Positions 1 to 32,000 of a stretch of DNA of 32,000 bases are shown piece by piece. The translations under genes and the position numbers were made by a program. Below the pieces are notes generated by a model that was not told the DNA's origin, made no database searches, and saw only the letters and a list, made by a program, of their open reading frames with translations. Every line of letters begins with the position of its first letter. The first letter of the stretch is position 1. The DNA comes from Clostridia bacterium. GTDB lineage: Bacteria > Bacillota > Clostridia > Oscillospirales > Acutalibacteraceae. The stretch covers positions 4,006 through 36,005 of the forward strand of contig JAFQRY010000023.1 of the NCBI GenBank assembly GCA_017409845.1. The letters run 5' to 3'.

Positions 1-1
1 G

Positions 2-265
2 GACACCTACGGATTCCGAAGCCGTTCTCTTTTCAGGTTCGGGGAGCCGTATGTTTCCGACGAGTGGGTTCATATTGAAATTGACCTTACAGAGCATATC
101 AACGATGCCGTGAAACGTGCAAACGAAGATAATATTTTCGGCAGAGAAATTTCAAAAGATGAATTTTATTTCAGCGGAACAAATATTGGTTTTGAAATTC
201 ACGGCAACTATGATTGCACGGTTGAAATCAAAAATTTTAATCTGACTGCTTATAACAAATTATAA
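2..265 (+). CDS. 3-prime end of a CDS truncated by the window edge; product unknown (possibly carbohydrate-active, given the neighbour)
   Basis: Open frame from nt 2 to TAA at 263-265 (...FEIHGNYDCTVEIKNFNLTAYNKL*). It is followed by a GC hairpin. It is not in the ORF track because it has no start in the window. Confidence 0.4.
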   Translation, partial: DTYGFRSRSLFRFGEPYVSDEWVHIEIDLTEHINDAVKRANEDNIFGREISKDEFYFSGTNIGFEIHGNYDCTVEIKNFNLTAYNKL

Positions 266-313
266 AGTTAGAATAATAATCATCAAAATCGCAGTTAAAT
301 CTCCCAAAAATCT

Positions 314-334
314 CCCCCCGGCTGAGCCGGGGGG
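314..334 (+). terminator. GC-rich hairpin downstream of the truncated CDS (no clear T-tract)
   Basis: CCCCCCGGC-tga-GCCGGGGGG perfect 9-bp stem. The following sequence is tataca, so this is an atypical intrinsic terminator. Confidence 0.4.
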
Positions 335-367
335 TATACACAAAAGTCACTTGAATCAAGTGAAGGT

Positions 368-396
368 TTGATACTGAAAACACCGCATGATATGAT
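368..396 (+). promoter_or_regulatory. sigma-70-like promoter for the GH16 gene
   Basis: TTGATA (368-373), 17-nt spacer, TATGAT (391-396), about 50 nt upstream of ATG 444. A 7-bp inverted repeat TCACTTG/CAAGTGA at 347-363 lies just upstream. Confidence 0.5.
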
Positions 397-443
397 ATAG
401 TCAATTCGACCAAATAAGAATTTGTACGGAAGGATAAAAAATC

Positions 444-1496
444 ATGTTCAGAAAAAGTATGGTTTTTTTGCTTGTTTTAACCATGTTGCTCGGCTTGCCG
501 TCAGTCGCATATGCCGAAGAATGTGTTCCCGAAAAAGAAGGCTATGTGCTTGATTTCAGCACAGAATTTAATGACGGCAATTTAAATACGGAGTATTGGT
601 TACCGCAGTATCTGCCTCACTGCACTGCCAATACAGAAGGCTCCTCTGCAAGATACAAAATTGAAAACGGTTGTTTGAATCTGTATATCACAAAGGATTC
701 TCCCGATTATTTCGGCGGTCAGCCCGGCTCGGCAGACCCCGATAATCTTCTGTGGATAGCCAACGGCATTCAGACTTGGGAAAAGAATCATCTTCATCCG
801 GGCGGTGCTCAGCAGAGGGAAGTTGAGCCTTATGAAGGATACGCAACACAGTACGGCTACTTTGAGATAAGAATGAAAATGCCTGACACAGGTGGCGGCG
901 GATATGCTTCATGGTGGCTTATCGGTGCTCAAGATGATACCGACGGAACAGATTCTGTTCAGAACGGTGAAATAGATGTCTTTGAAACCTTTTTTAAATC
1001 TCCGGGAGTGTTTGAACCGAAGGTCCATGCTTGGGATGATCCCGATCTTGACGAATGGGTAAGCAGGGTTGAATTGGATGGCGACCCAAGTGACTATGTT
1101 AATGAATTCCACACCTATGCTATGGACTGGAGACCCGAAGGAATAACATTTTATGTTGACGGAAAAGAAGTGGCACAGACGATGGAATCACCGCAATACA
1201 GAATGTGTATGATTTTGTCTATATATATAAATTCTGATTTCAGCGGTTGGGATGAACCTGAAAATGAATATCCTATTGAATGGTTTATTGACTATGTCCG
1301 TGTCTATAAAGATAAAAACGGTTATGACGAGAGCAACAGACTTACAAAATTTGAGCGTTTTATAAAAGATCTTGGTGACTCGCTCACTGCATTCGGACTG
1401 CGTATTTTATCATTTTTTCAAGACCTCTGCACACAGTGCCATCAGTTCTTTGAGCATTTATTCAGTATGATACCCGCTTTGTACAGAACAACATAA
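444..1496 (+). CDS. secreted glycoside hydrolase family 16 (beta-glucanase/laminarinase-like)
   Basis: RBS GGAAGGA upstream. N-terminal signal peptide (MFRKSMVFLLVLTMLLGLPSVAYA). GH16 catalytic signature E-x-D-x-x-E present as GEIDVFE, and a typical C-terminal DYVRVY strand. Confidence 0.85.
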   Translation: MFRKSMVFLLVLTMLLGLPSVAYAEECVPEKEGYVLDFSTEFNDGNLNTEYWLPQYLPHCTANTEGSSARYKIENGCLNLYITKDSPDYFGGQPGSADPDNLLWIANGIQTWEKNHLHPGGAQQREVEPYEGYATQYGYFEIRMKMPDTGGGGYASWWLIGAQDDTDGTDSVQNGEIDVFETFFKSPGVFEPKVHAWDDPDLDEWVSRVELDGDPSDYVNEFHTYAMDWRPEGITFYVDGKEVAQTMESPQYRMCMILSIYINSDFSGWDEPENEYPIEWFIDYVRVYKDKNGYDESNRLTKFERFIKDLGDSLTAFGLRILSFFQDLCTQCHQFFEHLFSMIPALYRTT

Positions 1497-1547
1497 TCCA
1501 ATATATCGAACAGTTAGACGAATAAGAATTTGACGAGGAGAACGCAT

Positions 1548-1910
1548 ATGAAATACAAAGGAACGCTTATTGTTGTTAAAGATTGTAACCGTGCGTTAAA
1601 GTTCTATAGTGATATGTTTGGGTTTCAACTGCTTCAAGACAACGATGGGAATATGGAATTGACGAATAATGTATATTTACAGGAATCGGGATATTGGGAA
1701 CAATTCACAAAAAGAAGTGTAATTTCAAACAGTAATCAGTCTGAGTTGTATTTTGAAGAGCCCAACATAGAACAATTTGCAGAGCGTCTTGAAACACTTT
1801 ACCCTGAAATCGAATATGTCAATCACCTGATGACACACAGCTGGGGACAAAAGGTGGTCAGATTCTACGATTTGGATGGTAACTTAATTGAAGTAGGAAC
1901 ACCGGTGTAA
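1548..1910 (+). CDS. VOC/glyoxalase-bleomycin resistance family protein
   Basis: ATG 1548 is preceded by GAGGAG (1535-1540); the track ORF starts earlier at a TTG inside the RBS region. The beta-alpha-beta-beta-beta-like pattern (LIVVKDCNRALKFYSDMFGF ... VVRFYDLDGNLIEV) is typical of VOC proteins. Confidence 0.7.
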   Translation: MKYKGTLIVVKDCNRALKFYSDMFGFQLLQDNDGNMELTNNVYLQESGYWEQFTKRSVISNSNQSELYFEEPNIEQFAERLETLYPEIEYVNHLMTHSWGQKVVRFYDLDGNLIEVGTPV

Positions 1911-1973
1911 TCAACAAATTCCAATTTGTCGAGCACAAGCATTCCTAATCACATAAATATTTAAAATTAAACA

Positions 1974-2022
1974 AGGACATTACCCGGCAGTGAAAACTGC
2001 TCTGAGTAATGTCCTGTTTTTT
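1974..2022 (+). terminator. rho-independent terminator after the VOC gene
   Basis: 10-bp stem AGGACATTAC (1974-1983) / GTAATGTCCT (2006-2015), followed by GTTTTTT. Confidence 0.75.
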
Positions 2023-2102
2023 GTTCGCAAAACCGCTTGAAGCAAGGCGAAAAAGCCTGTTTTTTCAAGAATAATGTCCAAGGGGTAAAAATAACAAAAA
2101 AG

Positions 2103-2138
2103 AAAAAAACTGAAACCGTTGAATATCAACGATTTCAG
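2103..2138 (-). terminator. minus-strand terminator-like hairpin with no obvious upstream gene
   Basis: Hairpin CTGAAACCGTTGA/TCAACGATTTCAG (one mismatch) at 2110-2138. An A-run at 2103-2109 gives a T-tract on the minus strand. Confidence 0.45.
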
Positions 2139-2634
2139 CCTTCTTTAAGATGGTCCGGATTGTGAGAGTTCTTGATTACGGTGAGGGGCTTGACAGCTCC
2201 TTTGGAATATGCCTGAGTTATAAGCTCCTGCTTACCACTGACCACCATTATTATGTGTTCATTAAACTTAATTTTTGACTGTAATAATTATATCACCAAC
2301 AGTCAACTTTCTGAAAGGCAAAAGCAAAGCTTTTATATCTAAATCCATAGAATATACTATTTAGTATAGTATGAATCCAATATTTAAGATGTTCATAATG
2401 GGTTGTTATGCATTACAACTGTCAATCTGTACAGAAATTTGAGAAAGTTTTTATGATTTCACAAAACTAATAAATAAAACCACTGAAACATAGTCTCAGT
2501 GGTTTTAGATGGTACGGATGTTCATAAGGGATTTACTAAAAAACAATAACTTTCGGCAGTAACAAACATACTCTCATCCTTCCATAATGCTTTAAAGAGT
2601 TTGAATATCAATTATTCAAACGGAGGCTTGTATA

Positions 2635-2903
2635 ATGTCTAATTTTATTGAAGATTTTTACTATGGAAACATTGAACCGCAGGAATTGAATTCCGAACTG
2701 TCCAGTAAGTTAAGCAAGAAATTGAATGCACTTACAAAAAAGAAGAACAGCTCACAGCAAAACTGACCGCAGATGATAAGGAACTGTTTCTTAACTATAC
2801 AAATACATACAATGAGTTTTTGAGTTTAAGCAACTCTGACAGTTTTATATCAGGTTTCAGACTCGGTGCTAAATTCACATACGACACATTTGTTACTGAT
2901 TGA
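2635..2903 (+). pseudogene. small ICE/transposon-associated protein (paralogue of 14066..14326), frameshifted in an A6 run
   Basis: GGAGG RBS at 2622-2626 and ATG at 2635. The MSNFIEDFYYGNIEPQ... frame stops at 2764-2766. Homology to the 14066 protein resumes in another frame (KEEQLTAKLTADDKELFLNYTNTYNEFLSLSNSDSFISGFRLGAKFTYDTFVTD*, stop 2901-2903). The frame switch maps to the A-run at 2736-2741, which appears one A short. Confidence 0.7.
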
Positions 2904-2917
2904 AAGGAGTTATTGTT

Positions 2918-3296
2918 ATGAATAAATCATCATTTGAACAGAGCGGCGGCACTTACAGAACAGTCGGCGATTACATAATCCCTAACATCGCATTACCTGC
3001 CGAAGCAAGAAAGCCTATCGGTGTATGGGGACTGAAACGCAAGGATTATCTTATTAAACATAAACGAGTTCAGTTCAACATAATGCTTATGACCGGAACA
3101 TTGTGGACTCATCTTGCAGAGATTGATGAACAGGCATCAGATATGTTCTCTCGGCTGGTAGAACAGATGAAATTTGCCGAGGGCATCACGGAACAGTTCA
3201 AAGAAGAAAAAACAAATGGAGTGGGTTGCCAGTATGAATAATATAGAAGCAAGGGCAAGGGAGATTGTTAATCACGAGCTGATTTTCGCGGCATAA
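2918..3296 (+). pseudogene. tnpV: TnpV-like transposon protein, frameshifted in an A6 run
   Basis: AAGGAG RBS at 2904-2909 and ATG at 2918. The N-terminus (SFEQSGGTYRTVGDYIIPNI...GVWGLKRKDYLIKHK...THLAEIDEQA) resembles Tn4451-type TnpV from memory. The frame stops at 3239-3241. The expected TnpV C-terminus (QMEWVASMNNIEARAREIVNHELIFAA*) is in another frame ending at 3294-3296. The switch is at the A-run 3207-3212, which appears to have one A extra. Confidence 0.7.
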
Positions 3297-3316
3297 ATAC
3301 ATCTTGAAATTAAAAT

Positions 3317-3354
3317 CAGGTGCAACGGGATATACTTCTGCTGCACCTGTTTTT
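3317..3354 (+). terminator. rho-independent terminator after the tnpV remnant
   Basis: CAGGTGCA...TGCACCTG stem (3317-3349) followed by TTTTT. Confidence 0.7.
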
Positions 3355-3491
3355 ATCTTTTTATCTAAATATTTTCTGCGGGTTGTAAAGGGTGCCCCCT
3401 TTTATTGCGGATTTGAGGGGACAAATCTGTTGCTTAACAAGGCGAATGCCTAGGATAGTTACAGTGCTTATAACAAATTGAAATAAAATAC

Positions 3492-3520
3492 TTGCATTGT
3501 GCGCAAGGACGCATTATAAT
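3492..3520 (+). promoter_or_regulatory. near-consensus sigma-70 promoter for the LuxR-type regulator, embedded in nested inverted repeats
   Basis: TTGCAT (3492-3497), 17-nt spacer, TATAAT (3515-3520). A 10-bp inverted repeat GCATTGTGCG / CGCACAATGC brackets the promoter (about 3494-3503 and 3546-3555). A second imperfect inverted repeat (ACGCATTATAA / ATATTATGCGT) surrounds the -10. Confidence 0.6.
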
Positions 3521-3568
3521 GAAATCGGATATTATGCGTAATAACGCACAATGCGTGAGGTGGCAGGT

Positions 3569-4813
3569 ATGAAAACAGATATGTTAACCGTTCAGCAAAC
3601 GGCAGAAAAGTGGAATATGTCGGTCAGGGGTGTACAAAATCTTTGCAAGCTCGGCAAAATAACGGGCGCAGTACGCTTCGGAGCGAGCTGGATGATTCCC
3701 GCCGATGCACAAAGACCTGCCGACAAAAGACGCAAAGAAGTAAAAGAAAATGAAGCGGAGCCCCGTCCTCTAATCCGTAAAAGCCCTTTTCTTGATATGA
3801 CCGATTTATATAATACTCCCGGAACTGCGGATGAATGCATAGAGGCTCTTTCTTTTCATCCCGAAGCGCAAGCGCTTTTTGCCGCTGAAATCGCATACAG
3901 CCGTGGTGAAATAGACAAGGTTTATGACTATGCAAACTACTTTCTTGAAAATCACAGCGGATTTTATGCCGTTGTTTCGGGCGGCATGCTGCTTGCTCTT
4001 TGTGCAATGTGGAAGGGCGATTTGCAGATGTGGCATAAGGCGAAAAACCATCTTTACGAAGCACCCTGCAAGGATGATACAGACCGTGATATTGTCACGC
4101 TTTCCGTTGCCGCAACGGACAGTGCAATCCGTGAAACAAGGGATTTTCCGGATTGGTTTAAACGGGGTTGTTTTAATAATCTGCCGCACGATGCACACCC
4201 TGCCGCAAGAGTATATTATGTAAAACATCTTTTGGTTAATGCACAAGAGCTTGCACTCGGAAACATTAAATTCGATGACATAAACGGTTTGGGTCTTATG
4301 AAAACCTTGCCCTACATAATGGAGCCTATGATTACGCAGATGGTTACGGATAAAATTGTTATTGCCGAAATATATCTTCGCCTGCTTTGCGGAATTGCTT
4401 ACCATCAATCCGGCGACGACAAAAGAGCTGCATTACATATTGATAAAGCCATCGCACTTGCTCTGCCCGATAAGCTTTACGGACCTCTTGTTGAGCATCG
4501 CAGACAGCTTGGTTTGTTTCTTGACGAAAGGCTTGCATTGGCAGATGCTGAGGCTCTCAAAAAAGTCAAAGAGCTTCACAAACAGCTTCACATAGGCTGG
4601 ACAAAGCTTCATAACGCCGTGCTCAAAAACAATGTTTCCGCATCGCTTACGGTGCGTGAGCGTGAGATTGCCCGCCTTGCGGCGTTCGGTCTTTCAAATG
4701 CGGAAATTGCAAAACAGCTTTCGCTTTCCGCACACACGGTAAATGCGCTCATTATTCAGGCGAAGAATAAGACCGGTGCAAAAAACCGCCTTGATTTGGG
4801 AGCATACATCTGA
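3569..4813 (+). CDS. transcriptional regulator: N-terminal MerR/excisionase-type HTH, helical (TPR-like) middle, C-terminal LuxR/FixJ-type HTH
   Basis: ATG 3569 follows GAGGTGG. N-terminus TAEKWNMSVRGVQNLCKLGKITGAV. C-terminus LTVREREIARLAAFGLSNAEIAKQLSLSAHTVNALIIQAKNKTGAKNR is a classic LuxR-type HTH. Confidence 0.8.
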   Translation: MKTDMLTVQQTAEKWNMSVRGVQNLCKLGKITGAVRFGASWMIPADAQRPADKRRKEVKENEAEPRPLIRKSPFLDMTDLYNTPGTADECIEALSFHPEAQALFAAEIAYSRGEIDKVYDYANYFLENHSGFYAVVSGGMLLALCAMWKGDLQMWHKAKNHLYEAPCKDDTDRDIVTLSVAATDSAIRETRDFPDWFKRGCFNNLPHDAHPAARVYYVKHLLVNAQELALGNIKFDDINGLGLMKTLPYIMEPMITQMVTDKIVIAEIYLRLLCGIAYHQSGDDKRAALHIDKAIALALPDKLYGPLVEHRRQLGLFLDERLALADAEALKKVKELHKQLHIGWTKLHNAVLKNNVSASLTVREREIARLAAFGLSNAEIAKQLSLSAHTVNALIIQAKNKTGAKNRLDLGAYI

Positions 4814-4929
4814 AAAAATATAGCTCAAAAATCGGTTAAAAATAGCGATGTTTTTTCAAAAAAATTCCTCTATACTGTTGTCATGGCAGTACGGAGGAAT
4901 TTTTTGTTCCTCAGAAAAGAGGTGATGCA

Positions 4930-5253
4930 ATGCACAAAGCAACCATTCCTCGTGAGGGTGATTTATACAAGGTGATTAATATTGAAAACAAAACATTTAA
5001 TATTCACTACGGATATTATGAGGAAAACGAGAGGGACAAGGTTGAGCCCTTACCCGTTTTCCCCGATTTAAAGAAAAATCCTGCCTATACGGCAGACGGA
5101 AATCCGATTGTAACGGCGATTCAGGAGCCTTGCGAATACTACATTCCGTTAAACAAGGAACGCAGCGAAGAGTGGTGCGGCGATTGCATCAGCTATCTTG
5201 ATGCAGACAAAGAAATAAGTATCTGCGGCTGCACGGAAAGAATGCTTGAGTAG
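4930..5253 (+). CDS. small hypothetical protein with a C-terminal Cys cluster (CGDC...CGC)
   Basis: AGAGGTGA RBS and a 107-aa ORF between the regulator and the large secreted protein. No family recognised. Confidence 0.55.
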   Translation: MHKATIPREGDLYKVINIENKTFNIHYGYYEENERDKVEPLPVFPDLKKNPAYTADGNPIVTAIQEPCEYYIPLNKERSEEWCGDCISYLDADKEISICGCTERMLE

Positions 5254-5307
5254 GAACATATATTAATTAAGATTCAACAAACATCAAAATAAGGAGGTTT
5301 TCACCAA

Positions 5308-8300
5308 ATGAAAACATCATTGTTCAAAAAGCTTATCGCAATAACCCTTTCATTAACTCTCATTATGTCCTGCATGATGATTGCCGCACCGCACGTTCAT
5401 GCGGCAGACAGCATTGAGTTTATAACACGTGACGGAAAAAGAGTTGGTATAAAACAAATTACCATTGACGGCAAAACCTATTATGACATCAACGGCGGCG
5501 AGTCAACGATTGACCCGTCGGAAATATCTCCCATTGAGCTCTACAAAAAGCTGGTTGTTGCCGAACATAACGGCACCTCTCTTGCAAGAGCGTGGGCTAA
5601 CATAGCAAGCCTTATTTTTGAAAGTGCGGGCAATGAGTTCGGATATAACAACAATTTAGGTTATTCTTCAAATTATGACGAGCATTATACTAATGACGGT
5701 AACAGCAGCATAGATATAAACGTTGTGGATGCCCTTTCAAAAGAGAATTCCTGGAGTTCGGGTTATGCAAAATCCACCGGATGGGCAACAACAACAACAC
5801 TTAAAGCCGTTCAGGACAGCATGGTGAACGAAATTTGTTCCGCTCTTGATCGCTCAGGCCAGAACGGCGGTGTTTCCAGAGGCGCATGTATAGAATACTG
5901 TACGGGAAGTTCGGACGGTTTTCCTCTTCTCAACAATTCGGATAGCAGAACTGTTCTTTATAATATTGCCACAACCACAGATTACAGCAGCGGTTCAAAC
6001 AAAGCTGCATTTTCATCATTCGGTCTTGTGCTCTATGATTTTGAACTTATTCCTCTTGCGGATGACGATCTTGCGTTCATCACCGCGGCAGAAGGATATG
6101 AAAGCCTTGATGCTGCTGAAGCAGACAATGCACCAGGTGTAAAATATAACAGCACCAACGGAACACCCAACACAAGTTTTATCAGCAACCCCTCCGCTTC
6201 GGACACAACCGTTTCGGCTGCTTACAGCGAAACATCTTCAACAACGGTTTCAAACTACATGGAGTCATCTGAAACATACACATTCGGTCAAAGCACCGAG
6301 GTTTCAACTGAGTTCGGAGTTTCCTTCCCCCTTGTTGCAGATGCAAAAATGAGCGTTTCTATCGGCTTCTCTGCTGAACAGGCAATTTCAACTGCTTACG
6401 GCACGGAAGAGTCACTCACAAAAGAAACAACCACCGAAACTGTTGCAGAGGTTAATCTTCCTGCACATACACAAATAGGCATCAGCCAGCAGTCTGGTCA
6501 GACAGAGGTTGAGCTTGATTATGATTGCCCTGTTTACTTTAATTATAAAGTTGCCATTTTCGGTATGAACGGCGAATTTTATGCAGACAGCGTAGCAACA
6601 GAATCCTGGAGTACAGCAGGCTATGATCAGGGCGGTATATGCATAGGCTTCGGCACCGACACAAGCACCGGCGGCATTTCGGCCATTGACAATCTCTATA
6701 ACCGCGCAATCAAATTTAAGGATATGGACGGCTTTGAAGAGTCATACGGCAACTGCGACGGATACTATGAGAAACACGATGACGGCAATGCCTCGAAACG
6801 TTTCAAAGCAATTTCCTGGAACGATATTATTGATTCAACGCAAAATAACGGTCTTGACCTTACAGGCAAGGAAAATGTTTTTTATCTCAGAAACACTCTT
6901 CCTCTTTCCGCATCGGGCGGAACAATGTCATTCGTATCAACCAGCATGAACACCGATATTACCGGCATCGTTCCCCTCTACAATCTTGACTTTGTCCAGC
7001 TTGAGGGCGACGGAGTTTACAGTATTGCTCCCGGCGGCACGGTTGACTTCGGCAAAATTGCAACAGCAGGCTTTAATAAGCACAATGTTCCCTTCTACGG
7101 CTACATCAGCGATGGCGGCGAATGGGTTCTTTGCAATGCAGACGGAACGCAGACAGACTCCGTTGACGGCGGCTCACTTGATGATGTTTCAAACTATCAG
7201 GTATTCACCGGCACAAAGCCCGGCACCTACTATGCAAAATTCCTTATCGACGAAACGCTTTATGACAAGGTAGATGCTGAAGGCAAAATCAAGAATTCCA
7301 ACCTTTCATCAACTCCTATGGTCAGAATCAACGTAACCGAAACGGGTCACGACCATATCTGTGCAGAAGGTCCCTGGCAAACAACAGTTGCTCCCACTTG
7401 CACCGCAGAAGGTGAGCAGCACGCGAACTGCGTAACCTGCGGCAGAGTAATGTATACACAGCCGGTCGCAAAGCTCGACCATGTTCCCGTAACAATCACA
7501 ACTCCCGCCACCTGCACAAGTGAAGGCAGCATTAAAAATATTTGCGGCGTTTGCCTCGGTCTTATATCCTCCGAAACAACCGAAAAGCTTGAGCATGACG
7601 AAGGTGTATGGAAGATTGATTTTGAGGCAACGGCAGACCATCACGGTCAGATGAGCCGTTACTGCACAATGTGTGATACCGCACTTGAAAGCAGGGAATT
7701 TGACCTTCATACCCATCAGTTCGGATATGAAAGCATACTGCGTGAACCAACCTGCGTTGCTAACGGCGAAAAAGGACTGTTCTGCTCAATATGCAACGTA
7801 ATGTATGCAACAGAGCAGATTGAAAAGAGTGGTCACGGTGCAATCACAAGTATCATCGGCAAGGAAGCTGATTGTACACACGACGGCGAATCGCATCTGT
7901 ACTGCACAGATTGCGGAGAGCTTGTAGGCTCAAACACAATTCCTGCTCACGGTCATACAGCAGGTGCATGGGAAACCGTGATAGAGGCATCGTGCGATGT
8001 TAACGGTGAAAAGCATCAGAACTGCTCAATCTGCGGTGTGCTTCTCAACACAGATATTATTGAAGCACACGGTCATGCAGCGGCATGGATAACCGTTAAA
8101 GAAGCGGATTGTGAAACAACCGGCAGAGAAGAAAATGTCTGCACAATCTGTGATGCTGTTCTTGAAACAAGAGAAATCGCAAGAACAGAGCATATTCCCG
8201 GCAAATGGGAAATCACAAAGGATTCATCCTGCACACAGTCAGGTCTTATGCAGCAGACCTGTGCAATCTGCGGCGCACTAATAGGAGAACCCGTTGTTAT

Positions 8301-8970
8301 TGATGCACATGACCACGATAACGGAGCTTGGAGAACAGTTCTCGAAGCAACCTGCACAACAGATGGCGAAAGAATTAAGGAATGCACAATCTGTAGGGGC
8401 ACTATTGAATCGGAAGTTATTCCCGCACTCGGTCACGACGACGGAGTTTGGACAACAGCACTTGAAGCAAGCTGCGAAACTCAAGGCGAAAGACACAAGA
8501 ACTGCACACGCTGCGGTCAGCTTATCGAAAGCGAGAGAATTGATGCTCTCGGTCACACTCCCGGACCCGAAATGACCTGCACAACAGATCAGGTTTGCCT
8601 CGTTTGCGAAGAGATTCTCGTTCCTGCGGACGGTAAGAGCCACACCTGGACAGAATGGGAAACCTATAAGGAAGCTAAGTTCTTTACCGAAGAGCAGCAG
8701 AGAAGAGTATGCACCTCCTGCGACCTTGAAGAATACAGATTTGTTAAGGGTACATCAAAATGCCACAAGTATTTCCCGCATTGCGACGGCAGCGGCGAAG
8801 ACTGCTGGGCATGCAACACCTTGAGCAACACAAACGGCTTCTTCCGTAACCTTGGCAGATTCATCGTTTGGTTCTTCACTGAGAATATAGTTTCGATCAT
8901 TCTTTTCCCGTTCGCACACGGACATTTCCACGAGCATATCAACCTCGACGAAATATTCGGCTCGAAATAA
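5308..8970 (+). CDS. 1220-aa secreted/anchored protein: signal peptide, Ser/Thr-rich beta-rich N-terminal half, about 12 Cys-rich repeats, C-terminal hydrophobic segment
   Basis: AAGGAGG RBS. Signal peptide ending in the AAPHVHAAD region. Long uninterrupted ORF with coherent repeat structure. C-terminal FIVWFFTENIVSIILFPF hydrophobic stretch. Confidence 0.85.
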   Translation: MKTSLFKKLIAITLSLTLIMSCMMIAAPHVHAADSIEFITRDGKRVGIKQITIDGKTYYDINGGESTIDPSEISPIELYKKLVVAEHNGTSLARAWANIASLIFESAGNEFGYNNNLGYSSNYDEHYTNDGNSSIDINVVDALSKENSWSSGYAKSTGWATTTTLKAVQDSMVNEICSALDRSGQNGGVSRGACIEYCTGSSDGFPLLNNSDSRTVLYNIATTTDYSSGSNKAAFSSFGLVLYDFELIPLADDDLAFITAAEGYESLDAAEADNAPGVKYNSTNGTPNTSFISNPSASDTTVSAAYSETSSTTVSNYMESSETYTFGQSTEVSTEFGVSFPLVADAKMSVSIGFSAEQAISTAYGTEESLTKETTTETVAEVNLPAHTQIGISQQSGQTEVELDYDCPVYFNYKVAIFGMNGEFYADSVATESWSTAGYDQGGICIGFGTDTSTGGISAIDNLYNRAIKFKDMDGFEESYGNCDGYYEKHDDGNASKRFKAISWNDIIDSTQNNGLDLTGKENVFYLRNTLPLSASGGTMSFVSTSMNTDITGIVPLYNLDFVQLEGDGVYSIAPGGTVDFGKIATAGFNKHNVPFYGYISDGGEWVLCNADGTQTDSVDGGSLDDVSNYQVFTGTKPGTYYAKFLIDETLYDKVDAEGKIKNSNLSSTPMVRINVTETGHDHICAEGPWQTTVAPTCTAEGEQHANCVTCGRVMYTQPVAKLDHVPVTITTPATCTSEGSIKNICGVCLGLISSETTEKLEHDEGVWKIDFEATADHHGQMSRYCTMCDTALESREFDLHTHQFGYESILREPTCVANGEKGLFCSICNVMYATEQIEKSGHGAITSIIGKEADCTHDGESHLYCTDCGELVGSNTIPAHGHTAGAWETVIEASCDVNGEKHQNCSICGVLLNTDIIEAHGHAAAWITVKEADCETTGREENVCTICDAVLETREIARTEHIPGKWEITKDSSCTQSGLMQQTCAICGALIGEPVVIDAHDHDNGAWRTVLEATCTTDGERIKECTICRGTIESEVIPALGHDDGVWTTALEASCETQGERHKNCTRCGQLIESERIDALGHTPGPEMTCTTDQVCLVCEEILVPADGKSHTWTEWETYKEAKFFTEEQQRRVCTSCDLEEYRFVKGTSKCHKYFPHCDGSGEDCWACNTLSNTNGFFRNLGRFIVWFFTENIVSIILFPFAHGHFHEHINLDEIFGSK
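7344..8750 (+). repeat. intragenic array of about 12 diverged ~40-aa Cys-rich modules (consensus H-x-x-G-x-W-x6-C-x3-G-x5-C-x2-C-G-x12-H)
   Basis: Examples are GHTAGAWETVIEASCDVNGEKHQNCSICGVLLNTDIIEAHGH, DNGAWRTVLEATCTTDGERIKECTICRGTIESEVIPALGH and DDGVWTTALEASCETQGERHKNCTRCGQLIESERIDALGH. The repeats are visible at protein level; the DNA is diverged. Confidence 0.8.
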
Positions 8971-9042
8971 GACGTAAAGATTATTGAAACCTGACAACAT
9001 AATTCATAAAAACATAATATAAAAAAGGTTGATTAAATTATA

Positions 9043-9083
9043 ATCAGGTGCAGTGGGAATACCCCGTTGCACCTGATTTTTTT
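9043..9083 (+). terminator. rho-independent terminator after the large secreted protein gene
   Basis: ATCAGGTGCA (9043-9052) / TGCACCTGAT (9068-9077) followed by TTTTTTT. Confidence 0.75.
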
Positions 9084-9243
9084 AGTTAATAAACACATAA
9101 TACAATTAAATTTTATCCGTTCATTTTTTCTGAACAACAATACATCGAAAAAACAAAATCCACCCGACAAAAGTTAATTCTGCAAGGTTCAGACCGATAA
9201 GAATCAGCAAAAAATATATAGCCTTGATAAAACACAACTTTTT

Positions 9244-9274
9244 GCCTTCCCGATTTTCGGGAGGGCATTTTTTT
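9244..9274 (+). terminator. orphan terminator-like hairpin (no credible ORF upstream)
   Basis: GCCTTCCCG-atttt-CGGGAGGGC (one G-T wobble) followed by ATTTTTTT. Confidence 0.45.
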
Positions 9275-9300
9275 ATTATCGGAAAGTATTTTTGAAATTA

Positions 9301-9712
9301 GGGTGTACAAAAGTATCTTCTAATTACAAACAAGCGAAGAGCGTTTGCAAAGTTACGGCAAATCTGCCGTAATCTTACAGCGAATGCAGAATGATTTTGA
9401 GTTTATGACGGCACTTTTGCCGTCAAAAAATTATTTTTAAAAAACTTTTCAAAAATGATGCCGAATTTGACTTCTCCCGGTGCAAACATAATGAGAGGAC
9501 TTTTTGAATTCTTTGTAAATATTTCGGAATTAGGGCGTACAAATGTCTTCTCTCGGTGGGAATAAGTGAAGGCTATTTTAAATTTTTTTGCAAAACACCC
9601 TACAATTTGCCCTCTCCCAGTGCAAACATAATGAAGGGTAATTTTAAATTTTATGAAAACAGACTATACAAAACACCCTCTGAAATTCCAAATAAGTGAG
9701 AGAAGTTTTTGC
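9301..9712. repeat. five degenerate ~50-bp direct repeat units in non-coding DNA
   Basis: The units lie at about 9301-9351, 9458-9507, 9531-9583, 9591-9650 and 9661-9712. They share TACAA..CTCTC..N12-16..A(A/T)AA(G/T)(T/G)GA(A/G)(A/G)G..TTTT(A/G)AA. The best pairs are CTCCCGGTGCAAACATAATGAGAGG vs CTCCCAGTGCAAACATAATGAAGGG, and GAATTAGGGTGTACAAAAGTATCTTCT vs GAATTAGGGCGTACAAATGTCTTCTCT. Confidence 0.6.
9353..9426. promoter_or_regulatory. two copies of the palindrome ACGGCA-N4-TGCCGT (candidate protein-binding sites)
   Basis: TTACGGCAaatcTGCCGTAA at 9353-9372 and GACGGCActttTGCCGTC at 9407-9426, 54 bp apart, inside the repeat region. Confidence 0.5.
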
Positions 9713-9776
9713 CCTTCATCAAAAAAATAAGGAGTTGATGCCTATGATTTAGTACCAGCCGAAAGGCAAAACAAAC

Positions 9777-9914
9777 CCACGGCTTTGTCCGTGGCATAAG
9801 TCTTAGCGAGCATTGGATTTGTGCATACAAATCCGCACGTTAGGGACTTCTCGCCTGACGGCTCGGTCGGTGCTTTTGAATGCAAAATGCATTCAAAGGT
9901 CTCCACCGGAGACC
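9777..9914 (+). promoter_or_regulatory. cluster of four perfect hairpins/inverted repeats immediately upstream of the RHH gene (oriT-like or structured leader)
   Basis: The four are CCACGG-n6-CCGTGG (9777-9794), GGATTTGT-gcat-ACAAATCC (9815-9834), TTTGAATGCA-aaa-TGCATTCAAA (9875-9897) and GGTCTCC-acc-GGAGACC (9898-9914). The strong RBS AAGGAGG follows at about 9937. Confidence 0.45.
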
Positions 9915-9947
9915 CGCACCCCTAATACCCGCAAAAAGGAGGTAAGA

Positions 9948-10283
9948 ATGAAATATACCAAAACAATATTCTTCTATCTTGATGATGAAGAACTTAAAGA
10001 CCTTAATGAAGAAGCTGAAGTGGCAGGAGTAACTCGCTCGGAGTATATTCGCAGATGTATCAATGAAACGGTTATGAAGCCTATGGTGAAGATTAACTAT
10101 GTTGAAATTACCCGTGAGGCTACCGAACTTGTTGAACGCTTTCGAGTTGTTGCTGACCGTGCCTGGCACAGCAGAGTTCTTGATGTTCCGATGTTTCGGA
10201 AAGTTATTCAGGACACACAAATACTTATGACAAATATCAAAAATGAATTAATAAAGGAGATTAACCATGAGAAACAGAAATAA
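9948..10283 (+). CDS. ribbon-helix-helix protein, MobC-like relaxosome accessory/regulator
   Basis: ATG 9948 follows AAAGGAGG. The N-terminal beta-strand plus helices (KTIFFYLDDEELKDLNEEAEVAGVTRSEYIRRCI) are typical of RHH/MobC. The upstream in-frame extension in the ORF track runs through palindromic non-coding DNA. Confidence 0.7.
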   Translation: MKYTKTIFFYLDDEELKDLNEEAEVAGVTRSEYIRRCINETVMKPMVKINYVEITREATELVERFRVVADRAWHSRVLDVPMFRKVIQDTQILMTNIKNELIKEINHEKQK

Positions 10284-10430
10284 CAGAATTGCAGTAAGAG
10301 TTACAAACAAGGAATTTGACCATATCAATGAAATGGTAAGTAAAAGTATATTCCCGAAAGAAAAGCTGATTCGACTTATCATTGAGGGTTATCCAATACA
10401 GGAAAAACCTTCGGCAGATTATGTTCAGCT
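10267..10430 (+). pseudogene. second RHH/MobC-like gene, 3-prime truncated at a rearrangement junction
   Basis: ATG 10267 overlaps the preceding stop and has an AAGGAG RBS. NRIAVRVTNKEFDHINEMVSKSIFPKEKLIRLIIEGYPIQEKPSADYVQL is RHH/MobC-like. The expected continuation is replaced after about 10428 by recombinase-derived sequence. Confidence 0.55.
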
Positions 10431-11102
10431 TTGGTGTGCTTTAACTACACCAAAGATACCCGTGGAGATTGTACTACACGTCACTATATCCGTGCAGATG
10501 CTATTGAAGCCATAGTAATCCTTGAACTCAAACATCTTGCAAGCTATCTCAAAAATGATGAAGAAATACTTGCGGATATACTTGAAAAGAAAACCAACAA
10601 GGATTTTCACGAACAGCAGAGATTTATTGAGAGTGAACTGCAAAACGCAATCTCCCGTCAGCAATCTGTAAACACACTTTACGAAAAGCTGTATGAGGAT
10701 AATGCAGTAGGAAAAGTAACTGATGAATGGTTTATGCACATGGCTCACAAGTATGAAACAGAACGAGTTGCACTCAAATCCAAGATAGCGGATTACAGAA
10801 CCAAGCTCGCAACAATGAACACTGTTCAGCAGAGCAGAGATATGTTCCTAAAAGCTGTGAGAAAAGTGATTGAAATGGAAAGCTTAACAGCTCCACTTGT
10901 GAGAGAGCTCATTGACCACATTGATGTTTACGAGACACAAGGAAAAGGCAAGAACAAAACACAGCGGGTGGTAATCCGCTACAGATTTGTGGGGTATATT
11001 GAACTGCCAACCAAGGAAGATGACTTTTACAAAAGCGACACACGGCAGGGAGTGCAGGTCAGCTATATACCGAGAGCATTACCGGAAAGCATAACGGCAT
11101 AA
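10431..11102 (+). pseudogene. C-terminal ~220 aa of a large serine recombinase (zinc-ribbon/coiled-coil/DUF4368-like part only); catalytic resolvase domain missing
   Basis: CFNYTKDTRGDCTTRHYIRADAIEAIV... followed by a coiled-coil and ...LVRELIDHIDVYETQGKGKNKTQRVVIRYRFVGYIELP matches the C-terminal architecture of TnpX/TndX-type recombinases (from memory). No N-terminal resolvase domain exists in any frame upstream. Confidence 0.75.
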
Positions 11103-11163
11103 CAAAACAGAAAAGGTCGCAGACCCAAACAGTCTGCGACCACATAAAAACTCTTTTTAAAGC

Positions 11164-11208
11164 AAAAAAATTGAGTGTTCATAGGCAAATCCCTTATGAA
11201 TACTCAAT
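11164..11208 (-). terminator. minus-strand terminator about 200 nt downstream of the HipA-like gene
   Basis: On the minus strand, ATTGAGTATTCATAAGG...CCTATGAACACTCAAT forms a stem followed by TTTTTTT. Confidence 0.55.
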
Positions 11209-11345
11209 ATGGTCCGAGTGGCGAGACTTGAAAAAGCCACCGTACCTCTCGCGATTTTTCGCAAAATCTGTAAACTCTTGTATATCAACATGTTCAAGGT
11301 GCAATTTCTTGTTATTTCGAATAATCTCTTGTGATTTTTACGAAA

Positions 11346-11405
11346 AATAATGTCCAAATAATGTCCAAGAACGCCCCGAAAAAACGACCCGAAAAAACGA
11401 CCCGA
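11346..11405. repeat. short tandem repeats: 2 x 11-mer AATAATGTCCA, then 3 x 13-mer ACG(A/C)CCCGAAAAA
   Basis: AATAATGTCCA occurs at 11346-11356 and 11357-11367 (perfect). ACGCCCCGAAAAA is at 11371-11383, ACGACCCGAAAAA at 11384-11396, and ACGACCCGATTAA from 11397, running into the stop codon of the HipA-like gene. Confidence 0.8.
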
Positions 11406-12656
11406 TTAAAACGATTTGATAAGTTCAACCGTTCCTCTTATCCATTTTATCGCTCCGTTCAGACGGTAGCCTTTGAAACCTGATTCAACGAGAATTTCAT
11501 TGACTTCTTCGTCCGTAATATCAAGATTTATGAGCTTTGTGAAATCGACACCCTCTTGGGCAATGTCGCAAATGTAATCATAATAAGTGCCTGAGTATCC
11601 GAAATTTGTTGCATACATTTCGATGTTCTCAACAGCATTCTCAACGGTTTCTTCTGTATCTTCATAGAAAAGGCTGCGTCCGTTATCGTAAAGCGGATAG
11701 AAGCTTTCACCTTCGGATGTCACTTTGACCGCCATGTTTGAGAGATGTCTGTCATCCTGCCTTGTTATGAAATCAAGCAGAATCATACGGATAAAATCAT
11801 CCTTATATTGAGGTCTGACAGCAAGCAGGTTTTCATATTCGTTATCGGAACGAGCACCGTCAAAAAGTCTGCGGAAGTGTACGATATATTCATTTGAGAA
11901 ATCATAAAGAAATTCCGAAAAAATTGTGTTTTTATCGTGGAGATAAACGGGACAGCAAGTCACACCGAGCTTCTCTGCGAGTTTATAAACAGCGATTTCA
12001 GATTCAACATCGGTCACAAGAGGACTGATTCGCTGCTTATAAATGCCGTATTTACCGTCCATAACACCGTATCGTTTGATGTTGTAGCCTTCAGGAGTGT
12101 CGACGCTGTCGCCGACAAGGTCGATTTTCTGCAGAAAGACAGATTCAAAAACCTCTGTCATTATCTCGTCGATAGTTTCATCCACGTTGTGAGCAATCCA
12201 GAGCAAATCCTTGGGATGAATGCCTCGTGTAACCTTGGCAATCCTCAAAACATCGTATGCAGAAAGTCCGCATCTGAACAAGATTTTCTCAATATCACGT
12301 CTGTCGCGGTTTACAACTCGCTCAGAAAGAAAGCCGACAAACTGCTCGTGAGTCCAGTTGTTCTGACCGTGAGTGTATAGTTTTACAACATCGTTGTATT
12401 CGGGACTGATGAAATGAACGTTATAGGCAGTGTCGATAAGACCAATAATATCGTTACCCCATTTAAGATAAAACTCTGACTGACCGACGGGATTTTTCAT
12501 TCTTCCGTCAGTCGGTTTTTTTGCGTCAACGGGGATTCTGTAGGTCTTACCCACAAGCACGGCACCCTCGATTTTACCTTCTTTACAAAGGGTGCGGACA
12601 CGTCTGTCGCTGATATTCCATTTTTCTGCAGCTTTGGCAGTAGTCATAAAGTCCAT
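11406..12656 (-). CDS. HipA-family kinase-like protein with a fused N-terminal HTH (HipH/YjjJ-like architecture)
   Basis: GGAGG RBS. N-terminal HTH AAEKWNISDRRVRTLCKEGKIEGAV. The C-terminal region has the HipA_C catalytic-loop-like ITRQDDRHLSNMAV, followed by YPLYDNGRSL (compare the D-x-H-x-x-N and the (A/P)-x-YD motifs of HipA). Confidence 0.65.
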   Translation of the reverse strand: MDFMTTAKAAEKWNISDRRVRTLCKEGKIEGAVLVGKTYRIPVDAKKPTDGRMKNPVGQSEFYLKWGNDIIGLIDTAYNVHFISPEYNDVVKLYTHGQNNWTHEQFVGFLSERVVNRDRRDIEKILFRCGLSAYDVLRIAKVTRGIHPKDLLWIAHNVDETIDEIMTEVFESVFLQKIDLVGDSVDTPEGYNIKRYGVMDGKYGIYKQRISPLVTDVESEIAVYKLAEKLGVTCCPVYLHDKNTIFSEFLYDFSNEYIVHFRRLFDGARSDNEYENLLAVRPQYKDDFIRMILLDFITRQDDRHLSNMAVKVTSEGESFYPLYDNGRSLFYEDTEETVENAVENIEMYATNFGYSGTYYDYICDIAQEGVDFTKLINLDITDEEVNEILVESGFKGYRLNGAIKWIRGTVELIKSF

Positions 12657-12674
12657 ATCATCGCCTCCAAACGT

Positions 12675-12718
12675 AGTATAACATATTATCGGAACAATAT
12701 CAATAGTATTATTCCGAT
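12675..12718 (-). promoter_or_regulatory. promoter with overlapping inverted repeat (candidate auto-operator) for the HipA-like gene
   Basis: On the minus strand: TTGATA (12703-12698), 17-nt spacer, TATACT (12680-12675). The 7-bp inverted repeat ATCGGAA (12688-12694) / TTCCGAT (12712-12718) spans the spacer and -35. Confidence 0.5.
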
Positions 12719-12728
12719 ATCCCTTTCA

Positions 12729-13910
12729 TCACTCCGAAATTCTGATTTTTGCAACCGTAATTTTATAGGTTGATTCATAACACGGAGGGTTGTTGATGTA
12801 GTAAAGCGTTGTTCCGTCTTCCGAGAAAAAGAGCGATGGACTGTAACCGCATTTTACGTAAGGATCATCGGTCTGATACGGAATGGGATTATCAATCGGA
12901 GCAAAGGTTTTGCCGTAATCAAAGCTGATGAACATATCCGCACCCGTGTCGCTTTGCCCTCTGACGGAGTGTTTGCCTGTAACAACAAGTGTTCCGCATT
13001 CACCGCCGACGGGTGACCACGCAACGCACGGAGATGAGCCGAAAGTTTTGCCGCCTGCGGAAACTATCTTGCCGTAATCCGAAACGTCGCCCCAATTATC
13101 GAGAGAAGTTGACCTCTTGCAATAAATCGGATTCATAAAAATACCGACCATCTCATAAACTATCAAGTATTCGCCGTTGCCCATCTTTGCAATCGAAATC
13201 ATACCCGGTCTGAGCGAAGAATCGGAACAGGCAACGCATTCAAACTTCTCGCTCCAATTAACAAGGTCGGTTGTGTATTTATAAACAAGCTTCTGCGAAT
13301 GCTCGGGGTCGGAATCGTCTGAATAGAAACAGAAAAGTCTGCCTGTTTCTTCTTCATAAATCAAATACGGTTCCCACACGCCCCACTCTATTCCGCCTGC
13401 TTTGTCAACGTTGCAGAAAGCGTTGAACGATTTGCCCGCATCGTTGCTTGAATAAAGGGTTATCGTGCTGTCGGTTACCCCTTCGCCGTATATTGACGTT
13501 GCGGCAAGAATGACCGTGCCCTTTTCAAAATCGCCGATATCCGCAGGCAACTCATAAAGGAACGGCATCCATTCGTTCCAGTAGCCTTCGTTAAGGTTGT
13601 CTTTCACCGTGCAGACGTATTGCCACGTTTCAGCATCATCGTTGCTCTCGTATATGGGATAAGTGTCGCCCCACTTCTCAAATGTTGCAAGCAATTTGCC
13701 GTTATCAGCTTCATTCTTCTGATAGCGGAGCTTTATGATTGAGGGATATTCAACCACGTTTGCGTTGTTATCCGCAGGAACGTATATATCGTTCACGGAC
13801 TCAATCTCAAACTCAATCGGCAGATGCTTATATTCAAAATTCAGACCTGCACTCGGAAACAGCGTTCCAAAAACCGTCAGCAACGCAAGCAAAAAACGAA
13901 AAAGAACCAT
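12729..13910 (-). CDS. secreted BNR/Asp-box beta-propeller protein (sialidase/GH93-like glycosidase superfamily)
   Basis: Signal peptide MVLFRFLLALLTVFGTLFPSAG. Repeated Asp-box-like S-x-D-x-G-x-(T/S)-(W/F) motifs: SNDDAETW, SSNDAGKSF, ISFDYGKTF. Confidence 0.7.
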   Translation of the reverse strand: MVLFRFLLALLTVFGTLFPSAGLNFEYKHLPIEFEIESVNDIYVPADNNANVVEYPSIIKLRYQKNEADNGKLLATFEKWGDTYPIYESNDDAETWQYVCTVKDNLNEGYWNEWMPFLYELPADIGDFEKGTVILAATSIYGEGVTDSTITLYSSNDAGKSFNAFCNVDKAGGIEWGVWEPYLIYEEETGRLFCFYSDDSDPEHSQKLVYKYTTDLVNWSEKFECVACSDSSLRPGMISIAKMGNGEYLIVYEMVGIFMNPIYCKRSTSLDNWGDVSDYGKIVSAGGKTFGSSPCVAWSPVGGECGTLVVTGKHSVRGQSDTGADMFISFDYGKTFAPIDNPIPYQTDDPYVKCGYSPSLFFSEDGTTLYYINNPPCYESTYKITVAKIRISE

Positions 13911-13943
13911 TTTATCAGCCCCATTATTTAAAAATATGGATAC

Positions 13944-13971
13944 ATTATATCACAAAAGTGTTCCTTTGCAA
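13944..13971 (-). promoter_or_regulatory. sigma-70-like promoter with extended -10 for the BNR gene
   Basis: On the minus strand: TTGCAA (13971-13966), 16-nt spacer, TGaTATAAT (-10 hexamer at 13949-13944). Confidence 0.55.
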
Positions 13972-13992
13972 CAGGTTGCATACTGAAAACAC

Positions 13993-14027
13993 ACAAGCTC
14001 CGCAGAAAAAAACTCTGCGGAGCTTGT
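13993..14027 (-). terminator. terminator after the small ICE-type gene
   Basis: Perfect 13-bp stem ACAAGCTCCGCAG / CTGCGGAGCTTGT, followed on the minus strand by GTGTTTTC. Confidence 0.7.
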
Positions 14028-14065
14028 TATGTCATGACCCTCGAAACGAAAGGAGGAGGAAACTA

Positions 14066-14326
14066 TCATCTGAATGTATCGTGTGCAAAATTTGCACCGA
14101 GACGAAAACCGGAAACGAAAGCATCGGTGAGGATTCGGCTTGTGAATTCAATGTATTTGTCCGTGTATTTCAGAAACAACGCTTTTTCATCACCTGTCAG
14201 CTTATCTGAAATCTGCTTTTCAAGCTCGGTCAAGTCATTCAGTTTCTTCTTCAATTCCGCACCGAATTCAGGGCTGTAAGCCTGTGCATCAATGTTTCCG
14301 TAATATAAATCTTCAATAAAACTCAT
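14066..14326 (-). CDS. small (86 aa) ICE/transposon-associated hypothetical protein; intact paralogue of the pseudogene at 2635..2903
   Basis: MSFIEDLYYGNIDAQ...FVSGFRLGANFAHDTF aligns along its length with the two frames of 2635-2903. The start was chosen at the internal ATG (14326) by homology to the paralogue start. Confidence 0.7.
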   Translation of the reverse strand: MSFIEDLYYGNIDAQAYSPEFGAELKKKLNDLTELEKQISDKLTGDEKALFLKYTDKYIEFTSRILTDAFVSGFRLGANFAHDTFR

Positions 14327-14449
14327 AAAATCTCCGTTCCGATAATTATTGTTTCTTCTGTAGAATATTATATCGGATTTCATGGCTCACGTCACGTTTC
14401 AAAGCGCACAATCTTTAACGCGAATTCAGCATTATGGCCTCTGTAGCGC

Positions 14450-14477
14450 ACAAAAGCCCGTAGCAATGACGGGCTTT
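14450..14477 (-). terminator. rho-independent terminator after the esterase gene
   Basis: On the minus strand, AAAGCCCG-loop-CGGGCTTT followed by TGTG (TTTTGTG overall). Confidence 0.7.
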
Positions 14478-14485
14478 CCAGACTG

Positions 14486-15505
14486 TTAACCCAAAATCGG
14501 TCTGACTAAGTTTCTGAATATAATGTAGACTGTCATAATCGGAGCCTTGATTATATTCAGAATGTTGAATACAGGCTTGATTTCGCTGTTGTCTGTTTCG
14601 GGATTATAATGCGAAGAATGAGCCATCAGCCACGAAATCATTCCTTCAGGATACGAAAGAACAACCTCGTTTCCGTTTCCGTCAACAGTTGCCATATGAG
14701 GATAAGCTCCGTTATCCGTGGTGAACATATCTGCCGTTACAGCTTCCCATGAATAATGCTCTGTCGGAGCTCGTGAACCGTCAGGAAGGCAAACCTTGCT
14801 CAAAGTTGAAAATCTGCATTCCTGCAAAACGTTTGACGTTGAGCAGATATTCTCCCAGTTGTTAACCGTTCCGCTGTAGCTGACAAGGTGGTCTTTTTTG
14901 CCTGCAACCATCCAAACGGGAACGTCTGCAAACTTTTCAGCATCCTGCTCAGAAACTGATATATAAGGACAAACAGGAAAGATTGCGGCAAACATATCAG
15001 GATAATTGATTGCCATTTTATACGACATCATACCGCCGAGAGAAAATCCACCCATATAGATCTTAGTTGCGTCAATGTGCTCACGGTTCTTTTCGATGAA
15101 ATCGTCAATAGCCGCTTTTAGGGGTGCGATCATATCATCGTCCCAAGATAGTCCGATGTGTTCCGGTGACCTTACAGCCATAATATAAAATCCGTTTTCG
15201 GAACGGGACTGATACTCATCCGATGACCAGTTTACGATATCGTTTGATTTTATCTGGAAACCGTCATACTGTCCGTGAGACTGACCGTGTGCCCAGATAA
15301 CAAGCGGATGCTTTGAGCCTTCGCTTGTTTCAGGTGCATAATATCTGTAATCAACAGAATAAAGACCTGTTTTAGGTTCTTTTCCGTATTCAAACTGCTC
15401 TCTGAGTGCCTCTTTGGATTCGCTGATTGAAACAGCACTCACTGTTGTTGCAAACGATGAAACCATCATTATTGATGCCAGTAATAATGCGATAATTTTT
15501 TTCAT
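14486..15505 (-). CDS. secreted alpha/beta-hydrolase (esterase/lipase-like) with a C-terminal hydrophobic tail
   Basis: Signal peptide MKKIIALLLASIMMVSSFATTVSA. Nucleophile elbow G-F-S-L-G-G (GxSxG). Only 27 nt separate it from the hsdR stop, with no terminator between. Confidence 0.8.
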   Translation of the reverse strand: MKKIIALLLASIMMVSSFATTVSAVSISESKEALREQFEYGKEPKTGLYSVDYRYYAPETSEGSKHPLVIWAHGQSHGQYDGFQIKSNDIVNWSSDEYQSRSENGFYIMAVRSPEHIGLSWDDDMIAPLKAAIDDFIEKNREHIDATKIYMGGFSLGGMMSYKMAINYPDMFAAIFPVCPYISVSEQDAEKFADVPVWMVAGKKDHLVSYSGTVNNWENICSTSNVLQECRFSTLSKVCLPDGSRAPTEHYSWEAVTADMFTTDNGAYPHMATVDGNGNEVVLSYPEGMISWLMAHSSHYNPETDNSEIKPVFNILNIIKAPIMTVYIIFRNLVRPILG

Positions 15506-15532
15506 AGGACATCTCTTTTCTGAATAGAAATC

Positions 15533-18500
15533 TTAAGCCGCTGCATTCGCATTTATTTGGTCAATAATTCTTTTTATGCCAAGCCATACGGAAACATCAG
15601 TGAAAATATCAACAATGCTGCCTTGGTCGGAGAACGGTGTTTCTTTAAGCACAGAAAGATCTTTCATCATACCGTTGCGAACGATATACTCAACAATCTG
15701 ATTGACGAAATAAATCTGTCTGCTGTCAAGACTTGAACTGTTGAGATATTCAGCAAAAGCTTCTTTTGCGGCATTCATATCAAGTCCGACTATACCTCTG
15801 ACAAATTCGCCGAGAGGAACAGAGCCATAGTTTGCTTCGTAATCCTCTTTTGAACCTACTTCGCTCCAGAGGATTTCTTCGAGAGCCTTCACGTCGTCTG
15901 CATTGAGGGGAACATTGCTCTTCAGCTTCGCAATAACCTCGTTATCCTGATGCTGACGGATATAAAACTCTGCCTTTGCTTTGTAATCCTGCAAATCGTC
16001 ATTCTCAAGCTCGGATTCGTTCCAATCTATTGATATGATTTCATCATCAAATGTTGTTGTGTAGGTCGGGTGTGAAACAATAATATATTTAATCAAATCA
16101 CGCAGGTTTTCTCTGATATTTTCAAACTCATTGATGCCTGCGGTTTCAACGTAATCCGTATGCAGAATCTTATTTATCAGATCGTGCTGTGACATGATTT
16201 CGGGAATATTTGCTGTATTGGCAAGTGCATTAACCTTTTTAACAAGATCATTTCTTGCTTTGGAATACTTTTTGCCAACAAGATATGCGAGCTCGATTCC
16301 GTAGATAAGAGCATCGAATCGCAAAGCCTTCGCATCGTCTTCGTCGGGAATAACAAGCGGTGCGATTTCTTCTTTTATTTCGAGAGTATTCTCATATGTA
16401 AGCACATTGTAGTTATCGGGATTTGAGTAGAAATCAACATAACGGAGATGCTGTTTAACCGAAAAACTCTCTCTGTTAAGCTCCCTGACTTTGCGGACCA
16501 TATCTTCAACAAGCAGTTTTCTGAATGCGATAAGCTCGTTTGTCTGGTAATCCATATCCTGCAATTTATAGGCAATTTGTGCTTTGAGGTTGAATATTGC
16601 ACTCTGCAATGCAACGGCACTTGTTGTCTTGCCTTTGCCGCCCATTCTGAAGAATTCGAAGTTTCCGCAGAAATCGAAGATATAGAATATCTTTTTATCT
16701 TCGCCGTCGATGAGACTCGGGCAAAGACGGGTGCCTCTGCCGACCATCTGCCAGAACTTCGCTTTACTCATAACCTTCTTGAAGAAAACGAGATTCAGCA
16801 CTTCGGGCACGTCAATACCCGTATCAAGCATATCAACGGAAATTGCAATCTGTGGCAGTTTTTTTGGGTCGCTGAAATCATCAATTGCACTCTGTGCATA
16901 GTTGGTGTAATTATCAATCACCATTGCGTAGCCGTTGAGGTGAGGATATTCCTTGTTGAATATTTCAAGGATTTTTTCGGCGTGCTGATGGCTTTTTGCA
17001 AAAATGATTGACTTGCCGATTTTATTGCCGTAATCAATTTTCAGTCCGTGAGTCATAAGAACGTTGAGAACTTCACGGATTGTATCTTCGTTGAACACCC
17101 ATTCATTGAGTGCTGATGAATTGATTTTATCAGGCAATTCGCCGTTTTCATTTTCAAACGTGTTTTCGTATTCCTCTTTGTCTTCATCGGAAAGCTCGTC
17201 ATAAACGATGCCTTCTTCGATGAATTTGAGCTTTGTTTCAACGGACATAAAATCAACCAGATATCCGTCGGCAACAGCCTGTGCAAGCTCATAGGCATAG
17301 GTGGGAATACCGCTTTGCAGATTGAAAATTTCATATGTATTCTTTTCAATTTCGTCTTTCGGTGTAGCGGTAAGACCCACAAGAGGAGCATCGAAATAGT
17401 TGAAAATATCTTTGTATTTATTATAAACTGAACGGTGTGCTTCGTCGCAGATGATAAGGTCAAAATGTCCGCAGGTGAAAAGCTTGCCTTCATCGTCTTT
17501 AATATTATCAATGCAGTTGAACATCGTCTGATATGTTGAGAAAACGCAATGAGCATTGTAGTTTTCTTTATCGGTGCAAAGATTCGTGACCGAGAAATTC
17601 GGAAGAAGATTCACAAACGCACGCTTTGCCTGTGTGACAAGCGAAGTTCTGTCCGCAAGGAAAAGAACGTTCTTGACCCAGCCGTGATTGAGAAGCACTT
17701 TTGTGAGGGCAATAACCGTTCTCGTCTTACCCGAACCCGTAGCCATAACGAGCAGAGCCTTGCGGCGATTTTTGCCGTCAAAGCTGTCGCATACAGCACG
17801 GATTGCGCCTTCCTGATAATATCTGCCTGCGATTGCAGGGTCAACGGTGATATTCTTAAGGCTTGTCCTCATTGAACGCAGATTAAACATCTTTTCAAGG
17901 TCACGCTTTGAATAGATAGCGGCAACCTTTCTTTCGGGATACTGACCGTCAACGATTCTTGTATCAAAGCCGTTTGTGAGGAAGATTGCAGGGCGTCTGC
18001 CGTATTTCTTTTCGATTATATCGGCATAGAGTTTTGCCTGCTGTCTGCCGACGGCAACATCCTTGCAGGTGCGTTTTGCCTCAATAACAGCAAGGGGTTT
18101 GCCGTCATCGCCGTAAAGCACGTAATCGGCATAGCCTACGCCTGCGTTGTTGGGCATACCTTCAAGCTCAACCTCATTGAGCCAGTTTTTGCCTTCAATC
18201 CAGCCTGCATCAACGAGCATTGCATCAATATATATCTTGCGTGTCTGATACTCTGTGAGATCAAGAGGCTTTGGAACATAATTCTGCTGCTGTTCCTCAC
18301 GGCGGGCGGTGAGCTGTTCTTTGAGAGCTTTGTTTTCGGCAAGAAGCTGTTCAAAATTGATTTCAACCGCATTATCAATGAGAGTTTCGGTGTGTTTCTG
18401 AATAAGAGAAGCATCGAAGGTTCTTTCTTCATATTCGGCACCGTAGCAGCAGGCAACGAAATCCATAAAGATAAAAAGGTTTTCAAGGCAAAGCTCCGCC

Positions 18501-18817
18501 TGCCCGGCAGAAATCTTTTTGCCCTGATGGGCGGCGTTGTTGCCAAGCTTTCTGATAAGCTCCATCCTGCGCCATACGTCGTCGCTGACGATATCACGGA
18601 ACTCATCGGTATTCATTAAATTGACGAGGCTGTCCTGCCACGGGAGAACAAGCTCCTTATCGACGGAATACATCCATTTGACTGCAAACTCCATGGCACG
18701 GCGGCAGTTGATAACGGCAGCCGCCGCATCGATATGTAAAATCTTTTCCGCCGAAACCGCAACAGACGAAAAACTGTCAAACTGCGGATCTTGCGTAAGA
18801 AAATCAAAGTTGGTCAT
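15533..18817 (-). CDS. hsdR: type I restriction enzyme R subunit (HsdR) with an N-terminal DUF4145/HEPN-like module and an EcoEI-type C-terminal domain
   Basis: AGGTGA RBS. Nuclease/helicase motifs include MATGSGKT (Walker A) and the DEAH box (ICDEAHRS). N-terminal ...IRKLGNNAAHQ... module. 1094 aa. Confidence 0.95.
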   Translation of the reverse strand: MTNFDFLTQDPQFDSFSSVAVSAEKILHIDAAAAVINCRRAMEFAVKWMYSVDKELVLPWQDSLVNLMNTDEFRDIVSDDVWRRMELIRKLGNNAAHQGKKISAGQAELCLENLFIFMDFVACCYGAEYEERTFDASLIQKHTETLIDNAVEINFEQLLAENKALKEQLTARREEQQQNYVPKPLDLTEYQTRKIYIDAMLVDAGWIEGKNWLNEVELEGMPNNAGVGYADYVLYGDDGKPLAVIEAKRTCKDVAVGRQQAKLYADIIEKKYGRRPAIFLTNGFDTRIVDGQYPERKVAAIYSKRDLEKMFNLRSMRTSLKNITVDPAIAGRYYQEGAIRAVCDSFDGKNRRKALLVMATGSGKTRTVIALTKVLLNHGWVKNVLFLADRTSLVTQAKRAFVNLLPNFSVTNLCTDKENYNAHCVFSTYQTMFNCIDNIKDDEGKLFTCGHFDLIICDEAHRSVYNKYKDIFNYFDAPLVGLTATPKDEIEKNTYEIFNLQSGIPTYAYELAQAVADGYLVDFMSVETKLKFIEEGIVYDELSDEDKEEYENTFENENGELPDKINSSALNEWVFNEDTIREVLNVLMTHGLKIDYGNKIGKSIIFAKSHQHAEKILEIFNKEYPHLNGYAMVIDNYTNYAQSAIDDFSDPKKLPQIAISVDMLDTGIDVPEVLNLVFFKKVMSKAKFWQMVGRGTRLCPSLIDGEDKKIFYIFDFCGNFEFFRMGGKGKTTSAVALQSAIFNLKAQIAYKLQDMDYQTNELIAFRKLLVEDMVRKVRELNRESFSVKQHLRYVDFYSNPDNYNVLTYENTLEIKEEIAPLVIPDEDDAKALRFDALIYGIELAYLVGKKYSKARNDLVKKVNALANTANIPEIMSQHDLINKILHTDYVETAGINEFENIRENLRDLIKYIIVSHPTYTTTFDDEIISIDWNESELENDDLQDYKAKAEFYIRQHQDNEVIAKLKSNVPLNADDVKALEEILWSEVGSKEDYEANYGSVPLGEFVRGIVGLDMNAAKEAFAEYLNSSSLDSRQIYFVNQIVEYIVRNGMMKDLSVLKETPFSDQGSIVDIFTDVSVWLGIKRIIDQINANAAA

Positions 18818-18843
18818 AGTTTCACCTGCTTATTTATAAACAA

Positions 18844-19578
18844 TTAGAAAATTGTCTTTATTATTCTTTCTGTTCCCGAAATCAATTCTTCGACTTCCTC
18901 TTTTGTTGGTTCTCTATCTTTGTTGTGATCACACAGATTTCTTAAGTCGCCGAGTCTTTGGATTCTTCTCCACTCTATTGTATCATAAACATTGTCTTTA
19001 AGAACTTCGTTATAGTCTGCTATTGTGGGGCTTTTCTTTTTTGTCGTTATATGATGGTTTTGGCATACAATTGAAAAGTGTTTTTCGATCAATACTCCGC
19101 AAACAGCACCTGCTGCACGAAAAAATCCTCTTTTAAGCAAATGTTTTGCCGAGTCAATTTCGGAGTCAAAAATATCTGCTTGTAAAAGGGTTTGAATATT
19201 GTATATTTTACTATCAAATGTATCTAAACATCCACATAGAATTTTATGCTGGCTATATATACAAGACAAAGCGTTAGGGGGGCCATAGGTTCTCCTACTG
19301 TTTCCGATTCCTCTCAAAGCATCCGAAACGGTATAGCTGGAAACATCCAACACTTTTCTCCTGTCATTTTTATAGAATAAAACAAAATCATTTAATCTTT
19401 CTGGTAACAGTGTTTTAACAACTGCGATAGCTTTTGAATACCAAACTTCATAGTTTAAGTAGAAATAACCATAGTCTGAACACTCACCATTTTTATCAGA
19501 TTCAATTGCTTTACATAATTTATACCCTTCGTCTGTCAATTCTTTTAATTCTTTTTTCATGTCTTCATACTTGTTCAT
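18844..19578 (-). CDS. hypothetical protein with a C-terminal HEPN-like domain (R-N-x3-H motif), embedded between hsdS and hsdR
   Basis: ATG 19578 is preceded by GAGGTGA, which overlaps the end of hsdS. The C-terminus reads ...RRIQRLGDLRNLCDHNKDREPTKEEVEELISGTERIIKTIF, with Rx4H at nt 18925-18942. The stop lies 26 nt before the hsdR start. Confidence 0.6.
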   Translation of the reverse strand: MNKYEDMKKELKELTDEGYKLCKAIESDKNGECSDYGYFYLNYEVWYSKAIAVVKTLLPERLNDFVLFYKNDRRKVLDVSSYTVSDALRGIGNSRRTYGPPNALSCIYSQHKILCGCLDTFDSKIYNIQTLLQADIFDSEIDSAKHLLKRGFFRAAGAVCGVLIEKHFSIVCQNHHITTKKKSPTIADYNEVLKDNVYDTIEWRRIQRLGDLRNLCDHNKDREPTKEEVEELISGTERIIKTIF

Positions 19579-19588
19579 ATTTATCACC

Positions 19589-20689
19589 TCATCCGAAATA
19601 TTGTTGCATTAAGCTGTCAAACAGGGTTTGTGATTCGTCAAGAGCTTTCTGCACAGCAAATTTTGATTTATCGACTTGTTCAACAAAGGCTGCAAATTGG
19701 TTTTGAAGGTCGATTGGCGGGATAGGCATATCTATTTTCAACAAATCTGCTTTTGTTAAACTTGGTATTGTAACAGCTTTATTTAATATCTCAAAATCAA
19801 AAAGAATGCAGTATAAATACAAATAGTCAACTAACAACACATCTGGTTTTGGTTCTAAGCCGAAAGCGGTATCGACATTCCAATATTTTTCTCGCATTAA
19901 AATAGGCTTATTAATGTTTCCTTTTCTTCCTATTATAACAGAATTCTCTTTTGTAATATAATCATCTGCATATCCCATTACTCCACCACTACCACAAATA
20001 GGATACTGTCCGTTGGGATTTTCAACATTCTTTTGATTTCTACCGTTTTTTACAGACAAAACATCTGCCCAAGTATAAGTTTCCCAAGATTGAGTGTTTG
20101 TGATAACGTCGCCAAACATCTCGACAAATCGGGCTTTAACGAGTTCATCAAGTTTGGCAAGTTGTTGTTTTCTCATTTCAATCAAGGTGTCTATTTTTTC
20201 TAAAACACCTACAATCTTGAGTTGCTCATTAAGTGGAACAGAGGGAAAAGATAGCTCCTTCAATGCTGAAACTGTAAAACTTGCTTGATTAACCGATTTT
20301 TTTGTTATATTGGGAATCTGTCTTAAAAATGACTGTGACGAAAAGTAATAAAATGCGTATTTGCTTATAACACAATCTGTATTCGGCCTCAACAAAAGAA
20401 GATTCATTCCATGAATAACTTCTTCCCTATCATTTTTTTGATAAAGAGCTGTTTTAGCAAGATGTTTTTCGCTGTTTATATGCGACATCAAAATATCTCC
20501 GTCTTGCAAAACATAATCACGATATTTCGATAAATCATTTATGCCTGCATAGCCCATTTTGTTACGGTCAACAGTTCGATTCGATATTGTTTCTATTCTT
20601 GTTATGGGATAACCTGAATCATCTAATCCCTGTTTGATATTCGCACCATTTCTTATAAGTGCAAAAAAGTCACCTAATCTCGCCATCAT
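19589..20689 (-). CDS. hsdS: type I R-M specificity subunit (HsdS), two target-recognition domains
   Basis: Bipartite architecture with a conserved central helix (LNEQLKIVGVLEKIDTLIEMRKQQLAKLDELVKARF) and a C-terminal helix (LQNQFAAFVEQVDKSKFAVQKALDESQTLFDSLMQQYF). Its ATG overlaps the upstream stop (ATGA). Confidence 0.9.
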   Translation of the reverse strand: MMARLGDFFALIRNGANIKQGLDDSGYPITRIETISNRTVDRNKMGYAGINDLSKYRDYVLQDGDILMSHINSEKHLAKTALYQKNDREEVIHGMNLLLLRPNTDCVISKYAFYYFSSQSFLRQIPNITKKSVNQASFTVSALKELSFPSVPLNEQLKIVGVLEKIDTLIEMRKQQLAKLDELVKARFVEMFGDVITNTQSWETYTWADVLSVKNGRNQKNVENPNGQYPICGSGGVMGYADDYITKENSVIIGRKGNINKPILMREKYWNVDTAFGLEPKPDVLLVDYLYLYCILFDFEILNKAVTIPSLTKADLLKIDMPIPPIDLQNQFAAFVEQVDKSKFAVQKALDESQTLFDSLMQQYFG

Positions 20690-21147
20690 CCTACCTCTTT
20701 AAACAATGCTATCAGTGCAACGATTAATGCAAACATTGACATAGTGTTCGAAAAAACTGTTGCAACATAATTTTTATCTTGTTCTCCATCCAAATCCTTA
20801 GCGGCCAAAAAAGTAAAAGCTGCCAATAAAAGAAGAAAAAATGCCCCTATTATGCTTATAGCTATCTCAATTAATGGCTTGTATTCTGCAGAATTAAATT
20901 CAAAAGTGAGTTTTATTCCTACAGCAAAAAGCCCTAAAGATGTCAGCAAGCAAAGAATAGAAAAACCATAAAGCAGACAAGTCGCAATGAACTTCATCCA
21001 TTCTCTCGAACTGCTGTATTCAGCATTTTCATCATATTGTGTTTTTTTGTTTGCATTAACAATAGCATGAGCAAGCTTGTCATAATCTATTTCAATATTT
21101 ACAGAATCAATATTATTAACAACAGTATTTCGCTTTTTCTTTGCCAT
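20686..21147 (-). CDS. 153-aa predicted integral membrane protein (3-4 TM segments), no family recognised, embedded between hsdM and hsdS
   Basis: Its start overlaps the hsdM stop (TAATG at 21149-21145) and its stop overlaps the hsdS start (ATGA at 20689-20686). Hydrophobic segments: FIATCLLYGFSILCLLTSLGLFAVGI, LIEIAISIIGAFFLLLLAAFTFLAA, MSMFALIVALIALF. Confidence 0.7.
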   Translation of the reverse strand: MAKKKRNTVVNNIDSVNIEIDYDKLAHAIVNANKKTQYDENAEYSSSREWMKFIATCLLYGFSILCLLTSLGLFAVGIKLTFEFNSAEYKPLIEIAISIIGAFFLLLLAAFTFLAAKDLDGEQDKNYVATVFSNTMSMFALIVALIALFKEVG

Positions 21148-22643
21148 TAAAGCATTTCCTCCAGCTCTTTAAGTCCATTGGTGATTTCGTCTTCAAGTGC
21201 AAAAAGTTCCGCCATAATCTCGCTTGTGGGCGGATATTCAACGGCAACGTATTCCGTTTTCTTGTATTTGTTGATTGAAAGGTCATAGTCATTATCAATA
21301 ATTTCCTGCTTGGGCACAAAGAAGCTCTGCTGAGTGCGTTCTCTTTCCGCTTCGCCGTCAGGGTTTCTGAATCGGGCAATAATATCGGGGATATCGTTTT
21401 CGGCAATCTCCGAGCGCTTATCGTCAAGGCTGAAGCCGTCGGCTTTCATATCGTAAAACCATACCTTGTCCGTGCCGCCGTGCTCCGTTTTGGTGAATAT
21501 CATTATTGCCGTTGATACACCCGCATAGGGCTTGAATACGCCCGAAGGCATCGAAACAATCGCTTCAAGGCGGTTGTTTTCTATTATCTCCTTGCGGATT
21601 GCCTTGTGTGCAGTCGATGAGCCGAAAAGTACGCCGTCGGGTACGATACAGGCGCATCTGCCGCCTATCTTAAGCATACGCAGGAACAATGCAAGGAACA
21701 AAAGCTCCGTTTTCTTCGTTTTGCAAACCTTGAGCAAATCAGCCGATACAGTATCATAATCAAGGCTGCCCTTGAAAGGCGGATTGGCAAGGATAAGCGA
21801 ATATTTGCCCTTATCCGCATTCTGGTCGGAAAGGCTGTCACGGTATTCGATATAGGGATTGTCTATGCCGTGGGTCATCATATTCATCGCACCGATACGA
21901 AGCATCGTTCTGTCCATATCGTAGCCGAAAAACATATGATTCATATAGTGGTCTTTTGCAATGCGGTCAAAGAAGATTTCTTCTCTGCGATGCTCTTTGA
22001 GATAATCTCCTGCCGCAACAAGGAAGCCCGACGTACCGCAGGCAGGGTCGCAGATAACCTCGTCTGCCTTGGGGTCCATCATTTCAACCATCATTTTAAT
22101 GATGTGTCGGGGTGTTCTGAACTGTCCGTTAAGACCCGACTGTGCAATCTTTGAAAGAAGATATTCGTATGTATCGCCCTTGGTGTCGCTTCCTTCGGCA
22201 ACAGCCATAAGGTCATAAATCTCGTCAAGTGCAGTAACTACCTTGTCCAGCAGAAGGGGAGTAGGCAACTTGAATATTGCATCGCCCATGTATTTTGAAT
22301 ATGCGCTGTTTTTATCCGAATGAAGATTCTTGATAAACGGGAACACCATTTCCTGCATAACGGAATACATTCTTTCTGCAGGGAAATCGTGGAATACCGA
22401 CCATTTAAGCTGATTGCCGTCTACCTTGCGGTCTCCGATTTCAACTTCACCCGAAAAAATGCTTTCAAAAGGCAAGCCGAGCATTGCACTCTCCTTGGCG
22501 TTGCGGTTATCAGCATCGTCAAGGTCACGGATAAACATAAGGTAGGTTATCTGCTCGATAACATCGAGGGGATTAACAAGTCCGCCTGCCGCAAAAATAT
22601 CCCAAAGGGAATCAATTTTATTTTTAAGTTCGCCTGTAATCAT
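21147..22643 (-). CDS. hsdM: type I R-M N6-adenine DNA methyltransferase subunit (HsdM)
   Basis: N-terminal HsdM_N-like ELKNKIDSLWDIF. AdoMet motif ICDPACGTSGF. Catalytic NPPF (LANPPFKG). The start was placed at ATG 22643 (GGGAGAAAG RBS), 2 nt after the fic stop; the track ORF begins at an upstream TTG. Confidence 0.95.
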   Translation of the reverse strand: MITGELKNKIDSLWDIFAAGGLVNPLDVIEQITYLMFIRDLDDADNRNAKESAMLGLPFESIFSGEVEIGDRKVDGNQLKWSVFHDFPAERMYSVMQEMVFPFIKNLHSDKNSAYSKYMGDAIFKLPTPLLLDKVVTALDEIYDLMAVAEGSDTKGDTYEYLLSKIAQSGLNGQFRTPRHIIKMMVEMMDPKADEVICDPACGTSGFLVAAGDYLKEHRREEIFFDRIAKDHYMNHMFFGYDMDRTMLRIGAMNMMTHGIDNPYIEYRDSLSDQNADKGKYSLILANPPFKGSLDYDTVSADLLKVCKTKKTELLFLALFLRMLKIGGRCACIVPDGVLFGSSTAHKAIRKEIIENNRLEAIVSMPSGVFKPYAGVSTAIMIFTKTEHGGTDKVWFYDMKADGFSLDDKRSEIAENDIPDIIARFRNPDGEAERERTQQSFFVPKQEIIDNDYDLSINKYKKTEYVAVEYPPTSEIMAELFALEDEITNGLKELEEML

Positions 22644-22645
22644 AA

Positions 22646-23722
22646 TCAATCTTTCTCCCTGTTCCAAGTATATGATGTGTATCTGCCGCCGCCGATTTTG
22701 ATGATATCACCGTTTTTAACCAGTTCGTTAAGCGTGCGCTGAATTGTTACCTGACTGATATCGGGGCATTGCTCGGCAATTTCGGATTTTGTAACCTTGC
22801 CGAGTGTATCTTTGATGATGTTTCTGATACGGTCGGGTTTTGAGCCTGCGGTAAGAAGCTTCACCCTCGATGAGAATTCACGGTAAGCCGCCGCAATAAC
22901 TCCGAGCATATAGCGAACAAACGGACCGTAGTCGTTTTTATTCTCGTGCCAACCAAAAGAACTTGACTGCAAAGCTTCGTAATAAGTCTCTTTTGTCTGC
23001 TCAATAATGCGTTCAATACTGATATATTTACCCACAATATAACCTGCACGGTAAAGAAGCAAAAGAGTGAGCAAACGGCTCATTCTGCCGTTGCCGTCAT
23101 TGTGCGGATGAATGCAGAGATAATCAAGAACAAACATAGGAATAAGAATAAGCGGATCCGCATCGCCTTTTGCGAGTTCAGTATCAAACGCTGTGCAGAG
23201 GTTTTCGATTGACTGCTGTGTTTCCCAAGCAGGAACAGGCTGAAAACGCACAAAACGGTTGCCGCTTTCATCTTCTTCTGCAATAACGTTGTCGCTATTT
23301 TTATAGTTACCACCAATAGATTTACCGCTGAATTTATATAAATCACGGTGAAGCTGAAGAATAAACGAAGGTCTGACGGGAATATAGTCATAGTTTTCGT
23401 GAATGGTTGCAAGCACGTCACGGTAACCGGCAATTTCCTGCTCGCTTCTGTTCTGGGGCAGAGCCTTATTCATAACAATCTTTTTGATTCGCTCATCAGA
23501 GGTATAAATACCTTCAATCTTATTTGATGATTCAGCACTCTGGATTTTTGCTATATCAAGCAAGCTTGTTAAAACATCTGCTTTTGCTTCGATAAACAAA
23601 GCCTGCTCACCTTTGTATTCATGGATTGTTGTCAGCAGCGAAACAATATCGGGTTCCAGCAACAACTTCCAGTTTTTGAAATCGTAATTTCTCATTGAGT
23701 TAAACTCACTTTCTGTATACAT
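22646..23722 (-). CDS. fic: Fic/DOC family protein with an N-terminal inhibitory-helix motif and a C-terminal winged-HTH
   Basis: Fic motif HPHNDGNGRMSR (compare HxFx(D/E)GNGRxxR). Inhibitory motif (S/T)xxxE(G/N) present as SNKIEG. C-terminal SEIAEQCPDISQVTIQRTLNELVKNGDI wHTH. Confidence 0.9.
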   Translation of the reverse strand: MYTESEFNSMRNYDFKNWKLLLEPDIVSLLTTIHEYKGEQALFIEAKADVLTSLLDIAKIQSAESSNKIEGIYTSDERIKKIVMNKALPQNRSEQEIAGYRDVLATIHENYDYIPVRPSFILQLHRDLYKFSGKSIGGNYKNSDNVIAEEDESGNRFVRFQPVPAWETQQSIENLCTAFDTELAKGDADPLILIPMFVLDYLCIHPHNDGNGRMSRLLTLLLLYRAGYIVGKYISIERIIEQTKETYYEALQSSSFGWHENKNDYGPFVRYMLGVIAAAYREFSSRVKLLTAGSKPDRIRNIIKDTLGKVTKSEIAEQCPDISQVTIQRTLNELVKNGDIIKIGGGRYTSYTWNREKD

Positions 23723-23737
23723 AATAATCTAATTTAT

Positions 23738-23766
23738 ATTATAGCCACCAATTAATCAAAAATCAA
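23738..23766 (-). promoter_or_regulatory. possible promoter of the fic-hsd operon (would give a very short leader)
   Basis: On the minus strand: TTGATT (23766-23761), 17-nt spacer, TATAAT (23743-23738). The -10 lies only 15 nt from ATG 23722 and no SD is visible, so this is either leaderless-like expression or a wrong start/promoter. Confidence 0.35.
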
Positions 23767-23827
23767 GTTAATTTTATCAAATTTTCAGAAATGATTAAAT
23801 TGAAATGTGATATGTAACAATTAAAAA

Positions 23828-23869
23828 CCCTTCCGGGATGGTTAAAATGACCGTTTCGGAAGGGATTTT
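23828..23869. terminator. hairpin insulating the fic-hsd operon from the xis-int module
   Basis: CCCTTCCG (23828-23835) / CGGAAGGG (23857-23864), flanked by AAAAA upstream and ATTTT downstream (bidirectional appearance). Confidence 0.5.
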
Positions 23870-24172
23870 ATCTTTGAGTTTTTGCTTGATTTTTTAAATT
23901 ATATAATGTAATAAATTTCTTTCAAATATATTGTGCTTTCCAATCTTACATACTTTGTATGATACCGACGAGGCAACAGGAGTTTTATCTGAGAAATCGT
24001 CAAGGGAGATTTCTTGGATGATAAGTAATAACCTTGCCTTTTTATCGAATTGTAAAACCTCCTCTCTACCATAGAAGGATTTAGTTTTTTACAAAAAGGC
24101 GAGTAAAACTGTACTATAGGCAACCGACACAATTTTTTATAAATATTTTTGTATAACGAAAGGATATCAATT

Positions 24173-24376
24173 ATGAATAAAATTCCAAGAATGAGAACAA
24201 TTTCAGCGGCTATCAGGGAAATAAAAGAATCAGACCCAAACAGCTGCTTCACAGAGCACGCTCTTCGCAAAGCGATTTTGACAAAGCACATTCCAACTGT
24301 TATGGCAGGAAAGAAATATCTTGTTGATATGGATGTTGTTTATGCATATCTCGAAAACAACTTTCTGGCAGCATAA
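24173..24376 (+). CDS. xis: excisionase-type small HTH protein (Xis)
   Basis: AAAGGA RBS and ATG at 24173. 67 aa, immediately upstream of the integrase, with the HTH-like segment CFTEHALRKAILTKHIPTVMAGKKYLVD. Confidence 0.7.
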   Translation: MNKIPRMRTISAAIREIKESDPNSCFTEHALRKAILTKHIPTVMAGKKYLVDMDVVYAYLENNFLAA

Positions 24377-24426
24377 AACAAAACATACCATATAAAAACT
24401 CTTGAATACGAAAGGAAAATGAAAAT

Positions 24427-25647
24427 ATGAATAAGTCAAATGTTAATCTTCCCGATTTTAAAATTCCCAATGTTGATGTTCGCGGCGATGCTTACCGTAT
24501 CAGAGTTTCTGACGGCTACGATTCAAATGGCAAACAGAAAATGAGATACAAGACATGGCACCCCGAACCCGGAATGACCGAAAAGCAAATTAAAAATGAG
24601 CTTCTTTGACAGCGTGTTCTTTTTATGGAACAGGTCAAGAAGGGTATGGTTGTCAACAGAAAAATACGCTTTGAAGAGGCGTTCGATGAATGGATTGCTT
24701 TTGCAGGAGAAATGAATATTATTACTCATGCCTCTGCTAAAAGATATAAAACCTGCAGACCGCGTCTTGTTGAAGAGTTAGGGCATTACTATTTGTCTGA
24801 CCTCAGAAAAAAGGATATACAGGCATTTATCAAGAAGATAGGCACCGGCGACAAGAAGAATAAGGGTGCTTCTGAGAAATCTCAAAAAAACTATAAAACA
24901 GTTATATCCAACATTTATAAGTATGCCGTTGACAATGAATATGTTTTTGATAATCCCTGCAAAGATATTAAAATTGTCAAAAAAGAGACCAAACCCAGAC
25001 AGATATACTCGGTAGAAGAAGTTCAGACAATCCTCAATCTGATGGCAGACGAGCCCCTGAAATATTTTTTATTTCACATTTTGGCTTTTTTCTGTGGGTT
25101 CAGACGTGGAGAATTGCTCGGCATTGAATGGGGTGACATTTCGTTTGAAGAAAGAAAAATAAAAATCAGAAGAGCTTCTCTTTACGCAAACGATATCGGT
25201 ACATATACATCTACCCCCAAGACGGTCGGTTCAAGAAGAACGGTTGTTGTTTCGGGCGACGTTATTGATTTGCTGAAACGGTACAAAGCCGAACAGGATG
25301 AATACAAGAAGATGCTCGGCGATGCGTGGATTGACAATGACCGACTTTTCACTCAATGGAACGGTGCTCCGATGGGCACAAGCACTCCGCTTAATTGGTA
25401 CAGAGAGTTCTGCAAGAAGAACAATATAAGATATCTTTGCACTCACTGCTGCAGACATTTCAACATCTCGCTGATGATAAAAAATCACGTTGACGTAGTT
25501 TCAGTTTCAGCGGCGGCAGGTCATAAGGATATTACAACAACTCTTAATATCTATGCCGAAGAATTTGAAGAGGCAAACGCAGCAAGCGTAGAAACAGTTT
25601 CAAGCTGTATTTCAATTCCTTCCGTAACCAAAACAACAGAGGAATAA
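24427..25647 (+). pseudogene. int: tyrosine site-specific integrase interrupted by an in-frame TGA (24607-24609)
   Basis: The ORFs 24427-24609 (arm-type DNA-binding domain, VRGDAYRIRVSDGYDSNGKQKMRYKTW) and 24625-25647 (SAM-like plus catalytic domain, with R...H-x-x-R as HCCRH and the nucleophile Y of NIYAEE as candidate motifs) are in the same frame. They are separated only by TGA: ...KNELL*QRVLFMEQVKKG. Confidence 0.8.
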
Positions 25648-25654
25648 TGAGAAT

Positions 25655-25688
25655 GGGCATTGCACAAGCTCGTGCAATGTCCTCTTTT
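25655..25688 (+). terminator. rho-independent terminator after int
   Basis: GGGCATTGCAC / GTGCAATGTCC stem (one G-T pair) followed by TCTTTT. Confidence 0.7.
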
Positions 25689-25820
25689 CAAGCGTCAAAA
25701 CCGCATAAAACAAGCGAAAACTCATTTGGATGAATGGAATGAAGTTGACAGTAAAATCCGCCCGTGTTATGATAAATTTAATTCAGATAAATAAAAACTT
25801 TAAAATTCAGAGGTATTGTT

Positions 25821-27077
25821 ATGAAATATAATCTTGTTGTTGCAGGCGGAGGACTCAGCGGCGTTGCGGCGGCAGTCAGCGCCGCACGTGAAGGTTTGAC
25901 TGTTTTGCTTGTTGAAAAATCAGGCTGTCTCGGAGGCGCAATCTCCAACAACCTTGTTTACCCCTTTATGCCTTATTGGACGAAGCAAAAAGACGGTAGC
26001 GATATCTGCAAAAAATATCTCTCTCAAGGAATTTTCAAGGAAATGAAAGTGCGTCACGACAGATATGTTGATGATTGCAAAGATCACGAATTCAATTCTG
26101 AATATTTAAAAATAGTTCTTGATGATATGACAGCCGAAGCGGGTGTTGACGTTCTTTTTCACGCTGTTGTATATGATGTAAAAACCGATAACAGAAAAAT
26201 ATCATCTGTTGAAATCACTGCAAAAGCACAAAAAATAACGGTTGAAGCAGATTTCTTTATTGATGCAACCGGTGACGGAGATTTGTTTTATCTTGCAGGT
26301 TGTGATTATCAGTTGGGCCGCGAAAGCGACAGCCTTTGTCAGCCGATGACAACCTGTTTCAGAATGAGCGGAGTTGACCTTGACCTTTTTACCGAAGAAA
26401 GACCCCGTCTGCAAGAGCTTTACAAAGAAAAACAGGCAAAGGGCGAAATAACAAATCCAAGAGAGAACATTCTTGTTTTCTTCGGTGTGGGTGAAGATGT
26501 TCTGCATTTCAACTCAACCCGTGTTGTAATGCTTGACCCGACAAATCCGTTCGATGTAAGCAAGGCGGAAGTTATTGCAAGAAAACAAATTCACGAGCTT
26601 ATCGGATTTTTGAAAGAAAATTCAGCCGCATTCAATGAAAGTGCTTTGATTTCCGTTGCAGTCAACATCGGTGTCAGAGAGAGCAGAAAGCTTAAAGGCG
26701 TTCACATCCTCTCAGGCGATGAACTCATAAACTGCACACGCTTCGAGGATTCAATTGCACTCGGAAATTACGATATAGATATTCACAGTCCTACGGGAAC
26801 AGGCACAAGCCACAGATATTTCGGTGACGGAGAATATTATACTATTCCTTACCGCTCGCTTTTGCCGAAAGAATATGATAATCTTCTTGTTGCCGGTCGT
26901 TGCATTTCTGCAACACACGAGGCTCAGGCATCGGTCAGAATAATGCCGATTTGCTGTTGCTTGGGTGAAGCTGCAGGCACGGCAGTTGCCATAGCGCATA
27001 ACACAAATAAAAATGTGCATACAGTTGATACAAAAGCATTGCAAAAAAAGCTCACGGAAAACGGTGCAATGTTGTAA
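25821..27077 (+). CDS. FAD-dependent oxidoreductase (PF12831-like)
   Basis: N-terminal dinucleotide-binding fold VVAGGGLSGVAAAVSAAREGLTVLLVEK. C-terminal GRCIS...AGTAVA is typical of this family. Confidence 0.8.
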   Translation: MKYNLVVAGGGLSGVAAAVSAAREGLTVLLVEKSGCLGGAISNNLVYPFMPYWTKQKDGSDICKKYLSQGIFKEMKVRHDRYVDDCKDHEFNSEYLKIVLDDMTAEAGVDVLFHAVVYDVKTDNRKISSVEITAKAQKITVEADFFIDATGDGDLFYLAGCDYQLGRESDSLCQPMTTCFRMSGVDLDLFTEERPRLQELYKEKQAKGEITNPRENILVFFGVGEDVLHFNSTRVVMLDPTNPFDVSKAEVIARKQIHELIGFLKENSAAFNESALISVAVNIGVRESRKLKGVHILSGDELINCTRFEDSIALGNYDIDIHSPTGTGTSHRYFGDGEYYTIPYRSLLPKEYDNLLVAGRCISATHEAQASVRIMPICCCLGEAAGTAVAIAHNTNKNVHTVDTKALQKKLTENGAML

Positions 27078-27148
27078 TTACTGCACAGGTTAAGTGCATC
27101 AGACAAATAAGAATTTATCAGACAAAACCCGATCAGTATCCACACAAA

Positions 27149-27177
27149 GGCAACGGTATTTTTGCTGTTGCCTTTTT
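27149..27177 (+). terminator. terminator after the FAD oxidoreductase gene
   Basis: GGCAACGG-loop-CTGTTGCC followed by TTTTT. Confidence 0.6.
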
Positions 27178-27197
27178 ATTTATCAAAGTGGTATAAT
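27168..27197 (+). promoter_or_regulatory. promoter with extended -10 for the glycyl-radical operon
   Basis: TTGCCT (27168-27173), 18-nt spacer, TGgTATAAT (-10 hexamer at 27192-27197), about 27 nt before the GTG start at 27224. Confidence 0.55.
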
Positions 27198-27223
27198 AGA
27201 CTCAGAAAGTTGGTGAGCATAAA

Positions 27224-28120
27224 GTGAACGGAATAATATTTAACATCCAGAATTTTTGCATACACGATGGCGACGGTATTCGCACCTGTGTTTTCCTGAA
27301 GGGCTGTCCCCTCAGGTGTATCTGGTGCCACAATCCCGAAAGCCTTGAAAAAACACCCACACTTTCCTTTAATAAACAGAAATGCTCGTCATGTGGCAGA
27401 TGCCTTGCAGGTTGTTCCGCACGCACAACAGAAAACGGCATACTGAAGATTAACCGTGAAGAGTGTATGAAGTGCGGCAAGTGTACCGAAATCTGCCTTA
27501 ACGATGCCAATGAAGTTATCGGTAATGAAATGGCTGCTTCGAAAGTTCTTGATGAAGTTATAAAAGATAAGATATTTTATGATACATCAGGAGGCGGACT
27601 CACCGTTACGGGCGGTGAACCGTCATATCAGCCTGAATTTACATTGGAGCTTCTCGCTCTTGCAAAGGATGCAGGAATTTCAGTTGCCATAGAAACCTGC
27701 GGTATCGGTTCACGTGAATTCTACGAAAAAGCCGTCGCTCTCGGCACAACTTTTCTGTATGACATAAAATGTATTGACCCCGAACGCCACCGCAAGCTTA
27801 CGGGCTCAGATAATGCTCATATTATTTCGAATCTTCTTTATCTTATGGACGAAGGTGCGGATATCATTATCAGGATGCCCTTGATTCCCGATTGTAATGA
27901 CAGCGATGAGGATATTGCCTTGCTTGCTTATTTCCTTAATAAAAATAAAGCGCAGTACAGATATGCGGAGATTATGCCTTATCATACTCTCGGCATAGGA
28001 AAATCCGAAAAAATCGGTATCAACTCTCCGTATGTTCACGAAAGTGCAAGTGATGCGGATATATCCCGCTGGTGTTCGCTGTTTGCTTCTCACGGCACAG
28101 AAGTGAGAGTATCAACGTAA
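27224..28120 (+). CDS. glycyl-radical enzyme activating protein (radical SAM, with two ferredoxin-type clusters)
   Basis: CxxxCxxC present as CPLRCIWCHNPE. Additional clusters CSSCGRCLAGC and CMKCGKCTEIC. GGLTVTGGEP SAM-binding motif. Confidence 0.9.
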   Translation: MNGIIFNIQNFCIHDGDGIRTCVFLKGCPLRCIWCHNPESLEKTPTLSFNKQKCSSCGRCLAGCSARTTENGILKINREECMKCGKCTEICLNDANEVIGNEMAASKVLDEVIKDKIFYDTSGGGLTVTGGEPSYQPEFTLELLALAKDAGISVAIETCGIGSREFYEKAVALGTTFLYDIKCIDPERHRKLTGSDNAHIISNLLYLMDEGADIIIRMPLIPDCNDSDEDIALLAYFLNKNKAQYRYAEIMPYHTLGIGKSEKIGINSPYVHESASDADISRWCSLFASHGTEVRVST

Positions 28121-28133
28121 AAGAGGTGTCTTT

Positions 28134-30299
28134 ATGACAGATATAGTAAAAATCGATCCTTTCCTTTACGGATATTTTCTTGATGAGACTCTCGAACACG
28201 GCGAGAGAGTCGGTCTTGCTCTGCTTTATGCCTCAAAGAATATCGAGATTAAGTTTTCACGCCGATTGCTTCCTGAAACAGCATTCGAATCAAAATACGG
28301 CAGCTCAGGTTACTCTCCGTCAGAAGGGCTTTGGGTTTCTGATGAAAATATTCTTAAACTTACAGAAGAATTCCCTGAATACAGAGAAACACTTAACAAA
28401 TATCTGCGTGAATTAAAGCTTTTTAAAGATAAGGCAAAAAGACTTTTTTGCGATTCAACCGAAACTCTTGACCGTTCAGGTGCCGAATGGGGCGGCGGTT
28501 GGGGCGGCCATTCCAACCCGGATTACGGCAGAATAATCAATTACGGTACAGACCATATCCGTTCAATCATCGCCGAAAACCGTGATAAATATCCTGACGA
28601 GGCTTGGTTTTACCGTTCTTGTTCCTATGCCCTTGATGCAATAGATATCATCGGTGAAAGATACCGTTTATCTGCTCTTGAAAAGGCTGAAAACTGCGAA
28701 AAATCCGATGACAAAGCATTTCTTCTTCGCGTGGCAAAGGCATTTGAAACCGTACCTAAGAAGCCCGCTTATGACTTCACATCCGCAATGTGTTCTTTTA
28801 TGCTCATCTTTGCCCTTGACGGAAGTGATTCTCCTGGCCGTTTTGACCAATATATGTATCCCGCATATTCAAAAACCGAAAATAAAGAAGAGATAAGCGA
28901 TTTACTTGATAGACTGTGGGATTATTTCCACGACCACCGTTCCTGGAATCTCTGTATTTCGGGCAGCGACGAGAATTGGAATGACGAATCTAATAGGCTT
29001 ACATATGATATTCTTGATATAGTAAGAAAGAAAGGCTACAACACGCCTAACCTGACTTGCCGCATTCACAGAAACACACCCGACAAACTCTGGAATGCCA
29101 TTGCAGATACTCTTGCGACAGGAACGGGACTTCCCGCGCTCTACAATGATGATGTTGTTTGTGCTGCACTTGAAAAGATAGGCATTCCACCAGAAGACAG
29201 CCACGATTACTGCATGAACGGCTGTAATCAGATAGATATTCTCGGGAAAAGTCATATGGGTCTTGAAGACGGTGAAGTTGTTTTTGCCAAGTGTCTTGAA
29301 TTTGCACTTCACAACGGCGTGAATGCAATGAACGGCGAAAAAGTTTCCATTAAAACGGGCGACCCGAGAACCTTTGCAACCTACGAGAGATTTGAACGGG
29401 CTTTTATGGATCAGCTCGAATATGTAACATATAATTCCTGCAGCAGTGCAAACACATATCAGCACCTTCGTGGTGTGTTTGAACCTCATCCTTTTCGCTC
29501 CTGTCTTATTGAGGGTTGTCTTGAAAAAGGTCGTGACTACCGAAACGGAGGTCCGCTTTATAATCACGGACAGATTCTTGCAGAGGGTATTGCCGATGCA
29601 GGCGACAGTCTTTATGCAGTTAAAAAACTTGTTTACGACGAAAAGAAATACACAATGTCAGAGCTTATTGATGCTCTAAGCAAAAACTTTGAAGGGTACG
29701 AGCAGCTTCACCACGATTTTAAGAACTGTGAAAAATTCGGAAATGACATTGAAAATGTTGACTGGATAACTGCACGTGCACTCAACCGTTTCTTCACCGT
29801 TCTCAAGCGTAACAATACATACAGAGGCGGAGTGTTCACAGGCGGATGCAGTACATTTAACCGTGCCGCAGGCTACGGATGTCAGACTGCTGCTCTTCCA
29901 AACGGAAAACTTAAAGGTGAACCTCTCCTTGCGGACAGTATCGCCGCAACACCGGGTCGGGATACAAACGGACCAACGGCACAAATCAAATCCGTTCTCA
30001 GGTATAACCACACCGATGCTTGCAGCGGATTTGTTTTTCAGAATAAGTTTGAAAAGAAAATGTTTAACAGCGAGAAAGGAAAAGCTTCTTTCATTGCTCT
30101 TGCAAAAACATTTTTTTCATATGGCGGTCAGCAATACACCGTTACGGTTGTTTCTCCCAAAGACCTGCTTGATGCAAAAGAACATCCTGATAACCACCGC
30201 AATCTTATTGTCCGTGTCGGCGGCTACAGCGATTATTTCGTAAACCTCAATGAAGCACTTCAGGATAATGTCATTAAGAGAACATTTACGGAAATTTGA
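28134..30299 (+). CDS. glycyl radical enzyme (PFL-like superfamily), short (721 aa) and of unknown substrate
   Basis: C-terminal glycyl radical motif RVGGYSDYF (nt 30213-30239). Cys-loop-like DYCMNGCNQID (Cys at 29223-29225). It immediately follows the activase. Confidence 0.9.
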   Translation: MTDIVKIDPFLYGYFLDETLEHGERVGLALLYASKNIEIKFSRRLLPETAFESKYGSSGYSPSEGLWVSDENILKLTEEFPEYRETLNKYLRELKLFKDKAKRLFCDSTETLDRSGAEWGGGWGGHSNPDYGRIINYGTDHIRSIIAENRDKYPDEAWFYRSCSYALDAIDIIGERYRLSALEKAENCEKSDDKAFLLRVAKAFETVPKKPAYDFTSAMCSFMLIFALDGSDSPGRFDQYMYPAYSKTENKEEISDLLDRLWDYFHDHRSWNLCISGSDENWNDESNRLTYDILDIVRKKGYNTPNLTCRIHRNTPDKLWNAIADTLATGTGLPALYNDDVVCAALEKIGIPPEDSHDYCMNGCNQIDILGKSHMGLEDGEVVFAKCLEFALHNGVNAMNGEKVSIKTGDPRTFATYERFERAFMDQLEYVTYNSCSSANTYQHLRGVFEPHPFRSCLIEGCLEKGRDYRNGGPLYNHGQILAEGIADAGDSLYAVKKLVYDEKKYTMSELIDALSKNFEGYEQLHHDFKNCEKFGNDIENVDWITARALNRFFTVLKRNNTYRGGVFTGGCSTFNRAAGYGCQTAALPNGKLKGEPLLADSIAATPGRDTNGPTAQIKSVLRYNHTDACSGFVFQNKFEKKMFNSEKGKASFIALAKTFFSYGGQQYTVTVVSPKDLLDAKEHPDNHRNLIVRVGGYSDYFVNLNEALQDNVIKRTFTEI

Positions 30300-30331
30300 C
30301 TGCATAAATAAAAATCCGATGAGGTACAATT

Positions 30332-30615
30332 ATGCCTTCAAGTAAAGAATATCTGGATTTCATTTTAGAACAGTTATCCGAATTGGATTAAATATCATAC
30401 AAAGCGATATTGACGGCGGAATATATGACGACAAACTGTTTTGGAAACCCGTTAAATCAGCTGTTTCTCTTATATCTAACGCAACTTATGAATTCCCTTA
30501 TGAGTGGGCAAAAGAAATGCTGTTGGTCGATGATGTTGATGACCGGGATTTCCTTGCAAAGATTTTAACGTTATGTATAATCAGCTTCCGCTACCGAAGA
30601 AAAAGAGATGGATAA
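30332..30615 (+). pseudogene. degraded TfoX N-terminal-domain family gene
   Basis: MPSSKEYLDFILEQLSELD* (stop 30389-30391). Family-like pieces follow in other frames (GGIYDDKLFWKPVKSAVSLISNATYEFPYEWAKEMLLVDDVDDRDFLAKI, then FNVMYNQLPLPKKKR). At least one deletion and one further frameshift are implied. Confidence 0.6.
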
Positions 30616-30644
30616 ACAAGAATTTGACGAGGTGAGTATACAAC

Positions 30645-31574
30645 ATGAAGATTCATAATGCACAGTATAAAATCGATGATAGGAGTATTTTGAACTACTA
30701 TGAGGTTGGAACCGCAAAAAACAAATTATTACTGCTTCATGCCCAGGGGACAAACTCTTGTAGCTTTGATAATGTTGTTACAAAACTTGCAAAGTACTAC
30801 CATGTGTACATGGTAGATTATTACGGACACGGAAAGAGTTCCCGCAATCCAGAAAAATACAATCTGGTCAGTATCGGCAGCGACATCATGGACTTTATTG
30901 AAAATGTGATTTGTGATTCTGTTGCCGTGTTGGGTCATTCGTCAGGTGGACTGATTGCAGCATACATTGCAGCACAATCTCCCAGATGCACCAAACTAAT
31001 ACTGGAAGACCCTCCGTTCTTTTCAAGCTGGGGCGAAAGAAGATATAATACATACAATTACAAGGATTTATCCTCTGTCTGCCATAATTTCCTTTTGCAG
31101 GATGTGGAAAAAGATTTCGTCTATTATTATTTCAAGAATCAGTATTGCTGGAATTTCTTCCCCGATGAATCCAGAGAAACTGTCAGAGAAAAACTGAGTG
31201 GTTTTGCATTGAAATACCGAACCAAACATCCCGACAATAATCTGAAAGTTCTGTTTTGGCCTAAAAAGTTTTTAGAAGGCTTTAATGGCCTGCAATACTA
31301 TGACCCTCATTTTGGAGAAGCCTTTTATAACGATTCATTCAATGATACGGTTGATTACATTGACCTTCTTTCTAAAATCAAATGCAAAACTCTGTTTATG
31401 AAAGCAAAGACAACGATTGGTGAAAATGGTTTGTTGCAAGGCGCATTGTCTGATGAAGATTTACAAAAGGTCGGTGCATTGATTCAAAACATGAAAATCC
31501 AATATTTTGATTGCGGTCACGGCATTCACTCTGAAAAACCGAAACAGTTTGTGGAAGCGGTACTTTCAATTTGA
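30645..31574 (+). CDS. alpha/beta hydrolase fold protein
   Basis: GAGGTGA RBS. HG oxyanion region (YYGHGKS). Nucleophile elbow GHSSGG. C-terminal CGHGIH with the catalytic His. Confidence 0.8.
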   Translation: MKIHNAQYKIDDRSILNYYEVGTAKNKLLLLHAQGTNSCSFDNVVTKLAKYYHVYMVDYYGHGKSSRNPEKYNLVSIGSDIMDFIENVICDSVAVLGHSSGGLIAAYIAAQSPRCTKLILEDPPFFSSWGERRYNTYNYKDLSSVCHNFLLQDVEKDFVYYYFKNQYCWNFFPDESRETVREKLSGFALKYRTKHPDNNLKVLFWPKKFLEGFNGLQYYDPHFGEAFYNDSFNDTVDYIDLLSKIKCKTLFMKAKTTIGENGLLQGALSDEDLQKVGALIQNMKIQYFDCGHGIHSEKPKQFVEAVLSI

Positions 31575-31602
31575 CGAATTCCAATTTGTCTAACAGCATA
31601 TA

Positions 31603-31628
31603 TCGGCACCCACTAGGGTGCCGATTTT
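31603..31628. terminator. terminator between convergent genes
   Basis: TCGGCACCC-acta-GGGTGCCGA followed by TTTT. Confidence 0.8.
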
Positions 31629-31643
31629 GCATCTTAACAGAAT

Positions 31644-32000
31644 TCATGATCCGAGCTGCTGTCCGAACAATTCGCCGGGACTCCAGTCGAAGCTAAAGTC
31701 GCTGCTACCTGCACTTTGGCAACGGCTTTCCAAGAAGTTTGGATTGAGCCGGATGCGGTCCAGGAAGTAGCAGAGCTCGGCGTGGGTTGCGTTCACGACT
31801 TCGCCCTCACCATAGAGGTATGCATCTGCATGGACTTGGACGGTTTCGTCGGAGTCGATGTCCAGGAGGAACCATTCGAGCTGAACGGATTCCGTCAGAT
31901 CTTCGTACTCCTTGGGGATGCCGCTGATGAGGAAAGCTTCTGACTGATCAGCGGACTGGACTTTTACCTGGGAAAAGAGAATTGCTATAGGGATCACCTC
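31644..32000 (-). CDS. acidic hypothetical protein, probably 5-prime truncated by the window edge; visibly higher GC than its neighbours
   Basis: Open frame from the window end to TGA at 31644-31646. No ATG near the top, so the track start is a GTG at 31997. Its composition contrasts with the flanking AT-rich genes. Confidence 0.5.
   Translation of the reverse strand, partial: EVIPIAILFSQVKVQSADQSEAFLISGIPKEYEDLTESVQLEWFLLDIDSDETVQVHADAYLYGEGEVVNATHAELCYFLDRIRLNPNFLESRCQSAGSSDFSFDWSPGELFGQQLGS

What the first reader, a model, noticed from the sequence alone, without database searches (positions are those of the whole stretch)
15533..23766. Expanded type I R-M operon: fic-hsdM-(TM ORF)-hsdS-(HEPN ORF)-hsdR, all translationally coupled
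**Seen.** Six minus-strand genes are packed with almost no gaps.
- The fic stop (22648-22646) lies 2 nt before the hsdM ATG (22643).
- The hsdM stop and the membrane-ORF start overlap (TAATG, 21149-21145).
- The membrane-ORF stop and the hsdS start overlap (ATGA, 20689-20686).
- The RBS of the HEPN-motif ORF lies inside the last codons of hsdS.
- Only 26 nt separate that ORF from the hsdR ATG.
- The secreted esterase gene follows hsdR after 27 nt with no terminator.

**Established.** Canonical type I systems need only hsdR, hsdM and hsdS.

**Inference.** The three extra genes are co-expressed with the R-M complex, stoichiometrically tied to it, and probably functionally tied too. I take this as a candidate composite defence system with guard/back-up effectors rather than a plain R-M locus.
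Basis: partly seen in the sequence, partly recalled or inferred. Interest (0 to 1): 0.8.

Follow-up and report, generated by a model that had tools for sequence, protein, structure and literature searches.

The report
Type I restriction operon with embedded defence genes
This is a real type I restriction-modification operon on a mobile element that also carries three extra genes (a Fic toxin, a small membrane protein and a swappable HEPN RNase cassette); this layout is already documented, but two of the extra gene families are uncharacterised.

Summary

**What it is.** An EcoAI/EcoEI-like type I R-M operon on an integrative element from a gut or rumen Clostridia bacterium. The gene order is fic, hsdM, TM gene, hsdS, HEPN gene, hsdR.

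**The three extra genes differ in how tightly they are tied to R-M:**
- **Fic.** SoFic-like, with intact catalytic and inhibitory motifs. It leads hsdM in every close relative sampled.
- **TM protein (153 aa).** 795 representatives at 50% identity, with no Pfam or PADLOC model. It almost always abuts hsdS. Only 2 of 43 other loci lack any hsd context.
- **HEPN protein (244 aa).** Invariant RNLCDH motif and a confident HEPN fold. Only 14 of 80 species-level loci are in R-M operons. A 94–95% identical sister element carries a RelA/SpoT cassette in exactly its place.

**The hsdS–hsdR slot.** Its borders are conserved. The hsdS stop overlaps a Shine-Dalgarno sequence that serves whichever cassette is docked there. 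Other occupants include AbiH, SieB and PADLOC candidates PDC-S31, S33 and S34.

**Verdict on the interpretation.** "Composite defence locus" is supported. Obligate functional coupling is plausible only for the TM protein. The concept is already published (PrrC/EcoprrI; Anantharaman 2013; Payne 2024). I rate it a new member of a known kind, of moderate interest.

The parts
23738..23766 (-). Promoter-like site (TTGATT, 17 nt, TATAAT) upstream of fic; likely operon promoter
   Evidence: 10 of 12 matches. It lies in the region that is 95% conserved with sister element L127. A 17-bp stem terminator at 23828-23864 insulates it from upstream.
22646..23722 (-). fic: class II Fic AMP-transferase with a C-terminal wHTH-like region, SoFic-like. 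The true start is probably ATG 23695.
   Evidence: Pfam Fic 3e-12. PADLOC SoFic 1.9e-36 over nearly the full length, plus PDC-S04 hits. Catalytic motif HPHNDGNGRMSR at residue 205 and inhibitory motif SNKIEG at residue 66. Homologues are 349-352 aa.
21147..22643 (-). hsdM, the type I methyltransferase subunit
   Evidence: N6_Mtase 6.6e-67 and HsdM_N. PADLOC MTase_I 7e-182. DPACGTSGF and NPPF motifs are visible in the translation.
20686..21147 (-). 153-aa membrane protein: basic N-terminus, an amphipathic helix and three TM helices. It overlaps the hsdM stop (TAATG) and the hsdS start (ATGA).
   Evidence: No significant Pfam, PADLOC, NCBIfam or PHROG match.
19589..20689 (-). hsdS, the specificity subunit with two target-recognition domains. 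TRD2 (about 20110-19706) differs from the sister element.
   Evidence: Methylase_S 3e-37 in two stretches.
19584..19593 (-). GGATGAGGTG: a Shine-Dalgarno straddling the hsdS stop codon. It is a conserved docking signal for the first cassette gene.
   Evidence: It is conserved in 7 of 9 aligned sister junctions, where the cassette start lies 7-13 nt after the stop.
18829..19584 (-). Exchangeable cassette holding the 244-aa HEPN gene (ORF 19578-18844)
   Evidence: This is the only non-homologous block between hsdS and hsdR against sister L127, which has 1692 nt there encoding a 196-aa protein and RelA_SpoT/PDC-S33. RNLCDH motif at residues 213-218. AF2 pLDDT is 87.9 and the fold matches HEPN structures.
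15533..18817 (-). hsdR: N-terminal DUF4145 (a HEPN-clan domain, motif IRKLGNNAAH), then the HSDR_N nuclease, an SF2 helicase and EcoEI_R_C
   Evidence: PADLOC REase_I 3.6e-164. NCBIfam EcoAI-type match of 243 bits, below the cutoff. D...EAK nuclease motif.
14486..15505 (-). Secreted alpha/beta-hydrolase (esterase), 27 nt after hsdR. It belongs to the mobile-element backbone and is not part of the R-M lineage.
   Evidence: signal-peptide-like N-terminus. It is present in sister L127 and absent from all other sister loci.
14066..14383 (-). DUF6809 gene, followed by the first strong terminator (14027-13993)
   Evidence: Pfam DUF6809 4e-18. Terminator. DUF6809 also lies downstream of hsdR in L102, L104 and L127.
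24149..25647 (+). Excisionase-like ORF (24149-24376) and a tyrosine integrase (24427-25647) interrupted by an in-frame TGA at 24607-24609. This is the mobility module of the element that carries the operon.
   Evidence: Pfam Phage_integrase 2e-18. The in-frame stop is and the same split appears in independent assemblies. The integrase is intact (406 aa) in sister L127.

Best explanation
**What it is.** The locus is a functional-looking type I R-M operon of an EcoAI/EcoEI-like lineage that is common in gut and rumen Clostridia. It is carried on an integrative mobile element.

**How it is expressed (inferred).** One promoter upstream of fic probably drives fic, hsdM, the TM gene, hsdS, the HEPN gene and hsdR, and probably reads on into the esterase and DUF6809 genes.

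**How it is built.** The R-M core acts as a scaffold with two insertion slots. One slot lies between hsdM and the TM gene. The other lies between hsdS and hsdR. The hsdS-hsdR slot has conserved borders. The end of hsdS carries a Shine-Dalgarno that overlaps its own stop codon and serves whichever promoterless cassette follows. hsdR always starts ATGACCAACTTTGAT. In this window the slot holds a 244-aa protein made of a novel helical N-domain and a HEPN domain.

**How it most likely works (inferred).** The locus gives layered defence.
- The R-M complex cuts unmethylated incoming DNA.
- The Fic protein is an auto-inhibited AMP-transferase of the SoFic type.
- The HEPN protein probably dimerises into an RNase.
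- Fic and HEPN are self-contained abortive-infection effectors. They share the operon's transcription and mobility and do not need the R-M proteins.
- The TM protein is a lineage-specific accessory of the R-M operon itself. Its conserved cytoplasmic N-terminus and loop probably contact HsdM or HsdS. Whether it is a membrane effector or a tether is unresolved.

**Shown versus inferred.** Shown here: gene identities, motifs, folds, junctions, cassette boundaries and neighbourhood statistics. Inferred: co-transcription, enzymatic activities, anti-phage roles and any protein-protein contact.
For: - **Core identity.**, with the motifs.
- **Junctions and signals.**
- **Cassette nature of the HEPN gene.**
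  - Sister element L127 is 94-95% identical on both sides. It differs only over HsdS TRD2 and over window 19584-18829.
  - Docking junctions are conserved across 9 loci.
- **The slots hold defence genes.** AbiH, SieB, RhuM-Fic, a small HEPN and Schlafen AlbA_2. Also PDC-S33, S34, S05 and S31.
- **The HEPN protein.**
  - Invariant Rx4H motif.
  - pLDDT 87.9.
  - Foldseek probability 0.97-1.0 to the HEPN structures 1o3u, 2hsb, 5yep and 1wol.
  - PF05168 is matched by 10 of 20 family members.
  - The family is self-contained. No conserved partner ORF exists apart from HsdS, and 66 of 80 loci lie outside R-M.
- **Fic.** Every sampled context of close relatives has Fic directly upstream of hsdM.
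- **TM protein.**
  - 28 of 38 informative loci have hsdS directly downstream.
  - 29 of 33 have hsdM or a remnant of it upstream.
  - Only L093 and L097 lack any hsd context.
- **Modularity.** Presence of Fic, TM and HEPN is patchy on the HsdM tree.
- **Published precedent.** Payne et al. 2024 (doi 10.1101/2024.01.29.577857), Anantharaman et al. 2013 (PMC3710099), TgvAB (PMC11411939) and SoFic (PMC12249575).
Against: - No expression, methylation, restriction or phage data exist for this locus.
- Independence of Fic and HEPN from the R-M proteins rests on distribution alone. PrrC shows that an embedded HEPN nuclease can be physically controlled by its R-M host.
- Fic's constant position at the head of the operon in its close clade could mean a regulatory or functional tie, not an independent role.
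- The HEPN match to Pfam PF05168 is below the gathering score for the window protein (19 vs 22 bits).
- The TM protein has no informative structural or sequence relative, so its role is a guess.
- The neighbourhood samples are not unbiased. The 80 HEPN loci are the best 80 of 312. Some TM loci were reached through Fic or HEPN queries.
Confidence: 0.6

Rival explanations
1. PrrC-like guard system. One or more of the extra proteins, most plausibly the TM protein, binds the HsdM/HsdS/HsdR complex and is held inactive. When a phage anti-restriction protein disables the complex, the guard is released and stops or kills the cell, by membrane damage, RNA cleavage or AMPylation.
For: - The TM gene is almost confined to hsd operons and always abuts hsdS, with overlapping stop and start codons.
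- Its conserved parts are the predicted cytoplasmic N-terminus and loop, while the TM helices vary.
- PrrC is likewise almost exclusively R-M-embedded and sits between hsdS and hsdR.
- The HEPN gene occupies the PrrC position.
- HsdS is the only recurrent neighbour of the HEPN family, in two unrelated type I lineages.
Against: - The HEPN protein lacks PrrC's ABC-ATPase regulatory domain.
- 66 of 80 homologue loci have no R-M nearby.
- The HEPN gene is swapped as a cassette between near-identical backbones.
- A specific pairing with HsdR's DUF4145 domain was tested and not supported.
- TM is absent from several closely related operons (L002, L003, L005, L012, L013), so the R-M does not need it.
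- No interaction data exist.
Confidence: 0.2
2. The extra genes serve the R-M system or the mobile element, not phage defence.
- Fic's wHTH would act as a controller of operon expression when the element enters a new host.
- The TM protein would tether the methylase or restriction complex at the membrane, where DNA enters.
- The HEPN protein would be an addiction-type toxin that stabilises the element.
For: - Fic is the first gene, carries a C-terminal wHTH-like region (weak HTH hits at residues 295-355), and leads the operon in every sampled close relative.
- TM is co-translated with hsdS and is lineage-specific.
- The operon sits on an integrative element with Xis and Int, and sister operons sit beside serine recombinases and relaxases.
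Against: - Fic keeps a complete catalytic motif and an inhibitory helix, as in toxin-type SoFic, and matches the SoFic defence model.
- Alternative occupants of the same slots are Abi genes or defence candidates.
- No antitoxin-like partner accompanies the HEPN gene.
- Many sister operons work with no Fic or no TM.
Confidence: 0.15
3. A plain R-M operon with functionless hitch-hikers. The extra ORFs would be neutral insertions into a permissive 'genomic sink' and contribute nothing.
For: - Presence and absence of all three genes is patchy among close relatives.
- Payne et al. list the genomic-sink hypothesis as one explanation for embedding.
Against: - Both unknown families are large and conserved, with invariant motifs.
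- Reading frames are intact.
- Overlapping junctions and the docking Shine-Dalgarno are conserved.
- Catalytic motifs are intact.
- The identical locus is seen in 23 contigs.
Confidence: 0.05

Closest known systems
PrrC / EcoprrI (anticodon nuclease embedded in a type IC R-M operon of E. coli)
   Same: A HEPN-type nuclease gene sits between hsdS and hsdR, is co-oriented with the operon, and is thought to give a second line of defence.
   Different: - PrrC has an N-terminal ABC-ATPase regulatory domain. This 244-aa protein has an unrelated helical N-domain and no NTPase match.
- PrrC is almost always R-M-linked. This family is R-M-linked in 14 of 80 loci.
- The host R-M here is IB-like, not IC.
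Genes embedded in type I R-M systems ('guilt by embedding', Payne et al. 2024; PADLOC PDC candidates)
   Same: - Co-oriented extra genes are nested in hsdMSR.
- The Fic protein hits PDC-S04.
- Sister cassettes hit PDC-S05, S31, S33 and S34.
- The preprint discusses the same back-up or co-regulation rationale.
   Different: - The 244-aa HEPN family and the 153-aa TM family match no PADLOC model.
- I did not find the conserved docking junctions in the sections of the paper I read. These are the Shine-Dalgarno overlapping the hsdS stop and the constant hsdR start.
SoFic (single-gene Fic anti-phage system; Millman et al. 2022; structure in PMC12249575)
   Same: - Class II Fic with a catalytic loop, an N-terminal inhibitory motif and a C-terminal domain.
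- Near full-length match to the PADLOC SoFic model at 1.9e-36.
   Different: - It fails the NCBIfam SoFic equivalog cutoff (50 vs 550 bits).
- No downstream AS1-like small antitoxin gene is present. hsdM follows after 2 nt.
- This clade is fixed at the head of an R-M operon.
RAZR and other single-protein 'sensor domain + HEPN' abortive-infection systems (PMC13017515); HEPN toxins of HEPN-MNT pairs
   Same: - Two-domain layout with a C-terminal HEPN RNase-type domain and an Rx4-6H-type motif.
- Structural matches to the HEPN toxins 5yep, 7bxo and 7ae8.
   Different: - There is no zinc-finger N-domain and no PADLOC hit.
- There is no adjacent MNT nucleotidyltransferase.
- The N-domain has no detectable relative.
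TgvAB (GmrSD-like pair embedded in the Vibrio cholerae VPI-2 type I R-M operon)
   Same: An independently acting defence module is nested in hsdMSR and gains from the host operon.
   Different: The protein families are unrelated. TgvAB is a DNA-targeting type IV restriction system.

Membership tests
Type I restriction-modification system (EcoAI/EcoEI-like, family IB) | HsdM with an HsdM_N domain and an N6-adenine methyltransferase domain carrying AdoMet and NPPF motifs | tested here: met
   PF12161 3e-11 and PF02384 6.6e-67. PADLOC MTase_I 7e-182. DPACGTSGF and NPPF are visible in the translation.
Type I restriction-modification system (EcoAI/EcoEI-like, family IB) | HsdS with two target-recognition domains | tested here: met
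   Methylase_S 3e-37 in two stretches. Many Specificity_I models match.
Type I restriction-modification system (EcoAI/EcoEI-like, family IB) | HsdR with a PD-(D/E)xK nuclease, an SF2 helicase motor and the EcoEI_R_C tail | tested here: met
   HSDR_N, ResIII, Helicase_C and EcoEI_R_C. D...EAK motif. REase_I 3.6e-164.
Type I restriction-modification system (EcoAI/EcoEI-like, family IB) | Score above the NCBIfam equivalog cutoff for the EcoAI/FtnUII R subunit | tested here: not met
   243 bits against a cutoff of 550, and PRK11448 at 301 against 729. I therefore call it 'IB-like', not a member by that threshold.
Type I restriction-modification system (EcoAI/EcoEI-like, family IB) | Methylation and restriction activity at a bipartite target | not testable with these tools
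   This needs methylome or restriction assays.
PrrC/RloC anticodon nucleases | N-terminal ABC-ATPase domain fused to a C-terminal HEPN nuclease | tested here: not met
   No NTPase or ABC match in Pfam, NCBIfam or PADLOC. The N-domain is an unmatched helical bundle.
PrrC/RloC anticodon nucleases | Gene embedded between hsdS and hsdR of a type I operon | tested here: met
PrrC/RloC anticodon nucleases | Near-exclusive linkage to R-M loci (PrrC) | tested here: not met
   14 of 80 loci are R-M-linked.
HEPN superfamily | Conserved Rx4-6H motif | tested here: met
   RNLCDH at residues 213-218, invariant in 20 of 20 aligned members.
HEPN superfamily | Four-helix HEPN fold | tested here: met
   AF2 pLDDT 87.9. 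Foldseek probability 0.97-1.0 to 1o3u, 2hsb, 5yep_C and 1wol, with target TM-score up to 0.72. E-values are only 0.02-0.3.
HEPN superfamily | Pfam PF05168 above the gathering score | tested here: inconclusive
   The window protein scores 19.0 bits against a cutoff of 22. 10 of 20 family members match at E<=0.01, the best at 6e-6.
HEPN-MNT toxin-antitoxin pair | Adjacent minimal nucleotidyltransferase antitoxin gene | tested here: not met
   The neighbours here are hsdS and hsdR. No conserved partner ORF exists in 80 loci, and no NTP_transf family appears among the frequent neighbour families.
SoFic defence system | Fic catalytic motif HxFx(D/E)GNGRxxR | tested here: met
   HPHNDGNGRMSR at residue 205, with His in place of Phe at position 3.
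SoFic defence system | Class II N-terminal inhibitory motif (S/T)xxxE(G/N) | tested here: met
   SNKIEG at residue 66.
SoFic defence system | Full-length match to curated SoFic models | tested here: inconclusive
   PADLOC SoFic 1.9e-36 over residues 52-351. The NCBIfam SoFic equivalog gives 50 bits against a cutoff of 550.
SoFic defence system | Anti-phage activity through AMPylation | not testable with these tools
   This needs plaque assays and biochemistry.
PADLOC phage-defence candidates (PDC) from embedding | Match to a PDC model | tested here: not met
   The HEPN ORF and the TM ORF have 0 families at E<=0.01, whereas Fic hits PDC-S04.
RAZR (zinc-finger + DUF4145 HEPN) | N-terminal Cys4 zinc-ribbon domain | tested here: not met
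   The N-terminal 120 residues are helical with no Cys4 cluster. No PADLOC hit.

The most novel reading that the evidence does not exclude
**TM protein as a fourth R-M component.** The 153-aa three-helix membrane protein may be a dedicated, previously undescribed fourth component of a widespread gut-Clostridia type I R-M lineage. It is translationally coupled to hsdS and contacts the methylase or specificity core through its conserved cytoplasmic N-terminus and loop. It would act in one of two ways:
- as a PrrC-style guard that damages the membrane when the R-M complex is inhibited, or
- as a tether that places the enzyme at the site of DNA entry.

**A general docking site.** Linked to this, the hsdS-hsdR junction may work as a general docking site for promoterless defence genes. 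Its stop-overlapping Shine-Dalgarno and constant hsdR start would serve any cassette. The 244-aa HEPN family would then be a new stand-alone abortive-infection RNase.
Probability: 0.25. Interest if true: 0.65.

Novelty: new member of a known kind. Interest (0 to 1): 0.4.

Why it matters
The general idea is already established: type I R-M operons host extra defence genes that may back up or guard the R-M system. This locus therefore does not open a new category.

Its value is concrete in three ways.

1. **Two new candidate defence families.** Both are large, uncharacterised and absent from PADLOC and from specific Pfam models.
   - The 244-aa HEPN family has more than 1,200 clusters and 312 species-level loci across many phyla.
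   - The TM family has 795 representatives at 50% identity and is almost confined to hsd operons.
2. **A natural experiment.** Two near-identical elements differ only by the cassette between hsdS and hsdR. This shows how such genes are exchanged. It also shows that the host operon supplies their translation signal.
3. **A tractable test case.** The TM protein could show whether R-M-embedded genes physically depend on their host system.

The architecture is very common in human-gut and rumen Clostridia, so it bears on phage-host dynamics and on the genetic tractability of these bacteria.

Tried and rejected
1. **HEPN ORF pairing with HsdR's own DUF4145 domain.**
   - The lead was that plasmid relatives of the ORF's C-domain are annotated DUF4145.
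   - Rejected as a specific model. BLASTP between the two domains gives E=2.7.
   - Bacteroidota R-M operons that embed this HEPN have HsdR proteins without DUF4145.
2. **A small antitoxin-like partner for the HEPN family.**
   - Many loci showed a 71-96 aa upstream ORF in crude gene calls.
   - Clustering of all adjacent small ORFs found none conserved. Only HsdS and one Schlafen-helicase pair recur.
3. **Fic neutralising HEPN by AMPylation, by analogy with MNT-HEPN.** Not supported by co-occurrence. L002, L005, L007 and L013 have the HEPN gene without Fic.
4. **Function of the TM protein from fold or sequence.**
   - Foldseek against the PDB gave only non-significant helical-bundle hits. The best was E=0.2, with all TM-scores below 0.6.
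   - The exhaustive profile search found only small stand-alone proteins and no fusions.
   - There were no plasmid, PHROG, PADLOC or Pfam matches.
5. **The esterase as part of the defence system.** It is conserved only with the nearest sister element's backbone and is absent from all other sister operons. It is probably co-transcribed but is not an R-M-lineage gene.
6. **att sites for the element.** No convincing direct repeats were found.
7. **PDB sequence search with the HEPN family profile.** Nothing significant was found.

Full report
**1.

I read each junction on the minus strand.
- The fic stop is at 22648-22646, and the hsdM ATG follows 2 nt later at 22643.
- TAATG at 21149-21145 joins the hsdM stop to the start of a 153-aa ORF.
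- ATGA at 20689-20686 joins that ORF's stop to the hsdS start.
- The hsdS stop (19591-19589) lies inside GGATGAGGTG, and the next ATG is at 19578.
- 26 nt separate that ORF's stop from the hsdR ATG at 18817.
- 27 nt separate the hsdR stop from the esterase ATG at 15505.

A sigma-70-like site (TTGATT, 17 nt, TATAAT) sits at 23766-23738. It lies behind a strong hairpin at 23828-23864. The first strong minus-strand terminator is at 14027-13993, beyond the esterase and a DUF6809 gene.

One correction concerns the fic start. Close Fic homologues and public gene calls for this very locus are 349 aa, so fic probably starts at ATG 23695.

**2. The core is a type I R-M system of EcoAI/EcoEI type**

- HsdM has HsdM_N and N6_Mtase domains.
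- HsdS has two Methylase_S stretches.
- HsdR has HSDR_N, ResIII, Helicase_C and EcoEI_R_C, plus an N-terminal DUF4145 domain.
- PADLOC models for type I subunits match at 7e-182 (M) and 3.6e-164 (R).
- NCBIfam's EcoAI-type R model matches at 243 bits but below its equivalog cutoff of 550. I therefore call the system IB-like.
- AdoMet and NPPF motifs in HsdM, and the D...EAK nuclease motif in HsdR, are intact.
- DUF4145 is a HEPN-clan domain known to be fused to restriction-endonuclease and SF2-helicase modules (PMC3710099). In RAZR its catalytic Arg and His are 8 residues apart (PMC13017515). This HsdR keeps that pattern (IRKLGNNAAH).

**3. The three extra genes**

*Fic (358 or 349 aa).*
- It has the catalytic loop HPHNDGNGRMSR and the class II inhibitory motif SNKIEG.
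- It has weak wHTH matches at its C-terminus.
- It gives a near full-length match to PADLOC's SoFic model (1.9e-36) and hits to the embedded-candidate family PDC-S04.
- It fails NCBIfam's SoFic equivalog cutoff.

*TM ORF (153 aa).*
- It has no significant match in Pfam, NCBIfam, PADLOC, PHROGs or plasmids.
- Its family has 322 clusters at 90% identity and 795 representatives at 50% identity. The 150 best representatives are 66-235 aa and none carries an added domain.
- The alignment shows a conserved MAKKK...NNI..N.EIDYDKLAEAIVKA N-terminus. The hydrophobic helices are variable. There is a conserved AKEIDKEKDRNY loop and a conserved C-terminus.
- AlphaFold gives a disordered basic tip, a helix at 22-40 and three long helices (pLDDT 78.5). 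This agrees with three hydropathy peaks.
- Fold search gave nothing significant.

*HEPN ORF (244 aa).*
- Its family has more than 1,200 clusters.
- RNLCDH (Rx4H) and QADxFDSE motifs are invariant, as are four cysteines.
- The model is confident (pLDDT 87.9).
- Its top structural matches are HEPN proteins, including HEPN toxins of HEPN-MNT pairs (probability 0.97-1.0, target TM-score up to 0.72). Each alignment spans only about 115-130 residues, roughly one domain. The Pfam HEPN hit and the Rx4H motif place that domain in the C-terminal half.
- The N-terminal 120 or so residues are a helical domain with no relative.
- Pfam HEPN is matched by 10 of 20 family members but falls just below threshold for the window protein.

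**4.

*HEPN family.*
- 312 species-level genome loci encode a relative. They span Clostridia, Bacteroidota, Proteobacteria, Cyanobacteria, candidate phyla and a haloarchaeon.
- In the best 80 loci, tblastn and an iterative profile search found hsd genes next to the HEPN gene in only 14.
- In those 14 the order is always hsdS, then HEPN, then 0-2 further genes, then hsdR.
- They come from two unrelated type I lineages: Clostridial IB-like with DUF4145-HsdR, and Bacteroidota with HsdR lacking DUF4145.
- Neighbours in the other 66 loci are heterogeneous. They include Schlafen-type helicases, AbiEii-like AAA ATPases, integrases, transposases and housekeeping genes.
- No conserved small partner ORF exists. 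HsdS is the only recurrent neighbour.
- The family is therefore a self-contained gene, with strong but non-exclusive enrichment right after hsdS.

*TM family.*
- Among 43 loci other than the window, 28 of 38 with enough downstream sequence have hsdS immediately after the TM gene, usually with a 1-4 nt overlap.
- 29 of 33 with enough upstream sequence have hsdM, or an hsdM remnant, before it.
- Only L093 and L097 lack any hsd context. The other loci without hsdS are decayed loci that keep an HsdM C-terminal fragment.
- Independent public gene calls with Pfam labels show the same layout in unrelated chromosomal surroundings.

*Fic clade.*
- More than 8,000 homologues exist.
- Every context sampled for relatives at 75-86% identity has Fic directly upstream of hsdM in the same operon plan. 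The flanks carry serine recombinases and relaxases. One of these relatives is indexed in 655 blocks of the assembly collection.

**5. The operon is a scaffold with two cassette slots**

Sister operons carry other genes in the same places.
- Between hsdM and the TM gene: RhuM (PDC-S05), RhuM-Fic, a small roughly 160-aa HEPN, Schlafen AlbA_2, or an unknown 197-aa protein.
- Between hsdS and hsdR: AbiH, a SieB-family protein, HAD (PDC-S34), DUF2971 (PDC-S31), RelA/SpoT (PDC-S33), and several unknowns.

On an HsdM tree the presence of Fic, TM and HEPN is patchy.

The clearest evidence is sister element L127. By blastn it is 95.4% identical to window 24054-20111. That stretch covers the promoter, fic, hsdM, the TM gene and the first half of hsdS. 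It is 94.3% identical to window 18828-11703, which runs from 11 nt before the hsdR ATG through hsdR, the esterase, DUF6809 and two more genes. Homology is lost only in two places:
- over HsdS TRD2 (20110-19706), and
- over 19584-18829, where L127 has 1,692 nt encoding a 196-aa membrane protein and a RelA/SpoT protein.

The HEPN gene is thus a 756-nt cassette bounded by the hsdS stop and the hsdR ribosome-binding site.

Aligning both junctions in nine loci shows a conserved hsdS end (...ATGCAACAATATTTCGGA TGA GGTG). The first cassette gene starts 7-13 nt after the stop, and hsdR always starts ATGACCAACTTTGAT. The host operon supplies translation initiation for whatever cassette is inserted.

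**6. Context**

- The identical locus occurs in 23 contigs read from public assemblies (the four shown come from four different assemblies), and the protein is named only 'hypothetical protein [Clostridia bacterium]'.
- Upstream of the operon lie an excisionase-like ORF and a tyrosine integrase with an in-frame TGA. The stop is reproduced in independent assemblies. The integrase is intact in L127.
- The esterase and DUF6809 genes are shared with L127, and DUF6809 also with L102 and L104. The esterase occurs in no other sister operon. It belongs to this element's backbone and not to the R-M lineage.

**7. Mechanism: best estimate and limits**

The R-M proteins almost certainly act as in other type I systems, although this is inferred from intact domains and motifs. 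The most economical reading of the distribution data has two parts.
- Fic and the HEPN protein are self-contained abortive-infection-type effectors. Fic is an auto-inhibited AMP-transferase. The HEPN protein is a dimer-activated RNase with an N-terminal sensor or regulatory domain. Both share the operon's promoter, translation signals and mobility.
- The TM protein is a real accessory of this R-M lineage.

A PrrC-like guard mechanism cannot be excluded. It is most plausible for the TM protein, whose R-M linkage resembles PrrC's. It is less plausible for the HEPN cassette.

I tested and dropped three more specific ideas: pairing of the HEPN ORF with HsdR's DUF4145 domain, a small antitoxin partner, and a Fic-HEPN neutralisation pair.

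**8. Comparison with what is known, and novelty**

- HEPN genes embedded in R-M operons, PrrC-type loci accompanied by RhuM or Fic/Doc toxins, and DUF4145-REase-helicase fusions were described in 2013 (PMC3710099).
- Payne et al. (2024) showed that type I R-M, BREX, DISARM and Hma systems commonly contain embedded genes. 96.7% of these are co-oriented. The authors discussed back-up and co-regulation roles and released 145 candidate families in PADLOC.
- TgvAB is an experimentally verified example in Vibrio cholerae.
- SoFic is an established defence gene.

New here are the two unmodelled families, the near-obligate hsdS linkage of the TM protein, and the defined cassette borders with a host-supplied Shine-Dalgarno.

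I rate it a new member of a known kind, with interest 0.4.

Noticed in passing
window 24427-25647 (+): The tyrosine integrase is split by an in-frame TGA at 24607-24609 into a 60-aa arm-binding N-domain and a 340-aa core. The same split appears in independent assemblies (L128-L130). The sister element L127 has an intact 406-aa integrase. The element may therefore be immobilised here.
   Followed up: partly
window ~409-25687; L127 1-356: L127 bases 1-356 match window 764-409 at 93.5%, about 25 kb from the integrase end. This suggests the mobile element spans roughly 409-25687. The 24.4-kb sister contig may be a circular or differently joined form. No att-type direct repeats were found.
   Followed up: partly
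window 5308-8970 (+), 3551-4813 (+), 10431-11102 (+), 11406-12656 (-): The same element carries a 1220-aa protein with an aerolysin-like stretch, a LuxR/HTH regulator, a DUF4368 fragment (the tail of a serine recombinase) and an HTH plus weak HipA_C-like protein.
   Followed up: no
window 18844-19578 (-); alignment A1: Four cysteines (C117, C160, C172, C216) are invariant across the 244-aa HEPN family, and one sits inside the RNLCDH motif. They may form a metal-binding or redox site. This was not examined in the model.
   Followed up: no
L116 12256-15548: In one sister operon the DUF4145 domain is a separate 214-aa gene, directly in front of an 875-aa HsdR that lacks it. This is a natural split of the fusion seen in the window.
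   Followed up: no
L001 7894-8856: A 320-aa variant of the TM gene has a roughly 190-residue soluble N-terminal extension with no family match, fused to the same TM module and the same C-terminal ...ALIVALIALFKGVG. It also overlaps the hsdS start.
   Followed up: partly
L006 8130-10729; L009 8127-10729; L010: Outside R-M loci, two Clostridia genomes have a 618-626 aa Schlafen group-3 helicase immediately upstream of the HEPN homologue. DUF6809 lies just downstream in L006 and L010. This may be a separate two-gene defence module on related elements.
   Followed up: partly
L092 10603-13905: A second, inverted hsdS copy and a 332-aa minus-strand gene follow hsdS. This looks like an invertible hsdS (phase-variable specificity) arrangement.
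   Followed up: no
L098, L099, L107-L112 (several labelled human gut metagenome): Distant TM-family genes are preceded only by an HsdM C-terminal fragment of about 85-115 aa and are not followed by hsdS. These appear to be decayed R-M loci that retain the TM gene.
   Followed up: partly
window 9464-9519 and 9604-9659: Two copies of a 56-nt sequence (79% identical) lie 140 nt apart in a low-GC intergenic stretch.
   Followed up: no
window 19000-21000: GC content falls to 0.33-0.35 over the TM gene, hsdS and the HEPN cassette, against 0.42-0.46 in the flanks. This fits exchange of TRD2 and the cassette. For the TM gene it also fits codon bias towards hydrophobic residues.
   Followed up: partly

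Follow-up and report, generated by a model that had tools for sequence, protein, structure and literature searches.

We identified a candidate abortive-infection gene lodged within a type I restriction-modification (R-M) operon of a Clostridia bacterium. The gene, ORF244 (18844..19578, minus strand), lies in a 32,000-nucleotide stretch of genomic DNA, hereafter the window, and encodes a two-domain protein of 244 amino acids in which an N-terminal helical domain is followed by a C-terminal HEPN domain. The explanation we favor, with a probability of roughly 0.55, is that ORF244 is an autonomous effector of the abortive-infection or toxin type, combining a sensor and a HEPN domain in one protein and riding in a variable R-M cassette. 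In an uninfected cell, the protein's own N-terminal domain would keep it off, and during infection a cue sensed by that domain would switch it on. Judging from other HEPN RNases, two HEPN domains may dimerize to form a composite active site, and by cutting RNA of the cell, the phage, or both, this presumably toxic protein would halt translation in the infected cell. As cargo within the operon and co-transcribed with it, the gene would provide an RNA-targeting second layer on top of DNA restriction and a Fic toxin. A precedent for a single gene that joins an N-terminal sensor to a HEPN effector is RAZR (PMC13017515).

The 244-residue open reading frame reported at these coordinates by the first-pass annotation is present on the minus strand, running from an ATG start codon at 19578-19576 to a TAA stop codon at 18846-18844, as read from the sequence. 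The list of open reading frames gives a longer version of 247 amino acids with a GTG start at 19587. That GTG falls within the ribosome-binding site GAGGTG (19585..19590, minus strand, read from the sequence), which overlaps the hsdS stop codon TGA at 19591-19589, and homologues begin at MNKYED, so 244 amino acids is the right length. The motif residues originally numbered R216 and H221 follow the 247-residue version and become R213 and H218 here. Directly upstream is hsdS, encoding the type I specificity subunit (19589..20689, minus strand; Methylase_S, E = 3e-37), and downstream is hsdR (15533..18817, minus strand), which confirms that the gene occupies the position of prrC, as first proposed. 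The hsdS stop codon lies 10 nt from the ORF244 ATG and the ORF244 stop codon 26 nt from the start of hsdR, gaps that leave no space for a promoter, a terminator, or a small-protein or RNA antitoxin. No terminator-like site was found between hsdS, ORF244, and hsdR. ORF244 is co-transcribed with the type I R-M operon and is probably translationally coupled to hsdS.

The HEPN domain spans approximately residues 131-244 (18847..19188, minus strand) and is supported by Pfam, Foldseek, and an AF2 model of the protein with a pLDDT of 88.8. In this model, the C-terminal part forms helices at residues 131-149, 153-174, 200-217, and 226-242, and the predicted fold is the HEPN helical bundle. A Foldseek search of the PDB returned HEPN proteins as its top specific matches (1o3u, 2hsb, 1wol, the HepT structure 5yep, 1ufb, 6m6u, and AbiV 9bj7), with target-normalized TM-scores of 0.55-0.69 and probabilities of 0.98-1.0 alongside weak E-values of 0.04-0.4. 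Profile searching gave a more qualified result, as residues 140-242 match the Pfam HEPN family PF05168 (E = 0.0016), but the score of 19 bits is below the gathering score of 22, and the window protein does not match PF13643 (DUF4145) at E ≤ 0.1. Across 62 relatives, matches to Pfam at E ≤ 1e-3 were to HEPN-clan families only: 19 to PF05168 (best 4.5e-6), 14 to DUF4145, 10 to HEPN_RiboL-PSP, five to HEPN_Swt1, and one to HEPN_Apea.

The sequence R213-N-L-C-D-H218 (residues 213-218; 18925..18942, minus strand) is found exactly where the first-pass annotation had placed it and is a catalytic-type Rx4H HEPN motif with Asn after Arg. The acidic helix noted past the motif is also present, as REPTKEEVEELISGTERII at residues 222-240. 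A bare Rx4H string is not significant against chance; this one gains weight because R, N, and H are invariant together with E140 and E165, because a HEPN bundle is confidently predicted, and because the Pfam matches are confined to the HEPN clan. All five residues (E140, E165, R213, N214, and H218) are kept in 62 of 62 relatives, down to approximately 20-25% identity and across Bacillota, Bacteroidota, Pseudomonadota, Chloroflexota, cyanobacteria, and CPR. Both the fold and the invariance of its catalytic-type motif thus uphold the original assignment of ORF244 to the HEPN superfamily. [quoted passage not shown] E165 (19084..19086, minus strand), in the second HEPN helix within GVxIEKH, may correspond to this residue; the position four residues on is neither K nor R, and the match to the Ex3[KR] glutamate is taken from the register of the Pfam alignment. 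By analogy with PrrC, RNase L, and RloC, for which mutagenesis is summarized in PMC3710099, R213, N214, and H218 would be catalytic here. ORF244 is probably a metal-independent endoribonuclease.

The remainder of the protein, residues 1 to approximately 130 (19189..19578, minus strand), is an all-helical, family-specific domain that we propose as the sensor or regulatory domain. Its predicted helices (2-25, 36-57, 59-69, 84-88, and 100-149) end in a long helix that joins it to the HEPN domain. It had been described as an N-terminal region of about 140 amino acids with no recognized match, and this still stands for Pfam, NCBIfam, PADLOC, PDB sequences, PDB folds, and BFVD. The accompanying description of the region as Cys/Tyr-rich holds for composition (8.6% Tyr and five Cys in the first 140 residues), but not for conservation of the cysteines, of which C117 alone is invariant in the domain among 32 close homologues. 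No metal-binding motif is therefore indicated, and we rejected a zinc finger or other metal site. W46, F65, Y69, and Q110 are at least 90% conserved among the 62 sequences. An internal duplication, in which the N-terminal domain would be a second HEPN domain that has degenerated, was likewise rejected, as hhalign of the N-terminal half against the C-terminal half gave a probability of 0.9%. When the domain was used as a profile, its matches were mainly full-length members of the ORF244 family and none exceeded 261 amino acids. This speaks against a modular sensor common to other effectors, and in these searches the domain occurs only with this HEPN domain. With no recognizable sensor fold and no sign of swapping onto other effectors, its sensor role is something that we purely infer.

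Relatives of ORF244 are numerous. A set of 5.8 billion proteins contains 1228 homologues at E ≤ 1e-3, and a representative set at 50% identity contains 2539 matching clusters at E ≤ 1e-3, 1178 at E ≤ 1e-10, and 500 at E ≤ 1e-30. Among the matches listed, family representatives are 160-306 amino acids long and could not accommodate a fused effector or NTPase domain. By sequence, this is a large, phylogenetically broad family whose members stand alone, have two domains, and keep the R-N-x3-H site intact. Pfam, NCBIfam, and PADLOC have no model dedicated to the family, and ORF244 itself had no match in PADLOC (E ≤ 0.1) or NCBIfam. Searched with a profile, PDB sequences yielded a chance match only (E = 0.79). 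A Foldseek comparison with predicted structures of viral proteins had no significant result, and the Trabulsiella homologue had no blastn match in complete E. coli genomes. No family member was found by tblastn in 50,697 phage genomes. This last result, together with the sub-threshold PF05168 score and the weak Foldseek E-values, we counted against the effector reading.

The operon itself has the composition of a conserved frame around an exchangeable middle. It opens with a SoFic-like Fic/DOC gene (22646..23722, minus strand; Fic PF02661, E = 3.1e-12; PADLOC SoFic, E = 1.9e-36), followed by the type I methyltransferase gene hsdM (21147..22667, minus strand; N6_Mtase, E = 6.9e-67, and HsdM_N; PADLOC MTase_I, E = 4.8e-182). 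Between hsdM and hsdS is a second cargo gene (20686..21147, minus strand), encoding a 153-residue membrane protein with three hydrophobic segments and a homologue in only two other loci, L007 and L072. After hsdS and ORF244 comes hsdR, which is EcoAI/EcoEI-like (ResIII, EcoEI_R_C, HSDR_N, and DUF4145; PADLOC REase_I, E = 3.6e-164). The order Fic-hsdM-hsdS-ORF244-hsdR recurs in L001, L003, L012, and L070. GC content is 33-34% in ORF244, hsdS (34.4%), and the membrane protein gene (32.7%), against 43-46% in hsdM (45.8%) and hsdR (43.3%), and the same contrast in L013 is 35% against 62%. Relative to the window, the ORF244 copy of L002 is 66% identical, whereas its HsdR is only 37% identical. By composition, hsdS and its cargo are foreign to hsdM and hsdR, and ORF244 is cargo in this low-GC, exchangeable middle block of membrane protein gene, hsdS, and ORF244.

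We surveyed the neighborhoods of 59 species-level loci, clustering the genes within three positions on either side. The family gene lies directly downstream of hsdS in 10 of the 55 loci with a called upstream gene, where fewer than 0.1 would be expected by chance, an enrichment next to R-M genes that the first-pass annotation had anticipated. Family members were found between hsdS and hsdR in L001, L003, L007, L013, L018, L021, L032, L051, L070, and L072. A type I R-M system is adjacent in approximately 14 of the 59 loci (~24%). HsdS is the sole recurrent neighbor immediately upstream, and no recurrent partners were found besides HsdS, HsdR, and HsdM. AbiH, AbiTii, Abi_alpha, or SieB often shares the same gap between hsdS and hsdR. 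Other neighbors include type IIG, type ISP, a C5 methyltransferase, a SLFN-type helicase, and PADLOC defense families. One member is on an element with a relaxase and TnpV, and another adjoins a serine recombinase and a DpnII R-M system. Several adjoin housekeeping genes, so the defense-island context is not universal.

PrrC, encoded in the E. coli prr locus with the EcoprrI system, is kept latent by binding to its R-M complex, is activated by a phage anti-restriction factor, and cleaves the anticodon loop of tRNA. An arrangement of this type, or of the Ronin type, is an alternative that we consider unlikely but worth weighing for the R-M-linked clades. HsdM2S or HsdR2M2S would hold ORF244 inactive until an anti-restriction protein freed the RNase, leading to abortive infection; the proposed triggers are the DNA mimics Ocr or ArdA, or a Stp-like peptide, disabling or distorting the R-M complex. 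ORF244 would then be an NTPase-less functional analogue of PrrC. Precedents exist in EcoprrI, which holds PrrC, and in HsdMS, which holds RonA until its release by ArdA or Ocr (bioRxiv 10.1101/2023.04.06.535777). The slot is also that of prrC (PMC3710099), and the gap between hsdS and the ORF244 homologue is -1 to 14 nt in 8 of 13 loci. Linkage to hsdS spans at least three type I lineages in three phyla, comprising EcoAI-like systems with a DUF4145-bearing HsdR, a Bacteroidota type with an HsdR ~27% identical, and a Dehalococcoidia system, and the genes downstream vary among the hsdS-linked loci, making hsdS the constant partner. We counted this tight coupling to the hsdS 3' end across lineages against autonomy, as it could equally mean a physical partnership with the R-M system.

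However, approximately 75% of the species-level loci have no type I R-M system within three genes, and the type I linkage is restricted to two clades and one isolate of the family. In Klebsiella and Citrobacter, members are isolated cargo at an end of a prophage or satellite-like element, and others, as noted above, sit beside housekeeping genes. These R-M-free members share the N-terminal domain and the invariant residues, so the protein must be tolerable and regulated without R-M. Moreover, the linkage is explained at least as well if the gene travels with hsdS in a recombining low-GC cassette, one that carries unrelated Abi genes too. A more specific proposal, which we hold to be more doubtful again, is that in the R-M-linked clades ORF244 is a minimal, NTPase-less guard of the type I methyltransferase and specificity complex, translationally coupled to HsdS, silenced by binding HsdS/HsdM or as an inactive hetero-dimer with the DUF4145 module of HsdR, freed by phage anti-restriction attack, and carried in a swappable cassette of hsdS plus guard. 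If guarding of this kind were true, it would be a third independent way to guard type I restriction, after PrrC and Ronin. The presence of the family both inside and outside R-M operons provides a natural test of functional coupling against mere co-transfer.

Likeness to PrrC goes no further than position, superfamily, and a plausible second-line role behind restriction. Both genes occupy the slot between hsdS and hsdR, and both products have a C-terminal HEPN-superfamily nuclease domain with an R...H motif, predicted in the case of ORF244. In PrrC, however, an N-terminal ABC-type (Rad50/SbcC-like) NTPase regulates the nuclease, whereas ORF244 has no ABC-ATPase or NTP-sensing domain. The NTPase-less character first ascribed to the protein was borne out, as no NTPase domain was found with Pfam, NCBIfam, or PADLOC and no GxxxxGK[ST] P-loop is present in its 244 residues, and we rejected membership in the PrrC/RloC family on this ground. 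There is no sequence match to PrrC beyond the superfamily level. The host system of PrrC is type IC, that of ORF244 is EcoAI/EcoEI-like, and most ORF244 relatives are not linked to R-M at all. Ronin resembles this arrangement in that an Abi effector gene, putative in the case of ORF244, is tightly linked to hsdS and hsdM, and it shares the concept of a type I R-M guard (bioRxiv 10.1101/2023.04.06.535777). RonA, however, is a membrane protein of 61 amino acids and Ronin has no hsdR, whereas the ORF244 product is a soluble HEPN protein and its hsdMSR operon is complete. In position, RonA is matched more closely by the 153-residue membrane protein at 20686-21147.

We consider it improbable that ORF244 is instead an addiction toxin, that is, the HEPN RNase of a toxin-antitoxin-like module that stabilizes a mobile element or the hsdS cassette and is not mainly a phage defense, with a neighboring small protein or the R-M or Fic proteins as antidote. 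Among the best folds are 5yep and 6m6u, the HepT toxins of HEPN-MNT modules (HepT-MntA, type VII; target-normalized TM-scores of 0.55-0.58), and PF05168 is the closest Pfam model. The window operon sits on an integrase-bearing element, a 48-residue open reading frame precedes the family gene in some enterobacterial loci, and small Acinetobacter plasmids carry remote relatives of the C-terminal domain in the company of RelE/ParE and BrnT/BrnA modules. Against these points, neither an MNT nucleotidyltransferase nor any other recurrent small partner or antitoxin was found in the 59 loci, the window operon has no MNT and, as its short gaps show, no free intergenic space for a small-protein or RNA antitoxin, and many copies stand alone between unrelated genes. 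ORF244 also has an extra N-terminal domain of 130 amino acids in comparison with HepT. Very improbable is a non-defense role, either as an RNA-binding or processing protein that, for example, cleaves or binds the polycistronic hsd mRNA and times hsdR after entry into a new host, or as a catalytically silent HEPN scaffold: some HEPN domains, such as MtlR, are non-catalytic RNA or ligand binders (PMC3710099), and the gene lies exactly at the hsdS/hsdR junction where delayed control of restriction would act, but the invariant R, N, H, and E point to catalysis, most of the family lacks an hsd operon that it could regulate, and its patchy, low-GC distribution, spread by horizontal transfer, is what defense or toxin cargo typically shows.

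For the autonomous effector reading, RAZR (PD-T7-4) offers a comparison. Like ORF244, it joins an N-terminal domain without catalytic function to a C-terminal HEPN RNase domain in one small polypeptide, the RNase domain being predicted in ORF244. RAZR is a stand-alone abortive-infection gene without an antitoxin, and ORF244 likewise stands alone in its presumed RNase and Abi role. RAZR also offers a model for how an N-terminal domain might gate a HEPN dimer (PMC13017515). The two differ in that RAZR has a Cys4 zinc ribbon, a DUF4145 domain, and an Rx7H motif, whereas ORF244 has a single conserved N-terminal Cys, an Rx4H motif, and no PADLOC match.

HEPN genes within R-M operons, some accompanied by a Fic/DOC toxin, were proposed in 2013 as a multi-pronged or layered defense (Anantharaman, Makarova, Burroughs, Koonin, and Aravind; PMC3710099). 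The arrangement has been known since then and is not a new idea. As in the examples of that study, an hsdMSR operon houses a HEPN protein, here ORF244, that stands alone and has an Rx4-6H motif. The Fic/DOC toxin in the operon recalls its "three-level" neighborhoods, and a DUF4145 HEPN fusion to HsdR is also described there. On the other hand, ORF244 reaches the threshold of no named family, and its N-terminal domain is family-specific. Since HEPN RNases behind restriction are an established concept, the gain is incremental. What stands apart is a family outside the Pfam, NCBIfam, and PADLOC models whose N-terminal domain matches no PDB fold. If the autonomous effector reading is confirmed, this large and broad family would join the catalogue of single-gene HEPN abortive-infection effectors with some 500 clusters at 50% identity (E ≤ 1e-30). 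The low-GC hsdS and cargo between conserved hsdM and hsdR frames also point to type I operons as carriers of exchangeable second-line defenses.

A second HEPN module is present in the same operon. HsdR begins with a DUF4145 module at residues 22-113 (E = 8.9e-15), which includes the sequence IRKLGNNAAH, as had been noticed on first reading. The suggestion that this module is related to ORF244 holds at the superfamily level but not for any closer kinship, which we rejected: hhalign of the ORF244 C-terminal domain against the HsdR DUF4145 alignment gave only a weak signal (E = 1.3e-3, probability 18%), in a register that aligns N214 and H218 with the R-x2-G-N-x3-H motif and places R213 opposite Gly. 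Five of the nine HsdR neighbors of the family carry DUF4145, so there is no strict co-occurrence of ORF244 with a DUF4145-bearing HsdR. The DUF4145 matches of the 14 relatives mentioned above are weak, and some of the distant plasmid relatives are themselves annotated as DUF4145.

The gene between hsdS and hsdR, ORF244, encodes a stand-alone protein of two domains that is conserved and has a HEPN fold, an invariant R-N-x3-H motif and an invariant glutamate. It runs on the minus strand from an ATG at 19578 to a TAA at 18844 (244 aa). A 247-aa version with a GTG start, from a mechanical ORF list, was rejected: the GTG falls within the Shine-Dalgarno sequence GAGGTG (19590-19585), itself overlapping the TGA stop codon of hsdS (19591-19589), and homologues start at the ATG position, supporting the 244-aa form. 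The R-N-L-C-D-H motif that the first-pass annotation had singled out is indeed present at aa 213-218 (nt 18925-18942) and is followed by REPTKEEVEELISGTERII; the R216/H221 numbering given there for mutants is right for the 247-aa version, and the 244-aa protein has R213 and H218.

There is good support for the HEPN assignment. The sole Pfam match of ORF244 is HEPN PF05168 (E=0.0016, 19 bits, below the gathering score of 22; aa 140-242), and PADLOC and NCBIfam gave no match. As had been anticipated, structure prediction and fold comparison point to a HEPN-type fold: the AlphaFold2 model is all-helical and confident (pLDDT 88.8, pTM 0.60), and, aside from low-probability generic helical proteins, the top Foldseek matches in the PDB are the HEPN proteins TM0613 (1o3u), AF0298 (2hsb), ST0689 (1wol), the HepT toxins (5yep, 6m6u), TT1696 (1ufb) and AbiV (9bj7). 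The better matches reach probabilities of 0.9-1.0 and target-normalised TM-scores of 0.55-0.69, and all are confined to the C-terminal ~120 residues. The expected conservation of the motif was likewise borne out, with E140, G161, V162, E165, R213, N214 and H218 invariant across 32 close homologues and then across 62 diverse ones, whose identity goes down to about 20-25% and which span Bacillota, Bacteroidota, Pseudomonadota, Chloroflexota, cyanobacteria and CPR. A Pfam scan of these 62 members (E<=1e-3) matched HEPN-clan families alone (PF05168 in 19, DUF4145 in 14, RiboL-PSP-HEPN in 10, Swt1 in 5 and Apea in 1); the C-terminal domain is thus a true HEPN domain that falls between existing families, without a model of its own.

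The N-terminal ~130 residues are also helical and are joined to the HEPN domain by a ~50-residue helix (aa 100-149). Their earlier description as a Cys/Tyr-rich region matching nothing holds for Pfam, PDB and BFVD, but no Cys cluster is conserved among homologues. Comparing the two halves of the protein rejected an origin by duplication and divergence from the C-terminal domain, and a profile search with the N-terminal domain returned mainly full-length members of the same family (none of the proteins matched exceeds 261 aa). Homologues number 1228 at E<=1e-3 in a set of 5.8 billion proteins, and a 50%-identity representative set contains 2539 clusters at E<=1e-3, 1178 at E<=1e-10 and 500 at E<=1e-30. 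Among the matches listed, lengths of 160-306 aa leave too little sequence for an effector or NTPase domain to be fused, and the source names are all "hypothetical protein".

In the window, ORF244 is co-transcribed in a composite operon for defence, which combines a SoFic-like gene with type I R-M and probably lies on a mobile element. The genes, assigned by Pfam, PADLOC and NCBIfam searches, are all on the minus strand, beginning with a Fic/SoFic-like gene (22646-23722) and continuing with the methyltransferase gene hsdM (21147-22667), a gene for a 153-aa membrane protein with three hydrophobic TM-like segments (20686-21147), the specificity subunit gene hsdS (19589-20689), ORF244 (18844-19578) and an EcoAI/EcoEI-like hsdR (15533-18817). 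Gaps of 10 nt and 26 nt separate ORF244 from hsdS and hsdR, and no terminator-like site was found at these junctions. The Fic/DOC protein has a C-terminal wHTH (PADLOC SoFic, E=1.9e-36), and its gene shares 22 nt with the start of hsdM; the order Fic-hsdM-hsdS-HEPN-hsdR is repeated in the homologue-bearing loci L001, L003, L012 and L070/L071. Upstream of the Fic gene, a strong intergenic hairpin (17-bp stem with a T-run, 23828-23864) adjoins the two best promoter-like sites of the operon (23925-23898 and 23766-23738, minus strand). The membrane protein gene overlaps both hsdM and hsdS by 1-4 nt; its product has no family match, and in L007 and L072, but nowhere else, the same slot is filled by a homologue of 186 aa. 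The position is similar to that of RonA in the Ronin system, a small membrane toxin held by HsdMS (bioRxiv 10.1101/2023.04.06.535777). The DUF4145-type module reported earlier in HsdR was confirmed at aa 22-113 (RKLGNNAAH, Rx7H type), so the operon encodes two HEPN domains; the module is present in only 5 of 9 HsdR neighbours of the family.

The predicted enrichment of homologues beside R-M genes was recovered when one genome per species was scanned (66 loci, 59 with the full two-domain family). Clustering of +/-3 neighbours yielded only three that recur: HsdS (13 loci, 10 directly upstream), HsdR (10) and HsdM (8). Type I linkage thus reaches ~14/59 loci (24%), counting an HsdS fragment at the contig end of L004; a random gene would be expected to have hsdS directly upstream in far less than 1% of cases. 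The linked members form two clades plus L051 (Dehalococcoidia). One clade is from Clostridia, window included, with an EcoAI/EcoEI-like HsdR carrying DUF4145; the other is from Bacteroidota, where HsdR is only ~27% identical and without DUF4145, and where a YgjP-like metallopeptidase gene follows hsdR. In the 10 loci with the gene directly 3' of hsdS, the gap is -1 to 14 nt in eight, and the downstream gene differs between loci. In related operons the gap before hsdR also holds additional genes for abortive infection or exclusion, namely AbiH, AbiTii, Abi_alpha or SieB (L001 10759-11868; L002 10770-11972; L072 7832-8899; L021 8677-9618; L012 5531-6331; L003 10837-11367), as well as unknown proteins. 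Further R-M or defence genes linked to the family are type IIG, type ISP, C5 methyltransferase, SLFN-type helicase and DpnII, together with a range of PADLOC families, and at many loci the neighbours are unrelated or housekeeping genes. The copies from Klebsiella pneumoniae and Citrobacter freundii (L076-L080, gene at 8001-8780) are lone cargo, placed where either a prophage or a small, capsid-encoding satellite-like element (integrase/AAA_25/capsid-protease) ends; the insertion is beside mug-rpoD, between mug (UDG) and the phage genes and next to rpoD, and a 48-aa ORF lies upstream of the gene in some of these loci. Distant relatives sharing the HEPN domain only, annotated "HEPN domain-containing" or "DUF4145 domain-containing", occur among toxin-antitoxin modules on Acinetobacter plasmids.

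At least 16 HEPN clades have been linked to R-M systems, where DOC/Fic toxins can form part of three-level neighbourhoods and DUF4145 can be fused to EcoEI-like helicases (PMC3710099). The ORF244 arrangement is an instance of this published pattern, and ORF244 is a new, uncharacterised member of an established type. Membership of PrrC/RloC (no NTPase domain), HepT-MntA (no MNT partner), DUF4145 (Rx4H, not Rx7H; hhalign probability 18%) and RAZR (no zinc ribbon, no PADLOC match) was excluded.

HEPN RNases are metal-independent and work as dimers that share a composite site, the motif supplies the catalytic R and H of PrrC, RloC and RNase L, and RAZR-like single-gene proteins with an N-terminal domain plus HEPN are abortive-infection effectors gated by that domain (PMC3710099; PMC13017515). 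By analogy with such sensor-plus-HEPN effectors, which would be closest in mode of action, we infer that ORF244 is probably a single-gene abortive-infection effector, with its N-terminal domain as a putative sensor and its HEPN domain as RNase. We favour autonomous regulation (probability roughly 0.55), because the ~75% of members that lack R-M keep the architecture and the invariant residues, no antidote recurs and none would fit in the window. The PrrC-style interpretation of the first-pass annotation is supported in part only: it stands as regards the HEPN domain, the gene position shared with PrrC and the missing NTPase domain, while the same ~75% weigh against latency imposed by R-M as the general mechanism of the family. 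A PrrC/Ronin-type RNase, held silent by R-M proteins and freed when these are attacked, is possible, if doubtful, for the two linked clades, given that coupling to the 3' end of hsdS stays constant across unrelated type I backbones; that ORF244 is a minimal HsdS-coupled guard RNase is unlikely. The tight linkage can be explained by cassette exchange alone. GC content is 33-34% (GC3 25-29%) in the membrane protein gene, hsdS and ORF244 versus 46% in hsdM and 43% in hsdR; in L013 the family gene has 35% versus 62% in flanking hsdM and hsdR; and in L002 the ORF244 homologue is 66% identical versus 54% for HsdM and 37% for HsdR. These contrasts suggest that hsdS plus cargo is a recombining, compositionally foreign cassette exchanged between conserved hsdM/hsdR frames, a reading drawn from 18844-21147 in the window and also from L013, L003, L018 and L032. 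An addiction toxin whose antidote has gone unrecognised is improbable given the same lack of a recurrent antidote or room for one, no antitoxin-like or MNT partner recurring among clustered +/-3 neighbours; a non-defence role in RNA processing or regulation is very improbable.

A tyrosine integrase gene (24625-25647, plus strand) lies just beyond the operon, and HTH_17 (excisionase-like) and LuxR-type proteins are encoded on its other side (11406-12656, minus; 3551-4813, plus); these flanking genes make it probable that the R-M operon is part of an integrated mobile element. No tRNA gene was found within the window. A 1220-aa protein (5308-8970, plus strand) has as its sole Pfam match a weak one to an aerolysin toxin domain (E=4.7e-6, aa 297-417).

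Follow-up and report, generated by a model that had tools for sequence, protein, structure and literature searches.

A conserved predicted membrane protein encoded between hsdM and hsdS in type I restriction-modification operons of Clostridia

RESULTS

A small gene is cotranslated with hsdM and hsdS

The window, by which we mean the whole stretch of 32,000 nucleotides that was analyzed, carries a type I restriction-modification (R-M) operon on the minus strand (Table 1). The domains at the two ends of its hsdR product make the system type IB-like; a phase-variable hsdS shufflon was looked for in the window, which contains a single hsdS copy. Between hsdM and hsdS lies a gene of 153 codons that shares one message with both. 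The hsdM stop overlaps its start in the string TAATG (21149 to 21145), and its own stop overlaps the hsdS start in ATGA (20689 to 20686). Its Shine-Dalgarno sequence is spaced 10 nt from the ATG and sits within the final hsdM codons, just as that of hsdS is embedded in the last codons of the small gene. The AAGGGGGTGGGATGA ending that results recurs in most homologous loci.

Table 1. Features of the R-M operon and of the membrane-protein gene
Feature	Position	Strand	Basis and remarks
Fic/SoFic-like gene, C-terminal winged helix; first gene of the operon	22646..23722	-	Pfam Fic 3.1e-12; PADLOC SoFic 1.9e-36
hsdM, type I methyltransferase subunit, immediately upstream	21147..22667	-	Pfam N6_Mtase 6.9e-67 and HsdM_N
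Shine-Dalgarno of the membrane-protein gene, GGAGGA	21157..21162	-	Read from the sequence
Membrane-protein gene, 153 aa, ATG start	20686..21147	-	ORF list and sequence
Conserved cytoplasmic (predicted) N-terminal motif, N..I....N.EIDYDKLAxAIVxA, codons 12-33	21049..21114	-	Alignment
Predicted TM helix 1, codons 51-83, sequence-variable	20899..20997	-	Hydropathy; AlphaFold2 helix 46-82; top-residue frequency 0.25
Predicted TM helix 2, codons 91-117, sequence-variable	20797..20877	-	Hydropathy; AlphaFold2 helix 90-120; top-residue frequency 0.26
Conserved cytoplasmic (predicted) TM2-TM3 loop, codons 116-128	20764..20802	-	Top-residue frequency 0.57; K+R
Predicted TM helix 3, codons 128-150, conserved	20698..20766	-	Top-residue frequency 0.65; AlphaFold2 helix 125-152
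Shine-Dalgarno of hsdS, AAAGAGGTAGG	20690..20700	-	Within the last membrane-gene codons (K-E-V-G); sequence
hsdS, specificity subunit, immediately downstream	19589..20689	-	Pfam Methylase_S 3e-37; translationally coupled
HEPN-like cargo gene, 247 aa, between hsdS and hsdR	18844..19587	-	Pfam HEPN E = 0.0016, below cut-off
hsdR, restriction/translocase subunit	15533..18817	-	Pfam DUF4145 (N-terminal) and EcoEI_R_C (C-terminal)

The initial annotation had called this ORF real and cotranslated because its ends overlap the hsd genes. The overlaps, the homologues, and the dN/dS values all agree with it, and public gene callers predict the identical ORF. That it is spurious, or a noncoding spacer separating hsdM from hsdS, has nothing in its favor except an absent annotation and family name and is next to impossible. 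Against such a reading stand hundreds of homologues that keep the length, the hydrophobic pattern, and the motifs (322 at 90% clustering, forming 292 clusters at 50% identity, nearly all of 137 to 208 aa), a dN/dS of 0.10 to 0.24 in seven pairs, and a strong Shine-Dalgarno sequence; conservation and selection together rule it out. The ORF at 20686 to 21147 is a genuine, conserved gene whose sequence predicts an integral membrane protein.

The protein matches no named family

Likewise, the statement that no known motif is visible holds: searches of Pfam, NCBIfam, PADLOC, and PHROGs gave nothing at cut-off, and among PADLOC models of known or candidate defense proteins, no family reached even an E value of ≤1. 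When 30 family members were run against Pfam, subthreshold matches were scattered across 24 hydrophobic families, each seen in at most 3 of the 30. DUF202/YidH (one source's name for P0075), Yip1, L6_membrane, and Tetraspanin were rejected as falling below the Pfam gathering threshold and being inconsistent across members. A sequence profile search of the PDB found no match. Foldseek with an AlphaFold2 model returned best E values of 0.26 (PDB) and 0.24 (BFVD); ExbB/TolQ, which appear in the Foldseek lists, were rejected as a fold match because their TM-scores are 0.2 to 0.3.

No copy was found in 2.9 million viral contigs, 50,697 phage records, or 72,556 plasmids, and a phage or plasmid origin was rejected. 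For a holin, viral, phage, and PHROG matches and a lysis cassette are all missing, and the C-terminal tail has 3 residues with a mean K+R count of 0.1. Superinfection-exclusion proteins as a class were set aside, as the viral contigs and the phage collection hold none of this family and the context is an hsd operon. In the full text of the open-access literature, a scope short of proving absence, no account of a membrane protein encoded in an hsd operon was found.

Conserved elements face the cytoplasm in the predicted topology

Kyte-Doolittle windows delimit three hydrophobic segments, with approximate bounds as given for the TM helices in Table 1. The initial annotation had counted three or four; three stand and the fourth does not. 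Its polar N terminus of ~50 aa is there, as residues 1 to 50 are polar and begin with MAKKKR. The AlphaFold2 model (mean pLDDT of 79) has a helix at residues 22 to 42, followed by the three TM helices, which exceed a pLDDT of 90. Across 146 representatives, mean K+R counts are 11.2 in the N-terminal tail, 0.4 in loop 1, 2.7 in loop 2, and 0.1 in the C-terminal tail. Hydropathy, the model, and the K+R counts together predict three TM helices in an N-in/C-out arrangement, in which the basic N-terminal 50 residues and the TM2-TM3 loop would face the cytoplasm. The loop is placed inside the cell because of its K+R count relative to that of loop 1.

Among the same representatives, the N-terminal motif, the TM2-TM3 loop, and TM3 are conserved, and TM1 and TM2 are variable. 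The motif has a top-residue frequency of 0.68, and in its core (EIDYDKLAxAIVKA) I20, D21, Y22, K24, and L25 are invariant. Its synonymous sites vary, which places the constraint on the protein and rules out a DNA- or RNA-level cause. The low pLDDT of the motif in the model suggests that it probably folds upon a partner. The loop reads AKEIDxEKDRNY family-wide and AKDLDGEQDKNY in this protein; E122 is invariant, and A116, K117, E118, D124, and Y127 are nearly so. TM3 presents a small-residue face (FS..VS..ALIVAL.AL.K). No conserved polar or charged residues were found within the TM helices.

The junction itself might matter more than the protein, if the membrane ORF set or gated HsdS synthesis through translational coupling or by making ribosomes pause close to the hsdS ribosome-binding site, much as MifM, an upstream membrane ORF, gates YidC2. 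The hsdS Shine-Dalgarno sequence within conserved last codons, the stop that overlaps the hsdS start, and a C-terminal third that is the most conserved hydrophobic part would all fit such a regulator. However, the RNA around the junction is not predicted to form a stable structure: the fold of 20655 to 20775 (minus strand) is no stabler than shuffles (z = +0.64), which argues against an ORF of the MifM/SecM type with mRNA structure that sequesters the ribosome-binding site. Moreover, most relatives manage with a direct hsdM-hsdS overlap, and selection at the protein level for an invariant N-terminal motif would go unexplained. We consider this regulatory role highly improbable.

The gene is a facultative neighbor of hsdS

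A homology and context check proposed with the initial annotation revealed conserved homologues in other hsd operons. In 29 of 33 loci, the next gene downstream of the membrane gene is a Methylase_S gene (Pfam), i.e., hsdS. As in the window, hsdM precedes the membrane gene and hsdR lies downstream; such constancy makes it likely that the gene is functionally connected with the R-M system. In most loci, the membrane gene and hsdS overlap by 4 or 1 nt. Three divergent R-M clades carry the gene, with HsdM proteins about 80%, 55% (L016, L019, and L022), and 26% (L043 and L046, confirmed by Pfam) identical. Extra cargo, where present, falls between hsdM and the membrane gene and never between the membrane gene and hsdS; it includes RhuM, Bro-N, Schlafen AlbA_2, and an uncharacterized 200-aa protein.

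Conversely, the gene is facultative in its R-M clade. Among the 60 closest hsdM relatives, hsdM runs straight into hsdS in 31, and 29 have an insert or a gap at the junction; the gene itself is present in 7 of the 60, and with so few carriers, an obligate core type I subunit was rejected. This distribution suggests an optional fourth component of type I R-M operons in gut and rumen Clostridia. Intact copies also occur without hsd genes (L018/L037 and L024), from which we infer that the protein is not lethal when alone. The conserved regions of HsdS are the same with and without the membrane gene, so that no coadaptation is seen, and the N-terminal motif stays unchanged even between HsdM clades that are as little as 26% identical, which gives no sign of a docking surface particular to a clade.

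A different reading of this distribution is that the protein acts alone at the membrane, e.g., by blocking DNA injection, and owes its place in hsd operons solely to a recombination hot spot, the hsdM-hsdS junction, by way of which cassettes would spread. The variable slot with its many cargo families (29 of 60 relatives), the lack of covariation of the motif with the R-M clade or of HsdS coadaptation, and a few copies outside hsd operons would be expected of autonomous cargo. Yet additional cargo never separates the gene from hsdS, the start/stop overlap is kept, and flanks as divergent as those of the 26% HsdM clade are too different for simple homologous exchange. Superinfection-exclusion genes, which would do such a job, are typically prophage-borne, whereas this family is absent from viral contigs, phage records, and plasmids. 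An autonomous role is doubtful.

Neither neighboring cargo gene behaves as a partner. The initial annotation had suggested the HEPN-motif protein as a possible partner of the membrane protein, a link that was rejected, as no homologue of the HEPN-like protein occurs in any other membrane-gene locus. Fic is common upstream in this R-M clade, in operons that carry the membrane gene and in those that lack it, and this independent distribution led us to reject it too. No further conserved partner gene was found, the largest plus-strand cluster recurring in 4 of 26 membrane-gene operons.

Unrelated membrane proteins occupy the same slot

A second three-TM family (PNPFECFG...FSFAWWW) occupies the same hsdM-hsdS slot, and there is probably a third small-TM family. 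Homology among the three was not detected (hhalign probability of <1%), and the two others have almost no cytoplasmic domain. Two TM families occur together in L003 and L146. In L047, HsdM is 96% identical, yet a different TM protein sits in the slot.

DISCUSSION

Our tentative preference is for a protein that tethers or localizes the R-M complex at the membrane; we rate a PrrC-like membrane effector almost as probable. The TM helices would anchor the protein and hold the R-M core against the cytoplasmic side of the membrane, and cotranslational insertion could keep the polycistronic mRNA there. The invariant, probably disordered N-terminal motif and the juxtamembrane loop would then dock the newly made HsdS/HsdM complex, while the small-residue face of TM3 might mediate self-association. 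Restriction would act at the entry point of phage, conjugative, or transforming DNA, which could be cut before antirestriction or methylation protects it. Conserved cytoplasmic elements combined with variable TM1 and TM2 fit an anchor with a docking site, and unrelated three-TM proteins in the same slot fit a role for which insertion into the membrane matters more than any given fold.

The usual picture of a type I R-M enzyme is a soluble machine of three subunits, and the reports that placed EcoKI at the membrane via HsdS are, to our knowledge, old, unexplained, and never accompanied by a molecular handle. The view in the initial annotation that type I complexes are cytoplasmic is too strong. 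PMC519025, on the work of Holubova et al. (2000, 2004), reports that EcoKI subunits enter the membrane fraction when HsdS is present and not otherwise, and that the enzyme is membrane-bound via HsdS; localization has also been reported to be family dependent (Holubova 2004, cited in PMC2481252). This precedent, the fixed position before hsdS, and the intact copies without hsd genes speak for a tether. Several observations speak against it: the gene is dispensable, with a direct hsdM-hsdS junction in 31 and carriage in 7 of the 60 closest relatives; the conserved regions of HsdS do not change with it; the motif is invariant over divergent HsdM clades; the slot's two other TM families have almost no cytoplasmic domain for docking; and the co-occurrence of TM families is odd for simple anchors. 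Furthermore, cargo genes of hsd operons tend to encode abortive-infection toxins, which favors an effector.

Such an effector would be a guard. The N-terminal motif would bind the R-M core, which keeps the protein inactive; a phage antirestriction protein that disables or distorts the complex would release it, whereupon it would oligomerize via TM3, the membrane would be permeabilized or depolarized, and infection would be aborted. Like PrrC, the protein is encoded within an hsd operon and cotranslated with core subunits (PMC12707154). It is facultative and is swapped among near-identical R-M operons as defense effectors are, unrelated small TM families share its slot and can stack there, and the cargo nearby is toxin-like (Fic, HEPN-like, RhuM, and Schlafen); the conserved small-residue face of TM3 suggests oligomerization. 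On the other hand, no PADLOC effector model matches, the TM helices lack conserved polar or charged residues while TM1 and TM2 vary freely, and copies that persist without hsd genes imply that the free protein is not simply toxic. Homology to PrrC/RloC was rejected, as Pfam, NCBIfam, and PADLOC returned no ABC-ATPase or anticodon nuclease domain. We regard a guard as possible, if on balance unlikely.

Looking beyond this one family, we lean slightly toward the view that small multipass membrane proteins form an unrecognized accessory class of type I R-M systems. The class would comprise at least two unrelated families, and probably a third, encoded directly before hsdS and physically coupling the complex to the membrane, either for restriction at DNA entry or for membrane-level abortive infection upon inhibition. 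If the tether is real, an hsdS-linked membrane protein offers a testable route to membrane-localized restriction at the point of DNA entry; a guard acting at the membrane would instead be a first for R-M systems. In either case, the hsdM-hsdS junction is a spot to seek new defense accessories in gut Firmicutes, and the protein may account for part of the poor transformability of these organisms.

Small membrane proteins with several TM helices are familiar from phages and from other defense systems. Holins and superinfection-exclusion proteins share that build, but the protein described here has no PHROG match, BFVD fold match, or viral or phage copy. Holins have a charged C-terminal tail, whereas here the polar domain is N-terminal, the C terminus is 3 residues long, and the context is no lysis cassette. 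RexB (RexAB), KwaA (Kiwa), and the TM effectors of CBASS and retrons are small, have two to four TM helices, and stand beside a cytoplasmic partner that senses DNA or a signal. The present protein resembles them, in a comparison made by PADLOC only, in being small, multi-TM, sequence-diverse, and exchangeable. It differs in that no PADLOC model matches, that its partner is a classical type I R-M enzyme, and that conservation centers on a cytoplasmic peptide motif instead of the TM helices.

Accessory genes in hsd operons are already known. Closest in arrangement are PrrC of EcoprrI, from a type IC hsd locus, and the rlo "restriction-linked ORFs": each is a facultative accessory gene in a type I operon, coexpressed and presumed to be coupled (PMC12707154). 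PrrC, however, is a soluble ABC-ATPase-like tRNA nuclease encoded between hsdS and hsdR, in contrast to a 153-aa, predicted three-pass membrane protein encoded between hsdM and hsdS that resembles no known family in sequence or fold. Closest in the suggested role is EcoKI, a type I complex linked to the cytoplasmic membrane via HsdS, the subunit to whose gene the membrane gene is always coupled here. No dedicated membrane subunit is described for EcoKI, whereas a minority of the operons related to the one in the window encode a separate membrane protein of their own.

A co-translated membrane protein gene within a type I operon

Six window genes form a tight minus-strand operon running from a Fic/SoFic-like gene to hsdR (see the table), with the membrane gene between hsdM and hsdS. 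The overlaps with both neighbors claimed in the initial annotation are there in the raw sequence: the hsdM stop and the membrane-gene start share TAATG, and the membrane-gene stop and the hsdS start share ATGA. A GGAGGA Shine-Dalgarno sequence lies 10 nt 5' of the membrane-gene ATG, that of hsdS (AAAGAGGTAGG) falls within the last four codons of the membrane gene, and the protein is co-translated with hsdM and hsdS. A purely translational role is very improbable, as folding at the hsdS junction found no RNA structure and the N-terminal motif is under protein-level selection (see below).

The R-M operon probably lies on an integrative island. A tyrosine integrase gene and a small HTH-like ORF are found just upstream of it and a recombinase fragment downstream. 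An hsdS shufflon is ruled out because the window has a single hsdS copy. Two adjoining genes downstream of the operon, encoding 416-aa and 393-aa proteins, are a possible toxin-antitoxin-like or defence pair.

Coordinates of features in the window and in the other loci compared with it (L-numbers; positions are within each locus)
Feature	Locus	Position	Strand	Remarks
1220-aa protein	window	5308-8970	+	weak aerolysin-like domain, residues 297-417 (Pfam Aerolysin E=4.7e-6)
DUF4368 recombinase fragment	window	10431-11102	+	
416-aa and 393-aa proteins	window	11406-12656, 12729-13910	- (both)	416 aa: N-terminal HTH, weak HipA_C-like kinase domain; 393 aa: no family match
hsdR	window	15533-18817	-	type IB-like body ending in EcoEI_R_C, with a DUF4145 (HEPN-like) domain fused N-terminally
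HEPN-like gene, 247 aa	window	18844-19587	-	between hsdS and hsdR; RNLCDH = Rx4H motif; Pfam HEPN E=0.0016, below cut-off
hsdS	window	19589-20689	-	
membrane gene, 153 aa	window	20686-21147	-	
hsdM	window	21147-22667	-	
Fic/SoFic-like gene	window	22646-23722	-	first in operon; PADLOC SoFic 1.9e-36; C-terminal winged-helix domain
HTH-like ORF	window	24149-24376	+	
tyrosine integrase	window	24625-25647	+	
RhuM, hsdM-hsdS junction	L011; L057; L155	6995-7999; 7496-8512; 3489-4508		
Bro-N, hsdM-hsdS junction	L017; L049	7145-8008; 7448-8365		
Schlafen AlbA_2, hsdM-hsdS junction	L023	7231-7980		
200-aa family, cargo slot	L007; L021; L024	7418-8020; 7408-8001; 7337-7945		
kinase-like gene, hsdM-hsdS junction	L020	6862-8001		
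second small-TM family	L078; L110; L003	7496-7846; 1973-2335; 7664-8008		
second small-TM family	L133-L150			
third small-TM type, 103-110 aa	L047; L048	7615-7947; 1671-1982		directly 5' of hsdS
M..(I/L)(L/I)GNGFDL proteins	L053; L030	10482-11594; 9708-10967		between hsdS and hsdR

A sizeable, unnamed family

A word-indexed search recovered 322 homologues at 90% clustering. An exhaustive HMMER search with a threshold of E <= 0.001 gave 292 clusters at 50% identity, of which 73 reached E <= 1e-10; almost all have lengths of 137-208 aa, and none carries a domain fusion. With dN/dS of 0.10-0.24 in seven pairwise comparisons and identical predictions by public gene callers in at least 24 contigs, the ORF is a real gene, as first proposed, of a sizeable family that its sources name only "hypothetical protein." The absence of a known motif was likewise borne out: Pfam, NCBIfam, PADLOC and PHROGs had no family above cut-off, a PDB sequence search had no match, and Foldseek against PDB and BFVD returned nothing at E <= 0.001. 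Hosts are almost exclusively uncultured Clostridia of human and ruminant guts (Oscillospiraceae, Acutalibacteraceae, Faecousia, Fimenecus, Lawsonibacter).

The gene is tied to hsdS across R-M lineages

We compared the window's proteins by tblastn with 31 loci of species-representative genomes and 15 of metagenomes. Almost all loci with enough flank have hsdM upstream and hsdS, then hsdR, downstream on the same strand, and three more homologues, sampled independently, show the same arrangement. The gene directly 3' encodes Pfam Methylase_S in 29 of 33 loci, window included; in most loci, its start and the membrane-gene stop overlap by 4 nt or 1 nt. Three R-M lineages carry the membrane gene, with HsdM identities of ~80%, ~55% (L016, L019, L022) and ~26%; in two loci of the last (L043, L046), HsdM has 592 aa and the HsdR architecture differs. 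The proposed link to the R-M system thus holds. Extra genes, where present (RhuM, Bro-N, Schlafen AlbA_2, a 200-aa family of no known type, a kinase-like protein), follow hsdM and precede the membrane gene, leaving the junction with hsdS unchanged. Copies lacking hsd neighbors are few: L018/L037 (Lawsonibacter), which adjoin a Fic and an SpoVT/AbrB gene, and L024, where the 200-aa family accompanies the membrane gene even without an hsd operon; L039 retains an hsdM remnant.

The hsdM-hsdS junction is a variable cargo slot

The 80 nearest relatives of the window's hsdM (76-96% identity) include 60 with hsdS downstream. The junction is direct in 31 of these and holds the window's membrane-protein family in 7, a different small ORF with at least two TM segments in 4, and other inserts or gaps in 18. 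The membrane gene is therefore facultative within its R-M clade, where the junction is a variable slot for many different accessory genes. The nearest relative (L047; HsdM 96% identical) has an unrelated 110-aa 3-TM protein there, of a third type found in two genome loci only. A second family (~116 aa, 3 TM, invariant LPNPFECFG and FSFAWWW motifs) occupies 18 genome loci, is flanked by hsdM and hsdS in 14, and co-occurs with the window's family in two (L003/L150 and L146). Profile-profile comparison detected no mutual homology among these small-TM families.

The membrane gene could instead be autonomous cargo using the junction merely as an insertion hot spot. We consider this unlikely: its position before hsdS is invariant, it occurs in clades whose flanks are non-homologous, and its family is absent from phages (none in IMG/VR viral contigs or GenBank phages, nor in PLSDB plasmids).

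No partner gene emerged. Among 26 operons with the membrane gene, no other plus-strand gene family occurred in more than 4, and HsdS does not differ in its conserved central and C-terminal regions between operons with and without the membrane gene. The suggested partnership with the HEPN-like protein was not upheld, as that protein has no homologue in other loci carrying the membrane gene. A Fic gene (60-75% identical) lies 5' of hsdM in most clade loci, with or without the membrane gene. The hsdS-hsdR slot is likewise variable; M..(I/L)(L/I)GNGFDL proteins of the L053 and L030 types recur there in 4 and 3 operons with the membrane gene, respectively.

Conserved elements of the membrane protein

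Of the three to four hydrophobic segments first noted, Kyte-Doolittle analysis and AlphaFold2 support three; a fourth is not present. The N-terminal 50 residues (MAKKKR...) are polar, as noted, and basic. The AlphaFold2 model, built on a 120-sequence alignment (mean pLDDT 79, pTM 0.58), has residues 1-12 disordered, a putatively cytoplasmic helix (22-42), and long helices 46-82, 90-120 and 125-152 at pLDDT >90. Across 146 diverse representatives, top-residue frequency is high in residues 12-33 (N.EIDYDKLAxAIVxA, 0.68; I20, D21, Y22, K24 and L25 invariant), the TM2-TM3 loop (AKEIDxEKDRNY, 0.57) and TM3 (FS..VS..ALIVAL.AL.K, 0.65), versus 0.15-0.26 in the linker, TM1, loop 1 and TM2. The third codon positions of EIDYDKLA show free variation, which places the constraint at the level of the protein rather than of DNA or RNA. 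The C-terminal K-G-V-G is conserved partly because the hsdS ribosome-binding site (AAGGGGGTGGGATGA) is encoded in it. Mean K+R counts (N-tail 11.2, loop 1 0.4, loop 2 2.7, C-tail 0.1) predict an N-in/C-out topology, with both conserved polar elements facing the cytoplasm.

Possible function and relation to known systems

The gene product is thus a membrane protein in which cytoplasmic elements are conserved. Its link to hsdS spans R-M lineages, it is optional, and it is analogous to the other small TM proteins of the slot. We tentatively prefer a role as membrane tether or localiser for the R-M complex. The TM helices and co-translational insertion of the nascent chain would draw the message and nascent M2S complex to the membrane, where the N-terminal motif and juxtamembrane loop may dock M2S, placing restriction at the entry site of foreign DNA. 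Such a role agrees with which parts of the protein are conserved, with the constant coupling of its gene to hsdS, and with the survival of intact copies in the absence of hsd genes, which argues that the protein is non-toxic by itself. It is also in line with published accounts in which EcoKI attaches to the membrane through HsdS (PMC519025; Holubova 2004 cited in PMC2481252). Nearly as likely, though still doubtful, is a PrrC-like guard that might act by permeabilising the membrane: facultative, swappable, stackable small TM proteins with toxin-like neighbor cargo are typical of abortive-infection effectors, and the masking of an effector by a type I enzyme has a precedent in PrrC (PMC12707154).

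The membrane protein is in no curated protein-family or defence-system library, and the literature searched describes neither a conserved integral membrane protein wedged before hsdS nor unrelated small TM proteins recurring in the hsdM-hsdS slot. That type I operons contain accessory genes is well established (PrrC, RloC, DUF1016, RhuM, Fic and GIY-YIG, several listed in PMC9881135), and the kind of finding is therefore not new: like PrrC, RloC, RhuM and Fic, the membrane gene is an accessory gene inside a type I operon.
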